A DNA stretch of 40,789 nucleotides from a virus. Below are positions 1 through 40,789 of the stretch, one piece after another (position 1 is the first letter of the stretch; each line of letters starts with the position of its first letter). The translations under genes were made by a program, and so were the position numbers. Under the pieces are notes generated by a model. That model did no database searches. It was not told where the DNA came from and saw only the letters and a list, made by a program, of their open reading frames with translations. The DNA lies in IMG/VR virus record IMGVR_UViG_3300028831_000215, positions 1 to 40,789 of that record; one strand, written 5' to 3'.

Positions 1-141
1 CTCGATCGTGATGTTGACGGCCTTCAACGTCTGGGTCAGCGTGATCGCCAGAGAGGTGATCGACGCAGCCGTGTTGACCGATCCGCCAACGGACCAGGAC
101 TTGAGATCCGAGCCCGCCGCCCAGGTGCCGGGGGAGCCCGC
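1..141. repeat. Terminal direct repeat. It is identical to 40649-40789, the assembly overlap of a circular or terminally redundant genome.
   Basis: Base-by-base comparison of both window ends. The offset of 40648 is confirmed by the capsid reading frame closing across the junction (327 + 585 nt = 304 codons). Confidence 0.95.
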
Positions 142-327
142 CGTCTGCGACACCGCAAGGCCGGGGAGGATGTTGATCTTGAAGACGTTTCCAGGACCCT
201 GCACCTGGTCTGAAACGTCCCAGAAGTATTCGGCCACGCCGCGCGGCTGCTGGGCCGTGTACTCGAAGATGGGCGACCATACGGTCGGGATCGTGGTCGC
301 CTGCGAGGTGCGATCAAGAGTCGCTAT
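1..327 (-). CDS. Major capsid protein, N-terminal part. The gene continues at 40648 downwards across the circular junction.
   Basis: The minus frame is open from the TGA at 334-336. It encodes (ATA)ATLDRTSQATTIPTVWSPIFEYTAQQPRGVAEYFWDVSDQ... in frame with ORF 40064..40675. It lies directly after the scaffold gene. The first canonical start is a GTG at 237. A putative ATA start lies at 327, with AAAAGGA 10 nt upstream. Confidence 0.75.
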   Translation of the reverse strand, partial: MATLDRTSQATTIPTVWSPIFEYTAQQPRGVAEYFWDVSDQVQGPGNVFKINILPGLAVSQTAGSPGTWAAGSDLKSWSVGGSVNTAASITSLAITLTQTLKAVNITIE

Positions 328-365
328 TGCAAGTCAGTCCTTTTACGGTTGGAGGTTGGTGGGTG

Positions 366-1493
366 CTACCGATCTACTGCTTGACGGAAGGTCATCGCGG
401 CCCCGCGCTTCCTAGCGGCTTCCGCTCTAGCCTGCATCGCCGCCTTGGGGTCTGCGATCATGTTCTCTTGGACTCCCGTAGATGCGGGAGCCTTGGTCGG
501 GGGAACGTGGAAGGTCGCTTCGGGGTTCGTGGCCATCGTCGCCGCCACCGAACCCTGTCCGGCCTGGAAACTGTGTCGATAGACTCTCCGGGCTGCGACC
601 GTTTCCAGCGCCTCGGTCCAGGGAATCCGAGGGTTCGCGGAAAGGCCCATCCGGTTCATGTCCTCGATCAACGTGGCCCCGTCGATACCGTCCACGGCGA
701 ATCCGTCCGCCTTCAACTGCTCGACGTACTTGTCGGCCATGTTGCCGAGTTGAGCTTCCTCCTCGCGGGCGCGTGCTTCGATGGCGGCGCGGGTCTGGCT
801 CTGGCGTTCGGTGCGAAGCTCCCCGATGAAGGGATCGACCGCCGCCCGGACTTGCTGGGGAATGGAAAGGAGCGCCGAAAGAACCATCTGCTCCCGCGCC
901 GCAGGGTCTTGCGGGAGGCTCGCGCCCATCGGCGGGACACCGTACCCCTGATTCCCCCACGGCTGCGCTACGGGCGGGAACCCTCCCGGCATGTAGGGCT
1001 GATACGGGTTGGCGTACTGCGGCCCAGCTGGAGCCGTGTAACCTCCCGGAAAGCCCTGTTGCGGGGTTGGGACGCCGTAGCCCGGCGCTCCTGGAAACTG
1101 TGACGGAGGGCCATAGCCTCGCCCCTCGTGGTCGGTCTGCAATTCCTCGAACTGCCGCCGCTGCGCGTCGAATTCCCTGCGCTCCTGCGCCAGCCTCGCC
1201 TCGTCTTCCCGGATTCGGGTGCGGTGGTAGTCCACGTCCCGCCCCTGCTGAGTCCAGGTGATGAGTGCTTCACGGGAAGGAGCGCCCACAGCCTCCCGGA
1301 ACGGATCTAAGGCTGCGGCGGGGATCTGTCGCTGCTCGTTTCTCCAGCGCCAGTTGAAGACTTCCTGAGGGGTAGCGTCTGCCGGAGGCGCACCGTCCTG
1401 GGTAGGTTCGGCTGCCTCGGGGGTTTCCTCGACGGGCGGTTCAGACAACCGCTGTCCGCCTTCGAGGATCGGCCCCTGTCCTTGCATGGCCAT
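366..1493 (-). CDS. Putative scaffolding protein
   Basis: 375-aa ORF lying after the portal gene and two small ORFs and immediately before the capsid gene. It has charged, helical-looking ends (REDEARLAQERREFDAQRRQFEELQ; AIEARAREEEAQL) and a GGAG Shine-Dalgarno (SD) sequence before the ATG. Confidence 0.5.
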   Translation of the reverse strand: MAMQGQGPILEGGQRLSEPPVEETPEAAEPTQDGAPPADATPQEVFNWRWRNEQRQIPAAALDPFREAVGAPSREALITWTQQGRDVDYHRTRIREDEARLAQERREFDAQRRQFEELQTDHEGRGYGPPSQFPGAPGYGVPTPQQGFPGGYTAPAGPQYANPYQPYMPGGFPPVAQPWGNQGYGVPPMGASLPQDPAAREQMVLSALLSIPQQVRAAVDPFIGELRTERQSQTRAAIEARAREEEAQLGNMADKYVEQLKADGFAVDGIDGATLIEDMNRMGLSANPRIPWTEALETVAARRVYRHSFQAGQGSVAATMATNPEATFHVPPTKAPASTGVQENMIADPKAAMQARAEAARKRGAAMTFRQAVDR

Positions 1494-1501
1494 GATTTCT
1501 C

Positions 1502-1756
1502 CTAGTCGTGGTATCCGCTTCGAGTGAACTGCGTGGTAGGAGTCGGCTTGAAGTGGCTCGCCGTTCCGCCCGGTGACAACTTGGCCTTGGTCCCCGGTGA
1601 CGCCCCGTACATGTGGGCCGTCGAAATCACCGTCTGCACAGGAACCTTGGGATTGTGGGAGTCGAGCAAGGGCGGGGTCTTACGCCCGCACCGCTCGGAC
1701 ACGTACTTGCTTTCGTAGGGGAGAGAGGGCGACTTGGAGTCGGGAAGGATCGGCAT
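1502..1756 (-). CDS. Hypothetical P/S/K-rich protein (84 aa)
   Basis: ORF track. The ATG immediately follows the TAG of the upstream ORF, in the same frame. It shares an [IL]PDS[KR] motif with that ORF. Confidence 0.45.
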   Translation of the reverse strand: MPILPDSKSPSLPYESKYVSERCGRKTPPLLDSHNPKVPVQTVISTAHMYGASPGTKAKLSPGGTASHFKPTPTTQFTRSGYHD

Positions 1757-1981
1757 CTAGTAGCCCGCCCCCTTATTCCGGCTGTCCGGGAGGTGCCCCG
1801 TCAACGTGCGAGGAGGGGTCGGATAGTCCGCGCGGTCCCCCATGAACATGGTCGGGTGGGGCTTGTTCTTCGAGTCGGGGATCTTCATGTTCCCCTTCTC
1901 TCCGTGTACCTGCTTCGCTGCCGCCGTTGAGGTCGGCATGACTTGGGCCTTGGTCTTGTTCTGGTTGCCCGGAATCATCAT
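1757..1981 (-). CDS. Hypothetical protein (74 aa)
   Basis: ORF track. AAGGGAAAG lies upstream of ATGATG, directly downstream of the portal gene. Confidence 0.45.
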   Translation of the reverse strand: MMIPGNQNKTKAQVMPTSTAAAKQVHGEKGNMKIPDSKNKPHPTMFMGDRADYPTPPRTLTGHLPDSRNKGAGY

Positions 1982-1997
1982 CGGGAAACTTTCCCTT

Positions 1998-4118
1998 CTA
2001 GTTGGGTGATGGGGAGATAGTCTTCTTCGGTTCCGGCTTCTGTGGGGCCATGACGATGCCCGTGGAAAGATCAGGTGGGGGAAGAGCAGCGTTCTCCAGT
2101 GCCGCCTCCAGTTGGTTCCGCGCCAGGACTCCGCCCGACTTGATGAGCGCCGCCAGAGCGGTGATGAGAGAGGCGGGATCCGAGGGCTGCTGGTTTTGCT
2201 GCGGCTGGTTCCCCTGCTCCTGCTTCATCAAGTTGGCGCGGTCCATCAAGGTCTGCGCCTCCCAGGTCTTCAATCCCATCGTGGGCAAGAGAAGATCCAG
2301 GGCGGGGGGCAAAATCCCCTGCTGCATCAAGGTCTGAATCGCCTGGGTCGTGAGTTCGCTCCGCTGCGCGTCCTCAAGATCGGCTGAGACTGCGATCTTC
2401 ATGTTCCGGGGAAGCGTCCGGTACGCCATCAGCACCATGTCCGGGTCCCCCGCCGAATTCCGCACCGGGAAATAGGACGGCAGAGTCAAATGCTGCCACG
2501 CGAGCTGATGGAGTGCCGTGCCTCGGGCGCTTCGGTACTGAGCAAGGCGTCTCGTATGCCCGTCCACGCGAGTAGTCGCCGCATCTCTTCGGGCCACGAC
2601 TTCTTTCCCGGACGTAGGAGACGTGGGGGCCAGGCCGTAGACCACATCTGTGATGCCGCCCATTTCCTGGAAGTCCCGCCGAATGGTCTCCTCGGCGGTC
2701 ACGAAGGCTTGGATGTTGAATGGCGCTGCGGGGAGGTATCGGGCCAACCCGATCAGGGGGATGGGAAGGCCGATCTTCGCGTTCGGCTGGTTACTCAGGG
2801 CCGCGTAGGTCGGGACCCGGTTCGGATACTCCAGCAGCCCGTTCACGGACGTTCTCAGGTAGTCCATGAGCTGTTGCATGTTCTTGTTGGCGTTGACCTG
2901 CGCGGTACGGAGCATCCCCACTTCCCCGTAGCCCGCGAACCGGCGGTTCACTCTCCGGTGGTGGTACTCGAACACCGGGAACACGCAGTCAATCTTGTCC
3001 GGGTTCGATCCCTCCCAGAGCATCCCGTCCTCGCAATGGACCTTCAAGATGCCGTAGGGGTACTTGAACTTCTTTCCCGTCAGGGTCCGGTCCACGGTGG
3101 CGGGAATCCGTACCGGGGCTAGCGCCTCAGAGCCGCACGTAGGGCACTGAGGTGTCGCAGGAATGGATTCCTCCATCCCGACCTCGGTATCGGGCGGCTC
3201 CAGGTGCGGAGCGTCAAAGATGTCCCCGCAGGAGGCGCAGGAGTACCCGTCCCTTTCCCCCGAGACCAGCCGTTCGGTGATCTCGTTCTCGATCTCCTCG
3301 TTACGGACCCAGGTGAAGCAGATGTCCGCACCCAGCTCGCAAAGCTGGCCCTTGGCGTTGTACTGGAAGGTGTATCCGCCCCCGGCCAGAATCTCCTGAT
3401 CGGTTCGGCTCCGGTAGTCTTTGCGATTGTCCGGGGAGGTGATGGGGACCGAGCGGAACTTGATCTTCATCCAGGCCGGGACCCCGGTTTGGGGGTCCAC
3501 CTGGTTAAAGATTTCCCGGCACTTGGCAGCCGTCAGCCATTTCTCGACATGGAGAATGTCCAAGTCCGCGATACGGGAACCCTCGTCGGGGTTCCAATAC
3601 ACACGAGAAGGGTCCAGGGCTTCCAAGGCGAAAGACGGCATCCCGGACCGGGGGTCTTTCTTGACCAGGATCTGGGTATAGCCTTTGCCTGTGGCCATGC
3701 CGTCCCAGACGCAATCTTCGTCGAACTCCTCGGCCCTCACCCTGCGGTGAAGATCCTCGATGGCTTCCTGGACCTTCCACCGCTGGGTGAAGTCCACGGG
3801 AGCGCCGTAGGGGATGGCCGTGTACTTGGGCTTGGGACCGAGGATCATCTGCGCCTTCTGGTCGCAGGTGGCGTAGAGCCAGTTACGGACTCCCTGGTTT
3901 CGGCCCTTGATCCTCTGTGCGGCCTGGGTGTTCTTGGGGACGGGGTTGTGGTTTTCTCCGAGGAGGAATTTCCAGTCTCGCTCGAAGTTCTGGCGGAACT
4001 CGGCGGTCTTGGTCTTCGCCTGCTTGTAGAGGGCGCGTACCGCTTTCCAGGAATCCGACTCCCGATCCTCGTCTGCGGCGGAAGATGCGAGGCGATGCTG
4101 GTCCGCCATTCCTTCCAA
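1998..4118 (-). CDS. Portal protein
   Basis: 706-aa ORF immediately downstream of the large terminase. Size and synteny fit TerL-portal-scaffold-capsid. There is an alternative ATG at 4109. Confidence 0.7.
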   Translation of the reverse strand: MEGMADQHRLASSAADEDRESDSWKAVRALYKQAKTKTAEFRQNFERDWKFLLGENHNPVPKNTQAAQRIKGRNQGVRNWLYATCDQKAQMILGPKPKYTAIPYGAPVDFTQRWKVQEAIEDLHRRVRAEEFDEDCVWDGMATGKGYTQILVKKDPRSGMPSFALEALDPSRVYWNPDEGSRIADLDILHVEKWLTAAKCREIFNQVDPQTGVPAWMKIKFRSVPITSPDNRKDYRSRTDQEILAGGGYTFQYNAKGQLCELGADICFTWVRNEEIENEITERLVSGERDGYSCASCGDIFDAPHLEPPDTEVGMEESIPATPQCPTCGSEALAPVRIPATVDRTLTGKKFKYPYGILKVHCEDGMLWEGSNPDKIDCVFPVFEYHHRRVNRRFAGYGEVGMLRTAQVNANKNMQQLMDYLRTSVNGLLEYPNRVPTYAALSNQPNAKIGLPIPLIGLARYLPAAPFNIQAFVTAEETIRRDFQEMGGITDVVYGLAPTSPTSGKEVVARRDAATTRVDGHTRRLAQYRSARGTALHQLAWQHLTLPSYFPVRNSAGDPDMVLMAYRTLPRNMKIAVSADLEDAQRSELTTQAIQTLMQQGILPPALDLLLPTMGLKTWEAQTLMDRANLMKQEQGNQPQQNQQPSDPASLITALAALIKSGGVLARNQLEAALENAALPPPDLSTGIVMAPQKPEPKKTISPSPN

Positions 4119-4135
4119 GATGACCGTAGGATCGG

Positions 4136-5623
4136 TCAGACGTATTCCTCCCCTGAGTAAGCTACTTCCTGCCTGTTATCGGTAAGCCCCAAGAGCGCCC
4201 CGTCGTCGATCATCCCCGGCATCACGTCCCCTTCGTACAACTCGCACTCCATGGGGGGATTCAGAATCGGCGGGTCCTGGATGAAGGCGGCCAAGGCCAT
4301 TCCTGCGGCAAAGGCTTCGTCATCGAAACAGCCGTGCGCGGCCTCGACTCGCGTCTTCCCGCTATCGGGATTTCGCTTCTCCACGATGGACGCAAGTTCC
4401 AGCACGCACGTATTGGTGTAGACCTCCCAGCCCTCACGCAAAGCAACCTCGTGGGCGGAAAGGATCATCCCTCGGGTCGATTCGTTCGTGTGCCAGCCGA
4501 CGCCACCTTTCCACTCCATCTTCGCCTTGTCGTAACGAAGGTCGGTGAAGAGGTTGTCGTAGTGGTCACGAAGGGCCTGCATGAAGGCTCCGCCGTAGTC
4601 ACCGTTACGTTCCGGGACTCCCAGGGCGTAGTTGTAGTAGACCAGAATCGGATAGGCGATCTCCCGAGCGAACCGCTCCGGGTCGATACGGTCGCTCTTG
4701 TACCGGAGCACGATCCGGGGCTTCATGCTTCCCGCTACGATCTCGCCCTTGTCGTTTCGGGCCTTGAGCCCCATGGCGATGACATAGGCGACGGAGCGGT
4801 CTTTCCGGTTTCCGCCGGAGACATCGAACCCCGCGACGTAGCGTTCCCCTGGCATGCGCTCCTCGAACAAGAGCCATTCCCCGTAGGCCCCTCGTTCGAG
4901 TCTCGTCTGTTTCAGGTCGTTGATCGTGATGCGGGCGTGCTCGCCCTTCGTGACCTTCTTCTGGGCGACTTCGATCTGCTCGGCGTCGTAGTAGATGTTC
5001 GACCCTACGAGCGAGTACTTGCCGAAGAACCGCGCCTTCCGTTCGTGGGGCTTGTAACCGTGGTACTGACGCATGATCTCCTCGTGCGTCAGGTGCCCGC
5101 CCTTCTCGATATCGCAGTCGAAAAGGGAGAACTCGAAGAAGTCCACGATCTTCTCGCCCTTCCCGCCCCGGAGGTAGTCTTCCGAGGTCTCGTCGAAAAG
5201 GCGCGAATGGCTCCACGTCGCCCCCTGGTCGGGGGTGAAGGTCATGATGATGTCCAAGGGCCTCCCCGGACCGAACCGGGAATAGCACTCGTTGAAGATC
5301 TCCCCGCCTCGGGGATTCGGTTCCTCGTCCAAGTGGATCAGGTCGCACTCGGCTCCCTTGAACCGCTCAGGCCCGGCCTCGCAGCTCATCAAGTGGAGTT
5401 CTGAGTTCCCCCACTTTTTGGACATCTTGAAGATGCCGTCCGAAAGGTATTCCTTCCAATCCCGCCCTTCGTCCCCCGGCAAGTGCTCCCGGATTCTCTG
5501 CCGGAGGATTCTCCCTAGGCGCTTGTTGTCCAAGGCCACGGCCCAGACAAGGGTCGGTAGCTTGAAGGTGCGCCAGGGGCGGTAGAGGTCCTTCCCCAAG
5601 AGGGTGGCGACATCGCACACCAC
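4136..5623 (-). CDS. terL: Terminase large subunit. The true 5' end lies upstream, and the frame is open to 5827.
   Basis: Walker B DLIHLDEEP. RNase-H-like nuclease half (VAGFDVSGG...). The Walker A motif SGPNRGGKT at 5633-5656 is in frame but upstream of the first GTG at 5623. Confidence 0.9.
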   Translation of the reverse strand: MVCDVATLLGKDLYRPWRTFKLPTLVWAVALDNKRLGRILRQRIREHLPGDEGRDWKEYLSDGIFKMSKKWGNSELHLMSCEAGPERFKGAECDLIHLDEEPNPRGGEIFNECYSRFGPGRPLDIIMTFTPDQGATWSHSRLFDETSEDYLRGGKGEKIVDFFEFSLFDCDIEKGGHLTHEEIMRQYHGYKPHERKARFFGKYSLVGSNIYYDAEQIEVAQKKVTKGEHARITINDLKQTRLERGAYGEWLLFEERMPGERYVAGFDVSGGNRKDRSVAYVIAMGLKARNDKGEIVAGSMKPRIVLRYKSDRIDPERFAREIAYPILVYYNYALGVPERNGDYGGAFMQALRDHYDNLFTDLRYDKAKMEWKGGVGWHTNESTRGMILSAHEVALREGWEVYTNTCVLELASIVEKRNPDSGKTRVEAAHGCFDDEAFAAGMALAAFIQDPPILNPPMECELYEGDVMPGMIDDGALLGLTDNRQEVAYSGEEYV

Positions 5624-5817
5624 CCCGGCCAGGGTCTTCCCGCCTCGGTTGGGGCCGGAGAGAACCCGGACGGGGGCTTTGGATACATGGAAGGCCCGGA
5701 CGGCCTTGTTGGGGCGATAACGTAGGTGGGGCTGCTGCTTACAAAGCGCCTGCCATTGCTCGGTGAGCCGGACTAATTCTTGGCGCTTCTTGGGGCTTAA
5801 GCTTTCGAGGGAGCGGG

Positions 5818-6333
5818 CTACGCCACATCATCCTCTTCCATGATCTCCTTGATGGCGGTACGCACTTGCTCGGCGTCCGGGGGCGCGTGTACTTCGGCCA
5901 TCGGAGAGACCTGGGTGTTGTTGATGGTCGTGCCCTGGGAGCGGATGAATTTGCCCACGGTAGCGACGAAGTTCGCGGCCTTGGTGTCCGCTTCGTTCGT
6001 GGCGAGTTCCATCTGGGCAAAGAGGATGTTGGGCATGGCGTAGACCGCCGCCGCGTAGAGGAGTTCGGCGGTGCGCTTGACCATGAAGGGGTGCCGCTTC
6101 CACTTCTCGACGGACCCTACTCGGCATCCAATTGAAAGGGCCAGCTCCTTGACTTCCTTGGGGCCGGACCATTGGGATCGGATGTGGTCGGGGGCGGCGA
6201 AGAAGACGGCAAGCCGGTCGAGGCGGTCTGCGGTGAGCCTTTCGCGGGCCTGCCCCGCTTCGGCTTCTCCTTCGGGGAGGGAGATAACGTCAACGTCTTC
6301 TACCCCCTTCCAATACTCAGTCGCGGATTGCAC
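5818..6333 (-). CDS. Putative terminase small subunit
   Basis: 171-aa ORF directly upstream of terL. It has an HTH-like segment, KELALSIGCRVGSVEKWKRHP. Confidence 0.55.
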   Translation of the reverse strand: MQSATEYWKGVEDVDVISLPEGEAEAGQARERLTADRLDRLAVFFAAPDHIRSQWSGPKEVKELALSIGCRVGSVEKWKRHPFMVKRTAELLYAAAVYAMPNILFAQMELATNEADTKAANFVATVGKFIRSQGTTINNTQVSPMAEVHAPPDAEQVRTAIKEIMEEDDVA

Positions 6334-6350
6334 GAGGGATCATCTTCTTT

Positions 6351-6551
6351 CTAGGCGTGGATGAGTTTCCGAGACAGGAGCCACTTGACGATCCCGCCCA
6401 GGAAGAACATGGAAGCCAAGCGAAGGGTTCTCGCCATGGCCTCCGTAGGCTCGGGGGTCGGGTCCAGGTTCATGCGGCGGGCGGACTCCCTCACGGAAAG
6501 GAAGTTCTCCCGGCGAATTCTCCGGCGCATCGTTCTCTGCATCTGTCCCAT
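6351..6551 (-). CDS. Small basic protein with a C-terminal hydrophobic helix (66 aa)
   Basis: ATG at 6551, 2 nt after the upstream stop. The C-terminus LASMFFLGGIVKWLL looks transmembrane. Confidence 0.45.
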   Translation of the reverse strand: MGQMQRTMRRRIRRENFLSVRESARRMNLDPTPEPTEAMARTLRLASMFFLGGIVKWLLSRKLIHA

Positions 6552-6553
6552 GC

Positions 6554-6778
6554 TCAGTACTCCGTCACGGTGCGGTCGGGGTCGTGCTTCCAGAAGTTCC
6601 ACCACTGCATCTTGGGACAGAAGGCGTCACACCGCTTCAAGAGCCCGTCCCGCCGAATGGCTTTGATGGCGAGCCTCGATCCGCACTTGCAGCGCACGTT
6701 GATACACGCGGCCCTCAGCATGTCCCGGTTCTGCCGCCACACCCGGGCCTGCTCGATGGACAAAAGCACCCGTGTCAT
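6554..6778 (-). CDS. Small Cys-rich protein (74 aa)
   Basis: ATGA overlap with the upstream gene at 6775-6778. Sequence CINVRCKCGS...CDAFC. Confidence 0.5.
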   Translation of the reverse strand: MTRVLLSIEQARVWRQNRDMLRAACINVRCKCGSRLAIKAIRRDGLLKRCDAFCPKMQWWNFWKHDPDRTVTEY

Positions 6779-7023
6779 ACGTAACGGTCCCTCACCCGCG
6801 CAATCACGATCTTGATCAACGCGGCCTGGGTCATTGCGTCCCATGTCGGGAAGATCCTCCGGGCGTACTCACACAACTCACAGAGGCGGAAACAGAACAT
6901 GAAGGGGTGCCCGTCGATCTTGTAGGCCCGTTCCACGATGTTCTTTGCCTTGGTGATGAGGCCGCCTTTGGAATCCCGGCAGTAGGCGCAGGATTCGTCG
7001 TTCTCTTGGCCGAAGTCGTGCAT
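6775..7023 (-). CDS. Small Cys-rich protein (82 aa)
   Basis: ORF track. Contains CAYC...CFRLCELC. Its start shares 1 nt with the upstream stop (TGATG). Confidence 0.5.
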   Translation of the reverse strand: MHDFGQENDESCAYCRDSKGGLITKAKNIVERAYKIDGHPFMFCFRLCELCEYARRIFPTWDAMTQAALIKIVIARVRDRYV

Positions 7024-7460
7024 CAGATCCCCAGCACGTCCTCGACATCCTCCCCGGAGGCGATGCGGTGCTGCTCCTCCTCGGTCAGTTCCCGGTTCCC
7101 GACCGTGTTCCGCCCGTTAGAACGCGCCTTGTCTCGGAGTCCCTTGGGAGAGGGCAATTCCTTCCCGATTTCCTGGTTCGCCAGCATTTCGTGAATCCAC
7201 ATCGTGTACTGGCGGGTCGCCCGGACTTCGACCAGGACCCCCTCGATCAGTCTCCGAAGGTGGCGGTCCACCAAGCGGGAGACCATCCCTTCGATCTGGG
7301 CCTCCATGTCCGGTGGAGGGGCCTCTGGAACGGAAAGGCCACGGAGGGCACGGGGCTTGAAGGCAGGAAGGCGGGGCGGGGGCGGCCCGGCGTCCGGTCT
7401 CAGCGTGGGGCTACGCCGCTTCCGGTTCACCTTGGCCGCCCCGTGGGTCTTCTTCGGCAT
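7023..7460 (-). CDS. Hypothetical protein (145 aa), basic and Pro-rich N-terminus
   Basis: ORF track, tightly packed in the late operon. Confidence 0.5.
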   Translation of the reverse strand: MPKKTHGAAKVNRKRRSPTLRPDAGPPPPRLPAFKPRALRGLSVPEAPPPDMEAQIEGMVSRLVDRHLRRLIEGVLVEVRATRQYTMWIHEMLANQEIGKELPSPKGLRDKARSNGRNTVGNRELTEEEQHRIASGEDVEDVLGI

Positions 7461-7465
7461 CTACC

Positions 7466-7789
7466 CTACTCGTCCACCGGCGTGCCAGCCGTGAAGTTCA
7501 CAGCGCCCGGAGCGGAGTTCGTGACGACGACCGAGATCGAGTCCGTAACGTCCGCAGCGCCCGGCATGGAGACCGTGGCCGTGATCGTCGCGGTGCCGAC
7601 CTTGCCGCTCGTGACCGTTCCGTTCATTCCATCGGCATCGACAACGAAGTCGGCGACCGCCGCATCGCTCGAAGCGAAGGCGGCGACCACGCCGTCAGGA
7701 AGGGTGGCGAAGGGCTGGCCGTCCGCGTCCAGGATGGAGACTCCGGCGGCACACTTCTGCTTGTCGTTCATGGTCAGGGTTCCCGGCAT
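7466..7789 (-). CDS. Bacterial Ig-like (Big_2-type) domain protein
   Basis: The pattern VSILDADGQP...GTVTSGKVGTATITATV...ISVVVTN is typical of group-2 Ig-like domains. GGAGG lies 8 nt before the ATG at 7789. Confidence 0.6.
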   Translation of the reverse strand: MPGTLTMNDKQKCAAGVSILDADGQPFATLPDGVVAAFASSDAAVADFVVDADGMNGTVTSGKVGTATITATVSMPGAADVTDSISVVVTNSAPGAVNFTAGTPVDE

Positions 7790-7792
7790 TGT

Positions 7793-7948
7793 TCATTCCT
7801 CCGTTGGTTTTCCGACATGCCACAAGACCCTGCGTACTTCGCGGGGCCGCTTCAAAACAGCGATGAGTTGATCGAGCCGGTCCACAATGTCCTGCATCCG
7901 GTCCGCGATCTCCCAGAGGGCCGCGAGCAGTTCCCGGACCCACCTCAC
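7793..7948 (-). CDS. Small helical protein (51 aa), below the ORF-track size cut-off
   Basis: My translation: (GTG)RWVRELLAALWEIADRMQDIVDRLDQLIAVLKRPREVRRVLWHVGKPTEE. GTGA overlap with the upstream stop. It fills an otherwise empty 155-nt gap. Confidence 0.45.
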   Translation of the reverse strand: MRWVRELLAALWEIADRMQDIVDRLDQLIAVLKRPREVRRVLWHVGKPTEE

Positions 7949-8160
7949 TTGGAGTTCACCCGCATCCAGACCGCCATGGCCTCAAGCTGGTCTGCGGTGT
8001 AGGAGCCGTCCACGACAGCCGCATGGCCCGGACTCCAGCAGGCGAAGGTCCCGTCAACATCGGCTTGGTACATCGCGCCCGCCTCCTCTTTCCCGTCCAC
8101 GTTCTGGTCCAGGTGCATCCCGAGTGACAGAAGCACCTCGCGGGCTTCCTCGAATTTCAC
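7945..8160 (-). CDS. Hypothetical protein (71 aa)
   Basis: ORF track. The GTG lies 1 nt after the upstream TAG. Confidence 0.5.
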   Translation of the reverse strand: MKFEEAREVLLSLGMHLDQNVDGKEEAGAMYQADVDGTFACWSPGHAAVVDGSYTADQLEAMAVWMRVNSK

Positions 8161-8161
8161 G

Positions 8162-8665
8162 CTACCGCGCCCTCAGATTGAAGATCGCCGCCGGTGCAAT
8201 TGTGTCCACCGTAGGAATTACCTTCGTTGTAAAATTGGACCGGGCGCAGTTCGGCACCGGGTTTTGACCTGTCTGGGCGGGGAGGCCGTCGTCACAAGCC
8301 GTGACCATGAACCAGTACTTCCCGCCCGCCAAAAAGCTGTCCGTTATGGTGAAACTCATGGCGCTGCCAGCGACAAGCGGTACGGGACCTGTTGCGTTCT
8401 TGGCGGAATTGACCCACGCCAAGATCCCAGCCGGAGTGCTCCCAACAGGTGCCCCAGCATTGAGCCACGCCGAATACCCCGTCGTGTCCGGGGTCGCACT
8501 GCTCCAGAAGACCTTGTACGAGGCCGCCGTACCCACAGCCCCGTCGTCTCCCGTAGCGGTCCAGTCCAGGGTCACCGAGGGCACTTGGGCATGGGGCTTC
8601 TCGCAGGCCGCTGACGTGATCGCAAGGCTCAGAATCGCCCCCGCTAGAAAGACTCGCAATCGCAT
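8162..8665 (-). CDS. Exported (possibly lipo-) protein with an Fn3-like domain
   Basis: N-terminal signal MRLRVFLAGAILSLAITSAAC. The body YKVFWSS...YWFMVTACD resembles a fibronectin-III fold. Confidence 0.55.
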   Translation of the reverse strand: MRLRVFLAGAILSLAITSAACEKPHAQVPSVTLDWTATGDDGAVGTAASYKVFWSSATPDTTGYSAWLNAGAPVGSTPAGILAWVNSAKNATGPVPLVAGSAMSFTITDSFLAGGKYWFMVTACDDGLPAQTGQNPVPNCARSNFTTKVIPTVDTIAPAAIFNLRAR

Positions 8666-8994
8666 CAGTCCCCCCTCGGTATCCGCTCGTCCACATATGC
8701 GTCCCGCATCAACGCCAACGAATCCAACACGTCACAGACCAGCCGATACCCCACGTCCTTCGTCAGCCCGTACTCGAACTTCCGACCCTCGAACCCAGCC
8801 TTCACCTTGCTCAAGTCGTCGAACAAGGACGCCATGATGATTCCCGTCTTGCTCCCCGTGATCGCCCGCCGCCTCCGCTTCTTCTCCCGGTCATCTACCT
8901 TCGCCGCAACGACTTGGGCCATCACTCCCTCCCCTAGGGCCTTTTCATTCTCTTTGCTCCATGTGATTGAGATCGTCATAACTCTTGCTACCAC
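8665..8994 (-). CDS. Hypothetical protein. The likely start is the ATG at 8979.
   Basis: ORF track. The N-terminus TISITWSKENEKAL could be a ribbon-helix-helix strand. KKRRRR patch. Confidence 0.45.
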   Translation of the reverse strand: MVARVMTISITWSKENEKALGEGVMAQVVAAKVDDREKKRRRRAITGSKTGIIMASLFDDLSKVKAGFEGRKFEYGLTKDVGYRLVCDVLDSLALMRDAYVDERIPRGD

Positions 8995-9025
8995 CCCCGT
9001 ATACCTACCTACCGGGGGTCTCCTG

Positions 9026-9115
9026 TGGCTCGCTGCCGCTCGGGGCTGCTGTCCTTGGCTCGCTGCGCTCGGGGAGGCTCGCCGCAGAGACCTGCTCCGC
9101 AGCGGCTCGCTCTTG
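9026..9115. repeat. Iteron-like direct repeats: TGGCTCGCTGC(C)GCTCGGGG twice, plus two more GGCTCGC cores
   Basis: Copies at 9026-9045 and 9056-9074. Further GGCTCGC cores lie near 9076 and 9103. The array is in the 200-nt gap upstream of the gene at 8994. Confidence 0.6.
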
Positions 9116-9193
9116 GTTTGCTTCGCTGCTTTTTCATGGATAGAGGAAGCGAGTCAGGGACGAACTACTAAGGTCGGTTCGCCTCGTGTCTGC

Positions 9194-9466
9194 CTAGGCT
9201 TTGCGGGTGAGTCGGTCCGAGTACCAGCGGTGGTGAAGGCTTGGCCCGCTTGGGGAGGCTTGGGCGTCCCGTTCCTCGTCGCGTTTGAGGGCCTTGAGTG
9301 CTTCTGGGGACCAGTTCTCAGACCAGGAGGAGTCGTGCCCGGACCAGGCAGGCTCGATCTGGTCCTGGCGGTGCCAGCGTTGAGAGGCAGGCTGGCGGAC
9401 CGATAGCCGGATCGGCTGCTCCGAAGGTCCACGCTTGTAGTCGGCGTCGTCCACTCTCGCATCCAC
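9194..9466 (-). CDS. Hypothetical Trp-rich protein (90 aa)
   Basis: ORF track. Third codon positions are strongly G/C. GAGAGG lies 8 nt before the GTG. It would be the first gene leftward of the AT-rich divergent region. Confidence 0.45.
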   Translation of the reverse strand: MDARVDDADYKRGPSEQPIRLSVRQPASQRWHRQDQIEPAWSGHDSSWSENWSPEALKALKRDEERDAQASPSGPSLHHRWYSDRLTRKA

Positions 9467-9664
9467 CTCGTGGCCTCTCGGGCCGGGTTGACGTTGGCTG
9501 TGGGGAAGGGAGGTAGCCTTAGCAACGTGTTCTACTAATACCGTGAAAAATGCCTCTTTTTGCGTTGAAAATCCCCTAGTGCGTTGTCTCTCAATAACTC
9601 CGACCGTAGTGGTCGAATTGGGGAAACCGGCTAAGTATTTGTCGCTGCGTATGTGATTTGGTGC

Positions 9665-9692
9665 TTGTGTAGAAATGGGGATGTGATATATG
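9665..9692 (+). promoter_or_regulatory. Candidate sigma70-type promoter (TTGTGT, 16-nt spacer, TATATG with upstream TG)
   Basis: Read in the AT-rich region 9520-9756, about 65 nt upstream of the RHH gene. Confidence 0.3.
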
Positions 9693-9756
9693 CGAAGAAA
9701 CCCATAAGATTCCTGCCTATGGCCCGCGACAGAGCAGGAAGGAAAGGACGCCGAGG

Positions 9757-9975
9757 GTGCGGGAGCAAGGGAAGGGTTGCGGTGCGCGTCGTTCGATCCA
9801 TATCACGGTCCACGAGTCAACCTACCGGGCGATTGCGGCTGTTGCTGCTGCTAAGGCGTATCGCGGACGCGATGGCCGACCCGGAATCGGAAAAGCATGT
9901 GAGGACCTACTTGAAGTGGCGCTCCTCGCTGCGGAAACCTGGAAAGAAACAGAGGTAAGATCCACACGTAGGTGA
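9757..9975 (+). CDS. Ribbon-helix-helix (CopG/Arc-like) regulator, putative
   Basis: SIHITVHESTYRAIAAVAAAKAY...IGKACEDLLEVALL fits a strand-helix-helix pattern. It is the first rightward gene. Confidence 0.5.
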   Translation: MREQGKGCGARRSIHITVHESTYRAIAAVAAAKAYRGRDGRPGIGKACEDLLEVALLAAETWKETEVRSTRR

Positions 9976-9997
9976 CCAGGGATGGTTAGGAGGCTGA

Positions 9998-10210
9998 GTG
10001 CGCCATCCCTGCGCCAAACGGCTATTGCTCCTCATGACCCGGTTCGACCTGCAACGGGGAGAACTGGAATTGACCTTGGCCCAGCTCCTGGACGAGCACG
10101 AATCCATGCGTAGGCTGGGGCTACATAACCCCGAGGTCACAAGAATGCTCAAGCACACCGAGGTAGCCTTGAGGCAAGTGGCCCTCTACCTGGGATTGGA
10201 TGTGGAATGA
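9998..10210 (+). CDS. Hypothetical protein (70 aa)
   Basis: AGGAGG lies 4 nt before the GTG. ORF track. Confidence 0.55.
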   Translation: MRHPCAKRLLLLMTRFDLQRGELELTLAQLLDEHESMRRLGLHNPEVTRMLKHTEVALRQVALYLGLDVE

Positions 10211-10434
10211 GAAAGCTGGGGGATCTCGGGGCGCTCCTGATCGCGCTCATGCTGGCGCTCGGTGTCGTGGGTGGATGCTTGAGGCGGTACGACCTGGCCG
10301 CGAGCGACCGACTGTTTATGAAGATGGATCACGTCACCGGCAAGGCTTGGCTCATGCGCTTCGGTGACCCTCCCTATTGGATCGAAGTGGCCGACACCTC
10401 ATCAGAATCCGCAGCCCCAGACTCAATCCCCTAA
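10207..10434 (+). CDS. Small lipoprotein (75 aa)
   Basis: ATGA coupling. Signal plus lipobox: LIALMLALGVVGGC. Confidence 0.6.
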   Translation: MRKLGDLGALLIALMLALGVVGGCLRRYDLAASDRLFMKMDHVTGKAWLMRFGDPPYWIEVADTSSESAAPDSIP

Positions 10435-10464
10435 AGAAATTCGTACGCCAGCCGAAAATACTTC

Positions 10465-10493
10465 TTGACTCGTTCGCAGCCCACACGTAGAAT
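10465..10493 (+). promoter_or_regulatory. Near-consensus sigma70 promoter: TTGACT, 17-nt spacer, TAGAAT
   Basis: The -35 box is at 10465-10470 and the -10 box at 10488-10493, in a lower-GC intergenic region about 50 nt upstream of the ORF at 10542. Confidence 0.5.
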
Positions 10494-10541
10494 GTGGACG
10501 TTGCAAGTGTAACACGCCAGCCACAAAGGGGGTGAGCAGAC

Positions 10542-10718
10542 TTGAAGGAGCGCCCGAAGCTCTACCTGATCCTCAGTCACGACATCAGAGAGATACTAGA
10601 CAGAGAGGCGAGGCGCAGGGAGGCGGAAGCGGGCGGCAAGTGGACACGGACCCTCGCAGCGGAGGCCCTAATCAGATGGGCCGTCGAGCACATGCAAAGG
10701 TCCGAGACAGTGACTTGA
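10542..10718 (+). CDS. Small ribbon-helix-helix-like protein (58 aa), below the ORF-track cut-off
   Basis: My translation from the TTG: KERPKLYLILSHDIREILDREARRREAEAGGKWTRTLAAEALIRWAVEHMQRSETVT. AAGGGGG lies upstream. I prefer it over the overlapping Arg/Gly-rich ORF 10532..10777. Confidence 0.45.
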   Translation: MKERPKLYLILSHDIREILDREARRREAEAGGKWTRTLAAEALIRWAVEHMQRSETVT

Positions 10719-11028
10719 CCGCCTCCGCACAATGGCGGGCGCAAAACCCGCCAACGGACGGCGTAGAAGGATGTTAGGCTAGTTGACAAAAGAGCGATTC
10801 TGCGTCAGTGTGCGTCAACGCCGAACCTAATATCTCTTATGCGACATCGCTAAGTAGTTGATTGTAAGGGCACTTAGGTAGTTTGACCGAGTGTAGCAGG
10901 CAGCAAAAGGGGCCGCGCCAGACCTTGGGAGGCGACGCGACCCCGGATGACCGAAGCGCCGAAGCGCCCCGTTACTTGCGAACGCTAGCAACGGGCCTCC
11001 GGCAAGTCAATAGGGAGGCTTACCCGTA

Positions 11029-11346
11029 ATGAGCCGAGACCCCAAGTCCTACCGATTCCAGATCAGGGAGCACACAAGAGAAGAGCGCCCCGGCGTGTGC
11101 TGGAACACCTACGGGCGCATCCTCTGGACCGAGAAGAACCCCGTCGATCCGTCCGTCATCAAGCGGTGCAACAAGCTCTGCGAGAAAGCGGACCAGCTCG
11201 CGGAAGAGACGGGCGGGTCCGTGGCGGCTGGCCTGATCGCCACCGAACTCATCTCCATGAACATCCCCAACCCCGATCTATTCGAGGCCGTGTACTTCGT
11301 CTCCCCGCAGCGGCAGTTGACGCTTGTGAAGGGAGGCAAGTCATGA
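11029..11346 (+). CDS. Hypothetical protein (105 aa)
   Basis: AGGGAGG SD before the ATG. ORF track. Confidence 0.6.
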   Translation: MSRDPKSYRFQIREHTREERPGVCWNTYGRILWTEKNPVDPSVIKRCNKLCEKADQLAEETGGSVAAGLIATELISMNIPNPDLFEAVYFVSPQRQLTLVKGGKS

Positions 11347-11699
11347 GCCAGGACCCCTATCTCCCGCCCGGAGTCACCAACGAAATGATCGACCGGGAGG
11401 CCGGAGCCTACGAGCGGCCCGAGCATCCCTGCGATTGCGAAGGGCCGTGCGACTGTGACGGCCCCTGCGAGGAGAAGTGCTGCAAGCAGCCCACGACCCA
11501 GAACTTCACCCCCGGCCCCAAGGCCGTGCATCTGCGCCACGAGAAAGCGCACGCGCACCTGTCGGGACTCCCCGGAGCGAAGTGGCTCCCCTTCCCTCGG
11601 CTCGTGGAAGCACTGCGGGTTTTCGGCTACTCCGAGAATTGGGCTATCGACGTGGCGCGGGAGTGGATGAAGGAGAACTCCAAGCTGGTGCGGCGATGA
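11343..11699 (+). CDS. Hypothetical Cys-rich protein (118 aa)
   Basis: ATGA coupling. MSQDPYLPPGVTNEMIDRE... with HPCDCEGPCDCDGPCEEKCC. Confidence 0.6.
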   Translation: MSQDPYLPPGVTNEMIDREAGAYERPEHPCDCEGPCDCDGPCEEKCCKQPTTQNFTPGPKAVHLRHEKAHAHLSGLPGAKWLPFPRLVEALRVFGYSENWAIDVAREWMKENSKLVRR

Positions 11700-11953
11700 C
11701 ATTGCGAGCCTGCTGCATCCTAGCGGCCCTGTTCTGCTTGGCCATAGTCCTACTGGCCGCGAAGCCTTGGAATGGGAACGGCTACGAGATACGCGGAAAA
11801 GGTGGCGAGTCGCTCATCGTCACCAGGGGAACAGGGCTGAATCCGCTGTTGCTCCATGACGTAATCATCAACGTCCACGATGCCGAGACGAAGCGGCTGA
11901 CGCTTGTGGTGGATCGCGGCGACACGCTCTATGTCGCTGTGATTGCGCGATGA
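11696..11953 (+). CDS. Small exported or membrane-anchored protein (85 aa)
   Basis: ATGA coupling. Hydrophobic N-terminus: ACCILAALFCLAIVLLAA. Confidence 0.55.
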   Translation: MTLRACCILAALFCLAIVLLAAKPWNGNGYEIRGKGGESLIVTRGTGLNPLLLHDVIINVHDAETKRLTLVVDRGDTLYVAVIAR

Positions 11954-12207
11954 GGTTCGTTGCCAGTGGGACCCCGAAAGGGTCTGGTCCACTGGAGCCG
12001 GTGCGCGGTTCGCGCCTCCCCCGCCTCCCCTACATCTACCCCATTCAGGGAGGGAAGCCCATGACCTTGCTACGCGCCCAGCACATCATCGCCATGAGCG
12101 AACGAAGACGGCGTGAGGACTTCATCATCCACATCACCTGGATCGGCCTCGGAGTCTGGGGCGTCGTGCTCCTCGCGTTTTCCTACGTTGTCACTTTCTG
12201 GAGGTAG
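11950..12207 (+). CDS. Small membrane protein. An alternative ATG at 12061 is preceded by AGGGAGGG.
   Basis: ORF track. C-terminal transmembrane segment WIGLGVWGVVLLAFSYVV. Confidence 0.5.
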   Translation: MRFVASGTPKGSGPLEPVRGSRLPRLPYIYPIQGGKPMTLLRAQHIIAMSERRRREDFIIHITWIGLGVWGVVLLAFSYVVTFWR

Positions 12208-12211
12208 ACGA

Positions 12212-12493
12212 ATGCATTTCGAGTGGTCGTGTGCGCTCAAGGCTACGCTCCTCATGCTGGGCGGAACCCTCGGATTCAGTGCGGTCGTCTTTGGCCTTTC
12301 CTGGCTAGTCGATGCGTGGCGGGACCGAGCACGCAATCTGACTGGCGGGGCCGCAAGCAACGTCGGGCGCGGCTTGGTTCTCCTCTTCATGGGCGCGTGC
12401 TGCCTCGTGATGGTCTCGATCATTTGGTACTCATGCTACGAGGCCGTCTGCCCCATGGCCCACATGCCGCACAAGACGGAGGCCCACAAGTGA
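12212..12493 (+). CDS. Membrane protein (93 aa, 2-3 transmembrane segments)
   Basis: GGAGG lies 7 nt before the ATG. TLLMLGGTLGFSAVVFGLSWLV and GLVLLFMGACCLVMVSIIW. Confidence 0.6.
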   Translation: MHFEWSCALKATLLMLGGTLGFSAVVFGLSWLVDAWRDRARNLTGGAASNVGRGLVLLFMGACCLVMVSIIWYSCYEAVCPMAHMPHKTEAHK

Positions 12494-12690
12494 AGATCCT
12501 CATCGACCCCACGGAAATGCCCGCTTCGCTCCCCGTCATGCTGGGCGGGGTTCTCTCCCCCCACCAGAACGATGCGTGGGCGTGGGCAGGAAGCGGCAAG
12601 AACAAGATCAAGATTCCGGTGGAAGTGATCGTGGCGGAGCAGAACACGGTGCTGGATGACTCTCTGCCCAAGGGCGGGGACGAAGACTAG
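12490..12690 (+). CDS. Hypothetical protein (66 aa)
   Basis: GTGA coupling. Protein-like composition. Confidence 0.5.
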   Translation: MKILIDPTEMPASLPVMLGGVLSPHQNDAWAWAGSGKNKIKIPVEVIVAEQNTVLDDSLPKGGDED

Positions 12691-12843
12691 ATCGGATTGC
12701 GGGGGCGGCGGGGCGCAAGGCACTTTGCGGGAAGGGTCGAGCGCAGGGGTGGCCTGGAAATCCCGGGTCGCAGGGAGTGACTACCAACCCGTCCGCCCCC
12801 GTAACAACATCCCGTGTTCAAAAATAATGAACGGAGGCAATTC

Positions 12844-13872
12844 GTGAACGAACCTACCTCAATCCAAAGCGCGGCGGCTTCCCCGACCGTGACCCCCAGC
12901 ACCCAGGGGGCCGCTGCGCCGTCTACAGGCATCATGTCGGGCTTCAACGATATCCAACGCATGGCGAAGGCCGTTGTCTTCTCCAGGCTCTTCCCTTCCA
13001 TCCAGAACGAGGCCCAGGCCATCACCCTCATGCTGATTTGCCAGGCCGAGGGCTTGCATCCGGTGGAAGCCTTGCGCCACTACGACATCATCCAGGGCAG
13101 AGCGGCCATGAAGTCGGAGGCGATGCTGGCGCGGTTTCAGTCTCGGGGCGGGACCGTGAAGTGGATCAAGAGCGATGCCACGGAAGCGCGGGCCTTGTTC
13201 TGTTCCCGGGGATGCCCGGAAGGATTCGAGTACGCCTACAGCATGGCGGACGCGACCGTGGCGGGGCTGGCCGGGAAGGACAACTACAAGAAGAACGGGG
13301 CGGCGATGCTCCGGGCTCGGTGCGTGAGTGGCGGTGTCAGGGCCACGGACCCGGGCGCGATCTTGGCGACTTACACGCCTGAGGAAGTTGCGGACTTCGA
13401 GCCGCCCAAGGGAAAGGCAGTGGAGCAGGCACCAGAGGGCGGGGCGCTACAACCGGCGGATCTAGGCACGCCGGATCGAAACGTGGCCCCGCCCCTGGAT
13501 GCCGAACATGAAGAGGTAGACCCCGAGGTCCCGCCAGCTGTGGGGCCCGAGGGAGAAGACGTTTCTTTGGATCGCCTCATGTCCGAAGCTGCGGCGAACC
13601 GAGCCAAGGCCGAGGCTGAGCTGGCATCGCGGCCCATCCCGGTGCCAGCCTTCATTCCGATGCACTGCAACATCTGTAAGGCCCCCGTCAAAGGCTACCG
13701 CTCCGACTCGAAGCAGTTCCCCGGCAGGATCTACTACGGGTGCGAAGCAGCACACGACTTGAAGCTGGAATTCATCAAGGAAGGGCTTACGGCGGCCAAG
13801 GCGAACGCGAAGGTAGCGGGCCATTTCAGGGAGTGGGCGGACAAGTCTACCCCGGCTGAGGTAGAGGCGTGA
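12844..13872 (+). CDS. Single-strand annealing protein (RecT-like) with a C-terminal zinc ribbon, putative
   Basis: The core AQAITLMLICQAEGLHPVEALRHYDIIQGRAAMKSEAMLARFQSRGG resembles phage RecT-type recombinases. The tail has CNICK...YYGCE. GGAGG lies 6 nt before the GTG at 12844. Confidence 0.5.
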   Translation: MNEPTSIQSAAASPTVTPSTQGAAAPSTGIMSGFNDIQRMAKAVVFSRLFPSIQNEAQAITLMLICQAEGLHPVEALRHYDIIQGRAAMKSEAMLARFQSRGGTVKWIKSDATEARALFCSRGCPEGFEYAYSMADATVAGLAGKDNYKKNGAAMLRARCVSGGVRATDPGAILATYTPEEVADFEPPKGKAVEQAPEGGALQPADLGTPDRNVAPPLDAEHEEVDPEVPPAVGPEGEDVSLDRLMSEAAANRAKAEAELASRPIPVPAFIPMHCNICKAPVKGYRSDSKQFPGRIYYGCEAAHDLKLEFIKEGLTAAKANAKVAGHFREWADKSTPAEVEA

Positions 13873-14300
13873 GCGACCGGGACCCGAACGGAAAGGCACC
13901 GTCTGAGGCGGGTGCCAAGCTGGACGCCGGAAAGCTGCGCCCCGGTCTCGTGATCCTTGGATTCTCTCGCGCCCTGGAGGGCGTGGCCGAGGTCGGCACC
14001 TACGGCGCGAAGAAGTACAGCGCCGGTGGCTGGGAGTCCGTGCCCAACGGGGTCGAGCGATACACGGATGCCATGTGGCGGCACTATCTCGCGGAGCGGC
14101 GGGAACTCTTGGACCCGGAGAGCTGGCTTCCCCACGCCGCGCACGCCGCATGGAACTCGCTCGCAAGGTTGGAGCTGATCCTTCGGGCTGACGCGAACCC
14201 GCATTGGCGCTGCGGTGATTGCGGGTCGCCCCCGAAGGGGCTAGGCCGCGACGGGCGCTGCCTGAAATGCAGCAAGCAATTGCTCGACCCAGAGCCATGA
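13869..14300 (+). CDS. DUF5664-like (dATP/dGTP pyrophosphohydrolase N-domain-like) protein with a C-terminal zinc ribbon
   Basis: KLDAGKLRPGLV...ALEGVAEVGTYGAKKY...W...RYTDAMWRHY...DPESWLPHAAHAAWNSLARLE matches my memory of that family. CGDC...CLKC tail. Confidence 0.55.
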   Translation: MSDRDPNGKAPSEAGAKLDAGKLRPGLVILGFSRALEGVAEVGTYGAKKYSAGGWESVPNGVERYTDAMWRHYLAERRELLDPESWLPHAAHAAWNSLARLELILRADANPHWRCGDCGSPPKGLGRDGRCLKCSKQLLDPEP

Positions 14301-14557
14301 CTGACCTGATCCGCCTCGAACGAGGCATCTCCGGGGAAGACTTGCTCAGGCTCAATGGAAAGGAAAAGCGCCGGTGGGTCCATTCCTTCCGAGTGGGCCG
14401 CCCTCCCAAGTACACCGACGCGGAACGAGCGGCCCGAAGGAAGGAAGTTGCCGCCGCCCGTTACGCCAAGTGGAAGGCCAAGCAGGACCCCGAGAAGCTA
14501 CGAGCGGACTGGAGAGCGAGACAGGCCAGAAGAAAGGCGAGGAAGGCGGCGGCATGA
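14297..14557 (+). CDS. Hypothetical basic protein (86 aa)
   Basis: ATGA coupling at both ends. Confidence 0.55.
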   Translation: MTDLIRLERGISGEDLLRLNGKEKRRWVHSFRVGRPPKYTDAERAARRKEVAAARYAKWKAKQDPEKLRADWRARQARRKARKAAA

Positions 14558-15075
14558 AGCGGGCACACCGACAAGCGCGGGACCTGCTCTACGCGGCCAT
14601 CGAGAAACCCGAGGGCGAACTACGCCGGGTCGTAAAGCTCGCAATCGTGCTCCTAGGGCCTTCCGGGAAGCGCTCCAAGGCAAAGCCCCGGTCCGCCGCG
14701 ACGAAGGCTCGTAGGGCATCTGTGAAGGAGCTAGATGCCTTGTGCCGCGCCATCGTGTTTGTGAGAGACGAGCAGAAGTGCGCAAGGTGCGGGCGGCCCG
14801 CCGTGGATTGGTCGCATGTGTATTCCCGCCGCTACAAGTGGCTCCGCTGGGATTTGGACAATAGCGTGGCCTCTTGTAAGGGCTGCCACCTTCTGTGGCA
14901 TCACAAGCCCCTGGAGGGCGTGGAGTGGGTCAAGAAGCACCTGGGGCCGGAACGCTACGAACGTCTCCAGCAACGCGCCGCAAGGCCCTCCCGCGTCAAT
15001 CTGGTAGCCGTGCGAGCGTACCTAGAAAAAGAGGCTCGGGCCTTGGGTATCGAGGTCGGGGAGACGCCCAAGTGA
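14554..15075 (+). CDS. ninG: NinG/Rap-like recombination endonuclease
   Basis: LDALCRAIVFVRDEQKCARCGR...DWSHVYSRRYKWLRWDLDNSVASCKGCH follows the lambda NinG pattern (FIRxRD, CxxCG, H..R...LRF/W, CxxC). Confidence 0.6.
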   Translation: MKRAHRQARDLLYAAIEKPEGELRRVVKLAIVLLGPSGKRSKAKPRSAATKARRASVKELDALCRAIVFVRDEQKCARCGRPAVDWSHVYSRRYKWLRWDLDNSVASCKGCHLLWHHKPLEGVEWVKKHLGPERYERLQQRAARPSRVNLVAVRAYLEKEARALGIEVGETPK

Positions 15076-15247
15076 TTCGCGGAAAGTCTTGGGGCGCGGG
15101 CCTTTCTCCCTTAGCTGCGTGCGCGTGGGCGTTCAGTCACGCCTCGTGGTGGGGCCAGTGGGACACGCTGACACGTTGGTGGAACCTCGTAAACGACATG
15201 CAAGGCTTGGGAATCATTCGGGGCGAGGTCGGGGAGACGGACCAGAA

Positions 15248-15493
15248 ATGAGGCTCTACGTGCTGCTTTCGGGCATCGACTACGAGGGCGACACGCTGGA
15301 GGGTGTCTATTCGACCATCGAGGAGGCCCGCGCCGCCGCCGTGGCTTGCGACTCCTACTGCGACAGCATGACGGTCGCCGAGGTCGAGCTGGGCCAGCCC
15401 GCGAATCGACATGACCAGTGGACGGCAGAGGTTCACGGATCGCTTGGACACCCGCCCCGCGACTTGGGCGATTGGAAGCGAAGCATCATCTGA
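15248..15493 (+). CDS. Hypothetical protein (81 aa)
   Basis: GGGGAGA SD before the ATG. ORF track frame. Confidence 0.5.
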   Translation: MRLYVLLSGIDYEGDTLEGVYSTIEEARAAAVACDSYCDSMTVAEVELGQPANRHDQWTAEVHGSLGHPPRDLGDWKRSII

Positions 15494-15549
15494 GGCGGCC
15501 CGCGTCCCCTCTCTGTAGGCCACACACCCACAAGGAAAGGAGTGTTGAC

Positions 15550-16017
15550 GTGAAGACGAGGACCGTTTGGGAGGCCGATGACGGCAGCCGCTGGGATGAC
15601 GCTGCGGCGGCCCGAAAGCGGGATGATCTCATTAAGGAAGTCGATGCGGCGATGCGCCCCCTCGGGAAACGGCATCGCGGGAAGGGGTGCGACTTCGAGA
15701 ATGGCGGGGGCTACGTGCAGCACAAGCCTAGCGCCGTGGCCGAGGCGCGGGCCAACCTCCTCGTGCCGACGCGCCGCGTGCTCGCGTGGTGGTTCGAGGA
15801 TCAGATGAAGCGGTTCAAGAAGGACCCCTCGGGCGCTGACCCTTCGTGGTTTTGTCGCATGCTCGACGGGGGCCATGCGCCCCTCGATAGAGCGTGGTCG
15901 CGCCTCATGTGCATCGACGCGAAGGGCCGCGAGTGGGGCCAGCCCTACTATGCGACCCATCCGGATGCGGCAACGCAAGTCGAAATCCGGGCGGTCGAAG
16001 CCGAGTCTCTCCGATGA
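15550..16017 (+). CDS. Hypothetical protein (155 aa)
   Basis: AAGGAAAGGAG before the GTG at 15550. ORF track frame. Confidence 0.55.
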   Translation: MKTRTVWEADDGSRWDDAAAARKRDDLIKEVDAAMRPLGKRHRGKGCDFENGGGYVQHKPSAVAEARANLLVPTRRVLAWWFEDQMKRFKKDPSGADPSWFCRMLDGGHAPLDRAWSRLMCIDAKGREWGQPYYATHPDAATQVEIRAVEAESLR

Positions 16018-16610
16018 GCGCCCCCGCCCCCAAGGTTGGGCAAATCTGGATATTGCGGCGGTTCGGGGATCGTCGCTCTGCGGGCCGTATCGAAAGAGCC
16101 GCCGGGGGAGGACAAGTGAGCGAGCACCAATCGAAGCTCCGGCCCGGCGCGAACAAGTTCCATGTCGGGAACGGATCCGACGGGCGGCACTATTGGATCA
16201 CGCCGCCCGATCTGTACGCGCGGCTTGATGCGGAGTTCGGTTTCGATTTCGACCCCTGCCCGTACCCACTCCCCGAGGGCCACGATGGGTTGACGATGCC
16301 GTGGGGTCGCAGCAACTACGTGAACCCGCCTTTCGGATCCATCTTGCACGAGGGCCGGAAGAAGGGACCGACCGCCTGGGCGCGGAAGGCTCTCGCAGAG
16401 CGCGCAGAGGGCAAGAGCACGGTATTGGTCTACCCAATCGACAAGTGGGTGCTGATGTTGCTCGCGGCGGGCGCGGAGGTCAGGAATCTAGGTGACGTGC
16501 GGTGGCTTGCAACCGAGGACGGGCTGCCGGGTAAAGGAACGGGCCGCCACATCGCAGCGTTCATTCTGCGGGCGGGAGCCGAGGCCGGGGAGAAAGAGGA
16601 GGAGCGATGA
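16014..16610 (+). CDS. dam: DNA N6-adenine methyltransferase (phage Dam type). An alternative GTG start lies at 16116.
   Basis: HYWITPPDLYARLDAEFGFDFDPCP...WGRSNYVNPPFG carries the NPPF catalytic motif. GGGGGAGGA precedes the GTG at 16116. The ATG at 16014 is ATGA-coupled. Confidence 0.75.
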   Translation: MSAPAPKVGQIWILRRFGDRRSAGRIERAAGGGQVSEHQSKLRPGANKFHVGNGSDGRHYWITPPDLYARLDAEFGFDFDPCPYPLPEGHDGLTMPWGRSNYVNPPFGSILHEGRKKGPTAWARKALAERAEGKSTVLVYPIDKWVLMLLAAGAEVRNLGDVRWLATEDGLPGKGTGRHIAAFILRAGAEAGEKEEER

Positions 16611-17219
16611 AGCCGATCTATTGGGACCCAGTATCGCAGAAATGGTACCAACTGTCATGAGCGCGGACACCCCGAGAACCGAAGGAGGTAAGCGTGGCAC
16701 CAACGCGGACGAAACCGTGAAACAAGAACGCGCGCTACCGGCGGTTGCGCAAGATCAGGCGGGCCAAGATGGCAAAATCTCAGCGGCCCCAGAAGAGAAG
16801 GCACGGACGCTGACCGATAGCGACATCGAGCACATCCTGGAGCGACTCAAGAAGATCGTCCTCGGGGACACGATCAGAGGCGTGACGCATTGCTTCTTGT
16901 ATGACTGCATCCACGCCATCGAGCAATCGCGCCGCGCCCCCGCATCTGCTTCCCCGCCCGAGCTGGAGGCGCTGAAGGAGCAGGTCAACCACTGGTACAT
17001 GCTGTATCACGCCGCCGCCGATCAGATCGAACAATCCATGGCCGCCCCTCGCTTCACACCGGAAGAACGCGAGGCGCTGGATCAGGCGGACGATGCGCTC
17101 GGCATCCAGGAGGCGCACCACTTCGGCATGAACAAGTACGAGCGCCACGCGGAAGCCTACAGAAAGATCGTCGCCGCCCGCGCCACAATCCGGGCGATGC
17201 TCTCACCCCAGGGGAAAGG
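16070..17219 (+). repeat. Cassette copy 1, bounded by and containing six exact DNA islands (A-F) shared with 18092-19265
   Basis: Islands: A 16070-16104, B 16574-16600, C 16656-16682, D 16930-16959, E 17042-17058, F 17189-17219. Confidence 0.8.
16607..16660 (+). CDS. 17-codon bridging micro-ORF (MKPIYWDPVSQKWYQLS)
   Basis: ATGA overlaps at both ends link dam to the next gene. It occupies the position that the 79-aa ORF 18524..18763 holds in the paralogous cassette. Confidence 0.35.
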   Translation: MKPIYWDPVSQKWYQLS

Positions 17220-17235
17220 TGGTGATGCGAAATGA
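16657..17235 (+). CDS. Hypothetical protein, paralog 1 (192 aa) of 18760..19278
   Basis: Shares MSADTPRT, RRAPASASPP, APRFT.EEREAL and RAMLSPQGKG with the second copy. Confidence 0.6.
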   Translation: MSADTPRTEGGKRGTNADETVKQERALPAVAQDQAGQDGKISAAPEEKARTLTDSDIEHILERLKKIVLGDTIRGVTHCFLYDCIHAIEQSRRAPASASPPELEALKEQVNHWYMLYHAAADQIEQSMAAPRFTPEEREALDQADDALGIQEAHHFGMNKYERHAEAYRKIVAARATIRAMLSPQGKGGDAK

Positions 17236-17342
17236 TCTGTCCGAGCTGTGGTCAGCCCGCTAGCGGGATGCACGTATGCAGGGGGCCGGTCACGCTTTAG
17301 GGCGGGCCGCGCATGCTCACCAACACGCGGGAGGGACCGAGA

Positions 17343-17573
17343 ATGGATGACGACAGCTTGCAGAAGGTGATCGCTGAATTGGAAACGGCGGCTTCGTTCC
17401 GACTGGACCGCCCCGACTGGCCCGTAGGGGCGCGGGCGGACGCCGAGAAGTGGGCCGCCCGCCTCTCCGCCCTGTGGGAACGGCTCCTCAAGGAAGCGAA
17501 TTGGATAGATGTTCCGCCTACTCATTCTTACGCAAACCGCCTTCGCTCCATCGCTGGGGGACAGCCCGAATGA
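17343..17573 (+). CDS. Hypothetical protein (76 aa)
   Basis: GGGAGGG lies 7 nt before the ATG. The protein ends GGQPE. Confidence 0.55.
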   Translation: MDDDSLQKVIAELETAASFRLDRPDWPVGARADAEKWAARLSALWERLLKEANWIDVPPTHSYANRLRSIAGGQPE

Positions 17574-17782
17574 AGGAGTTTCGCGTGGTGAAGGTCGATA
17601 GCGGAGAGGCGAGCATGCCGTACGTCGTGGAGTGGTATGGCGCGGACGGGCGGGCCGTCGCCTACTGCTTCCGCCGCTACGAGGCCGAGGAGATCGCCCG
17701 CCTTCTCAACGAGGGTAAGACAGCGGCGAAGTGGTACAAACGCGCGGCCACGGCCCTTTACATTGGAGGACAGCCCGAATGA
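17570..17782 (+). CDS. Hypothetical protein (70 aa)
   Basis: ATGA coupling. It also ends GGQPE, with the same 15-nt junction sequence. Confidence 0.55.
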   Translation: MKEFRVVKVDSGEASMPYVVEWYGADGRAVAYCFRRYEAEEIARLLNEGKTAAKWYKRAATALYIGGQPE

Positions 17783-17863
17783 GTTGCGTTCTTCTCGTTC
17801 CCGACGACGGTGGCCGCCTTCTTTAATCCCGAGTATTGGGCGCTCAAGCAGGTCATGCCGTGA
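17783..17863 (+). pseudogene. Orphan copy of the last 26 codons of gene 21939..22277, in frame directly behind the TGA of the upstream gene
   Basis: Encodes VAFFSFPTTVAAFFNPEYWALKQVMP, identical to the C-terminus of the 21939..22277 product. 12 codons differ, all synonymously. Confidence 0.6.
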
Positions 17864-18132
17864 CCGCCGCCGAAGCTCTGGACGTGGCGATTGAGGCGCT
17901 GACCGAGTATCCGATTGGCGACGAGCTGCCCGACGAATATGCCAACGCCGCCACCGTGGTCGCAGCCCTCCGAGATCGCCTCAAGGAAGAAGAGGAGTTC
18001 CGGGAAGCGGCCCTGCTCTACTGCGAGCGCGCCGAATCGTTCGATCATGATGCGGGCCTCATGGAAGACATGCGCGCCGCCTACCGTCGCCTCGTCGCTC
18101 TGCGGGCCGTATCGAAAGAGCCGCCGCGATGA
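17860..18132 (+). CDS. Hypothetical acidic protein (90 aa)
   Basis: GTGA overlap with the fragment stop. ORF track frame. Confidence 0.5.
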   Translation: MTAAEALDVAIEALTEYPIGDELPDEYANAATVVAALRDRLKEEEEFREAALLYCERAESFDHDAGLMEDMRAAYRRLVALRAVSKEPPR

Positions 18133-18527
18133 GCGTGCTTTGCATCGTTCTCGACGGATGGCACCTTGGCGAGACTCTAATGCTGCCCTCGCCCGCGCCG
18201 CCCTCGATCAACCTTTACCGGCCCCGCGTCGTGACGACGTGCGAGTGCAGCCCGAACGACTACTACGAGAGCGCGCCCACGAGCGCCGCCTTCGACACGC
18301 TCAAGCTGGCGTTCCGCTCCATCGACGGGGAAACAGCCCTCTACTCCACGGACGGATCGAGCCGCCCGATCACCAATCGCGGATGGGTCGCGCCCCGAGA
18401 CGGGCGGGCCATGTTCTACAAGCCGAACGACCTGCTTTACGTGGGATGCCGGGACCACAGAGCGTGGCCCGAATACAGCGCCGGGGTGGGAGCCGAGGCC
18501 GGGGAGAAAGAGGAAGCTGAGGGATGA
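18129..18527 (+). CDS. Hypothetical protein (132 aa) occupying the Dam slot of cassette 2
   Basis: The ATG lies 2 nt after island A. It shares only the C-terminal GAEAGEKEE tail (island B) with Dam. Confidence 0.6.
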   Translation: MSVLCIVLDGWHLGETLMLPSPAPPSINLYRPRVVTTCECSPNDYYESAPTSAAFDTLKLAFRSIDGETALYSTDGSSRPITNRGWVAPRDGRAMFYKPNDLLYVGCRDHRAWPEYSAGVGAEAGEKEEAEG

Positions 18528-18763
18528 GACGTGAGGGCGAGCGGGCCGCACGCAGCGGCTCAGAGGGGTCCGTCATGGGGCAACGCGAAGCCCCGCTAGT
18601 CGATCCCTTGTGCGCGGACCAGCAAGGGACAGAGCCGGGGACGCCCGGTGCCGCCCCATTTGTTGTCGATGCGGAAGCGGGCGCGAGACTCCAAGCGGTG
18701 TTACGCGGGAGGCTCGACGGCCACGAGTACATCCCTGGAAAATGGGAATCGGTGCGGCCATGA
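18524..18763 (+). CDS. Hypothetical protein (79 aa). A shorter form may start at the ATG at 18575.
   Basis: ATGA overlaps at both ends. Confidence 0.45.
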   Translation: MRREGERAARSGSEGSVMGQREAPLVDPLCADQQGTEPGTPGAAPFVVDAEAGARLQAVLRGRLDGHEYIPGKWESVRP

Positions 18764-19278
18764 GCGCGGACACCCCGAGAACCGATCTGGAGCCGAGCGA
18801 AATTGACAAGGCGTTCGGGCGGATTCTCATGTTCATAGCGGAACGTAGTGACCCGCCAAATCAAGAGTATCTGGACGCCCACAACGCGGTGGACTTCCTG
18901 CGCGAAGAACTGGACCGCCGCGCCCCCGCATCTGCTTCCCCGCCCCTGGTCGCGATAGGGGTGAAGCGGCGGCTTCAGAACGTGGCGGATTCCGAGGAAG
19001 CGCCACATGGCACGCGAGTCCTCGCCAGCGACGCCCTGGCCGCGATAGAGGCGCTGGAGCGCACCCTGGCCTGGCATCGAGACATTGCGAAAGCCGCCGA
19101 GGCGGACATCGTAGCCGCGCGCGAGCTGCTCCCCGCCCCTCGCTTCACAGAGGCAGAGCGCGAGGCGCTGACGGTCGCTATGACGGCCCTCGAACGATGC
19201 TATCAACAATCCCGCAGACGTGCCGCCGCCACTCTCCGGGCGATGCTCTCACCCCAGGGGAAAGGGAACGAGACGTGA
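18760..19278 (+). CDS. Hypothetical protein, paralog 2 (172 aa) of 16657..17235
   Basis: See paralog 1. The start lies inside island C. Confidence 0.6.
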   Translation: MSADTPRTDLEPSEIDKAFGRILMFIAERSDPPNQEYLDAHNAVDFLREELDRRAPASASPPLVAIGVKRRLQNVADSEEAPHGTRVLASDALAAIEALERTLAWHRDIAKAAEADIVAARELLPAPRFTEAEREALTVAMTALERCYQQSRRRAAATLRAMLSPQGKGNET

Positions 19279-19712
19279 GATTCAGGAAGAAGCCGGTTGT
19301 GATCGAGGCCGTGCAGTTCCACATGCCAATGGAGCGCCCCAAGAAGCCGGGGCCGGACCGTCGCGTGGCGGGCGTCGAGTGGCGCGACTTCGGGTCCTCC
19401 CAGATGCACCCCTGCGTCGTCACGCTGGAGGGGCGGCTTCATGTCTCGGACGGCGACTGGATCATCACCGGGATCAAGGGCGAGTTCTACCCCTGCAAGC
19501 CGGACATCTTCGAGGCCACCTACGAGTCGGTGGCGGACGCCCCGAGAAGTCGATTCACGAACGACGAGGTAGCGTTCCTGAACCACCTAAAGACCCAGGA
19601 GGAGTTCGCCGGGCATACGCCGAACGTCCATCGACTCCTGGCGATGCTGGAGGGGAAAGCAGTGGAGCCCACGGTGGCGGACGGCACCAAGGGAATGGAG
19701 CGCGGACGATGA
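19275..19712 (+). CDS. Conserved-looking phage protein (145 aa)
   Basis: GTGA coupling. RKKPVVIEAVQF...GDWIITGIKGEFYPCKPDIFEATYE is a pattern I recall from many phage hypothetical proteins. Confidence 0.6.
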   Translation: MRFRKKPVVIEAVQFHMPMERPKKPGPDRRVAGVEWRDFGSSQMHPCVVTLEGRLHVSDGDWIITGIKGEFYPCKPDIFEATYESVADAPRSRFTNDEVAFLNHLKTQEEFAGHTPNVHRLLAMLEGKAVEPTVADGTKGMERGR

Positions 19713-20461
19713 ACGACTTGGAGTTGAGGTTCCTGCACGCACTGGCGCATGACGTGACCGACTCGTGGATGAATGGCGGCGGGATCCGGAATCGGTGCAT
19801 CGAGGCGGCCCGAACCGTCGTGGAACACCTTCCCACTCCTCCGCCAGAGCCGACGGAACGGGGCAGGCTGTCGAACAGGACGAGGATCGCCGCCGCATGG
19901 CGCTGGCTCAAGCTGGCCGAGCAGTGCAAGGAGCGCCTCGGCATGCTCCGGTACGTCCAGAAGGCCCTGTGCGAATTGGAAGGCCGCGACCACGAGACCG
20001 ACGAAGCTCCGCGACCGGGCGAGGTGCGAGGACCTGCCCTATATCCCGAACCAGTCTGCGGCGTGTGTGGCCACGACCACACCGGACCGTGTGGTCAGTA
20101 CCACAAGCCGATCGTGATTAGCGCAGATGAATACGACGTGAGCAGCGTGGAAGGAAAACTAGCCCACGCGATGGGCCTTGCCGCCTGGCTTCACAAGTAC
20201 AACTACGAGACGCCCAGGTATGCAAATCAACTGAGGCAAGCCCTGGATGAAGCCCTGCGCCTCTACCGCGATGAGCATGCCGCGTGGCATTCCGAGCGTG
20301 TGGAGCGCGTGCGCGACCAGTCGAGCAAGGCCGTGGAGTTGCGCGGCCTGAGGCTGAGGATCGAGAAGGCATGCGAATGGGCGCGCGGCTTCACGAGGAC
20401 CCACACAGACCTACTGGCGATCCTGCGGGGCACCGATACCACGAGGGAGACCAAGAAGTAG
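19709..20461 (+). CDS. Hypothetical protein (250 aa)
   Basis: ATGA coupling. ORF track frame. CGVCGHDHTGPCG. Confidence 0.55.
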   Translation: MNDLELRFLHALAHDVTDSWMNGGGIRNRCIEAARTVVEHLPTPPPEPTERGRLSNRTRIAAAWRWLKLAEQCKERLGMLRYVQKALCELEGRDHETDEAPRPGEVRGPALYPEPVCGVCGHDHTGPCGQYHKPIVISADEYDVSSVEGKLAHAMGLAAWLHKYNYETPRYANQLRQALDEALRLYRDEHAAWHSERVERVRDQSSKAVELRGLRLRIEKACEWARGFTRTHTDLLAILRGTDTTRETKK

Positions 20462-20493
20462 GCTGGGAACAACTCAGGGAGGGGGTTGGGCTG

Positions 20494-21204
20494 GTGGCGT
20501 GGATCAGGCTAGAAGAAGGCTTCAATGAGCATCCGAAGATCCTACAAGCGGGGCCGCTGGCCGTCCACCTGTGGCTTTCGAGCATCGCCTACTCCAACCG
20601 GAACCTTACGGACGGGCACTTCCCCGCGCAGCTCGCACGCTCAGGGGCCTGGGCCTTGGACCCGATCCAGCCGGAGCGGTTGATTCAGGCGCTGCTCAAG
20701 ACGGGCCTTTGGGAAGAAGCTGAGGGCGGGTACGTGATCCACAACTACCACAAGTACCAACCCTCGAAAGAGCAGGTGCTTGCGGACCGCGCCGCAGCGA
20801 AGGCACGTATGCAGCAAATTAGGTTCGGGCGAACAGGGCGCGAACGTGGCAAGAACCTAATCGACCCCGTTCCCGTTCCCGTTCCCGTTCCCGTCTCCGT
20901 TACCGATACCGAACCCGAAAAGAAAAAGCGAAAGACAGGGCGTGCGCCGTTTCAGCCGCCGTCTCTCGCTCAGGTCGAAGCCTACTGCTTGGAACGCGGA
21001 AACTCTGTGGACCCCAACTTGTGGCTAGATCACTACGCCTCCAAGGGTTGGATCGTTGGAAAAAGCCCGATGCGGGACTGGCAAGCCGCCGTCCGGACGT
21101 GGGAGCGAAACGGCATCCAGCCCAGGGCGTCCCCCGATGCTCCGTCCAGGGCGCGGCAGGTCATCGAGTACGGGCAGCGAATGAAGGCCGAGGAGGGGCG
21201 TTGA
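20494..21204 (+). CDS. Replisome organizer / DnaD-like replication initiation protein, putative
   Basis: N-terminus WIRLEEGFNEHPKILQAGPLAVHLWLSSIAYSNRNLTDGHFP. C-terminus PPSLAQVEAYCLERGNSVDPNLWLDHYASKGWIVGKSPMRDWQAAVRTWERN, a DnaD/phage-associated-type repeat. Confidence 0.55.
   Translation: MAWIRLEEGFNEHPKILQAGPLAVHLWLSSIAYSNRNLTDGHFPAQLARSGAWALDPIQPERLIQALLKTGLWEEAEGGYVIHNYHKYQPSKEQVLADRAAAKARMQQIRFGRTGRERGKNLIDPVPVPVPVPVSVTDTEPEKKKRKTGRAPFQPPSLAQVEAYCLERGNSVDPNLWLDHYASKGWIVGKSPMRDWQAAVRTWERNGIQPRASPDAPSRARQVIEYGQRMKAEEGR
20866..20901 (+). repeat. Tandem hexanucleotide repeat (CCCGTT) x4 plus degenerate units, encoding a (PV)n linker
   Basis: Read directly. Degenerate units continue to about 20919. 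Confidence 0.85.
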
Positions 21205-21719
21205 GCAAGGCTGACGCAGTGATCGCAGTGGGGAGGCTCATGGCGGCTTTCCGGCAGGAAAAGCTCCGGGAAGAAACGATCCAGGTTTACGCCGAGGAGT
21301 TGGAGGACTTAAATCCCAAGGCCCTGGAAATCGCCGTGCGCCAGATCATCCGTCAGTCGCGCTTCTTCCCTGCCGTAGCCGAGATCCGAGAGGCGACGGC
21401 GGAAGCGTGCCGAAGCCTCCCGGTCCCGAAACCCAAGTGGCTCCTGGAATCGAACGAGCAGAGCATTGACATCCCGCTCTGCGAGCAATGCGGCAAGGGC
21501 TACGCTTGGATTGGACGGCCAGACGATGACGGGCGGAAGCTGTGTGTGTTCTGCACCCTCAAGGATTCGGAGGATGCTCAGGTGGCAGAGCGGAGTCCAC
21601 AGCCTCAATCACGTCCGGGACCTTCCCCGCCACCGTCTTCGGGCGGACCCCGAGGAGAGACAATAGGGGCCGAGCTACCTTCGCCAGCAGGTGAACCCAG
21701 CCCCGAAGTCTCACCCTAG
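21201..21719 (+). CDS. Helicase-loader-like protein (G39P-type), putative
   Basis: TTGA coupling. AVIAVGRLMAAFRQEKLREETIQVYAEELEDLNPKALEIAVRQIIRQSRFFPAVAEIREA resembles the loader/inhibitor family. CEQC...CVFC. Confidence 0.45.
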   Translation: MSKADAVIAVGRLMAAFRQEKLREETIQVYAEELEDLNPKALEIAVRQIIRQSRFFPAVAEIREATAEACRSLPVPKPKWLLESNEQSIDIPLCEQCGKGYAWIGRPDDDGRKLCVFCTLKDSEDAQVAERSPQPQSRPGPSPPPSSGGPRGETIGAELPSPAGEPSPEVSP

Positions 21720-21907
21720 GCGCTCTTGTGGCTGATCGAGGAGAAGACGTTCAAGAGGCCCGACACGAACATGACGATCTCAAGGCCCGTCGGGGGCCAG
21801 GTGTGGCCAGCGGCGTAGGTCTGGATGTAGGTCACAACGGACATGACGACAGCGGCGATACCGGGGAGCGTGGTCCAGAGGTCTTTCAGGCGGTCACTGA
21901 GAGTCAA
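21716..21907 (-). CDS. Small two-TM membrane protein (63 aa), holin-like, antisense to the early arm
   Basis: LPGIAAVVMSVVTYIQTYAA and GLEIVMFVSGLLNVFSSI. High GC at third positions. TTG start. Confidence 0.5.
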   Translation of the reverse strand: MTLSDRLKDLWTTLPGIAAVVMSVVTYIQTYAAGHTWPPTGLEIVMFVSGLLNVFSSISHKSA

Positions 21908-21938
21908 AGCAGCATCAACCTTTCAGGATGGAGGGTGC

Positions 21939-22277
21939 GTGAACAAAGAGACGGTGGATCTCATCCGTGATCTGGCGGCGAAGCTCGGAACCACGGCGGA
22001 GCATCTTTGGGGCGTGCTCTTGAGGCAGGCTCCAATCTCTGGCGCGACGGATCTGATGCAGTACGCCCTTCTAGCAGTCGCGGTCGCGCTCTGGTGGAAG
22101 TGGGTCAAGGCCACGAAGAAGAGAGGGCAGTACAGAGACGAGGCGGCCTGGATTCCGGTCGGCACTGTCGGCGTGGCTCTCGCCGTCATGGTTGGAGTAG
22201 CCTTCTTCAGCTTCCCAACGACTGTCGCTGCCTTCTTTAATCCTGAATATTGGGCGCTGAAGCAGGTGATGCCCTAG
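21939..22277 (+). CDS. Two-TM membrane protein (112 aa), holin-like
   Basis: GTG after GGAGGG. LMQYALLAVAVALWWKWV and IPVGTVGVALAVMVGVAFFSF. Confidence 0.55.
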   Translation: MNKETVDLIRDLAAKLGTTAEHLWGVLLRQAPISGATDLMQYALLAVAVALWWKWVKATKKRGQYRDEAAWIPVGTVGVALAVMVGVAFFSFPTTVAAFFNPEYWALKQVMP

Positions 22278-22981
22278 ATGCTCGTCTTGTTCACCTTGTG
22301 GTATCCCTGCAACCGCTTCCAAAGCGTCTCCAGGGATTCGACATCTTCCACGTTGTGGGCTAGGACGTGGGCCAGGGCTTTCTTGTCCCCTACCCCGGCG
22401 TCTCGCCACAGCATGGGGCTAAGCTTGTGACCTTTCGAGGGGATGCCCAGCGCGGTACACGCGGCCTCCAGCCGGTTGCTATGCAGTTTCAACTTGGACC
22501 GGACCGCGTAGTACGCATCGCTGTGAAACACAGACCCGAACGGTGGGAAGTCGATGCCGTGAGTAAGGCAGCGGGTCCGGATGAAGGGCACGTCATAGCG
22601 AGACGAGTAGTAGCCTACGACGCGATCCAACTTTCCAACGTCCTCCAGGAACTGCTCGCAGAGGCGGCGGTCGAACCGCTTTGACAAAATGTCATCCCTT
22701 GACACCGTGCGCTTCAAGACTTCCCCGTCCAGCTTCTTGATGCAGTACGTCAACATGAAACCGAACGAGGCGTTTAGGGATGTGGCCTCGATGTCAAAGA
22801 AGCCGATGCGCTCGGCGGGGTGCGCCTCTTCATAACAGGTCGTGTGGTCGAGGCCGTTGTGTCGGTGCTTGCAGCGGAAGCGGGCGCGGGCTACTAACTC
22901 TTGTTTGCTGAGAGTGGCGGGGTTCGTGGAACCTCCGTGTTCGGGTGAAGGACGATTCTTCTTCCTCTTCTTCCTCGGAAT
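22274..22981 (-). CDS. DEDD-type 3'-5' exonuclease (RNase-H-like, PolB-exonuclease-related). Start proposed at the ATT at 22981; the first ATG is at 22756.
   Basis: The Exo I motif FFDIEAT is encoded upstream of the first canonical start. Exo II YYSSRYDVPFI. Exo III HNVEDVESL. Confidence 0.7.
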   Translation of the reverse strand: MPRKKRKKNRPSPEHGGSTNPATLSKQELVARARFRCKHRHNGLDHTTCYEEAHPAERIGFFDIEATSLNASFGFMLTYCIKKLDGEVLKRTVSRDDILSKRFDRRLCEQFLEDVGKLDRVVGYYSSRYDVPFIRTRCLTHGIDFPPFGSVFHSDAYYAVRSKLKLHSNRLEAACTALGIPSKGHKLSPMLWRDAGVGDKKALAHVLAHNVEDVESLETLWKRLQGYHKVNKTSI

Positions 22982-23027
22982 CGAGCCATCCCCATAGGGG
23001 CGAATCGCGCCGCACGCACAGAAGGCA

Positions 23028-23534
23028 TCACGGGTTCAGGACTGACTCATCGGGAACTACCTTGAGGGCGTAGGCTAAGGCTTGGACGTGATCGGGTTTC
23101 TTGCCCTTGAAGTCCGCGTGGGGCAGGGCTTGGGTGAACATCTCCCATGTGAGGGGGTTTCCCTGGGCGCGCATCTTCTCTAGCGCGGCGCGGACGTATC
23201 CCCATCCACAGTTGTAGGAGCAGATGGCCCACCGCCAGAGGAGCAAGGGATCATCGAGGAGCCCGTGAAGGTAGAGGGCCACCATGGAATGAAGCTTGGC
23301 GTCGTAGCGTGCAGCCCCTTCGATTGCCTCCTCGGGGTCCAGGGGGTCTCTGACTCCCTCGTCTTTCGCGGTGAGTCCCATGAACTGCATGAGCCCCATC
23401 GCTCCCGCTGAGGAGTGGGCGTCGGGATTGAAGCCCGACTCAGCGAAGGCTTGAGCCTTGAGCATCCTCCATGGGGCTTGGTACTTGATCCCGTACCACT
23501 GAAAGAGCGAATCGTATCGGTCGCTCCATTTCAT
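23028..23534 (-). CDS. Lytic transglycosylase (SLT domain), endolysin or virion lysin
   Basis: AQAFAESGFNPDAHSSAGAMGLMQFM carries the catalytic ES...GLMQ signature. Confidence 0.8.
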   Translation of the reverse strand: MKWSDRYDSLFQWYGIKYQAPWRMLKAQAFAESGFNPDAHSSAGAMGLMQFMGLTAKDEGVRDPLDPEEAIEGAARYDAKLHSMVALYLHGLLDDPLLLWRWAICSYNCGWGYVRAALEKMRAQGNPLTWEMFTQALPHADFKGKKPDHVQALAYALKVVPDESVLNP

Positions 23535-23785
23535 CGGACCATCGCCCGGCCTTCCAGCGTAGCGACCCGTTCTCTCACTTCATGGATCTCGTGGCGGATC
23601 GCGTGGTGCTCCCCGTCCGCGGCCTTCTCTTTTTCCGCCAGTACTTCCTTGATGACAAAGGAGTCGATCTTCTTCTCCATGGCCTTGAGGCGCTGGTAGA
23701 GCATGCCCAGGCCGAACACAAAGATGACGAGGTAGACCCCATCACGCGGGGTGAAGCCCCAGAACTCCAGGGTTTCCACGATCAT
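23531..23785 (-). CDS. Membrane protein with an N-terminal TM and a coiled coil (holin or i-spanin candidate)
   Basis: GVYLVIFVFGLGMLY followed by a charged helical tail. ATGA-coupled to the SLT gene. Confidence 0.5.
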   Translation of the reverse strand: MIVETLEFWGFTPRDGVYLVIFVFGLGMLYQRLKAMEKKIDSFVIKEVLAEKEKAADGEHHAIRHEIHEVRERVATLEGRAMVR

Positions 23786-26343
23786 CGAGTCGTCGCCTCC
23801 AAGCTGTCTGCGAGGGCGCGAGCGGAGAGCCGCCCCTTCTGGCGGTTCTCCTTCCGCTTCTCGTATTGCTGGGATTTGATCTGGGAGCGTTCAAACTTCC
23901 GGGACTGCTTCAAGTCCACGTAACGGATGGGCAGCAACCCCGCCCACTTCGCCACACCCTGCTGCGCCTGCTCGCTTCCCTGCGAGGCACGCACGGCATC
24001 CACGGCGGTGTTGAACAGAGGCGGGAACTTGTAGAGCGCCGCCGACAGCTCGGGGCTTCCGAAGAGTTGCCCGTGCGCCTCAAAGATCCCCGCGCCCTTT
24101 CTCCATTGGTGCGGGATCATGTGCGCCACCGAGGGCAGCTTGACCAGGCTATTGGGGTCTTCGGTCTTCCCCTTCAACGCGGAACGAAGCGAGTAGAGTT
24201 CTTCCGCGCCTCCCGCCAAGGGATTCACCATCCCCACCGCCGCGTCCACTCTCCCTCTCCATCCACGGCCCCTCGTTCCCATCAACTGGTTCATGTGCCG
24301 CATCGGGTTCATGTTCGGGTCCAGGATTACGACCTTGCTTGAGTCGGCCCCCGTTCCCCGCCAGAGCACGACCGGCATCCCCTCTTCTGCTCCCGGTCCC
24401 ATGAGTCGGGCGTCCTCGTCCTTGAATCCCAGCCGCGTGTTCTCGTTTCGGGCCGTCTGCTCCACCGCTCCCAGGGTCCCAGGACGGGTTGCCGCCGTAC
24501 GGAACAGGGTCGGGAAGAGTTGCCGGGAGAAGGCGTAGAACGGGACCTTCCATCTGCGGAGGTCGTTTTCCGTGGGCGTGAAGTTCGATTGGGAGTAGTC
24601 CCCAAGGGCCTTACGTGTCGCCTGAGAGGCTTCCACGGGGGTGTCCCCTGCCTTGATCCGGTTCAGGCCGTACTCTGTCTTCATGGCGTCGTAGAGGGCC
24701 GAGTTGACCTTCTGGAGCGGAGCGAGGTAGGAGGTCTGGTAGTCGGCGGGCTCGGCGCTTTTCCAGCCCGAGCGAATGGCCTGCTCCTCCATCGCGGGCG
24801 AAAGCTTGTTCCCCGTCGCGGCCCGGCCCAGAGCACGCAACACGGGGAGCGGCCCCTGGTCGATGCCGAGCTTCAACCCGTGGGTCAAAGCGAAGCGTTC
24901 CGCGAAGGCGGGGACCCCGGAGGTAACGAGCGGCTTCCAGCCTTTCGTCCCCTTGGTCATGAGCGCGTCGGCGGTCGCGGTGGGGCCTGCCCTTTTCCCC
25001 TCCTCGAATCCTCGGAGGAATCTCACTTCGCTGGGGCGGAGCCGTGCCTGATCCAATGCGGCCCTAGTCGGGTCGTCGAATCCCGCGAGGATTCCTTCCG
25101 GCAAAGGCTGCGGCCCGCCCTTGGGAATCCCGGCAAGGATCTGGTTCGCCTCGGAGGTCGTGACGTGTTCTGGGAGGTCTCGGCTCGTCATCCCTCCGGT
25201 ACGTAGCGAGGAGAGGATGCGGGACGCGCCCGCTTGCGAACCGGCGGGGACGACGCCTCCCCCTCCTCCAACGTCCCGAGCACTCGCAAAGGAATTGATG
25301 AACTGAGCGTTCGCCATCTTGGCACCCTGCTTCGCTCCGTACTGAGCGAGCACTTTCCCGGACGTGGGGAATTGCCCGGTCTCGTCCATGGCGCGGGGGA
25401 AGTAGCCCACGGCGTTGTCTCCGGCTCCCAAGGCCCAGGGCTTCATGCCGAGAGCGGCGCGTTTCTGTGGGAACTGAGAAAGCCAATCCCGAGCGTCGGT
25501 CACGACCTGGATCTCTTCCGGGGTCAGTCCCCCGACCGCTTGCTGATGGGGACGGCGGGCCAAGTCTTCCACCGCCGTGGCCATGCGCGAGGTAGCATCC
25601 GACAAAGACTCGCCCCGAAGCTTCGCCCCTTTCGCGGCGGCTTGGTCCCAGCGGTTCCCAAGCACTTGCCCTTCATGGGTCACGAGTCGGGACTGGTCCA
25701 TCAAGGATTGCTCGCGTAGGAGCTGCGCCGCTTGACGGCCCTCCTGGGTTGCGATGGGAGCGGTGCGAGAGACAGCTCCAGCCATTTCCCCGACCGTGGA
25801 ACGGGTGCCCGGGATTCTTGCGCCCCGGATACCGGAAGCGTCCATCATGCCGGAGACAGCGGGAGCGACTGCAGCCAGGGTCCCTTCCCCGATCCAGTTC
25901 AAGGGAAGCCCTGCGGCGAAGCCCCCCAACGTAGCGGGGACGTAGGCAAGATCCTTGTTGAGGCCTGCCTTCCGGGAGAGTTCATAGGACGCGGCCCCTT
26001 GCGTGTATCCCCTGGGCGGGGTACCGGTGGCGACGGCCTGCCCCACGTTGGCGAGAAAGCGGAGCGGGCTTGTGTGCTTGTTCTCGGTGACCGCCTCAAC
26101 GAAGGGAGCGGCAGCGGAAGCCTCCAGCGCATCGACCCTGTTCCCCACTTGCTGCATGAGTGCGTTGGCGGGATAGGCGGCGGCGTACTCCAGGGGGCTT
26201 TGCTTCCACGGCTTTTTCGATACGCCCGTGCTGGCAGGGGCAGCGGAGGAGAATCCTCCGTAGCGAGCGGCCAGCGCGTCAAGGCTGTCCCCATGTACTG
26301 GCGTCCCGCCGTACTGAGCCGCGAGGCTATCGAGCGAATCCAA
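23782..26343 (-). CDS. Large internal virion / ejection protein (853 aa), putative
   Basis: Size and position after the nozzle-like gene. TTG start immediately after an in-frame TAG. Confidence 0.5.
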   Translation of the reverse strand: MDSLDSLAAQYGGTPVHGDSLDALAARYGGFSSAAPASTGVSKKPWKQSPLEYAAAYPANALMQQVGNRVDALEASAAAPFVEAVTENKHTSPLRFLANVGQAVATGTPPRGYTQGAASYELSRKAGLNKDLAYVPATLGGFAAGLPLNWIGEGTLAAVAPAVSGMMDASGIRGARIPGTRSTVGEMAGAVSRTAPIATQEGRQAAQLLREQSLMDQSRLVTHEGQVLGNRWDQAAAKGAKLRGESLSDATSRMATAVEDLARRPHQQAVGGLTPEEIQVVTDARDWLSQFPQKRAALGMKPWALGAGDNAVGYFPRAMDETGQFPTSGKVLAQYGAKQGAKMANAQFINSFASARDVGGGGGVVPAGSQAGASRILSSLRTGGMTSRDLPEHVTTSEANQILAGIPKGGPQPLPEGILAGFDDPTRAALDQARLRPSEVRFLRGFEEGKRAGPTATADALMTKGTKGWKPLVTSGVPAFAERFALTHGLKLGIDQGPLPVLRALGRAATGNKLSPAMEEQAIRSGWKSAEPADYQTSYLAPLQKVNSALYDAMKTEYGLNRIKAGDTPVEASQATRKALGDYSQSNFTPTENDLRRWKVPFYAFSRQLFPTLFRTAATRPGTLGAVEQTARNENTRLGFKDEDARLMGPGAEEGMPVVLWRGTGADSSKVVILDPNMNPMRHMNQLMGTRGRGWRGRVDAAVGMVNPLAGGAEELYSLRSALKGKTEDPNSLVKLPSVAHMIPHQWRKGAGIFEAHGQLFGSPELSAALYKFPPLFNTAVDAVRASQGSEQAQQGVAKWAGLLPIRYVDLKQSRKFERSQIKSQQYEKRKENRQKGRLSARALADSLEATTR

Positions 26344-27171
26344 CTACTTGATCCCCGCGTGAGCGCGGAAGGCGTCAGCGGACGCCTGATCCTTGAAGGT
26401 GTAGGTCTTCCCGTTGGCCGTGACCGTGACCCCCTGGCCACCCCGCACCACGGTACGGGTGGTGTGGATCACGTTTCCGTTCTCGTCGTACTGCAAGTCG
26501 GTGGTGCCTCCCGTGACAGGGTTCACGCGATTCTGGTAGTAGGTGATGATCGCCTTGGCGTGGGCGGCTTTCCTGGGGTCCGGGTTCTTCTCGTTCGCCT
26601 GCGCCCACTCGATATCCGAGATGCCCACCTGGGAAGCGGGCGGGGCCTTGGGCTGGGGAGTGGTCCCGTACTGCTTCTCGTAGTATTGCTGGGCCGCCGT
26701 CTTTCTCGCCGCTGGCGGAACGCCCTGTAAGAATCCGGGCAGCACTCTCGCCGGAGGCATGGGAGCGCCGCTTTCCGTGGGGCCGTACTGAGGGGCGTCC
26801 ACGGTCCAGTCTTTCTCGTTCTGTCCCTGAGCCTGGGGATGGTAGAGCGCGTCCGCTTCGTACTTCGCTCGTAGCTCGGGGTCCACGTTGGGGTCCTGAT
26901 ACCAGGGGCGCGGGCTATACTCCTGGGGCGGCCTCAGCATGTGGGCCATCTGCGCTTCCATGTACTGCTGCTGGATCGCTCTCTGCTGCGCTTGCTGGAC
27001 CTGGGCCTCCTGCTCCGCTCCCGCTGACAAGGCTCCACGGATACCAGCCTGGAAGGACCCGAAAGGATCGGTCCCCAGAGCGGGGCCTTGCTGGGCGATA
27101 CCGGCCAAGGCGCGAAGCAGCGCCGCTTTTCTCCGGGCGTGGGCTGAGTTCGCTGGGGTCGTGCTGGACAC
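26344..27171 (-). CDS. Internal virion protein (275 aa), Q/Y/P-rich, putative
   Basis: ORF track. GTG immediately after an in-frame TAG. Confidence 0.5.
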   Translation of the reverse strand: MSSTTPANSAHARRKAALLRALAGIAQQGPALGTDPFGSFQAGIRGALSAGAEQEAQVQQAQQRAIQQQYMEAQMAHMLRPPQEYSPRPWYQDPNVDPELRAKYEADALYHPQAQGQNEKDWTVDAPQYGPTESGAPMPPARVLPGFLQGVPPAARKTAAQQYYEKQYGTTPQPKAPPASQVGISDIEWAQANEKNPDPRKAAHAKAIITYYQNRVNPVTGGTTDLQYDENGNVIHTTRTVVRGGQGVTVTANGKTYTFKDQASADAFRAHAGIK

Positions 27172-27861
27172 CTAGTACCCACCTCTCCGCATCATCGTGT
27201 TCCCGGAGTACATGGACTGCCCGCTTCTGTAGGTGGAGTAAGGATCGTAGGGAGCCTGATAGCCCGCCGCTGGGAGCCCGCCCTGGAGCGATGAGGGCAC
27301 GTCGTTCAGGGACCCCATGTCCTGGGTCGGCATCGGTGCCGATTGCCCGCCACCGAAGCTACCTGCGATAGCACCTCCGACCTGGAGGGCACCGCTTGCA
27401 ATCTTGGCCGCGTTCGTCGGGGACTTCTGCGCCCCTAGAATCCGCCCGTACATCTGCTGCCCCAATCCCTGCCGCCCCTGAATCCTCTGCATCGCCAGCG
27501 CCCTAAAGTTCGCCGCCTTCCGCGCCGCCGACTGTGCCCCCAATCCCAGCTTCTGCGACATGAGCCGCCCGATCACGTCTCCCGTGACCCTCGAGTAGTC
27601 CCGTCCTGCCTGCCCACCCGAGTAGAGCCCGTAGTTCCGGGCGCGGATCGCGTCATAGGCCGGAGAGAATTGCTGACTCAGCCCCATGAGGGCCGAGTTA
27701 TAGGCGTCCTGGGTCCCCTGGTCTTCAATCGACCCGTAACGGGCCTGGATCTGATCCAGTTCCTGGGGAGAGAAGATGTCGTTTGAGACCTGATCGTAGT
27801 TCCCCAGCATCTTCGCCATCTGGTCTGCATCGAGGAGCGGCAGTTGGAAGCGGCCAGCCAT
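27172..27861 (-). CDS. Internal virion protein (229 aa), G/Q/S-rich, putative
   Basis: AAAGGA SD before the ATG. ORF track. Confidence 0.5.
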   Translation of the reverse strand: MAGRFQLPLLDADQMAKMLGNYDQVSNDIFSPQELDQIQARYGSIEDQGTQDAYNSALMGLSQQFSPAYDAIRARNYGLYSGGQAGRDYSRVTGDVIGRLMSQKLGLGAQSAARKAANFRALAMQRIQGRQGLGQQMYGRILGAQKSPTNAAKIASGALQVGGAIAGSFGGGQSAPMPTQDMGSLNDVPSSLQGGLPAAGYQAPYDPYSTYRSGQSMYSGNTMMRRGGY

Positions 27862-27875
27862 CTAGAGGGTCCTTT

Positions 27876-28214
27876 CTACCTGAGTGCGATGACGGCCCAG
27901 GTGTATGGAACGGTGCAGCGGAAGGCAACGGTGTCGCGGGAGAATGGTGCAGGGGTGTCCGTGTAGATCGTTCCGGGTCGCGCTCCAGCCGTGGGAGAAT
28001 GAATCCCCGTCTCGACAATCGTCCACGTCCTGGGAACCGACCCCAGGTTGTGCCGTGTCGGAGTCAGGGTGTCATAGGCTCCGGTAACGGGGCCGAACTT
28101 GATGTAGACGTGGACCTCCTTGAACTGCCCCATCGTTCGGGAGTCGTAGGTCCGTCTTTTGGGCAGCGCCACAGCCCCGGGATTGATGTCTCTCGATGTG
28201 ACGGTCTTGATCAT
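27876..28214 (-). CDS. Hypothetical beta-rich structural protein (112 aa)
   Basis: ATGA overlap with the upstream stop at 28211-28214. Confidence 0.5.
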   Translation of the reverse strand: MIKTVTSRDINPGAVALPKRRTYDSRTMGQFKEVHVYIKFGPVTGAYDTLTPTRHNLGSVPRTWTIVETGIHSPTAGARPGTIYTDTPAPFSRDTVAFRCTVPYTWAVIALR

Positions 28215-30640
28215 CCCGGCTGCTTCCTTCGGGTCTTCTTCCCGTGGAGGAAGGCCGAGAACACGTAGGCGTTCCGCTCCAATGAAGCGGTCACGTTGGC
28301 GGTACACCTGAGATTGATCGCCGCGCATCCCGTTCCCGAAGTCGAGAAGCGGGACACGTAGGAGGTCAGGGTGTCGCTATCGTCCCCCGTGGGGCTCGCG
28401 GCCAGGACCGGCTTTTCCCCGATGGCCAGGGTCGTATTGACCGAAGTCGCCAGAGACCCCAATCCCAGGGTGTCCAGTTCCCAGAGTTCGGGGACCATGA
28501 GTTCCGCCTTCCAGGGGCCGTAGGGAACCTCCCAGAGGCATTGCATGGTCGTGCCGTCGTCATTGATTCCGGCTTCCCCGAACCAGACCGCAAGGTCCGT
28601 GGTAGCTCCGCCCCAGCGATGCCGCCCGTAGACCGGGGCCAAGCGCCCCTCGTAGTCCGTCCCGTGCGGCCAGCGCACCGAGCAGATCGGCTGCATGTAG
28701 TCTTTCTCCGAATTGGAGAACGTGGTCTTGCTCCACTCCCCCGTTCGGAGCGAATAGAAGTACTTGGTGAAGAGGTTCCCATAGAGGGCCGAGGGCCACT
28801 GATTGGCGAAGGCCGACCCCCTATCTTGCGGGATCAGCTCCAGCTCGTAGCCGAAGTCGTACCCCACCCCGCGAGACATGCCGTGAACCAAGGTGGAGCA
28901 GTTCTCCAGTCTCACGGGCCAGCCCAGAGGTTGGGGCGGGTTCACTCCATCCCACATCATGGGGCCAGCCTCGGAGAGCCAGAACAAGACCCCGTGCGCC
29001 ACCACAATCGACCATGGAGCGACACAGCCGATCTCAGGATGGATCGTGATGGGATACCAGTCGTCGGGGGTTTCCAAGCCCGCGATGCCGTACATGGCCC
29101 GCTGCGTGAACACCACGGCCATGTCCGCGTAATCCGCCATCCCCGTGACTTCATCTCCGCCCCCGGTCGTGAAGTCCTGGAATCCCGAGTCCGACAAGGT
29201 ATCGAAGGCTTCATATTCCCCGGGGAGGGAGGGCCACACGCGAGAGGGGGTGCCGCGCCCGTTCGCCAGGAGAAGGCGATTCTTGTGGAACAACATGAGC
29301 TTCGCGTTCCGGGGAGGGGTCCGGTCCCGGGTGTCCAAGTTGACGAGCGGGGAGATCAAAGGCAGGTTCTGCCAGTCCTGGTATCCCACGTTCCCGATTC
29401 CGTTCACCGGGTAGGTACCGTCCCCGGGCTGGCGGAACACTTGGGCAATCAGGTAGGCGGGAACCGAATCGTAGAAGGCCGTGGAAGCGCCCGTGAGATC
29501 CCAGGTGCGGTAGATGAAGAAGCAGTCCACGATGCCCGAATCGTAGAGAGCTAAGTCCGCAGGGTCGATGTTCAGGTTGACCCCGAATGGAGCGCCCGAA
29601 GTGAAGGTCCCGATCTTGGTGGGCGGAGACTGTCCCCAGGCCCCTGCCGGTCCGTACCCGTAGGTCACGTAATAGGTGTAGGTCCCGGCGGGGACGTTCC
29701 CGGCGCTCACGGCTCCGGTGATGGTGCCCCCGGGCTTCGTGAACCCGATGGTGGCCGCTAGATTCTGATCCCCCTGATATCGGCGTTGCACCTGCCCGTT
29801 GGTCCAGTAGGCGACACCGTTATGGGAGGCGATGGAGACGGGGGAATCGTTGCCCGCGTCCAAAGCCGATACCCCGTCCGCGACGGCCCACTTGGTCTGT
29901 AGGGGAGGAGTGTTCTCCGAGGCGAACCGCCAGAGTTTCGCGGTGGTCGGGCTTGACAGCGAATTGCTCGTTGAGACCAGCGTCACGGTACGGGCCGGGA
30001 AGTCTCCCGTGATCTGAATCCCGTAGTTGCGAGGCGCAATCGGCCCGCCCCCGACCGCTGTGATCTCCGCGTAGACCGCGTAGCCGTAGTAGCCCGAGAC
30101 GAAATTACCCCCCCAATCCGAGGGCGGAGAGAATCGGATCGGGCGCTCCCCCAAGGCCGTGAACTGCTCCGTCACTCCGGGGAGGGTTTGCGCGGCACCG
30201 TTCGTGTCGAGGTACTTCCAGGCAATCGTGCAGTTGGTGTTGATGCGCCCGATCTGCGGGGTGAAGATCGAGAACTTGCCCGCCGGAGAGATGACGTAGA
30301 ACCGCTCTCCCACCGCCGCTGTGCTGAACAGAACGAAATACGCTTGCTGGGAGATGTCTTCCGAGAAGGCTCCCGCAGCCGTTCTCCGGAGCAACACGGG
30401 CCAGGAAGATCGCATCTGATGCCCGCCCGTGACCATGGACGTAGCACTCGATCCCACGAGGGGAGAAGCAGCGGTCCACGTTCCTCCGGTGGGCGCGGGC
30501 TTCTTCACTCCCGCACGGATTCGGAGGCCGCCTTCGGGGGTCGTGCGAAGGTTCTCCAGATCCGCAAGCCGCTGGGGGTCCTCTTCCAGGGTCTTCCGGG
30601 TCCAGAGCCCCTTGAATTGCTGTAGCGCGTTCAGGAGCAC
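28211..30640 (-). CDS. Tail tubular B / nozzle-like protein (809 aa), putative
   Basis: About 800 aa, following a roughly 240-aa adaptor-like gene as in podovirus tails. No motif-level proof. Confidence 0.45.
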   Translation of the reverse strand: MLLNALQQFKGLWTRKTLEEDPQRLADLENLRTTPEGGLRIRAGVKKPAPTGGTWTAASPLVGSSATSMVTGGHQMRSSWPVLLRRTAAGAFSEDISQQAYFVLFSTAAVGERFYVISPAGKFSIFTPQIGRINTNCTIAWKYLDTNGAAQTLPGVTEQFTALGERPIRFSPPSDWGGNFVSGYYGYAVYAEITAVGGGPIAPRNYGIQITGDFPARTVTLVSTSNSLSSPTTAKLWRFASENTPPLQTKWAVADGVSALDAGNDSPVSIASHNGVAYWTNGQVQRRYQGDQNLAATIGFTKPGGTITGAVSAGNVPAGTYTYYVTYGYGPAGAWGQSPPTKIGTFTSGAPFGVNLNIDPADLALYDSGIVDCFFIYRTWDLTGASTAFYDSVPAYLIAQVFRQPGDGTYPVNGIGNVGYQDWQNLPLISPLVNLDTRDRTPPRNAKLMLFHKNRLLLANGRGTPSRVWPSLPGEYEAFDTLSDSGFQDFTTGGGDEVTGMADYADMAVVFTQRAMYGIAGLETPDDWYPITIHPEIGCVAPWSIVVAHGVLFWLSEAGPMMWDGVNPPQPLGWPVRLENCSTLVHGMSRGVGYDFGYELELIPQDRGSAFANQWPSALYGNLFTKYFYSLRTGEWSKTTFSNSEKDYMQPICSVRWPHGTDYEGRLAPVYGRHRWGGATTDLAVWFGEAGINDDGTTMQCLWEVPYGPWKAELMVPELWELDTLGLGSLATSVNTTLAIGEKPVLAASPTGDDSDTLTSYVSRFSTSGTGCAAINLRCTANVTASLERNAYVFSAFLHGKKTRRKQPG

Positions 30641-31356
30641 TAGTTGTTCCAGTCCGTGTCGTCCACGGTGTAGTCCATGTCGTCGATCACGGGAGCCGCC
30701 TCATCTTCGGTCTCAGGCTCCGCCGAATCTCGGGCGCGTTGCTTGGCCAGTTCCCAGGACTTCGCGCAGAGTTGGGCGAGGACCGCCTGCTGTGGGTCCA
30801 TGATCGCCATCCGCATCCGCGCTTTCATCTCCGCGTAGTCCTTGCAGGCGTCCATCCAGACTTCCGTCAGTTCCGGCGCTTGCCCTCCATCGACCATCGT
30901 CTTGGGCATCTGACGGAGGTAGATGAAAAGATCGGGAGCTGTGCCGGTACTGCCGAAGTTCTTGTCCCAGACGATGCCCTTGACCGAGTTCCCGGAGGCG
31001 TCGTTACCGGCCCAGACCGCGTACTTGCTCGGGGTGTCGGAGGTCTGCGTGGTGCGGTCCACGGGGCGCTCCTTGATGTGTCCCATGGGGCGGATGCGCT
31101 TCTGGACGTTGGAACGCCTCAAGTCGATACGAACGATCTTGATGAAGTCAGGGGCGGGCAAAGACATGATCTCGACGTTCGCCTGACTCGTGCCCTGGAA
31201 ACAGGTCTTGAGAATCGGCCCTTCCATGGCGAGCGTGCGAGCGGCCTCGGAAAGCCAGGTGGCGACCATGGCGCGAGTGAAATGCGCGGGGGTTGCGGCT
31301 GTGGTTCCAACGCGGTCGCAAACGTCGTTGATGCAAGTCGCGGTGTCTTCGGCCAA
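30640..31356 (-). CDS. Head-tail adaptor / tail tubular A-like protein (238 aa), putative
   Basis: Synteny only. Acidic C-terminus. Confidence 0.4.
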   Translation of the reverse strand: MAEDTATCINDVCDRVGTTAATPAHFTRAMVATWLSEAARTLAMEGPILKTCFQGTSQANVEIMSLPAPDFIKIVRIDLRRSNVQKRIRPMGHIKERPVDRTTQTSDTPSKYAVWAGNDASGNSVKGIVWDKNFGSTGTAPDLFIYLRQMPKTMVDGGQAPELTEVWMDACKDYAEMKARMRMAIMDPQQAVLAQLCAKSWELAKQRARDSAEPETEDEAAPVIDDMDYTVDDTDWNN

Positions 31357-31539
31357 CTACTTCCCTCGTTTCTGGGCCATGCGGCGGAAGGTCATGGCAA
31401 GCCGCGCCTCACGAGCGAGCTTCCCGCCCTTCCCTGCGGCGGCCTTTTCCTTGGAGAGCGGAATCTTCTTCCCCTCCGGGACCCCGAGCTTCCGGTGCAA
31501 GGCTCCCTTGTCCATGTGCATCCCCTGAATCCAGTTCAC
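31357..31539 (-). CDS. Small basic protein (60 aa)
   Basis: TAGGAGG lies 8 nt before the GTG. KGALHRKLGVPEGKKIP. Confidence 0.5.
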   Translation of the reverse strand: MNWIQGMHMDKGALHRKLGVPEGKKIPLSKEKAAAGKGGKLAREARLAMTFRRMAQKRGK

Positions 31540-31551
31540 CGCTTTAGCCTC

Positions 31552-32154
31552 CTAGTGCCCTGCGTGCGATAGCCACACTTCCCCTTTGCCGGGAAGCATG
31601 AGATGGATACCGTTGATGTAGCTCGTGGAGTCGGTCTCCCCCACCACGAGACGCGCTCCGAATTTCCGGTACTCCTTGTTCCGCGCCTCCTCAGTGATCC
31701 CAAGAGGCTGTCCCGCGAAGGAGAGCGTGTTTTCGGTGTGGAGCTGGAAGAGCGCCCCGAACCCCGAGGCGTTGTAGTCCGCGCAGAGGAGCGTCCCCTT
31801 GATCTGGAACTTGGCGAACCGGGACCCGTCCGGGAAAAGCGTGAAGGGGTACAGGTAGGTTTCGATGGACCCGTTCTCTTCCACCTCCGCCAGCGTCCCC
31901 TCGGCGTACTTGAGCAAGGGGGTGTAGAAGGAATCGCCCGGGGCCTCAAACGGCATCACGCCCAACGTGGTGTCGGGGTAACCGGGGAGTCCCTTGCAGC
32001 GAAAGACCCACGCCTGGGGCGCGTTTAGCGAGGGCGCTTGGTGCCTGTCTCCACAGGAGACTGCGGGGCGGGCGGGCTGGAGGGCGCGATACGGTACGTC
32101 ATCCCCGCACCCGGAAAGCGAGAGCAGGACCGCTAGCAGAATGGCTTTTCTCAG
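31552..32154 (-). CDS. Lipoprotein (about 200 aa). Start proposed at the CTG at 32154; the first canonical start is a TTG at 31965.
   Basis: The in-frame upstream extension encodes (CTG)RKAILLAVLLSLSGCGDD, a textbook lipoprotein signal with the LSGC lipobox. Confidence 0.65.
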   Translation of the reverse strand: MRKAILLAVLLSLSGCGDDVPYRALQPARPAVSCGDRHQAPSLNAPQAWVFRCKGLPGYPDTTLGVMPFEAPGDSFYTPLLKYAEGTLAEVEENGSIETYLYPFTLFPDGSRFAKFQIKGTLLCADYNASGFGALFQLHTENTLSFAGQPLGITEEARNKEYRKFGARLVVGETDSTSYINGIHLMLPGKGEVWLSHAGH

Positions 32155-32243
32155 AACTTGTCACCGCTCCTCGGAAGAGGTGTATGCTAGGAGACGGAAC
32201 AGAAGTGATGCCGTCTCTAGTCTGGAAAGGTGGGCTGATACCC

Positions 32244-32744
32244 ATGAAATACTTGGTGATTCTCCTGGCGCTGCTGGTCGCGGCCCCGGCTCATGCCATG
32301 TGGGGCCTGACGTTCAGCGCCGTGGCAGACTCCGAAGATCCGCTCTTGGTCGGCTATTCCACCAACGGCTACGCGACTTTCGACTCTGACCCCTACGGAA
32401 CCGTCCCGCCGACCATGACGGACTTCTCTTTCGATTGGGACGGGGTTTCCTGGGATGAGACGAACACTAGCTTCCTCTGGACCCCAGGAGCACGCCCGGG
32501 CCTCACGTTCACGGGCTTGGATGGGCTCAATGCGTTCACGGTCTTCAACACCGGGGACGCTGGCTTCACGTACACCGCTCTGAGGGCGCTTCCGGTCTCG
32601 GGGCCAGTTCAGTACCAGGGGTCGCTAATCAGCTGGGCAGCGTTTTACTACCCCGATCCCATACCGGAACCCTCAAGCGCTCCGCTTCTCGCCTTAGGTC
32701 TGGCGCTCCCCCTGGGATTCCTCGCGGTGCGGAAAATCGCCTAG
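32244..32744 (+). CDS. PEP-CTERM-anchored exported protein (166 aa)
   Basis: Sec signal MKYLVILLALLVAAPAHA. C-terminus IPEPSSAPLLALGLALPLGFLAVRKIA (PEP motif, TM helix, basic tail). Confidence 0.7.
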   Translation: MKYLVILLALLVAAPAHAMWGLTFSAVADSEDPLLVGYSTNGYATFDSDPYGTVPPTMTDFSFDWDGVSWDETNTSFLWTPGARPGLTFTGLDGLNAFTVFNTGDAGFTYTALRALPVSGPVQYQGSLISWAAFYYPDPIPEPSSAPLLALGLALPLGFLAVRKIA

Positions 32745-34732
32745 AAGGGTGTGTTTGGATCTCCGAAGTAGATGTTGAATACCTGATCTTCGTGGTCGGT
32801 CCCGTCCGAAGCCTGGACACCCTGAGTCACGTAGGTTTTGGCCCGGGCGTCATCGTCAGGAGAGACGGGACCGAAGGTGCATCCGACCCTCGCATTGCTG
32901 ATCTTGGTCACCGTGAAGGTGCCGAAGAGCGCCGTCCCCTCGTCGAGCTTCGTGAAGGTGATCGTGTCCCCGTCCAAGTCCACGCAATCCGCTAGGTACT
33001 GGCTGATGGGCGCATGCCCCACGTAGTTCGACATCGGAGAGTAGAAGTACCGAAGGAGCGTCATGTGCGGCGCTCGGTTCACGTTGTTCACCGTGACCGT
33101 TATCGTCTTCTGGTCCGTGAGTAGCCCCGGGTCCGTGGCCTGGGTCACGACGCTATACGTTCCAGAGTCCCTGAAATTCGGGGCCAGGTGGATGTTCCCC
33201 GTCGCCGTTCCTGATCCCGGGTCGGTCGTAGTCACCGCAGCGAAGCTTGGCCCGGAGACGAGAGAGAAGAAGAGAGGGTCCAAGTCAGCGTCCGTGGCGC
33301 TCAGGGCAACGTCCGTCTGCGCCCCTTCGTTCATGGTCTGGTTCGACGGTTGAGTCAGAGACGGAGACCGGGGCACGTCCGAGACGGTGACGAGCATCGT
33401 CTGATCGTTCGTGAGCGACCCGTCCGAGACGCGCACGGTCGTTGAGACGGACCCCGCGTCAGTGTATCCCGGGGCCAGATGGATATTCCCGGTGGCGGTC
33501 CCCGTCCCTCCTGCCGTGGTCGTTACCGTCATGTACGTGGGGCCGGATTGCTTCGAGAAGGTGAGCGATTGCCCGTCCTGATCCGTAGCGGAGAGGGATT
33601 GGTCCGCTGTGGCGTTTTCGTTCACGGTCATGCTGGTAGGAGTGGCCAGCACCGGGGCCACGTTGGTGTTCAGCTTGAATTTGTTGCTGACCGAGCCGTT
33701 CCGGTCGATGACGTAGACGTACTTCCCGGTGAGAGAAGCGAAGGCCCCTTGGTTCGCAGTGATCTTGATGGAGTCTCCGCTGGACTTCCAGAATGTCGCC
33801 GGTTGGATCTCCCGCTGGGTGCAGTTCACGTAGGCCGAGTCGTTCCCAATCTCGACGTGGGCGCGTGTCGTGTCCACGTAGGTGTCTTCCCAATAGGTGT
33901 AAGTCGGGTTTAGCGTGTTCTGGGGGCAGGATGAGATGCCATAGTGCGCGACGAAGTTCCCGAAGAAGACAGTATCCCAATATCGTGAGTCGGCCCGGGT
34001 TTGAACGTTGGCGCTTCGATTGATTGAAGTCGTGTCGTCGATGGTCAGTATCTCGGTGCCGTCCGCCACCCCCGGCGAGGATTGGGCCATGTAGGCTTGA
34101 ATGTGCCGCCAGTGGTTCGCGAAGAAGACGGACCCCCGCCAGGGGGAGGCGGGAAGGAGTAGCGGCGTTCCGCCCCCATCGGAGCCGAGCCGTGCGCCGT
34201 CCGTATCTTGGAAGCAGTAGATGTTCAGGTATTGATTCGGCTGCTGGGTGCTCGCGAAGTCCGCGTGAATCCGAAGAAGCTTCACGTTCCGGGACTCCGG
34301 CGTGGCGGGCGCATAGTTGACCCAGGTGTCGATGTAGAGCACCGGCAGTCCTGGAGCGGGCACGCTGGCGATGCCGAAGTTGGAGGAGTAGTTGCAGCCC
34401 TCGTCGCCGCAGTTCAGAAGATTGTCGAATCGCGCCTGGGCGCTCCTCGTGGAGTTGGTGCGGGTCACGCTGCTGGAGTAGATCGGATAGAGGCCGTGGT
34501 TCGTTCCTGCCCCGTTCTTAGAGAGCGTCCAGCCGTTCCCGATGTTCTGCCCCAAGGTTCCGCCCTCGAACGTATCGAACTTGACCGGGGCCGCGACTCC
34601 CTTGGTCCCGAACCCCGTTCCCACAATAGTCAGGCTGTTCCCGTTCCCGATGACCCCGGAAACGCTCGTGATCTGGGGCGCAGCATGGACCGAAGACGCG
34701 CAAAGCAGTAACGCCAGTAGGAACCGCTTCAA
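32741..34732 (-). CDS. Secreted multidomain protein: signal peptide, IPT-like domain, ConA/lyase-like domain, two or more cadherin-like repeats
   Basis: TTGA-coupled TTG at 34732 gives KRFLLALLLCASSVHA/APQ. There is a tandem repeat with ...SATD.D...TGTATGNIHLAP... Confidence 0.65.
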   Translation of the reverse strand: MKRFLLALLLCASSVHAAPQITSVSGVIGNGNSLTIVGTGFGTKGVAAPVKFDTFEGGTLGQNIGNGWTLSKNGAGTNHGLYPIYSSSVTRTNSTRSAQARFDNLLNCGDEGCNYSSNFGIASVPAPGLPVLYIDTWVNYAPATPESRNVKLLRIHADFASTQQPNQYLNIYCFQDTDGARLGSDGGGTPLLLPASPWRGSVFFANHWRHIQAYMAQSSPGVADGTEILTIDDTTSINRSANVQTRADSRYWDTVFFGNFVAHYGISSCPQNTLNPTYTYWEDTYVDTTRAHVEIGNDSAYVNCTQREIQPATFWKSSGDSIKITANQGAFASLTGKYVYVIDRNGSVSNKFKLNTNVAPVLATPTSMTVNENATADQSLSATDQDGQSLTFSKQSGPTYMTVTTTAGGTGTATGNIHLAPGYTDAGSVSTTVRVSDGSLTNDQTMLVTVSDVPRSPSLTQPSNQTMNEGAQTDVALSATDADLDPLFFSLVSGPSFAAVTTTDPGSGTATGNIHLAPNFRDSGTYSVVTQATDPGLLTDQKTITVTVNNVNRAPHMTLLRYFYSPMSNYVGHAPISQYLADCVDLDGDTITFTKLDEGTALFGTFTVTKISNARVGCTFGPVSPDDDARAKTYVTQGVQASDGTDHEDQVFNIYFGDPNTPF
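33071..33661 (-). repeat. Two tandem cadherin-like / Ig-like domain repeats of about 97 aa inside the secreted protein
   Basis: Amino acids 382-477 and 478-578 of the ORF-track translation align: LSATDQDG/LSATDADL, GTGTATGNIHLAPGY/GSGTATGNIHLAPNF. Confidence 0.7.
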
Positions 34733-35238
34733 TGGACGAACCTCACTTTGTAGGTGCCCCCGCCAGCGTCCGGGTCCGCCGCAGCTCCGGCGATCTGGGT
34801 CCAACGCACTGTGACCGTGTTCGCCGCCGAGACAAACGCCGTGAGGACGTAGTTCGCTCCAATCGTGACCGGAGCGCCCACGATGGGCTGATCCCCCAAG
34901 GCTGCTCCCGTGACCGTGATCGTGAGATCCACGGACCCTGGAACCGCCCCGGGAGCGCCGAAGTTCAACGTGGCCGAATTGCCGCTAATCAGGGGCACTA
35001 GAGTCCCGCCCACGTAGATGCCCTTGTTGGCGCGGAGCGTGTCGTTGTAGATGCCCTTGCCCCAGACAATGAGGTCCCCGGAGCGGAACGGCCCTTCCGT
35101 GCTGATCGAGTCCGAGGCGTGGAGTTTCCCTACCACGTCCGCGTTCCCGGTCACATTCAACCCGTCTCTGACACTCCATCCCAGAGCGACAACAAGAAGC
35201 GCCCCCAGGACGATTCCCTTAGCGAAAGCGCGTCTCAA
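34729..35238 (-). CDS. Membrane-anchored or exported beta-rich protein (169 aa)
   Basis: TTGA coupling. N-terminus MRRAFAKGIVLGALLVVALGW. Confidence 0.55.
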   Translation of the reverse strand: MRRAFAKGIVLGALLVVALGWSVRDGLNVTGNADVVGKLHASDSISTEGPFRSGDLIVWGKGIYNDTLRANKGIYVGGTLVPLISGNSATLNFGAPGAVPGSVDLTITVTGAALGDQPIVGAPVTIGANYVLTAFVSAANTVTVRWTQIAGAAADPDAGGGTYKVRFVH

Positions 35239-36566
35239 TTGTTGCTCCTCCCTATCTCGATCCAGTTGCCGGAGACTCGTACCAAGGTGATCGTTTCGTT
35301 CGGGACGTAGAGAAGATTCCCGTTCAGGTTCAATCCCGCGTTGTCGTCCACCATCCCGTTCGTCGCCGCCGTCCCCGTGAACATGAGCGTGATGATCGTC
35401 CCGTTTGTCCGGGTGCTGATGGAGGTGATGTCCGCCGTGCCGGTAACCCGGAAGACGTTCCCCGTGGGAAGGGTGACGGAGGCGGTCGAGGCGATGTCCG
35501 TCCCTTGGAGGTAATTGCTGCTCCCCGTCGCCGCGTAGTTACCGGTGATGTTTCCGGCCAGATCAATCGAGGCGACCGAGACATCGGACCCGTTTCGGAT
35601 ATCGAGCACCGGGGCTGTCTGGGAAACCTTCCCTTCGACCACGAGCGTGGGAGAGGCGATGGAGGTCGAGATACCGGACTTGACGGTGACGATGGGGGCA
35701 CCGGAGGGAGTCAGCGAAACCCCGCCCGCTCCCCAGAACTTGTGGGAGCCGGTCTGGATGCCGTTTACGAAGTTCGTTCCGGTGGAGTAGGCAAGGCCAG
35801 TGGTCTGCCCCTGCCCCAAGAACTGGATCGAGGAGCCGCGAATGATTGCGTCCGTGCCCAGGAAGAGGCTCGCAGTGCCTGAGTTCGAGAGATCGGCGTA
35901 GCCCCTGAGGAGCAAGAACCCCAGCGCGTTAAAGCTCGTCCTGGACGATCCTAGGAGGGTCTGCCCGTCTGTACGCCCTGCCAGGACCGCAAGCCCTACG
36001 GTATCCGCCGAGGCCAGAGACCCGCCGCAATCCCACTCCCCGTTGATCCGTTCCGCGAAGGTGCCCGATCCCCCACCCGTACAAGGGAGAGAGAACTTGA
36101 GGCAGTCCGAGCAGTAGCGGATCGTCCCGTCGATATCTGCGGGGAGGGAGGCTAGGGTGTGCTGGTCTACCTGGACCGAAGTCCTAGCGTGGGCGATGTC
36201 CGCCGAGGCGGTCCCTACAACATCGGTGCCCGAGGAGTCGGCACGGAAGACACGAGACCCGCCCGCCCAGGACTCAAACGGAGGGCCAACGACGCGGTAG
36301 GCGTCGTATCGCTGCCAGATGTAGCAGGCCCCGGAGCGATAGGGAGGAAGGGACTGTCCTTCGAGACCCGGCCCGATCACGGTCAGCCCCGTGGGGGTTG
36401 TGTACGTGTCCGCCGAGAGAATCCCCGCCGTGGTGCCGTCGTAGTTCTTTCCGGCAAAAGTCCCCGGAATCCATGAATAGACGGCCCCGTATCCCGTGAA
36501 GGCGGCTTGAGAAGGCGCGGCCCAGAGGGAAAGGGCGAGGAGGAGGCAGGCTAGGCGTCTACGCAT
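35235..36566 (-). CDS. Secreted beta-rich, fibre-like protein (443 aa)
   Basis: Classical Sec signal MRRRLACLLLALSLWAAPSQA/AF. The G/T/S-rich body resembles fibre or adhesin proteins. Confidence 0.6.
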   Translation of the reverse strand: MRRRLACLLLALSLWAAPSQAAFTGYGAVYSWIPGTFAGKNYDGTTAGILSADTYTTPTGLTVIGPGLEGQSLPPYRSGACYIWQRYDAYRVVGPPFESWAGGSRVFRADSSGTDVVGTASADIAHARTSVQVDQHTLASLPADIDGTIRYCSDCLKFSLPCTGGGSGTFAERINGEWDCGGSLASADTVGLAVLAGRTDGQTLLGSSRTSFNALGFLLLRGYADLSNSGTASLFLGTDAIIRGSSIQFLGQGQTTGLAYSTGTNFVNGIQTGSHKFWGAGGVSLTPSGAPIVTVKSGISTSIASPTLVVEGKVSQTAPVLDIRNGSDVSVASIDLAGNITGNYAATGSSNYLQGTDIASTASVTLPTGNVFRVTGTADITSISTRTNGTIITLMFTGTAATNGMVDDNAGLNLNGNLLYVPNETITLVRVSGNWIEIGRSNN

Positions 36567-36810
36567 CGGCACCGATCTCCGTCCAACTCATCTGGTAGAC
36601 GCTCCATTCGGTGGCGCTCCATGGGGTGGCGGAGCACTCCATCCATCCGGGGTCTCCGCCGCTTGCCAGATTCGTGTCGATGACAATCTCTCCCATGGTG
36701 TAGGCGATCTGCTGCCCCAGCCCCGTGGACCCGTCGAGCAACCAGTCGATGGGGATCTCATCCCATTGAATGGAAGTCACCGGGACTTCGGCCCAGCCCG
36801 GAGAACTCAC
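36559..36810 (-). CDS. Hypothetical acidic Trp-rich protein (83 aa)
   Basis: GTGA coupling to the tailspike stop. Confidence 0.5.
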   Translation of the reverse strand: MSSPGWAEVPVTSIQWDEIPIDWLLDGSTGLGQQIAYTMGEIVIDTNLASGGDPGWMECSATPWSATEWSVYQMSWTEIGADA

Positions 36811-38042
36811 TGATCCACGACCGATTCAGCCCAGCCCGGGGGAGAAAGAGCCTCCAGGAGCGACACGGCGGGGTTGTGATCCTCGAACGCGCCGTTTGCG
36901 TCCTGGGGCCAGTTCAGGATTTGCCGGTGCTTGGGGTAGGTCATGTTCTGATTCACGGTGTTGTACTCGAATACAAAGGGGCCGCGAGCGCGGGTCAGGT
37001 ACACTCCGCCCGTGATGTAGTGGTCGATGACCGGCACGGTGTTGAGCGAGATGCCTGAGTCGTAGGTGATCCGCCCGTTGCTGTCGGTGACGGTGTTCAC
37101 GAGCACGTTGCCGAGCACGTCCGTGACCTTGACCGAGATGCCCGCGACCGGGGTCCCGGCAACGTTCTGCACCCTTGGGTCGTAGGCCCAATACTCGGGC
37201 AGGTTCCCGGCAGGGATCGTGGTCGCGGAAGAAAGCTTGGTTCCTCCACTCCACTTCGGCCTGACAAGCTTCCCCGAACCGAACGAGGACACGATCACGA
37301 GATCGGCCACGGAGGGAGCGCCGAAGAAGATCATGTCCCTGAGCGCGAGGGCGCTCTGGTTCGTGAGGCGGAGTTGCGCACCCATGGCGTTTCCGCCGCA
37401 GGTGCCGCGACTCATCAGCGTCGGGTTGAAGATCGAGAAGATGGAAGCGGTGGCCCCGGAAGCGTTCCCCCAGAAATCGCAGTTGTAGAAACTCCCGGTA
37501 GGAGTGGAGCCGGAGCCGAGCCGGATGTTGGTGTTGACGCCCGTTCCCGTCGTTCCGATGATGCAGTCGATGTACTCGCTCGACGCATCCCCGACGATGG
37601 CGAGGAAGTTGTTCACGCCTACGGCGGTGAGCGTTCCGCCGTAGATGTTGTGCCGCTGGGAAAGCGTGGTGGCCGCACCGAAGAAAGCGTGGATTCCGTT
37701 TCGGCCCGTCGCCTCAACCCCGCTCCCGACCTTCTTCCCCCAATTGAGGACGCAGTTGGACCCCACGAAGGAGAGGGTCTTCGTGTTGTCCCAATCGAAG
37801 GTTGCGTCCTGATCGGTCCAGGTGGTGGTTGCCGTACCACCCGTGGAAGACCCCATGAGGACGGTGGCGATGCCCCGGTACTTCTTGGTGTTCCCGGTGT
37901 AGGCGGTCCAGTTGGCCGCTACGTTGGCATCGGTCGAAGCCGCCATCTCAGCGGCGGAGTGGGGTTGTCCGGCAGCATGCCCGCCCGTGATGTCGTTGTC
38001 GTCATACTGGCGGATTTGGGTGCCGGTCCAGGTGTACCCGAT
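36807..38042 (-). CDS. Tailspike / depolymerase-like protein (beta-helix plus CarboxypepD_reg-like domain). Start proposed at the ATC at 38042; the first ATG is at 37946.
   Basis: Repetitive G/N/T-rich, beta-helix-like core. VKVTDVLGNVLVNTVTDSNGRITY. The 32-codon in-frame extension is protein-like and has AAGGGA 10 nt upstream. Confidence 0.6.
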   Translation of the reverse strand: MGYTWTGTQIRQYDDNDITGGHAAGQPHSAAEMAASTDANVAANWTAYTGNTKKYRGIATVLMGSSTGGTATTTWTDQDATFDWDNTKTLSFVGSNCVLNWGKKVGSGVEATGRNGIHAFFGAATTLSQRHNIYGGTLTAVGVNNFLAIVGDASSEYIDCIIGTTGTGVNTNIRLGSGSTPTGSFYNCDFWGNASGATASIFSIFNPTLMSRGTCGGNAMGAQLRLTNQSALALRDMIFFGAPSVADLVIVSSFGSGKLVRPKWSGGTKLSSATTIPAGNLPEYWAYDPRVQNVAGTPVAGISVKVTDVLGNVLVNTVTDSNGRITYDSGISLNTVPVIDHYITGGVYLTRARGPFVFEYNTVNQNMTYPKHRQILNWPQDANGAFEDHNPAVSLLEALSPPGWAESVVDQ

Positions 38043-38058
38043 CTACAGTCGTTCCCTT

Positions 38059-38487
38059 CTAGGAAACCTGGCCGTCCACAGCGAAGGCGACGTGATCCAC
38101 CTGGTCACCAGCCTGGAGGTTCGTGATACTCGTAGCGATGTGCCATCCCGCGTTCAACGGGATATCCGGTAGCTGGAACTGGCGGAAGAGCGTCGTCGCA
38201 GCCGTGGTGGACGGGGCGCGGCTCATGCCTCCCGAGAAGGAGTAGTAGACCCCGAGGCCCGCCGTCTGGCCGATGTCGTTCTCGCCGTACCAGATGTACC
38301 TCGTGCCGTCGTGGAGGTAGACGCGCACCGTTCTCGTGATCGCGGTCGCATCGGTCGTGAGCTTGAAAATGAGGGCCTTGAAGTTCCAACACTTGTTCGC
38401 CGGGATCGGGTAATCGAAGTCCGCGCCCGCAATGGGGTCTCCGGGGACAACGATATTCACGGGCGTCGGGGTCGTCTGGACTGGCAA
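38059..38487 (-). CDS. Hypothetical structural protein (142 aa)
   Basis: TAGGAGGAA lies 6 nt before the TTG. Confidence 0.55.
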   Translation of the reverse strand: MPVQTTPTPVNIVVPGDPIAGADFDYPIPANKCWNFKALIFKLTTDATAITRTVRVYLHDGTRYIWYGENDIGQTAGLGVYYSFSGGMSRAPSTTAATTLFRQFQLPDIPLNAGWHIATSITNLQAGDQVDHVAFAVDGQVS

Positions 38488-38654
38488 GCGGGTTCCTCCT
38501 AGGTGGACACGCGCCGGGGTAGGCGCTCTTTTCTCAATTTCGATAAGAACGCGGTCCAGTCCGTCTTCTCGGGCGGAGACTCCAGTCCCCGCCTACGTCT
38601 GGCGTTCCCTCGTGGATGGCGGCGGCGGTTTCGCCGATGGTGACGCGGCACGGT

Positions 38655-38939
38655 CTACTGATACTCGAAGATCACGCGCACCACGTCGTTCAACGTGATC
38701 GCGGCGGAAGTCCAAACCCCCGTCGAAGTCACATATCCGCCCGCCGCCAGCACCGCGTCCGCCGTATCGTTCCATCCGTACGCCTGCCGAAGCTTCGATC
38801 CCGGAGGGAGCGTGTAGGAAACCGTCGTGCCCGACGTGATGAGCTTCAGTTCCGCCTCGGTCCGGCGAATACGCGCAGGCCGCCCCTGGTCCATCTGGTT
38901 CACGTCGTAGTTCGTCGCGCTATTGATCTGAGTCGCCAA
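38655..38939 (-). CDS. Hypothetical structural protein (94 aa)
   Basis: GGGAG SD before the TTG. Confidence 0.55.
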   Translation of the reverse strand: MATQINSATNYDVNQMDQGRPARIRRTEAELKLITSGTTVSYTLPPGSKLRQAYGWNDTADAVLAAGGYVTSTGVWTSAAITLNDVVRVIFEYQ

Positions 38940-38953
38940 CTAGGTTCTCCCTT

Positions 38954-39385
38954 TCAGTGAGAGGCTTTCCGCCTCATGTAGTCGTCGTACCGCTCTCCGG
39001 GCCGTCTATCTCTTTGCCACGGGAGGGCCGGAACCATCATCGTGGGGCGGGTGCGGCTTTGGCCCCACCTTGGATCGGACGCCCGCACCTCGGCGATTTC
39101 GTCCAGCCTTCGCCGTTCGATTTCCCCCTGCGGATTGGCGATCCTGTCGTACCCGAACTCCCGTTCCAGCTTGGCCTCTTGCTCGGACCGCTTCTCGATG
39201 GTCTTCTTGGCCATCCCGATCAACGCTCGGCTGTCCTTCGCCCGGTACTCGAACTGCTCTTCGAGCTTCGCCTTGAACGAGTGGCAAGGCTTTCCGTCCT
39301 TGTCCACGGCCCCGTGAATCTTTTCCAAGACCGGCTGCTTTCCGAGCGGAATCACCTCTACCTCGTCCGCCTTTTTCTTTTTCAC
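38954..39385 (-). CDS. Hypothetical charged protein (143 aa)
   Basis: AAGGGGA lies 6 nt before the GTG at 39385. Lys/Glu-rich, protein-like composition. Confidence 0.55.
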   Translation of the reverse strand: MKKKKADEVEVIPLGKQPVLEKIHGAVDKDGKPCHSFKAKLEEQFEYRAKDSRALIGMAKKTIEKRSEQEAKLEREFGYDRIANPQGEIERRRLDEIAEVRASDPRWGQSRTRPTMMVPALPWQRDRRPGERYDDYMRRKASH

Positions 39386-39986
39386 GATGCATCCCCTTGG
39401 GCCATTCTTCTCCTGTGAGATGGGCGTACATGGGACCCAGCTCCGGCACCTCCTGCTGGTACTGGAGGATTTGTAGGTTCGGTTCCTGAGCGGTCCCCAG
39501 GTTCTTCGCCACGGTCCTCGTGATCGTGGCCTTGTCCGTGATGTACGTGAACCCGAGCATGAGCCGCCCTTCTTTCACGATCCGCTTGTTGATGACCTCG
39601 GGCGGCAAGGTGTAGCAGCGGTCGGCGTCCTCTCCGTCCCCGTAGGGAGCGTGGAGGATCGCGTTGAAGGGGGCTTTCCTCATGGACCGCATCTTCTCGG
39701 CCCACGCCCTCAAGGGGCATCTGTCATAGACCCAGCAACCGAGGTTGTCCTGGGTGGGCCTGGAACAGGTGCCTACGAAGGGCTGGTCTCTATCGAACCG
39801 TGGATCTTCGGGGAGCCGGACCGGACGGACATGCTTTCCGCCGCCGTTGGGGTAGAGCACAAAGGTCTCGGGGTCGTAGCGAAAGGCTCCGCTTTCGGCC
39901 TCGGAGTGCGGGATGGTGCGGAGCCTGATTTCTTCGTGGGTCGGGATGTTCGTTGCATCGACGACTAGTTCTCGGTTGTCGGGCAT
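39006..39986 (-). CDS. Hypothetical protein downstream of the capsid gene. The first ~200 aa look genuine. The last ~130 aa are an Arg/Gly-rich read-on overlapping 38954..39385.
   Basis: GGAGGAGG SD before the ATG at 39986. There is no in-frame stop until 39006. Confidence 0.5.
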   Translation of the reverse strand: MPDNRELVVDATNIPTHEEIRLRTIPHSEAESGAFRYDPETFVLYPNGGGKHVRPVRLPEDPRFDRDQPFVGTCSRPTQDNLGCWVYDRCPLRAWAEKMRSMRKAPFNAILHAPYGDGEDADRCYTLPPEVINKRIVKEGRLMLGFTYITDKATITRTVAKNLGTAQEPNLQILQYQQEVPELGPMYAHLTGEEWPKGMHREKEKGGRGRGDSARKAAGLGKDSRGRGQGRKALPLVQGEARRAVRVPGEGQPSVDRDGQEDHREAVRARGQAGTGVRVRQDRQSAGGNRTAKAGRNRRGAGVRSKVGPKPHPPHDDGSGPPVAKR

Positions 39987-40010
39987 CGCCTCCTCCAATG
40001 AGCAGGAGTC

Positions 40011-40043
40011 GCGGGAGCGGCCTTGGACGTGCGCCGCCCCCGC
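40011..40043 (-). terminator. Strong stem-loop after the capsid gene (11-bp stem, 11-nt loop, no U tract)
   Basis: GCGGGGGCGGC/GCCGCUCCCGC on the minus transcript. The single non-Watson-Crick pair is G-U on the minus RNA but A-C on the plus RNA. Confidence 0.4.
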
Positions 40044-40063
40044 TTCCCCTTGCGATTACGAAA

Positions 40064-40789
40064 TCACGTAAGGTGCTGAACCGCGAGATCGCGGCCCGTC
40101 GCGCCGTACGTGGTGTTCGAGTGCGCGGACTTAGCGCCCCAATTGCAGTAGGCGTAGACCTTGGTGATCAGGTCCTGCCGGTCCGTCTCGATCTTCGCGT
40201 CGTACTTCTTGCCCCAGACGATGGCCTTCTTCGCGGCCACCAGATTCCGGCGTCCCGAAGACGACAGCACGTTGCCGGTCAGGATGATGTCCCCGCCGTA
40301 GATCGTCGGGATCTTGCCGTTGACCGCAGCGCCCGGACCCGTTCCACGGACCGCAGCGTTCACGATGTCCGGGAAGGAGAGAATCGAGTCCAACTGCGCC
40401 AAGTCATAGATGCCGACGAAGGGGTCTCCATCGGTCATCTTGTCGCGGGCGTTGACCCGGAGACGCCGGAGCGCCAGGAGGAAGTTCGCCAGCGTGAAGT
40501 TGGTGCCCGAGGCCCCCACGTTGTCCGAGGCGTTGAACTCGGAATAGAGGTTCAGGATGTCGATTTCCAAGCCCTGGTAGACCGCTTCCGCCAAAACCGG
40601 GACATAGGCGTCCGCCAAGTTCGACACCGAGAAGTCCATCAGATCGGGCTCGATCGTGATGTTGACGGCCTTCAACGTCTGGGTCAGCGTGATCGCCAGA
40701 GAGGTGATCGACGCAGCCGTGTTGACCGATCCGCCAACGGACCAGGACTTGAGATCCGAGCCCGCCGCCCAGGTGCCGGGGGAGCCCGC
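40064..40789 (-). CDS. Major capsid protein, C-terminal part. It runs into the terminal repeat and continues at 1-327.
   Basis: ORF 40064..40675 stays open upstream to the window end and joins 1-327 in frame. The total is 303 aa. Confidence 0.75.
   Translation of the reverse strand, partial: AGSPGTWAAGSDLKSWSVGGSVNTAASITSLAITLTQTLKAVNITIEPDLMDFSVSNLADAYVPVLAEAVYQGLEIDILNLYSEFNASDNVGASGTNFTLANFLLALRRLRVNARDKMTDGDPFVGIYDLAQLDSILSFPDIVNAAVRGTGPGAAVNGKIPTIYGGDIILTGNVLSSSGRRNLVAAKKAIVWGKKYDAKIETDRQDLITKVYAYCNWGAKSAHSNTTYGATGRDLAVQHLT
40649..40789. repeat. Second copy of the 141-bp terminal direct repeat
   Basis: Identical to 1-141. Confidence 0.95.

Follow-up and report, generated by a model that had tools for sequence, protein, structure and literature searches.

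Short identical DNA islands in two tandem gene cassettes of a metagenomic virus: candidate linkers for short-homology recombination

Results

Genes and islands of the two cassettes

The window (the whole stretch of DNA that was analysed, 40,789 nt, IMG/VR record IMGVR_UViG_3300028831_000215) carries two tandem cassettes, and all features given below lie on the + strand. The first cassette holds a Dam-type N6-adenine DNA methylase of 164 aa with an NPPF motif (cargo 1, 16116..16610), which matched phrog_111 (E = 2.8e-13) and scored 19.9 bits against Pfam Dam, under the cut-off. It is followed by a bridging ORF of 17 aa (16607..16660) with ATGA overlaps at both ends, by a partner protein of 192 aa (16657..17235) and by a possible Cys-rich ORF of 22 aa (17232..17300), an uncertain call. 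The second cassette consists of a Cys-containing protein of 132 aa (cargo 2, 18129..18527), an ORF of 79 aa in the bridging position (18524..18763) and a second partner protein of 172 aa (18760..19278). The 79-aa ORF showed a weak coding signal (codon-position GC 0.75/0.57/0.69) and no match in the family searches. The right end of the duplicated region is marked by the downstream neighbour at 19275..19712, a predicted, widespread phage protein (phrog_419, E = 1.2e-29) with 592 relatives in IMG/VR. With the exception of the Dam start, the gene calls of the first-pass annotation for both cassettes were right.

Two genes further upstream are of note. A protein of 352 aa (12814..13872) is predicted to be a RecT-like single-strand annealing protein, a call which rests on one PHROG match (phrog_561 'RecT-like ssDNA annealing protein', E = 3e-13), Pfam giving no match. 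A NinG/Rap-like junction endonuclease is predicted at 14554..15075 (phrog_5034, E = 1.7e-12) and marks the region as a nin-like early region.

The first-pass annotation had listed six exact islands common to the cassettes, and all six are maximal, exact and collinear between 16070-17219 and 18092-19265. Island A measures 35 nt (16070-16104 and 18092-18126), B 27 nt (16574-16600 and 18488-18514), C 27 nt (16656-16682 and 18759-18785), D 30 nt (16930-16959 and 18916-18945), E 17 nt (17042-17058 and 19133-19149; 38 nt at 89%) and F 31 nt (17189-17219 and 19235-19265; 44 nt at 91%). Island B copy 1 codes for the C-terminal tail of the cargo protein and contains the Shine-Dalgarno region used by the gene that follows; together with its flanks it supplies the final 12 codons of Dam, AGAEAGEKEEER, and copy 2 the tail ...GAEAGEKEEAEG of the 132-aa protein. 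Island C copy 1 holds the stop/start overlap and the first 8 codons (MSADTPRT) of the 192-aa gene, which also contains D, E (extended to 17079) and F; the 22-aa ORF starts just 3' of F. The 172-aa gene contains C, D, G (19022-19062), E and F. Dinucleotide shuffling of the genome (30 replicates) gave longest exact repeats of 14-18 nt, compared to 35 nt in the real sequence, which excludes a chance origin of the islands. Other long repeats in the window are limited to the terminal overlap of 141 nt and a single repeat of 79 nt at 84%.

The segments between the islands differ in length (469/361, 55/244, 247/130, 82/187 and 130/85 nt in cassettes 1/2) and aligned with z = -0.6 to 0.8 relative to shuffled sequence, with the exception of E-F (z = 3.2). 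The cassettes are thus mostly divergent, as had been described, and their divergence is not uniform. They are separated by 872 nt of unique sequence with its own genes. As judged from the coordinates, both copies of each island are in the same codon phase, so that any island-to-island crossover would yield an in-frame hybrid.

Identity at the DNA level

The identity of the islands is at the DNA level: 51 of 51 island codons are identical including the wobble positions (P ~1e-22, given the amino acids and the genome codon usage). Ordinary homologues look different. The C5 methylases of two comparison contigs (L101 and L102, described below) have 70% protein identity with scattered DNA mismatches, and a 26-aa peptide that is repeated within the window shows 16 differences in 81 nt, all of them silent. 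These values bear on another explanation, an ordinary tandem duplication that diverged unevenly and left the most constrained protein motifs as islands. Islands C-F do encode motifs common to all or most members of the partner family, and the E-F interval is still detectably similar. However, protein constraint cannot hold that many codons identical at wobble, the remaining intervals are up to four-fold different in length and show no similarity above the shuffled level, the two cargos (Dam and the 132-aa protein) come from different families, each with its own relatives outside, and island A copy 1 is non-coding. We regard this explanation as highly improbable; it is already contradicted by the interval alignments, the codon identity and the unrelated cargos.

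The non-coding state of island A copy 1 follows from the start of Dam. It had been claimed that island A is read in two different frames, which requires Dam to start at ATG 16014. This start is wrong: the similarity to the N6-adenine methylase of Bradyrhizobium phage ppBjS10J-1 (64% aa identity) begins at residue 4 of the product of GTG 16116. With the start at GTG 16116, island A copy 1 falls in a spacer of 98 nt (16018-16115) that contains what is left of the 3' end of a gene of the 90-aa family. Read in the frame of this family the spacer gives ...IVALRAVSKEPPGEDK and a stop, a TGA that overlaps with the GTG of Dam. Island A copy 1 is therefore a non-coding, truncated relic of the same frame and there is no second frame. 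The claim that island A is conserved as DNA stands on other grounds, namely the codon identity, whereas the two-frame argument for it falls.

Islands around other genes in metagenome contigs

A search for the islands around other cargo genes had been suggested, and it was positive in two metagenome contigs, in agreement with the linker reading. L101 (JGI 3300064757) and L102 (ENA ERZ27256700) come from samples and pipelines other than those of the window, and with the window they form a set of only three informative sequences. The layout of L101 is A-[C5 methylase]-B' and A-[84-aa protein]-B-[72 aa]-C..D..F, with matches of 35/35 and 33/35 for A, 27/27 for B (41 nt in total), 25/27 for C, 29/30 for D and 31/31 for F. 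The contig thus also has two tandem A-bearing units, and a partial B lies directly at the stop of the C5 methylase. L102 contains C and D at 1-3 mismatches and also G. Blastn between the window and L101 returned patches of 19-58 nt only and none longer. Exact-match scans of IMG/VR, the JGI contig collection and the GTDB genomes for at least one of the A, B, D and H cores gave no hit, the A, B and D regions had chance-level matches alone among GenBank phages (blastn), and the islands were absent within 2-4 mismatches from 80 kept loci of the relatives of the 19275..19712 gene.

The slot between A and B is therefore occupied by four genes with no relation to each other. In the window these are Dam and the 132-aa protein, in L101 a C5-cytosine methylase (227 aa, Pfam C5 methylase 30.6 bits with a cut-off of 22) and an 84-aa protein. 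The tail encoded by island B is the sole part common to these four cargos (blastp all-vs-all), which bears out the first-pass observation that Dam and the 132-aa protein are unrelated proteins with the same tail. The same comparison showed that the 17-aa ORF is unrelated to the ORFs in the same position, the 79-aa ORF of the window and the 72-aa ORF of L101. In the position after F, L101 has a 77-aa zinc-finger-like protein (PHROG matches) with no blastp similarity to the 22-aa ORF of the window.

Five further islands, G to K, are common to L101 and the window. Island J (17326..17366) comprises a Shine-Dalgarno sequence, ATG and the first 8 codons (MDDDSLQK) of a 76-aa gene (17343-17573); L101 3498-3538 matches it at 41/41 positions and is followed there by an unrelated membrane protein. 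Island K, TGGgGGACAGCCCGAATGA, encodes GGQPE and a stop, followed by a Shine-Dalgarno sequence and ATGA. Copy 1 (17555..17573) precedes a 70-aa gene (17570-17782) and copy 2 (17764..17782) is the same junction; L101 also uses it twice, ahead of two other genes. The intact 90-aa-family gene (17860..18132) starts in island I (17856..17882; GTGA stop/start overlap and first 7 codons, VTAAEAL), has island H (17960-18011, LRDRLKEEEEFR) in its middle and island A copy 2 at its 3' end. Island I was found at both 90-aa-family genes of L101, and the 90-aa protein has 44-45% aa identity to these two paralogues, mostly from the islands. Altogether the shared islands number eleven, in conserved order.

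The occurrence in other contigs also bears on the possibility of an assembly artefact, i.e. strain variants joined in tandem or collapsed repeats. The window is a metagenome assembly and its terminal overlap suggests a de Bruijn assembler with k = 141. The islands (at most 35 nt) are far shorter than this k, the 872 nt between the cassettes are unique, and contigs of other samples and pipelines show the same islands, in L101 again with two tandem units. An artefact is thus very unlikely.

Similarity of the cargo genes and partner proteins ends at the islands

For Dam, the DNA similarity to the Bradyrhizobium phage covers 16125-16570 and the protein similarity ends at ...FILR, just before the tail. 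For the 132-aa protein eight homologues were found, and the tails of these relatives are all different. The closest relative (L099) has a DNA similarity of 81% across 18129-18476 only, a stretch which starts at the ATG and stops just short of island B. Four other contexts of the 132-aa gene are without islands (L090, L098, L099 and L100). Three of them (L099, L100 and L090) are similar enough to give a DNA match, and these matches are limited to the gene itself.

The partner-protein family has four members among ~15 billion proteins. Its 192-aa and 172-aa members align only at and around the islands, and the set of islands varies by member: F is in both window copies and L101 and missing from L102, E is in the window copies only, and G is in the window 172-aa gene, L101 and L102 and missing from the 192-aa copy. 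A low-confidence model of the 192-aa protein is all-helical and places D (RAPASASPP) and E (APRFT) at predicted helix breaks. The 132-aa and 192/172-aa proteins had no annotated relatives in the family searches and no usable structure models. Of the anti-restriction role proposed for the cassettes, the part concerning the methylases (Dam and the L101 C5 methylase) is reasonable; the 132-aa and 192/172-aa proteins gave no indication of a defence role.

Edges of the islands and expression signals

The extent of the identity depends on the pair compared. Island A is identical for 14 nt more leftward only between window copy 2 and L101 copy 1 (49 nt in total, L101 1261-1309), and to the right it gains 4 nt when window copy 1 is compared with the L101 copies and in no other pair. 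For island B, a further 10 nt to the right agree in the comparison of window copy 1 with L101 alone (41 nt, L101 2556-2596). Such pair-dependent edges are as expected of crossover points, unlike those of a fixed element.

The islands could also be cis-acting expression elements under purifying selection (translation-initiation or coupling regions, or binding sites of a regulator or an antisense RNA), with recombination incidental. There are indications of this kind: the sequences of A, B, F, J and K end in a purine-rich run that resembles a Shine-Dalgarno site, there is a stop/start overlap in C, I, J and K, the same K junction precedes four different genes, and B and F fold worse (z = +1.15 and +1.20) than shuffled versions of themselves, as open ribosome-binding regions should. 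However, D, E, G and H are intragenic and far from any start, and a ribosome site needs ~6-10 nt compared to identities of 27-49 nt that include every wobble position and whose edges vary between pairs. None of the islands matched Rfam or folded better than its own shuffles. Promoter- and terminator-like sites were no commoner than in shuffled sequence and none lay on any island on the gene strand. Furthermore, expression elements account for persistence, yet not for unrelated flanks on both sides. The first-pass alternative of shared cis-elements is therefore weakened by the lack of Rfam, folding and promoter or terminator signals and retains the Shine-Dalgarno, stop and start signals of the boundary islands; as a full explanation we consider it unlikely. 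Since the boundary islands coincide in part with real translation signals, their conservation could stem partly from purifying selection on expression, and a role in translation initiation is likely part of the reason why they persist.

Discussion

A recombination scheme for the islands

We consider it fairly probable that the islands are position-specific linkers for short-homology recombination, which shuffles accessory genes and domain segments; the recombination itself is inferred from the sequences. The linkers would lie in the accessory-gene part of the phage early region, at stretches where joining does no harm. At the gene junctions (A, B, C, F, I, J and K) these would be last codons, Shine-Dalgarno sequence, stop/start overlap and first codons, whereas D, E, G and H would be short stretches, in frame, that link one structural element of the protein to the next. 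Recombination would occur in patches of 25-50 bp, between related phages in one cell or between the tandem cassettes of a genome, and the phage-encoded RecT-like annealing protein is the likely enzyme. The minimal efficient pairing segment is 23-27 bp for Red-beta and 31-34 bp for RecA (PMC3945230), and the island lengths of 27-35 nt in the genome and up to 49 nt between contigs are at least as long as these segments. An exchange would swap the unrelated DNA between two linkers and keep reading frames and translation signals. Repeated exchange would hold the linkers letter-identical (concerted evolution) and the DNA between them would be free to diverge or be replaced. The A...B interval would then act as a slot in which accessory genes can replace one another, and two of the genes seen there are DNA methylases, each of another class. 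The tandem arrangement may most simply stem from an unequal exchange which placed a second set of slots beside the first and left the truncated 90-aa gene end at 16018-16115.

Not every joint fits this scheme. At the left edge of island A copy 1 (16069/16070) the truncated gene end meets unrelated DNA without homology; this is a non-homologous joint and illegitimate recombination has also acted here. It could be argued that all joints are illegitimate ones which survived only at gene boundaries (Hendrix-type), the islands being spared leftovers of a recent duplication or transfer. This agrees with the island-free contexts of the 132-aa gene and its confined DNA matches, and with most mosaic joints having no boundary sequences (PMC3029335). 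Random joints, however, are not expected to produce identical sequences of 27-49 nt next to four cargos in two contigs, or eleven common islands whose order is conserved, and chance sparing would not keep four in-frame islands in one gene family. We give this explanation little probability. For the preferred linker reading, direct repeats of 27-35 nt beside a recombinase should be unstable, and their survival fits only a recent or a selected duplication. Moreover, the scaffold had been called built-in, i.e. selected for exchange. Such selection is only one possibility, as the data are accounted for just as well if the islands are a by-product of recombination that reinforces itself.

Comparison with known systems

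The idea is already known from the Botstein linkers and the PeSL cassettes of T4-type phages, and the islands would be a variant of it. In phages RB49 and phi1 the PeSL regulatory cassettes are short conserved sequences that border non-essential genes and serve as linkers for homologous recombination, which inserts, deletes or replaces unrelated ORFs without a dedicated recombinase; crossovers and mini-circles were demonstrated by experiment, and PeSLs were put forward as a realisation of the modular theory of Botstein (Arbiol et al. 2010, PMC2839356). As in our case the linkers sit at gene borders with an upstream stop and a downstream Shine-Dalgarno sequence and start. PeSLs, however, are one family of a repeated intergenic motif with a sigma-70 promoter and a stem-loop terminator, whereas the window has almost no intergenic DNA, we found no promoter or terminator signal and no hairpin, some linkers are intragenic, and recombination is deduced from sequence comparison. 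Each junction also has its own sequence, so that exchange would preserve gene order, unlike with PeSLs.

For lambdoid phages 'short conserved boundary sequences' were described (Susskind & Botstein 1978; Botstein 1980, as cited in PMC3029335), although the same source states that most mosaic boundaries lack them. The likeness lies in short conserved sequences at module boundaries of the early (nin-like) region and in non-homologous alleles in the same position; the window differs by at least eleven islands in 3.3 kb, some of them intragenic, and by both alleles standing in tandem in one genome. Boundary sequences in the nin region were reportedly documented for HK620 by Clark et al. in 2001.

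Rad52-like/RecT phage recombinases perform relaxed homologous recombination of short or diverged homologies, and the exchange of ~100-bp pieces within genes is frequent (De Paepe et al. 2014, PMC3945230). The window encodes a predicted RecT-like protein and has islands of 27-49 nt; the exchanges of that study join alignable diverged homologues, whereas the flanks in the window are unalignable and homology is confined to the islands. In mycobacteriophage Island3 the different proteins of genes 67 and 68 have ~18 C-terminal residues and ~50 bp of DNA in common, which was interpreted as the mark left by recombination at short sequences (Pope et al. 2011, PMC3029335). This is the same picture as for island B, but it concerns a single joint in one genome pair and not an ordered array reused around several cargos.

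Conserved in-frame motifs within genes, as for islands C, D, G, E and F in the 192/172-aa family, have parallels as well. Tetart et al. are said to have found in 1998 that the tail-fibre genes of T-even phages recombine at conserved motifs, and the pilE/pilS mini-cassettes of Neisseria have short conserved in-frame motifs among hypervariable segments, so that segments can be swapped. Those are surface adhesins under known selection, whereas the 192/172-aa family is known from its sequence alone. Finally, phages use orphan DNA methylases against host restriction, and two of the four A...B cargos are predicted stand-alone methylases, a Dam-type N6-adenine methylase in the window and a C5-cytosine methylase in L101.

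Identical islands in divergent cassettes

The first-pass annotation had described two colinear cassettes, at 16070-17219 (Dam methylase gene, 17-aa bridging ORF, 192-aa protein) and at 18092-19265 (132-aa protein, 79-aa bridging ORF, 172-aa protein), that share six identical islands. We recovered all six as exact and maximal repeats: A (35 bp, starting at 16070 and 18092), B (27 bp, 16574 and 18488), C (27 bp, 16656 and 18759), D (30 bp, 16930 and 18916), E (17 bp, 17042 and 19133) and F (31 bp, 17189 and 19235). The longest island reaches 35 nt, compared to repeats of at most 18 nt in shuffled genomes. The cassettes are indeed colinear and divergent, and the divergence is not uniform: the segments between the islands differ in length between the cassettes and align no better than shuffled DNA, with the exception of the E-F interval. 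The 192-aa and 172-aa partner proteins can be aligned around the islands only, and the Dam protein and the 132-aa protein have the nine residues encoded by island B in common and nothing else.

All complete codons inside the islands are identical (51/51; P ~1e-22 given the amino acids and the codon usage of this genome). As an internal control, a 26-aa peptide that is encoded twice in the window differs at 16 of 81 nt, with all differences silent. Ordinary divergence of tandem paralogues would produce graded similarity in which synonymous sites change first; as segments that resemble shuffled DNA lie next to 51 unchanged codons, we rejected this reading. The earlier claim that the identity is kept at the level of DNA is upheld by the codon identity. 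The codon phase, computed from the coordinates, is equal in both copies of every island, so that any island-to-island crossover would give an in-frame product.

We also rejected a diversity-generating retroelement. Such an element would have template and variable repeats of equal length that differ at adenines; the segments here are unalignable and unequal, the islands are identical, and no reverse transcriptase was detected among the ~35 window proteins scanned.

The Dam gene and island A

Conservation as DNA had originally been argued from island A being read in two frames, which goes back to a wrong Dam start (ATG 16014). We place the start at GTG 16116, because the similarity to the Bradyrhizobium phage enzyme begins at residue 4 of the resulting product and the annotated start of the relative matches this position. 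Copy 1 of island A therefore falls within a 98-nt spacer (16018-16115). In the frame following the stop of the upstream gene this spacer ends in GSGIVALRAVSKEPPGEDK and a TGA that overlaps the Dam GTG, and copy 2 forms the 3' end of a 90-aa gene, ending in RRLVALRAVSKEPPR and a stop. Judged by sequence, copy 1 is a truncated remnant of this gene end and keeps its frame, and thus the two-frame argument falls.

The product of 16116-16610 is a predicted Dam-type N6-adenine DNA methylase. It carries the catalytic (D/N)PP(Y/F) motif as NPPF, matches phrog_111 (E = 2.8e-13) and shares 64% identity across 162 aa with a phage protein annotated as N-6-adenine methylase; the score for PF05869 is 19.9, under the Pfam cut-off of 28.1. 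Dam is the only gene of the region with a sizeable DNA match among GenBank phage records (70.8% identity to Bradyrhizobium phage ppBjS10J-1), and its outside similarity stops at the islands, covering 16125-16570 in the DNA and ending at FILR in the protein. GATC is the usual target of Dam-type methylases. One GATC (16068-16071) straddles the left edge of island A copy 1, a non-homologous joint; its position there is probably a coincidence.

Island carriers in metagenomes

The family of the 192-aa and 172-aa proteins has hardly any other members. In 5.8 billion protein clusters, a word-indexed search returned the query alone. Scanning 1.84 billion representatives in full with HMMER and a two-sequence profile gave two real relatives, P0013 and P0014, and the partial P0016; a four-sequence profile added no members. 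Exact look-up of the 192-, 172- and 132-aa proteins of the window gave no record, and back-translated searches with the 192/172-aa alignment gave no relatives in IMG/VR or GTDB. The HMMER relatives are encoded on the metagenome contigs L101 (JGI sample 3300064757, 4,690 nt), L102 (ENA ERZ27256700, 1,098 nt) and L103/L104, the last two from Logan assemblies.

L101 contains island A twice (35/35 and 33/35), B (27/27, inside a 41-nt identity), C (25/27), D (29/30) and F (31/31), together with a second, partial B (B') directly at the stop of another gene. Five further islands are common to L101 and the window: G (19022-19062, encoding ALAAIEALER inside the 172-aa gene), H (17960-18011, in the middle of the 90-aa gene), I (17856-17882, at the start of the same gene), J (17326-17366, corresponding to L101 3498-3538 with 41/41 identical, a Shine-Dalgarno (SD) sequence and the first eight codons, MDDDSLQK) and K (17555-17573 and 17764-17782, GGQPE and a stop with SD and ATGA). 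L102 has C, D and G, and L103 has a diverged E only. Three sequences (n = 3), a small sample, are informative for the comparison. When the whole window was compared to L101 with blastn, we obtained patches of 19-58 nt, which are the islands, and none longer; the flanks on either side of each patch are unrelated in every copy.

Elsewhere the searches were negative. No exact match to A (35-mer and 24-mer core) or to the cores of B, D or H came up in the scans made, each with one or more of these patterns, of IMG/VR, JGI metagenome contigs and GTDB genomes, collections that also lack the window and L101, so that these null scans say little. Two IMG/VR matches to the K junction were rejected as low-GC chance matches. 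At the 88 IMG/VR loci with relatives of the flanking genes there is no island within 2-4 mismatches, and blastn searches of GenBank phages with the regions around A, B and D gave chance-level matches only (E = 0.05-0.9).

Genes between the islands

The proposal to look for islands around other cargo in metagenomes proved fruitful: in L101 the A...B pair surrounds a C5 methylase and an 84-aa protein. The contig reads RusA, a 59-aa gene, a 113-aa member of the 90-aa family with I-H-A, the C5-cytosine methylase (Pfam 30.6 bits with a cut-off of 22; phrog_363, E = 9e-35), B', a 96-aa member of the 90-aa family with I-H-A, the 84-aa Cys-rich protein with the B tail, a 72-aa ORF, a 154-aa member of the 192/172-aa family with C-D-G-F, a 77-aa zinc-finger protein, J, a membrane protein, K, a 179-aa DPPY protein, K and a 70-aa protein. 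Across the window and L101 the A...B slot holds four unrelated genes (Dam, 132-aa, C5 methylase and 84-aa) and the B...C slot three unrelated small ORFs (17, 79 and 72 aa), and the genes 3' of J and of K are unrelated as well. The same short sequences thus flank non-homologous genes in different genomes (A...B cargos; J, K). They lie at harmless gene or domain boundaries: 7 of the 11 islands span a stop/SD/start junction, and D (RAPASASPP) and E (APRFT) coincide with predicted helix breaks in an all-helical, low-confidence model of the 192-aa protein.

Similarity of the 132-aa gene (18129-18527) to its homologue at locus L099 covers 18129-18476 only and ends at the island. Eight homologues of this protein were found, all with different tails and in contexts without islands. 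At the stop of the L101 C5 methylase (2013-2054 region) the first codon of island B has changed from GGA to TGA and the remaining B' lies in a 35-nt spacer; on this reading B' is a linker decaying after a stop arose within it.

Several observations concern individual genes. Downstream of J the window encodes a soluble 76-aa protein and L101 a 57-aa membrane protein, unrelated past the eighth codon, as if J were a portable translation start that has been joined to different genes. The C5 methylase follows island A in L101 (1336-2019); in L102 a gene with 70% amino acid identity (673-1098) directly follows the 3' end of a 192-aa family member, so cargo has also moved between junctions. Proteins of 173-179 aa with an N-terminal DPPY at L090 1153-1674 and L101 3711-4250 are 63% identical and have no Pfam or PHROG match; they may represent an undescribed small DNA methylase. 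The L090 gene lies directly upstream of, and overlaps, a homologue of the 132-aa protein. The 79-aa ORF (18524-18763) shows weak coding statistics (codon-position GC 0.75/0.57/0.69) and has no homologues, and the B...C interval may be filler and not a conserved gene. The peptide used as a control, VAFFSFPTTVAAFFNPEYWALKQVMP followed by a stop, forms the C-terminus of a 144-aa membrane protein (21843-22277, phrog_1486) at 22197-22277. The other copy (17783-17863) lacks its own start codon; it follows immediately, in frame, on the TGA (17780-17782) that ends the 70-aa gene. Since all 16 differences are silent, both copies appear to be translated, and read-through of the TGA may extend the 70-aa protein by a hydrophobic tail.

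No significant Pfam or PHROG match was obtained for the 192-, 172-, 132-, 79-, 90-, 76- and 70-aa proteins, and the AlphaFold models were too poor for a fold search (132-aa pLDDT 38, 192-aa pLDDT 54). Of the anti-restriction module originally suggested for the cassettes, the part concerning the two methylases (Dam and the L101 C5 enzyme) is reasonable; for the 132-aa and 192/172-aa proteins the profile searches offer nothing to extend it.

Other roles for the islands

Shared cis-elements had been offered as the alternative to exchange linkers. The 14-23 kb region gave no Rfam match at E <= 1, and no island folded better than its shuffles (z = -0.3 to +1.2), with B and F folding worse. Promoter-like and terminator-like sites were not in excess over shuffles and none was on an island on the gene strand; the counts in the 5.5 kb scanned were one and three, respectively, with every site on the minus strand. 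On these results we rejected the structured-RNA, promoter and terminator readings, and the linker reading, with islands reused around unrelated cargo in L101, is the better supported of the original pair. Integron-type cassettes, which would end in attC-like imperfect inverted repeats and come with a tyrosine integrase, were rejected as well: there are no inverted repeats and no hairpin signal at the islands, and no window protein scanned matched an integrase family. A search by eye for a recognition motif common to all islands found Shine-Dalgarno-like purine runs only. As the boundary islands carry SD, stop and start, a role in translation is probably part of why they persist. It can explain neither the internal islands nor the length of the identities.

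Proposed exchange at the islands

The window assembly is circular, with bases 1-141 repeated exactly as 40649-40789; the true unit length is thus 40,648 bp, and the overlap probably reflects an assembler run with k = 141. The GC content is ~63%, and there is no close relative among 50,697 GenBank phage records. Portal protein and large terminase are encoded on the minus strand. The early region (plus strand, ~9.6 to 22.3 kb) encodes a dATP/dGTP diphosphohydrolase-domain protein, a putative RecT-like annealing protein (12814-13872), a NinG/Rap-like endonuclease (14554-15075) and a replication initiator (20458-21204). A candidate for recombination over homologies shorter than 50 bp is the RecT-like protein, which has one PHROG match (E = 3e-13) and no Pfam match. 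The island locus itself is a nin-like run of small genes coupled by ATGA/GTGA overlaps.

The edges of the identities depend on the pair compared. For island A, window copy 2 and L101 copy 1 are the only pair that shares another 14 nt on the left, and 4 more nt on the right are common to window copy 1 and the L101 copies alone. For B, a 10-nt extension on the right is confined to window copy 1 and L101, and C extends 6-7 nt to the left in three of four copies. Four members of the 192/172-aa family differ in their island combinations. Ordinary homologues diverge normally, as illustrated by the C5 methylases of L101 and L102 (70% protein identity, with DNA mismatches throughout). Pair-specific edges and mixed combinations are signs of exchange rather than of a fixed element, and the edges are the one indirect pointer to crossovers inside the linkers.

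Linker-mediated modular exchange appears to be the most economical account of the locus. Short sequences at harmless positions would serve as homology patches for the phage recombination system, possibly with the RecT-like protein as the enzyme; unrelated DNA between two patches would be swapped, and repeated exchange would keep the patches identical. The island order is A B C D E F / J K K / I H A B C D G E F in the window and I H A B' I H A B C D G F J K K in L101. Such a tandem arrangement fits unequal exchange, of which the truncated gene end at 16018-16115 could be a scar. The islands are about as long as the minimal pairing segments given for Red-beta (23-27 bp) and RecA (31-34 bp) in PMC3945230. 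In that study RecT-type proteins recombine short and diverged homologies, and ~100-bp pieces within genes are reported to be exchanged often.

A stronger version holds that the linkers are maintained as an exchange scaffold, in which ordered, position-specific junctions of 25-50 bp and an annealing protein make up a high-frequency shuffling site. We regard this as improbable. If it were true, one genome could yield six kinds of in-frame hybrid or deletion, together with excised circles, per burst, as the slot sets are tandem and the two members of each island pair agree in phase. The locus would then be the phage equivalent of integron cassettes or pilin mini-cassettes, independent of a recombinase, and would reassort methylases and other counter-defence genes across the phage population.

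Comparison with known systems

Phage mosaicism has long been attributed either to homologous exchange at conserved linkers (Botstein) or to random illegitimate joins filtered by selection (Hendrix, Hatfull); the general linker idea reportedly goes back to Susskind and Botstein. To our knowledge the working view of the field is that linker sequences are mostly absent. With at least 11 ordered, near-identical junction sequences in 3.3 kb, some of them inside genes, and their reuse around at least four unrelated genes in independent samples, the locus is an unusually clean and dense counter-example. If crossovers at the islands were confirmed, it would be a tractable system for measuring linker-mediated exchange, would bear on whether linkers are under selection for evolvability or recombination merely sharpens them, and could reveal how phages counter host restriction by reassorting methylases that differ in specificity. 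Short exact repeats that are in phase and located at gene junctions may serve as a search rule for further exchange slots in metagenomes.

The closest described system are the PeSL cassettes of T4-type phages, where conserved elements at ORF borders serve as linker sequences and crossovers and mini-circles were demonstrated experimentally (PMC2839356), whereas we infer recombination in the window locus from sequence. PeSL elements are intergenic and combine a sigma-70-like early promoter with a stem-loop terminator. The window locus has neither, and it has almost no intergenic DNA because its genes overlap. Each junction also has its own sequence, so gene order would be preserved on exchange, and in-frame linkers lie inside genes. 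A single comparable case is described in PMC3029335, where Island3 genes 67 and 68 have ~50 bp and 18 C-terminal residues in common. We therefore rate the locus as a variant of linker exchange, the general idea of which is already known, and not as a new kind of system.

Follow-up and report, generated by a model that had tools for sequence, protein, structure and literature searches.

Genomic Context of the Five-Gene Block

The window analyzed here, the whole stretch of 40,789 nucleotides of IMG/VR record IMGVR_UViG_3300028831_000215, represents the complete, 40.6-kb genome of an uncultivated podovirus-like phage. Within it, five genes, which we refer to as A to E, occupy a variable slot bounded on one side by the conserved genes g379 and g83 and on the other by genes for an SU10-type adaptor and a nozzle, a position where tail-spike genes normally sit. 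All five open reading frames (ORFs) were confirmed at the coordinates given in an earlier reading made from the letters alone (the sequence-only reading), and are listed here with their domains and neighbors.

g379: 36807..37946, minus strand; conserved gene of 379 aa, upstream edge of the slot
g83: 36559..36810, minus strand; small conserved gene whose stop overlaps the start of A
A: 35235..36566, minus strand; spike-like protein of 443 aa
A, Sec signal: residues 1-21 (36504-36566), predicted cleavage A21/A22
A, conserved N-module: residues 22-120 (36207-36503)
A, C-terminal domain: residues 340-443 (35238-35549), common to other slot spikes
B: 34729..35238, minus strand; 169 aa, N-terminal signal or anchor, Ig-like C-terminal half
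C: 32741..34732, minus strand; 663 aa, Sec signal at residues 1-17 (34682-34732)
C, N-domain: about 340 aa, with a modeled jelly-roll core
C, tandem Big_9/Cadherin_4 repeats (Pfam): about residues 355-655
D: 32244..32744, plus strand, opposite to the others; 166 aa, stop overlapping the stop of C
D, PEP-CTERM sorting signal: residues 139-166, composed of IPEPSS, a hydrophobic stretch and RK (IPEPSS-APLLALGLALPLGFLAV-RK)
E: 31552..32154, minus strand; predicted lipoprotein of 200 aa, lipobox LSG/C with Cys16, CTG start
g60: 31357..31539, minus strand; small conserved gene, downstream edge of the slot
g238: 30640..31356, minus strand; SU10-type head-to-tail adaptor, by homology
g809: 28211..30640, minus strand; large virion protein, nozzle-like because it follows the adaptor

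The order of the flanking genes around the slot (g379/g83 on one side, g60/adaptor/nozzle on the other) is kept in all relatives, which are designated here by L numbers. Homologues of g379 with 25-44% identity border the slot on its upstream side in L001, L030, L058, L059, L062, L063 and L065, and g379-like genes also occur in L066 and L067; g379 carries no signal under our own rule (see below) and has only weak beta-sandwich matches in Pfam. Both g83 and g60 are 55% identical to small genes of L030 (82 and 60 aa, respectively), and the L001 gene at the g60 position has a weak DUF6496 match. The adaptor g238 is 67% identical to its L030 counterpart and 26-32% identical to those of L001 and L058; it has no direct Pfam match itself, and the L001 and L058 counterparts score 51-54 bits with PF24175 (SU10_adaptor), whose cut-off is 27. 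The nozzle-like g809, conserved in all relatives and 58% identical to the L030 protein, matches PHROG 3287 and 511 (virion structural and internal virion protein) at E of about 1e-7. The SU10-type adaptor and nozzle-like genes thus follow shortly downstream of the block, whose placement in the tail region by the sequence-only reading was correct.

At the g83/A junction, ATGCGTAG, the TAG of g83 is overlapped by the ATG of A, and the TTG start of B overlaps the stop of A (TTGA) and is preceded by GGGAGGAG. Through overlapping start and stop codons, A, B and C are translationally coupled to the late structural operon, and the start codons of all three are fixed by this overlap together with their Shine-Dalgarno sites; no alternative start lies downstream of their signals. 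Between positions 31000 and 37000 no sigma-70-like promoter was found, and terminator-like sites occurred at chance level. The description of the five genes as one island is contradicted by their composition and arrangement: their GC3 (0.77-0.82, with D at 0.77) is that of the phage (portal, 0.80; TerL, 0.82), so that the block is not foreign compositionally, and A-C fill a variable spike slot coupled to the late operon. No integrase was found, and a search for lysogeny genes among 50 ORFs from 6.3-22.4 kb gave only dGTP_diPhyd_N and DUF7336 matches. An SLT lysis gene is located at 23028-23534. Among GenBank phages there was no DNA or protein match to the block, the portal, the nozzle or the C domain; IMG/VR held no portal relative, exact-sequence look-ups of the window's own proteins gave no match, and nothing meaningful came from querying the PDB by sequence with A, g379 and the nozzle profile.

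Export Signals

Signals were scored by a strict rule of our own, which demands a positive n-region, an h-region of 10 or more uncharged residues whose mean Kyte-Doolittle value is 2.0 or higher, and small residues at -3 and -1. It is passed by all five block products and by 0 of 20 other structural or packaging genes (Fisher p about 2e-5), and the signals recur in relatives, so that the central observation of the sequence-only reading, namely five consecutive products with export signals, is upheld. Across the six frames, 8 of 264 ORFs of at least 60 aa pass the rule, a rate that lends something to the view, considered below, that signal-like N-termini arise by chance in high-GC ORFs. The N-termini read MRRRLACLLLALSLWAAPSQA/A in A, (TTG)RRAFAKGIVLGALLVVALG/WS in B, (TTG)KRFLLALLLCASSVHA/AP in C (predicted cleavage A17/A18), MKYLVILLALLVAAPAHA/M in D (Sec signal at residues 1-18) and (CTG)RKAILLAVLLSLSG/C in E (lipobox LSLSG/C). 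Set against the type I Sec pattern, in which the h-region spans about 7-15 residues and the whole signal about the first 35, the signals of A, C and D have clear AXA-type sites and that of B a weaker ALG/W site.

B was previously taken for a signal-anchored protein. It is 43% identical over 147 aa to a 173-aa protein of L065, and the B-like proteins of L004 and L063 have clearly cleavable signals; the alignment with such orthologues makes a cleavable signal peptide more likely than an anchor. Weak TIG/IPT (0.0011) and ZirU (0.0093) matches were also obtained for B. The reading of B and E as a spanin pair was rejected, since an Ig-like structure, not a coiled coil, is predicted for B, E greatly exceeds an o-spanin in size, and both genes lie away from the SLT lysis gene.

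The slot-protein relatives are diverse in sequence and span 39% to 67% GC, and they preserve the n-, h- and c-regions as well as AXA-type sites. For A, 863 relatives were found at E<=1e-3; a signal is present by rule in 14 of the 17 that align to its N-terminus and signal-like by eye in two more, and an "LLWA" motif recurs within the signals of this family. Exported proteins were expected to be richer in cysteine, but cysteine content did not separate signal-bearing from signal-less relatives: the A family has a median of 0.84 cysteines per 100 aa in the former and 1.36 in the latter, and in the C family conserved cysteines do not follow the presence of the signal. Judged by their N-terminal sequences and the conservation of these features, the block products would be exported across the membrane.

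Slot Proteins of Related Phages

The distant relatives L058, L059 and L062 hold one signal-less beta-helix spike in the slot, whereas the closer or module-sharing L030, L004, L001, L063, L065, L066 and L067 hold signal-bearing A-, B- or C-like proteins. The only large slot protein of L030 is P0092, which bears a signal and is 59% identical to A in the N-module; L004, with 38.6% GC, has three signal-bearing slot proteins in a row; and the number of slot spike genes varies from one to three per phage. The proteins share a pattern of conserved end domains and swapped middles. Correspondingly, A shares 39-40% identity in its C-terminal domain with the spikes of L058 and L059, which lack signals, and its mature N-terminus matches the start of the L062 spike, also signal-less. 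Given this sharing, the contention that the block encodes something other than conventional fibers was too strong, and the homologies suggest that A, B and C are fiber- or spike-derived proteins that gained signals. Tail-module place and modular homology both agree with virion spikes, the slot being the same as that of the Beta_helix spike of L058.

In these respects the cassette resembles the tailspike depolymerase cassettes of podoviruses (P22 gp9 and those of multi-depolymerase Klebsiella phages), which likewise lie in the tail region, have conserved ends and swapped middles, carry beta-helix or lyase-like carbohydrate-acting folds, and comprise one to three spike genes that vary among relatives. 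Known podovirus tailspikes differ in being signal-less and assembled in the cytoplasm, whereas A, B, C and many of their relatives have Sec-type signals; moreover, no known particle-attachment domain was detected in A-C by Pfam or PHROG search, at the N-terminus or elsewhere, and there is no sequence match to a characterized phage.

Protein C and the Exopolysaccharide Link

The N-domain of C models as a polysaccharide-lyase-like jelly roll. An AlphaFold2 model of residues 1-361 (pLDDT 87.5) was matched by Foldseek in the PDB to PL14, PL36, PL20 and PL7 lyases and to the TtX122 domain (E 4e-8 to 1e-4; probability 1.0; TM-score on target 0.45-0.64), the match covering about residues 70-300. C is thus alike in fold to the jelly-roll lyases PL7, PL14 (including Chlorella virus vAL-1), PL20 and PL36 and to CAZy X122, but it is only 9-15% identical to them and falls into no lyase family by sequence (Pfam, NCBIfam); its best structural match, TtX122, is without known activity. 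Invariant R, K, H and Y residues appear in alignment A1. Together with the Pfam matches in the C-terminal half (Big_9, 1.3e-10; Cadherin_4, 2.2e-12), the model agrees with the lyase-like and tandem cadherin-like domains first proposed for this protein.

C is 48% identical to the L001 protein at the same position, and its N-domain has homologues in both phages and bacteria that begin with signals. Signal-less C-like proteins exist as well, in L015 and L024; their N-termini coincide exactly with the predicted mature end, as expected for a leader that can be removed. The bacterial homologues are encoded in exopolysaccharide (EPS) loci, where their neighbors include Wzy, GT1/GT4, flippase and deacetylase genes; one of them adjoins an exosortase gene (EpsH/EpsI), the sole and indirect hint at an exosortase in the host. 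This context, along with the PEP-CTERM signal of D, bears out the EPS link made by the sequence-only reading, and the modeled fold suggests that C may act on polysaccharide.

D and E as Probable Accessory Envelope Genes

The Sec and PEP-CTERM signals ascribed to D were both recovered: the protein reaches the cut-off of NCBIfam TIGR02595 (17.1 bits against 16) and stays below that of Pfam PF07589 (15.9 against 20.7). E matches the lipobox pattern [LVI][ASTVI][GAS]C after its h-region. It has three full-length homologues of 50-59% identity, each with a lipobox (LCAGC, LVAGC, LVTGC), but a canonical start is missing: translation would begin at a CTG (codon 32154), which comes two codons behind an in-frame TGA and has GAGGAG 12 nt upstream. 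The first ATG, GTG or TTG, at 31965, would remove the lipobox and signal; the stretch upstream of it is conserved in the homologues and is therefore coding. The JGI call for E comprises the 134-aa C-terminal part only (P0093), and AlphaFold2 gave a pLDDT of 40.6 for E from four sequences.

Relatives carry signal-bearing A-, B- or C-like proteins at the same locus, but not D and E, which are absent from all relatives found, among them L001, L030, L004, L063 and L065. No counterpart of D turned up in IMG/VR either, and E-like genes occur singly in Mu-like phages unrelated to this one, where they lie between portal and protease. The picture of a coherent five-gene secretome is therefore not sustained. 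We consider D and E best read as separate, independently acquired, moron-like envelope genes; relatives without them and their independent distribution and orientation are as in morons, and neither a promoter and terminator of their own nor a deviant composition was found. Accessory envelope genes are familiar from phage tail regions in the form of lambda lom and bor, T5 llp and cor of phi80/N15. D and E are like these in being small exported or lipoprotein genes beside receptor-binding genes, missing in close relatives, and, for D, on the opposite strand; they are unlike them in having no sequence similarity to them, no promoter or terminator consensus and a phage-like composition. PADLOC returned no match for any of A-E, and PHROGs and Pfam gave no match for D or E other than the PEP-CTERM match of D; superinfection exclusion, which the sequence-only reading had entertained, thus gained no support from known families. 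No PEP-CTERM protein of a tailed phage was found in the literature searched, where the sole viral mention concerns a non-tailed Dehalococcoides element.

Interpretation of the Block

The explanation that we favor, and to which we would assign about an even chance, is a spike-derived cassette exported via Sec to bind or cut host EPS, accompanied by two accessory envelope genes. The block would be a hypervariable spike cassette, for receptor binding or depolymerization, in a new lineage of podovirus-like phages that have an SU10-type adaptor and whose spike-like proteins would bear working Sec signals. A, B and C would be produced late, coupled to the structural operon, cross the inner membrane by host Sec and fold outside the cytoplasm. 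C might then bind or cut exosortase-linked host EPS through its lyase-like jelly roll and cadherin-like repeats, and A and B might do so through fiber-like domains, such that the polysaccharide layer of the infected cell would be cleared or blocked before lysis; at lysis the three proteins would be released, free or possibly docked on particles. D and E probably alter the surface of the infected cell, for example by excluding other phages. In a diderm cell a Sec signal alone reaches only the periplasm, and action on surface polysaccharide would therefore require lysis or an additional step. Spikes without signals in L058, L059 and L062 and the signal-less C-like proteins of L015 and L024 indicate that such proteins can function in an unexported form, and the cassette may consist of normal virion components.

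Export and virion function could also be combined. A, and perhaps B and C, may be true virion spikes that are exported, shed their signals, fold in the periplasm and join otherwise finished particles only when the compartments mix at lysis, an alternative that we regard as unlikely. P22 tailspikes attach in vitro to tail-less particles, and much of what is described above would be accommodated: the place of A in the spike slot, its C-terminal domain common with signal-less beta-helix spikes, the L062 spike that starts at the mature start of A, P0092 as the lone large slot protein of L030, and the conserved ends and swapped middles that are usual for virion receptor-binding proteins. A C[TSV]P[FL] C-terminal tail common to phage-type C-like proteins and absent from bacterial ones points the same way. 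We know of no tailed phage that assembles via exported spikes, and no example was found in the literature searched; furthermore, no attachment domain was recognized in A-C (see above), and g379, which all relatives conserve, could instead be the real fiber. A fuller version, in which spikes matured in the periplasm join otherwise complete particles only at or after lysis and also strip the polysaccharide of the cell from within before release, we likewise judge unlikely.

The main proposal of the sequence-only reading, a single superinfection-exclusion or envelope-remodeling system of five genes that never enters the virion, appears quite improbable in view of relatives in which A-, B- or C-like sets occur and D and E do not, the solitary E-like genes of Mu-like phages, the placement of D on the other strand, the missing exclusion families (PADLOC, PHROG and Pfam) and the lack of any lysogeny sign, even though five adjacent genes have exported-type products, D and C both indicate an exosortase/EPS pathway, and a lipoprotein adjoining receptor-binding genes recalls the T5 Llp and Cor proteins. 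Least probable of all, we believe, is that A-C are cytoplasmic fibers assembled on the tail as usual, with N-termini unused for export or true starts downstream: spike-slot position, operon coupling, homology to signal-less spikes, chance signals and a conceivable structural role of the recurring LLWA would fit, but signal architecture with AXA-type sites is kept across diverse relatives from 39% to 67% GC, bacterial C homologues from polysaccharide loci have equivalent signals, the starts are fixed with no later alternative, and the signal-less L015 and L024 proteins begin at the predicted mature end.

Significance and Possible Origin

Tailed phages assemble in the cytoplasm according to textbook accounts, and their depolymerases are virion spikes or soluble forms freed by lysis. 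Against this background, we describe a recurrent spike-derived set with conserved Sec signals across lineages with different capsid genes and DNA of 39% to 67% GC. No description of spikes with export signals was found in the literature searched, nor of any phage system of this composition, in accordance with the sequence-only reading. Should the favored explanation or its late-assembly alternative be true, one of two conclusions would follow: phages actively secrete proteins that act on polysaccharide ahead of lysis, or virions can be completed outside the cytoplasm, the latter being so far unknown in tailed phages. Either outcome would change how receptor-binding proteins are recognized in metagenomes and how phages facing EPS-rich soil bacteria are viewed. 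The PEP-CTERM gene, for its part, hints at phage use of the host exosortase pathway.

The kinship of C with signal-bearing bacterial proteins of EPS and exosortase loci suggests an origin for such phage modules. A bacterial parallel is WceF of Pantoea stewartii, an EPS-locus enzyme with a tailspike fold that is exported by Tat (PMC7949094). The two are alike in having a signal peptide and in tying EPS loci to phage-spike folds, the N-domain of C having signal-bearing bacterial EPS-locus homologues; they are unlike in that WceF is a bacterial beta-helix protein using Tat, whereas C is a phage-encoded jelly roll with a Sec-type signal in a structural operon.

A Variable Spike Cassette in the Tail Region

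Five adjacent products, here termed A to E, occupy a stretch of the tail region (the slot) flanked upstream by the conserved genes g379 and g83 and downstream by g60, g238 (an SU10-type adaptor) and g809 (nozzle-like):

35235-36566, minus strand: A, three-module protein with export signal
34729-35238, minus strand: B, probable cleaved signal
32741-34732, minus strand: C, signal, N-domain and cadherin-like repeats
32244-32744, plus strand: D, signal and PEP-CTERM end
31552-32154, minus strand: E, candidate lipoprotein

Related contigs were recruited via C, via A and via an alignment of the nozzle, and all share a common layout, which runs from a g379-like gene through the variable slot to an adaptor and then to a large protein of nozzle-like type. 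Between the g379-like gene and the slot there is usually a small gene (68-83 aa), and a g60-like small gene precedes the adaptor in some contigs. The adaptor homologues of contigs L001 and L058 match Pfam SU10_adaptor (51-54 bits vs. a cut-off of 27), and g238, for which no direct Pfam match was found, is similar to both (2e-23 and 1.7e-18, respectively).

Slot contents in the window and in related or module-sharing contigs
Window: A, B, C, D, E
L030: 628-aa protein P0092 and a 64-aa gene
L001, L063, L065: signal-less beta-helix spike; B-like protein with signal; C-like or beta-helix/cadherin protein with signal
L004 (38.6% GC): proteins of 974, 173 and 580 aa, signals on 3/3
L058, L059, L062: single signal-less spike, 519-626 aa

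The L058 spike has a Beta_helix match (34.7 bits vs. a cut-off of 25.9). On the strength of this layout and these contents, we assign the A-E block to a variable cassette of spike genes within the tail region. As to whether relatives carry the block at the same locus, the slot is shared and its contents differ; the slot comparisons with relatives found no counterparts of D and E, and these two genes are add-ons.

In two IMG/VR contigs (L066, L067), an A-type signal and N-module are fused to a B-like C-terminal domain, with the fusion gene directly after the g379-like gene; both have in common with L004 a capsid-like gene that is not shared with the window. In L004 (Logan SRR29078109) the three signal-bearing genes are consecutive (6541-9465, 9477-9998 and 10001-11743), and the domains of their products share 40-49% identity with those of spikes in phages of 59-67% GC (L001, L030 and the window). 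Spike modules seem to be shared among hosts that differ widely in base composition.

Export Signals in Spike Modules

A purpose-written, strict rule for Sec-type signals (positive n-region, hydrophobic uncharged h-region, small residues at -3/-1), applied to the sequence, was passed by all five products A-E, by 0 of 20 structural or packaging products from outside the block, and by 8 of 264 six-frame ORFs of 60 aa or longer. The GC3 of A-E (0.77-0.82) matches that of the phage's genuine genes, and the sequence-only reading of five real ORFs with export-signal N-termini is thereby upheld. Its description of the block as an island does not extend to base composition, which is the same as in the rest of the genome.

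Protein A is built of an N-module (signal plus ~95 residues, with 59% identity to P0092 and 34% to an L004 protein), a variable centre and a C-terminal domain (~100 residues, with 39-40% identity to the signal-less L058 and L059 spikes), and its predicted mature start, A22, coincides with the start point of the L062 spike. HMMER, run in full against 1.84 billion representatives, returned 863 relatives of A, 17 of which align to its N-terminus; 14 of these 17 pass the rule and two more are signal-like by eye, and about one third of all long A relatives also pass. Protein B is 43% identical to a 173-aa L065 protein and has weak Ig-like matches. Its N-terminus, earlier taken for a signal anchor, is more likely a cleaved signal, since the orthologues to which it aligns contain evident cleavage sites (SIGYA/QT in L004, APAFA/TT in L063). 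The ATG of A lies on the g83 stop, the TTG of B (preceded by GGGAGGAG) on the A stop and the TTG of C on the B stop. We assign A, B and C to the late operon, as spike-derived proteins.

Because the full signal architecture is kept in sequence-diverse relatives of wide GC range and in bacterial homologues, and because signal-less variants start at the predicted cleavage point, we infer that the cassette proteins are exported.

The motif LLWA recurs in A-family signal peptides just before the cleavage region (alignment A7; window 36504-36566) and represents more sequence conservation than export alone requires. Outside the block, two further products have export-like N-termini: a 167-aa product (8162-8665, minus strand) that begins MRLRVFLAGAILSLAITSAAC, possibly a lipoprotein, and a membrane-type product of 75 aa (10207-10434, plus strand) that begins MRKLGDLGALLIALMLALG. 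Both might be lysis or envelope genes.

Fold and Homologues of Protein C

In protein C, a signal of 17 residues (predicted mature start A18) precedes an N-domain of about 340 residues, and tandem Big_9/Cadherin_4 repeats follow. Residues R148, K151, R154, H156 and Y285 of the N-domain are invariant. The N-domain model made with AlphaFold2 from 21 homologues has high confidence (pLDDT 87.5), and Foldseek matches it in the PDB to jelly-roll proteins, among which polysaccharide lyases are prominent (PL14, PL36, PL20, Chlorella virus vAL-1 and PL7). The X122 domain, for which no activity is known, gave the best fold match. Viral models gave matches over the whole domain in two cases, along with numerous phage proteins of ConA/LamG type. 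The model and the repeats bear out the lyase-like fold and cadherin-like repeats first recognized from sequence.

The bacterial homologues of the N-domain are signal-bearing proteins of ~390 aa. In one case the flanking genes are Wzy and a polysaccharide deacetylase, and exosortase EpsH/EpsI belongs to the same locus; at eight further loci, GT4, GT1, Wzy_C, flippase, deacetylase and Big_9/cadherin proteins are abundant among the neighbours. The N-domain and the Big_9/Cadherin repeats are fused in phage protein C and often encoded by separate neighbouring genes in bacteria. Homologues in 25 IMG/VR contigs mostly carry a signal; two begin precisely where the mature protein is predicted to begin, and three form the C-terminal domain of very large proteins; the surrounding genes include capsid, portal, terminase and sheath families.

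Very large Big_9/Cadherin_4/Cadherin_5 proteins often adjoin C-type N-domain genes in bacterial loci L031-L049 (8 of 66 neighbouring ORFs). The phage-type C-like proteins P0014, P0016, P0039, P0058 and P0080 share a C-terminal tail, C[TSV]P[FL] (CTPF, CTPL, CSPPF, CVPF), which P0080 has despite a different N-domain; the tail of C in the window (32744-32755) is NTPF, without Cys, and the ~390-aa homologues, one of them placed in a bacterial EPS locus, end in ...SPAPVRDLHP... instead. The C[TSV]P[FL] tail could be a docking or sorting motif.

The D and E Genes

D is encoded on the opposite strand; its stop overlaps that of C, and its start faces E across 89 bp. Its N-terminal signal passes the rule and its canonical PEP-CTERM end reaches the TIGR02595 cut-off, in agreement with its initial identification as an antisense Sec and PEP-CTERM protein. 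The lipobox-bearing N-terminus of E starts at CTG 32154, two codons past an in-frame TGA, with no canonical start; three homologues are 50-59% identical over the full length, lipobox included, so this stretch is coding. E-like lipoprotein genes also lie between portal and protease in unrelated Mu-like phages. The 89-bp divergent D/E gap contains an inverted repeat, GAGACGG-N13-CCGTCTC (~32190-32216), with no T-run behind it, a possible site of regulation of D and/or E.

Proposed Mechanism and Known Parallels

Genes, signals, synteny, homologies and fold are shown for these uncultivated sequences, and the functional steps proposed here are inferred from them. The cassette proteins would be exported late in infection and would then cleave, as lyases, or bind the exosortase-linked polysaccharide of the host; D and E would modify the cell surface independently of the cassette. 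We consider the chances of this scheme to be about even. A sharper variant, in which the spikes, once exported, would dock on particles when the cell lyses, seems unlikely. That A-E act as one five-gene system for superinfection exclusion, as the sequence-only reading had entertained, is rather less probable: the genes are adjacent in the window but do not travel together, and D and E match no known exclusion or defence families. Ordinary cytoplasmic fibres with unused hydrophobic N-termini would suit the signal-less spikes of some slots, but given the conserved signal architecture we regard this explanation as more doubtful again.

There are precedents for variable spike cassettes, for carbohydrate-acting spikes of jelly-roll and beta-helix fold, and for accessory lipoprotein genes close to those for receptor binding. 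What appears to be new is the conservation of Sec signals within spike modules, along with a tailed phage that carries a PEP-CTERM gene; the literature searched held no description of signal-bearing tailspikes, consistent with the original impression that no phage system of such composition had been described. The nearest parallel is WceF, an enzyme of tailspike fold that is, however, bacterial and Tat-exported (PMC7949094).

Genome and Gene Order

The ends of the window (1-141 and 40649-40789) are an exact 141-bp direct repeat, and the genome is thus complete, circular or terminally redundant, at 40,648 bp; the capsid gene (40064 onward, minus strand) crosses the end junction. The minus strand holds the structural genes, from the capsid region through the A-E block to the lysozyme. 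Landmarks are as follows:

1998-4118: P22-like portal (Pfam 2.5e-15)
4136-5623: large terminase (PHROG 2, 1.2e-14)
23028-23534: SLT lysozyme, end of the minus-strand structural gene run

The sequence was assembled from a JGI metagenome, where proteins P0001 and P0091 are its own products, listed under a contig of 40,789 bp. Searches by DNA and by protein found no relative among GenBank phages. Neither an integrase nor a repressor was found among 50 ORFs searched between 6.3 and 22.4 kb, so the genome gives no sign of a prophage setting. A 352-aa ORF (12814-13872, plus strand) with no Pfam match lies immediately upstream of the gene for a 143-aa product (13869-14300, plus strand) that matches Pfam dGTP_diPhyd_N, the dATP/dGTP diphosphohydrolase N-terminal domain (2.9e-22); dATP/dGTP diphosphohydrolases accompany base-modification pathways in some phages.

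Follow-up and report, generated by a model that had tools for sequence, protein, structure and literature searches.

What is a gene for an apparent exosortase substrate doing inside the structural operon of a phage, and on the wrong strand? The question is raised by the window analysed here (the whole stretch of DNA, 40,789 nt), in which the initial annotation had proposed that a 166-aa PEP-CTERM protein is encoded by the only plus-strand gene within 18 kb of minus-strand genes. That description of the surroundings turned out to be correct, if too modest. The window begins and ends with the same 141 nt, and because of this terminal overlap we consider the genome complete and closed: it is terminally redundant, of tailed-phage type and about 40.6 kb long. 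The minus-strand block then runs from about 9.5 kb across the closed junction to 21.7 kb, about 28 kb in total, and the PEP-CTERM gene is the sole plus-strand gene in this structural block.

Phage hallmarks include a P22-like portal, a large terminase, an SLT endolysin and homologues of the SU10-type adaptor and nozzle. Neither an integrase nor a repressor was detected in the phage, so a role in lysogenic conversion finds no support. Searches of GenBank phages, IMG/VR and JGI contigs returned no relatives of the phage backbone. Three loci of related phages (L082, L083 and L084) were recovered. Elsewhere in the genome, a MazZ-like gene lies at 13869-14300. It suggested a Z-genome, a reading that we rejected since the gene upstream is RecT-like and not PurZ.

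The open reading frame is, on its sequence features, a real gene rather than a chance reading frame. GC content by codon position (0.59/0.51/0.74) is typical of coding sequence, and there are two close homologues, P0002 (84% identical) and P0003 (56% identical). The second is a bacterial copy, found on a 1.5-kb bacterial contig (L001) where its gene adjoins one for L-glutamate gamma-semialdehyde dehydrogenase. Between the phage gene and L001, dN/dS is 0.27, with 50 codons differing synonymously only; the ratio covers all of the divergence between the two copies and cannot show constraint since phage capture. Upstream of the bacterial homologue the ribosome-binding stretch GGAAAGGTG is kept, at the same distance from the ATG, which supports a start at 32244 rather than at the upstream in-frame ATG at 32184. 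The start, the stop and the gene's own Shine-Dalgarno sequence had all been proposed from the outset, and each is in place. Coordinates are collected in Table 1.

Table 1. Features of the locus; positions are those of the window.
Feature	Position	Strand	Remarks
PEP-CTERM protein CDS	32244..32744	+	166 aa; ATG 32244, TAG 32742-32744; based on ORF, homologues, dN/dS, TIGR02595
Shine-Dalgarno-like AAGGTGGG	32227..32234	+	9 nt 5' of ATG; read from sequence
Sec-type signal peptide, residues 1-18 (MKYLVILLALLVAAPAHA)	32244..32297	+	predicted cleavage after A-H-A
Passenger domain, residues 19-138	32298..32657	+	nine beta strands in AF2 model
PEP-CTERM sorting domain, residues 139-166	32658..32741	+	PEP 32664-32672, helix 32673-32729, RK 32730-32735
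Divergent intergenic region, 89 nt	32155..32243		likely site of any promoter; inverted repeat inside
Lipoprotein-like ORF, 200 aa, (M)RKAILLAVLLSLSGC..., divergent neighbour	31552..32154	-	needs CTG start at 32154
663-aa convergent neighbour, signal-peptide-like N-terminus, Big_9/cadherin-like repeats	32741..34732	-	Big_9 1.5e-10
169-aa protein, hydrophobic N-terminus	34729..35238	-	C-terminal ~85 residues match phage tail-fibre-like C-terminal domain
Tail-fibre-like protein, upstream edge of variable block	35235..36572	-	N-terminal domain common to related fibre/spike proteins
Conserved downstream backbone: 60-aa protein, SU10-type adaptor homologue, nozzle-like protein	28211..31539	-	same gene order in L082
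SU10-type adaptor homologue	30640-31356	-	PF24175 SU10_adaptor recorded for L083, L084 homologues
809-aa nozzle-like virion protein	28211-30640	-	PHROG virion structural protein match

The protein has three parts: a Sec-type signal peptide, an all-beta domain of 120 aa and a C-terminal tail of PEP, hydrophobic helix and RK. The cleavable signal that had been read as AAPAHA/M stands, with MKYLVILLALLVAAPAHA followed by MWG at the N-terminus. Judged by eye and from the alignment of homologues, it consists of MK as a basic n-region, a 12-residue hydrophobic core and P-A-H-A, with small residues at -3 and -1. All three close homologues share APAHA, and the A-x-A pattern is common across the family.

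The AF2 model has helices at residues 2-12, in the signal peptide, and at 145-165, in the tail. Its passenger domain is predicted with high confidence (pLDDT 91.5, pTM 0.82, from a 25-sequence alignment). Searches of the PDB and BFVD with the full-length model and the trimmed domain gave no significant match (best for the trimmed domain against the PDB, E 0.086 and TM 0.23; best for the full-length model against BFVD, E 0.04). LolA, VP40 and galectin appeared as weak rows with TM <0.3 and were rejected as folds for the passenger. It has no family in Pfam, PHROG or PADLOC.

Is the tail a PEP-CTERM sorting signal? All elements of the proposed tripartite structure are present within residues 141-164. 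The C-terminus reads PEP(141-143)-SSAPLLALGLALPLGFLAV-RK-IA: P141-E142-P143, a 19-residue hydrophobic stretch, R163-K164 and then two residues before the stop. Two prolines lie within the helix, and the basic cluster is RK alone; in PEP-CTERM proteins this cluster is usually RRR or more. The initial annotation would have been abandoned had the HMM failed on this C-terminus. NCBIfam TIGR02595 matches residues 140-164 with 17.1 bits (E 0.0073), narrowly above its curated cutoff of 16 bits, while Pfam PF07589 stays below its gathering score (15.9 vs 20.7 bits) and is matched at model positions 1-16 alone.

The identity is settled by homology, because the homologues are themselves PEP-CTERM proteins: TIGR02595 scores 26.1 bits with P0003 (17.1 with P0002). 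All three family members tested against PF07589 (P0005, P0010 and P0023) lie above its cutoff, at 22.6-34.1 bits. An exhaustive profile search recovered 28 relatives among 1.84 billion representatives, nearly all of them 170-200 aa long with a signal peptide and a PEP-CTERM tail. PEP-CTERM models are matched by 15-18 of the 25 aligned family sequences (E <= 0.01). The tail consensus reads PEPS-APLLALGLALPLGF. Among the named PEP-CTERM subfamilies FxDxF (NF038126) is the best match. The phage protein is not a member (19.5 bits vs a cutoff of 50; P0002 13.5 and P0003 17.2 bits), and its passenger fits none of these subfamilies. The sequence evidence thus supports its assignment as a PEP-CTERM protein, in a family of small bacterial proteins of this type that has no name.

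One might suppose that the C-terminal segment is a membrane anchor only. The protein would then stay and act on the periplasmic face of the inner membrane, where it might counter the injection of DNA by other phages or have a target in the periplasm; exosortase would play no part, and the PEP would be an inherited relic. The sub-threshold Pfam score and the short basic cluster would agree with this, as would the behaviour of T5 Llp, the closest analogue in layout, which acts from the periplasmic side (PMC9586334). A generic anchor, however, would tolerate far more variation than the tail shows. Compared with the bacterial homologue, 7 of its 24 codons are identical, 13 differ synonymously and 4 non-synonymously; 20 of 24 residues are therefore the same, vs 56% over the whole protein. 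No other part of the protein is as strongly conserved as the tail, with its PEP and exact helix sequence, and E142 and P143 are invariant in 25 of 25 aligned family sequences. We regard a mere anchor as unlikely.

The gene lies within a block of about 4.2 kb in the variable tail-fibre region. The block comprises the genes for the 169-aa, 663-aa, PEP-CTERM and lipoprotein-like proteins, and has no counterpart in any of the three related phage loci, where its flanking genes are conserved and no antisense gene is present. On the downstream side the backbone proteins are 55-67% identical to their L082 counterparts. On the upstream side, residues 53-122 of the tail-fibre-like protein are 59% identical to the N-terminus of a 628-aa protein of L082, a domain that also occurs in P0041. 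The C-terminal domain of the 169-aa protein is 65-78% identical to those of P0041, P0042 and P0043, which are tail-fibre-like proteins of other phages. The 663-aa gene has a TTG start overlapping the TGA upstream, and its stop overlaps that of the PEP-CTERM gene (CTAG).

On the other side, the proposed divergence from a lipoprotein start 89 nt away is right as to the spacing, but the reading frame itself is less certain: in translation a stop is followed by no ATG, GTG or TTG ahead of the lipobox. This ORF had no family matches. PADLOC anti-phage defence families were found neither for the PEP-CTERM gene nor for its neighbours. The absence of the gene from the same position in 3 of 3 related phage loci, together with its three companions in the block, supports its description as an accessory, moron-like gene lying antisense in the structural operon, much as had been suggested. 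Late transcription may well run through it in the antisense direction.

Could the contig be misjoined, with a bacterial fragment placed in a phage sequence during assembly? It is a metagenome contig and the gene has bacterial relatives. Yet phage genes stand close on both sides (an overlapping stop and 89 nt), the conserved backbone resumes on either side of the 4.2-kb block, composition is uniform across the contig and the contig closes on itself. An assembly artefact is hardly credible.

The position among tail-fibre genes also invites the idea that the protein serves virion or tail-fibre assembly or lysis, as a chaperone, spanin or holin partner, and does not modify the host surface. All four neighbours have hydrophobic or signal-like N-termini, a hint of a common envelope-related process. 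Against this, the gene is read in the opposite direction to all structural genes, its relatives lie on bacterial chromosomes without phage context, the related phages assemble without it, and the lysis genes (SLT and small membrane proteins, 21.7-23.8 kb) are 9 kb distant. We consider such a role very improbable.

The relatives whose surroundings could be read are, like P0003, cellular. P0005, P0007 and P0011 are on bacterial contigs; that of P0007 carries two further PEP-CTERM genes (three in all) and that of P0011 a glycosyltransferase. No relatives of the protein were found in IMG/VR, with single-protein and family sub-alignment queries, or in JGI metagenome contigs, GTDB genomes and plasmids, and tblastn against 50,697 GenBank phage records gave no match. 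A joined query of neighbour proteins and family members matched only the Big_9 protein and the C-terminal domain of the 169-aa protein; it yielded no new family members and no neighbours of P0002. As part of the reading preferred below, we infer that the gene is of bacterial type and was acquired by the phage from a bacterium of its host's kind.

Where might it be transcribed from? The divergent spacer contains an inverted repeat, GAGACGG / CCGTCTC, at 32191-32217. The promoter that had been suggested there fared only partly well: TTGTCA at 32158 and TATGCT at 32183 are both present, but their 19-nt spacer is outside the usual spacing and a standard sigma-70 scan of 31500-33500 found 0 sites, although that consensus may not be the host's promoter type. 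Inspection by eye upstream of the gene showed no sigma-54 spacing (GG-N10-GC), and the spacer holds no Rfam family. The 5' region folds no more stably than shuffled sequence (z -1.04). Because the convergent stop codons overlap, no terminator is possible for the PEP-CTERM gene. With no promoter found and no room for a terminator, its independent expression is an assumption.

The lack of a detected promoter would also suit a recent neutral passenger, picked up from a bacterium in the recombination-prone tail-fibre region and playing no role in the phage. So would the absence of the gene from all three related phages and of family members from IMG/VR and GenBank phages. However, the ORF is intact, the ribosome-binding site is conserved and the dN/dS value given above points the same way, with the same restriction on its span. 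The gene is tightly packed, between an overlapping stop and an 89-nt spacer. Its GC (0.62) and GC3 (0.77) match the phage, which argues against a very recent arrival from an unrelated genome, and a second variant, P0002, keeps every feature at 84% identity. A passenger without function is in our view quite improbable.

If the tail is a sorting signal, an enzyme must read it. No candidate exosortase was found in the phage, where no ORF of >=100 aa has >=3 hydrophobic segments, so any processing by exosortase would have to be done by the host. In exopolysaccharide-producing bacteria with an outer membrane, PEP-CTERM proteins occur together with EpsH/exosortase, and most of these proteins are single-gene units (PMC1569441). 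When an exosortase is deleted, both the exported PEP-CTERM proteins and the formation of biofilm change (PMC12188702). From the sequence of its tail, the phage probably relies on a host exosortase to put this protein on the surface of the infected cell.

Which host this is, the bacterial homologue does not tell. The dehydrogenase fragment beside it has best identities of 55-68%, scattered over Acidobacteriota, Ignavibacteria, KSB1, Eisenbacteria and others; in a neighbour-joining tree without support values it groups with KSB1 and Eisenbacteria. We rejected it as a means of naming the host because identities spread over phyla and an unsupported tree are too weak for that. The gene arrangement of L001 was repeated in 0 of 80 bacterial loci.

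The following sequence of events can be suggested. A gene acquired from a bacterium of the host's kind would have settled, reversed, where the tail-fibre genes make the structural operon variable. It would be transcribed from the 89-nt divergent spacer independently of that operon (step 1) and translated from the ATG at 32244, for which the ribosome-binding site conserved in the bacterial homologue speaks directly (step 2). Its sequence features suggest that the product would be exported by Sec and cleaved after AHA (step 3). According to the model, the C-terminal helix would then keep a beta domain of about 120 aa anchored in the inner membrane, RK lying on the cytoplasmic side (step 4). The host exosortase would recognise the PEP, and the passenger would be released or attached to the cell surface or the exopolysaccharide layer (step 5); this last step follows established knowledge of PEP-CTERM systems. 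Taken jointly, these five steps, a moron-like gene of bacterial origin with its own transcription, Sec export, tethering and processing by the host exosortase, make up the reading that we find probable.

What the protein does once outside is a matter for speculation (step 6). It might alter or mask a surface structure that the phage binds, which would bring about superinfection exclusion or keep progeny from sticking to cell debris; alternatively, it might promote aggregation. The masking or alteration of a surface structure is our best guess, though a doubtful one. It is suggested by the position beside fibre genes and by a layout like that of T5 llp/oad.

Llp and the Cor proteins of T1 and phi80 are superinfection-exclusion or lytic-conversion proteins that are encoded beside receptor-binding genes and carry a lipoprotein signal. 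Like them, the present gene would specify a small exported envelope protein, as predicted here, beside fibre or receptor-binding genes. The T5 genes oad (minus strand) and llp (plus strand) are separated by a divergent spacer of about 80 bp that holds two annotated promoters; opposite strands and a short divergent spacer are shared by our locus (89 nt). Llp is the superinfection-exclusion protein of T5 (PMC9586334). There is no sequence or family similarity to Llp or Cor (no PHROG match, no tblastn match, no BFVD fold match). Instead of their lipoprotein signal the phage protein has a PEP-CTERM tail, and receptor blocking is suggested here by analogy. Here the gene has a lipoprotein-like ORF as its divergent neighbour and the gene of the Ig-repeat protein as its convergent one.

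A bolder suggestion is that the phage uses the host exosortase as its delivery route: protein made early in infection would be fixed by that enzyme to the outer surface or the exopolysaccharide layer and would mask or change the structure recognised by the fibres, a form of lytic conversion. In a broader version, the five consecutive genes with signal-like N-termini (36572-31552), the tail-fibre-like gene included, would form an envelope-remodelling module. Both versions, taken together, seem to us rather unlikely.

Other comparisons may be made. Lambdoid morons such as bor and lom in the late region of lambda are likewise extra genes between structural genes, absent from relatives and encoding envelope proteins of bacterial type. 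Classic morons, expressed from a prophage, bring a promoter and a terminator of their own; in the present case neither of these was found, nor an integrase or a repressor. The bacterial PEP-CTERM/exosortase substrates, for instance the Zoogloea floc protein PepA and the CrtB-dependent proteins of Nostoc, have the same signal peptide, variable passenger and PEP-helix-basic end (PMC1569441; PMC12188702). They too are small single-gene units, and relatives are found in genomes with several PEP-CTERM genes. Here, in contrast, the gene is phage-encoded, occurs once and has neither exosortase nor EPS genes alongside, and the protein belongs to no named subfamily and has two helix prolines and RK only.

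PEP-CTERM-type domains have been noted on virus-like elements before. HOG10 of the Dehalococcoides IME1 elements has a C-terminal domain of this type (bioRxiv 10.64898/2026.09.15.751708), and TIGR03118-family genes are among the HGT-derived genes in Yellowstone viral contigs (bioRxiv 10.1101/2023.11.15.567249). Both come from surveys that annotated the proteins but did not analyse locus, selection or orientation, and both concern different protein families; IME1, unlike the present element, is not a tailed phage. For a protein of this known kind, the place of its gene in the present phage is unusual. We know of no virus that has been shown to use the exosortase sorting pathway.

To our knowledge, PEP-CTERM signals are found only in outer-membrane bacteria that possess an exosortase and produce exopolysaccharide. 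A copy carried by a phage therefore hints at the host of a lineage that could not otherwise be placed and that has no relatives among GenBank phages or in IMG/VR; the search is narrowed further by one bacterial contig in which the tail is nearly identical. If the protein is truly processed, this would be the first analysed tailed phage to feed a protein of its own into the exosortase pathway. Phages would then have, in addition to lipoprotein signals and plain Sec signals, a third way of changing the surface of infected cells. The exosortase system is still poorly characterised biochemically, and a small single-domain substrate with a high-confidence model may provide a handle on its biology.

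The reading of this gene as one for a PEP-CTERM protein is supported in its core; its start, ribosome-binding site, three-part architecture, bacterial relatives and accessory status can be regarded as established. The open reading frame is a gene. All coordinates in the initial annotation are correct. The frame runs from an ATG at 32244 to a TAG that occupies 32742-32744, and its product has 166 aa. The gene had been described as isolated on the plus strand within 18 kb of minus-strand genes, which is true but understated: it is the sole plus-strand gene of the whole minus-strand block. Its divergence from a lipoprotein-like ORF across 89 nt is borne out by the coordinates, and at its other end it converges with a 663-aa gene, the two stops overlapping in CTAG. 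GC by codon position is typical of coding DNA, and AAGGTGGG lies 9 nt 5' of the ATG.

Two homologues were found among 5.8 billion proteins searched: P0002, 84% identical, from a 9,151-nt JGI contig, and P0003, 56% identical, from a 1,561-nt ENA contig (L001). In a codon alignment with L001 the phage gene differs at 54, 48 and 86 first, second and third positions, with a dN/dS of 0.27 and synonymous-only differences in 50 codons; the reading frame and the tail are evidently under purifying selection. Since GGAAAGGTG and its spacing to the ATG are kept upstream of this bacterial copy, the start is fixed at 32244.

The protein begins with MKYLVILLALLVAAPAHA/MWG and ends with P141-E-P, SSAPLLALGLALPLGFLAV, RK and IA. 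Whether such a C-terminus would be recognized by PEP-CTERM models was the check proposed for the initial annotation, and the outcome is divided. TIGR02595 (NCBIfam) covers residues 140-164 and passes narrowly (17.1 bits vs a curated cutoff of 16), but PF07589 (Pfam) fails (15.9 bits vs a gathering score of 20.7). Nevertheless, the claim is supported beyond a single score by the score of P0003, by the tails of the family and by the conservation of the tail. P0003 reaches 26.1 bits with TIGR02595. A HMMER search of 1.84 billion cluster representatives, with a profile of the phage protein and its two homologues, yielded 28 proteins at E <= 1e-3. Two of these are giant repeat proteins, one is a two-copy protein and a few are truncated or partial; each of the others has 170-200 aa and combines a signal peptide, a domain that aligns from end to end and a tail of the canonical VPEP / helix / RRR form. 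All 25 aligned sequences share E142 and P143 without variation, PEP-CTERM models match 15-18 of these 25, and the Pfam cutoff is passed by all three family members tested. Compared with P0003, the 24 tail codons comprise 7 identical, 13 synonymous and 4 residue-changing ones, and three of the four changes are hydrophobic-for-hydrophobic swaps. Protein identity is 83% in the tail vs 56% overall, which makes the sorting signal the most constrained part. All defining features of PEP-CTERM proteins (Haft et al.) are present, with a basic cluster of just RK. In the family alignment (A2), the tails of the phage protein (P0001) and of P0005, P0011, P0014 and P0029 share a proline within the helix (GL-x-x-PLG / LLPL), which may mark a variant matched to one exosortase type.

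The passenger domain is predicted with confidence by AlphaFold2 from a 25-sequence alignment (pLDDT 87.2 for the full-length protein; pLDDT 91.5, pTM 0.82 and nine beta strands for residues 19-138 alone). Foldseek found nothing significant in the PDB (best E 0.03 with the full-length model, 0.086 with the domain alone; TM < 0.3) or in BFVD (best E 0.04), and no family in Pfam, PHROG or PADLOC matches, so the fold gives no functional clue. The FxDxF subfamily model gives 19.5 bits vs a cutoff of 50, which excludes membership; judged by its sequence, the passenger falls outside every named PEP-CTERM subfamily.

Where do its relatives reside? The P0003 gene lies 48 nt downstream of a gene for L-glutamate gamma-semialdehyde dehydrogenase, in a bacterial chromosomal context, and its GC content (63.4%) is near the phage value. 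The distant family members P0005, P0007 and P0011 are all on bacterial contigs, P0007 with two other PEP-CTERM genes and a gene for a TPR protein within 9 kb and P0011 with a glycosyltransferase gene nearby. Envelope-related neighbours flank P0003 and P0005: another gene for a signal-peptide (secreted) protein follows P0003 (L001 1301-1561), and on two independent contigs P0005 is followed directly by a PIG-L family deacetylase gene (on one of them, L088, at 3705-4415). All ten family members with database clusters checked are of metagenomic origin only. The dehydrogenase fragment beside P0003 has a best identity of 68% among 185,579 species representatives, and its top matches are scattered over Acidobacteriota, Ignavibacteria, KSB1, Eisenbacteria and Dormiibacterota; a neighbour-joining tree, which carries no support values, places it with KSB1 and Eisenbacteria. 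The source lineage is an uncultured bacterium, and so, we infer, is the host. All the best-matching dehydrogenase lineages are groups of soil or sediment, in which PEP-CTERM systems are common (PMC1569441).

The window is a tailed-phage genome (see table) with a GC content of 62.7%. Homologues of its 809-aa virion protein and of a 238-aa protein occur on related contigs carrying the SU10_adaptor family. Positions 1-141 are identical to 40649-40789, so the genome, of about 40,648 bp, is closed or terminally redundant; the junction falls within the major capsid gene. Genes for a RecT-like protein, an HNH/NinG-like nuclease, a MazZ-like pyrophosphohydrolase and a replication initiator occupy 10-21.7 kb on the plus strand; all remaining genes, about 28 kb, are on the minus strand, save the PEP-CTERM gene. 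Neither an integrase nor a repressor was detected among the phage ORFs tested. The MazZ-like gene does not point to a 2-aminoadenine genome, because the 352-aa gene upstream of it is RecT-like and not PurZ. The lineage is poorly sampled: among 50,697 GenBank phages the nozzle protein has no match and the terminase just two, both weak, and no relatives of the backbone turned up in IMG/VR or in the JGI contig collection.

Features of the phage genome, with strand and supporting evidence
Feature	Position	Strand	Evidence or remark
P22-like portal	1998-4118	-	Pfam 2.5e-15, PHROG portal 9e-14
Large terminase	4136-5623	-	PHROG 1e-14
Second lipoprotein-like ORF	8162-8665	-	MRLRVFLAGAILSLAITSAAC...; heads minus-strand block; no match in family searches
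MazZ-like dATP/dGTP diphosphohydrolase N-terminal domain	13869-14300	+	PF18909, 2.9e-22
SLT-type endolysin	23028-23534		
Lipoprotein-like gene	31552-32154	-	no counterpart in L082
Inverted repeat	32191-32217		divergent spacer
PEP-CTERM gene	32244-32744	+	no counterpart in L082
663-aa gene	32741-34732	-	no counterpart in L082
169-aa gene	34729-35238	-	no counterpart in L082

Through homologues of the 809-aa nozzle-like protein three related phage loci were reached: L082 (58% identity, 16.3 kb), L083 (41%, on a 38.7-kb contig) and L084 (58%, 3.9 kb). By tblastn with window proteins, L082 keeps the order 379-aa, 83-aa, fibre-like N-terminal domain, then 60-aa, adaptor, nozzle and downstream genes. 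At the slot of the four genes that it lacks, it encodes just a hydrophobic protein of 64 aa and the variable C-terminal part of its 628-aa spike; in L084 a hydrophobic protein of 60 aa is encoded there, and L083 likewise lacks the four. A PEP-CTERM-like C-terminus occurs in no frame of L082-L084 or of L085, a contig encoding the fibre-like protein P0041, and just once in the window. The PEP-CTERM gene thus belongs to a block of about 4.2 kb that is specific to this lineage, and its description as moron-like holds, as an accessory gene absent from all three loci. The block sits in the region where tail-fibre modules are exchanged. Consistent with this, the 169-aa protein shares its C-terminal ~85 residues, at 65-78% identity, with the C-terminal domain of tail-fibre/spike-like proteins of 664-887 aa (P0041-P0043) that are encoded on unrelated phage contigs; it is a shuffled fibre-tip module that is now a separate small gene. 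The 663-aa gene starts with a TTG that shares bases with the TGA stop of the 169-aa gene (ATTGA, 34729-34732), and this overlap suggests translational coupling; a mechanical call of 687 aa placed the start of the 663-aa gene too far upstream.

Five consecutive genes (36572-31552) encode proteins whose N-termini resemble a signal peptide or a membrane anchor: the 443/445-aa fibre-like (MRRRLACLLLALSLWAAPSQA), 169-aa, 663-aa Ig-repeat (MKRFLLALLLCASSVHA), PEP-CTERM and lipoprotein-like ones. Fibre/spike homologues of other phages, the 628-aa protein of L082 (MRRVLALSLTLLLASAAFAQ) and P0041, keep the signal-like N-terminus. A textbook lipobox, LSLSGC, is present in the lipoprotein-like ORF. No ATG, GTG or TTG occurs between its cysteine and the preceding stop codon, and CTG at 32154 (or ATT) is the sole option for a start, with GAGGAG 12 nt upstream.

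The promoter elements proposed for the PEP-CTERM gene, TTGTCA at 32158 and TATGCT at 32183, are present 19 nt apart, but no promoter upstream of the gene passes a standard scan, whose criteria may not be those of the host. The overlap of its stop with that of the 663-aa gene leaves no possible terminator there. In the divergent spacer, GAGACGG-N13-CCGTCTC forms a perfect inverted repeat of 7 bp, which can be lengthened to ~10 bp and could be an operator. The fold of the 5' region is not unusual (z -1.04), and this region matches no Rfam family.

In the full text of 8 million papers, no study turned up that analyses an exosortase substrate encoded by a phage. Passing mention is made of a PEP-CTERM-domain protein in Dehalococcoides IME1 elements (bioRxiv 10.64898/2026.09.15.751708) and of TIGR03118-family genes among HGT-derived genes in Yellowstone viral contigs (bioRxiv 10.1101/2023.11.15.567249). 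The protein is of a known type, in an unnamed subfamily; the unusual part is where it is encoded.

No phage ORF of at least 100 aa has three or more hydrophobic segments, so the phage has no exosortase candidate of its own. By sequence rules, the protein would be exported by Sec and cleaved after AHA. From the established association of PEP-CTERM proteins with exosortases (PMC1569441), which has experimental support in Nostoc (PMC12188702), it would then be processed by a host exosortase and delivered to the surface or the exopolysaccharide layer. In its layout the locus is closest to a precedent in T5, whose receptor-binding gene oad (-) and lytic-conversion gene llp (+) point away from each other across an 80-bp stretch with two annotated promoters; T5 Llp blocks the receptor FhuA (PMC9586334). 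By analogy, one may guess that the PEP-CTERM protein masks or alters a surface structure bound by the phage. A role in aggregation, like that of floc-forming PEP-CTERM proteins, is as open as surface masking.
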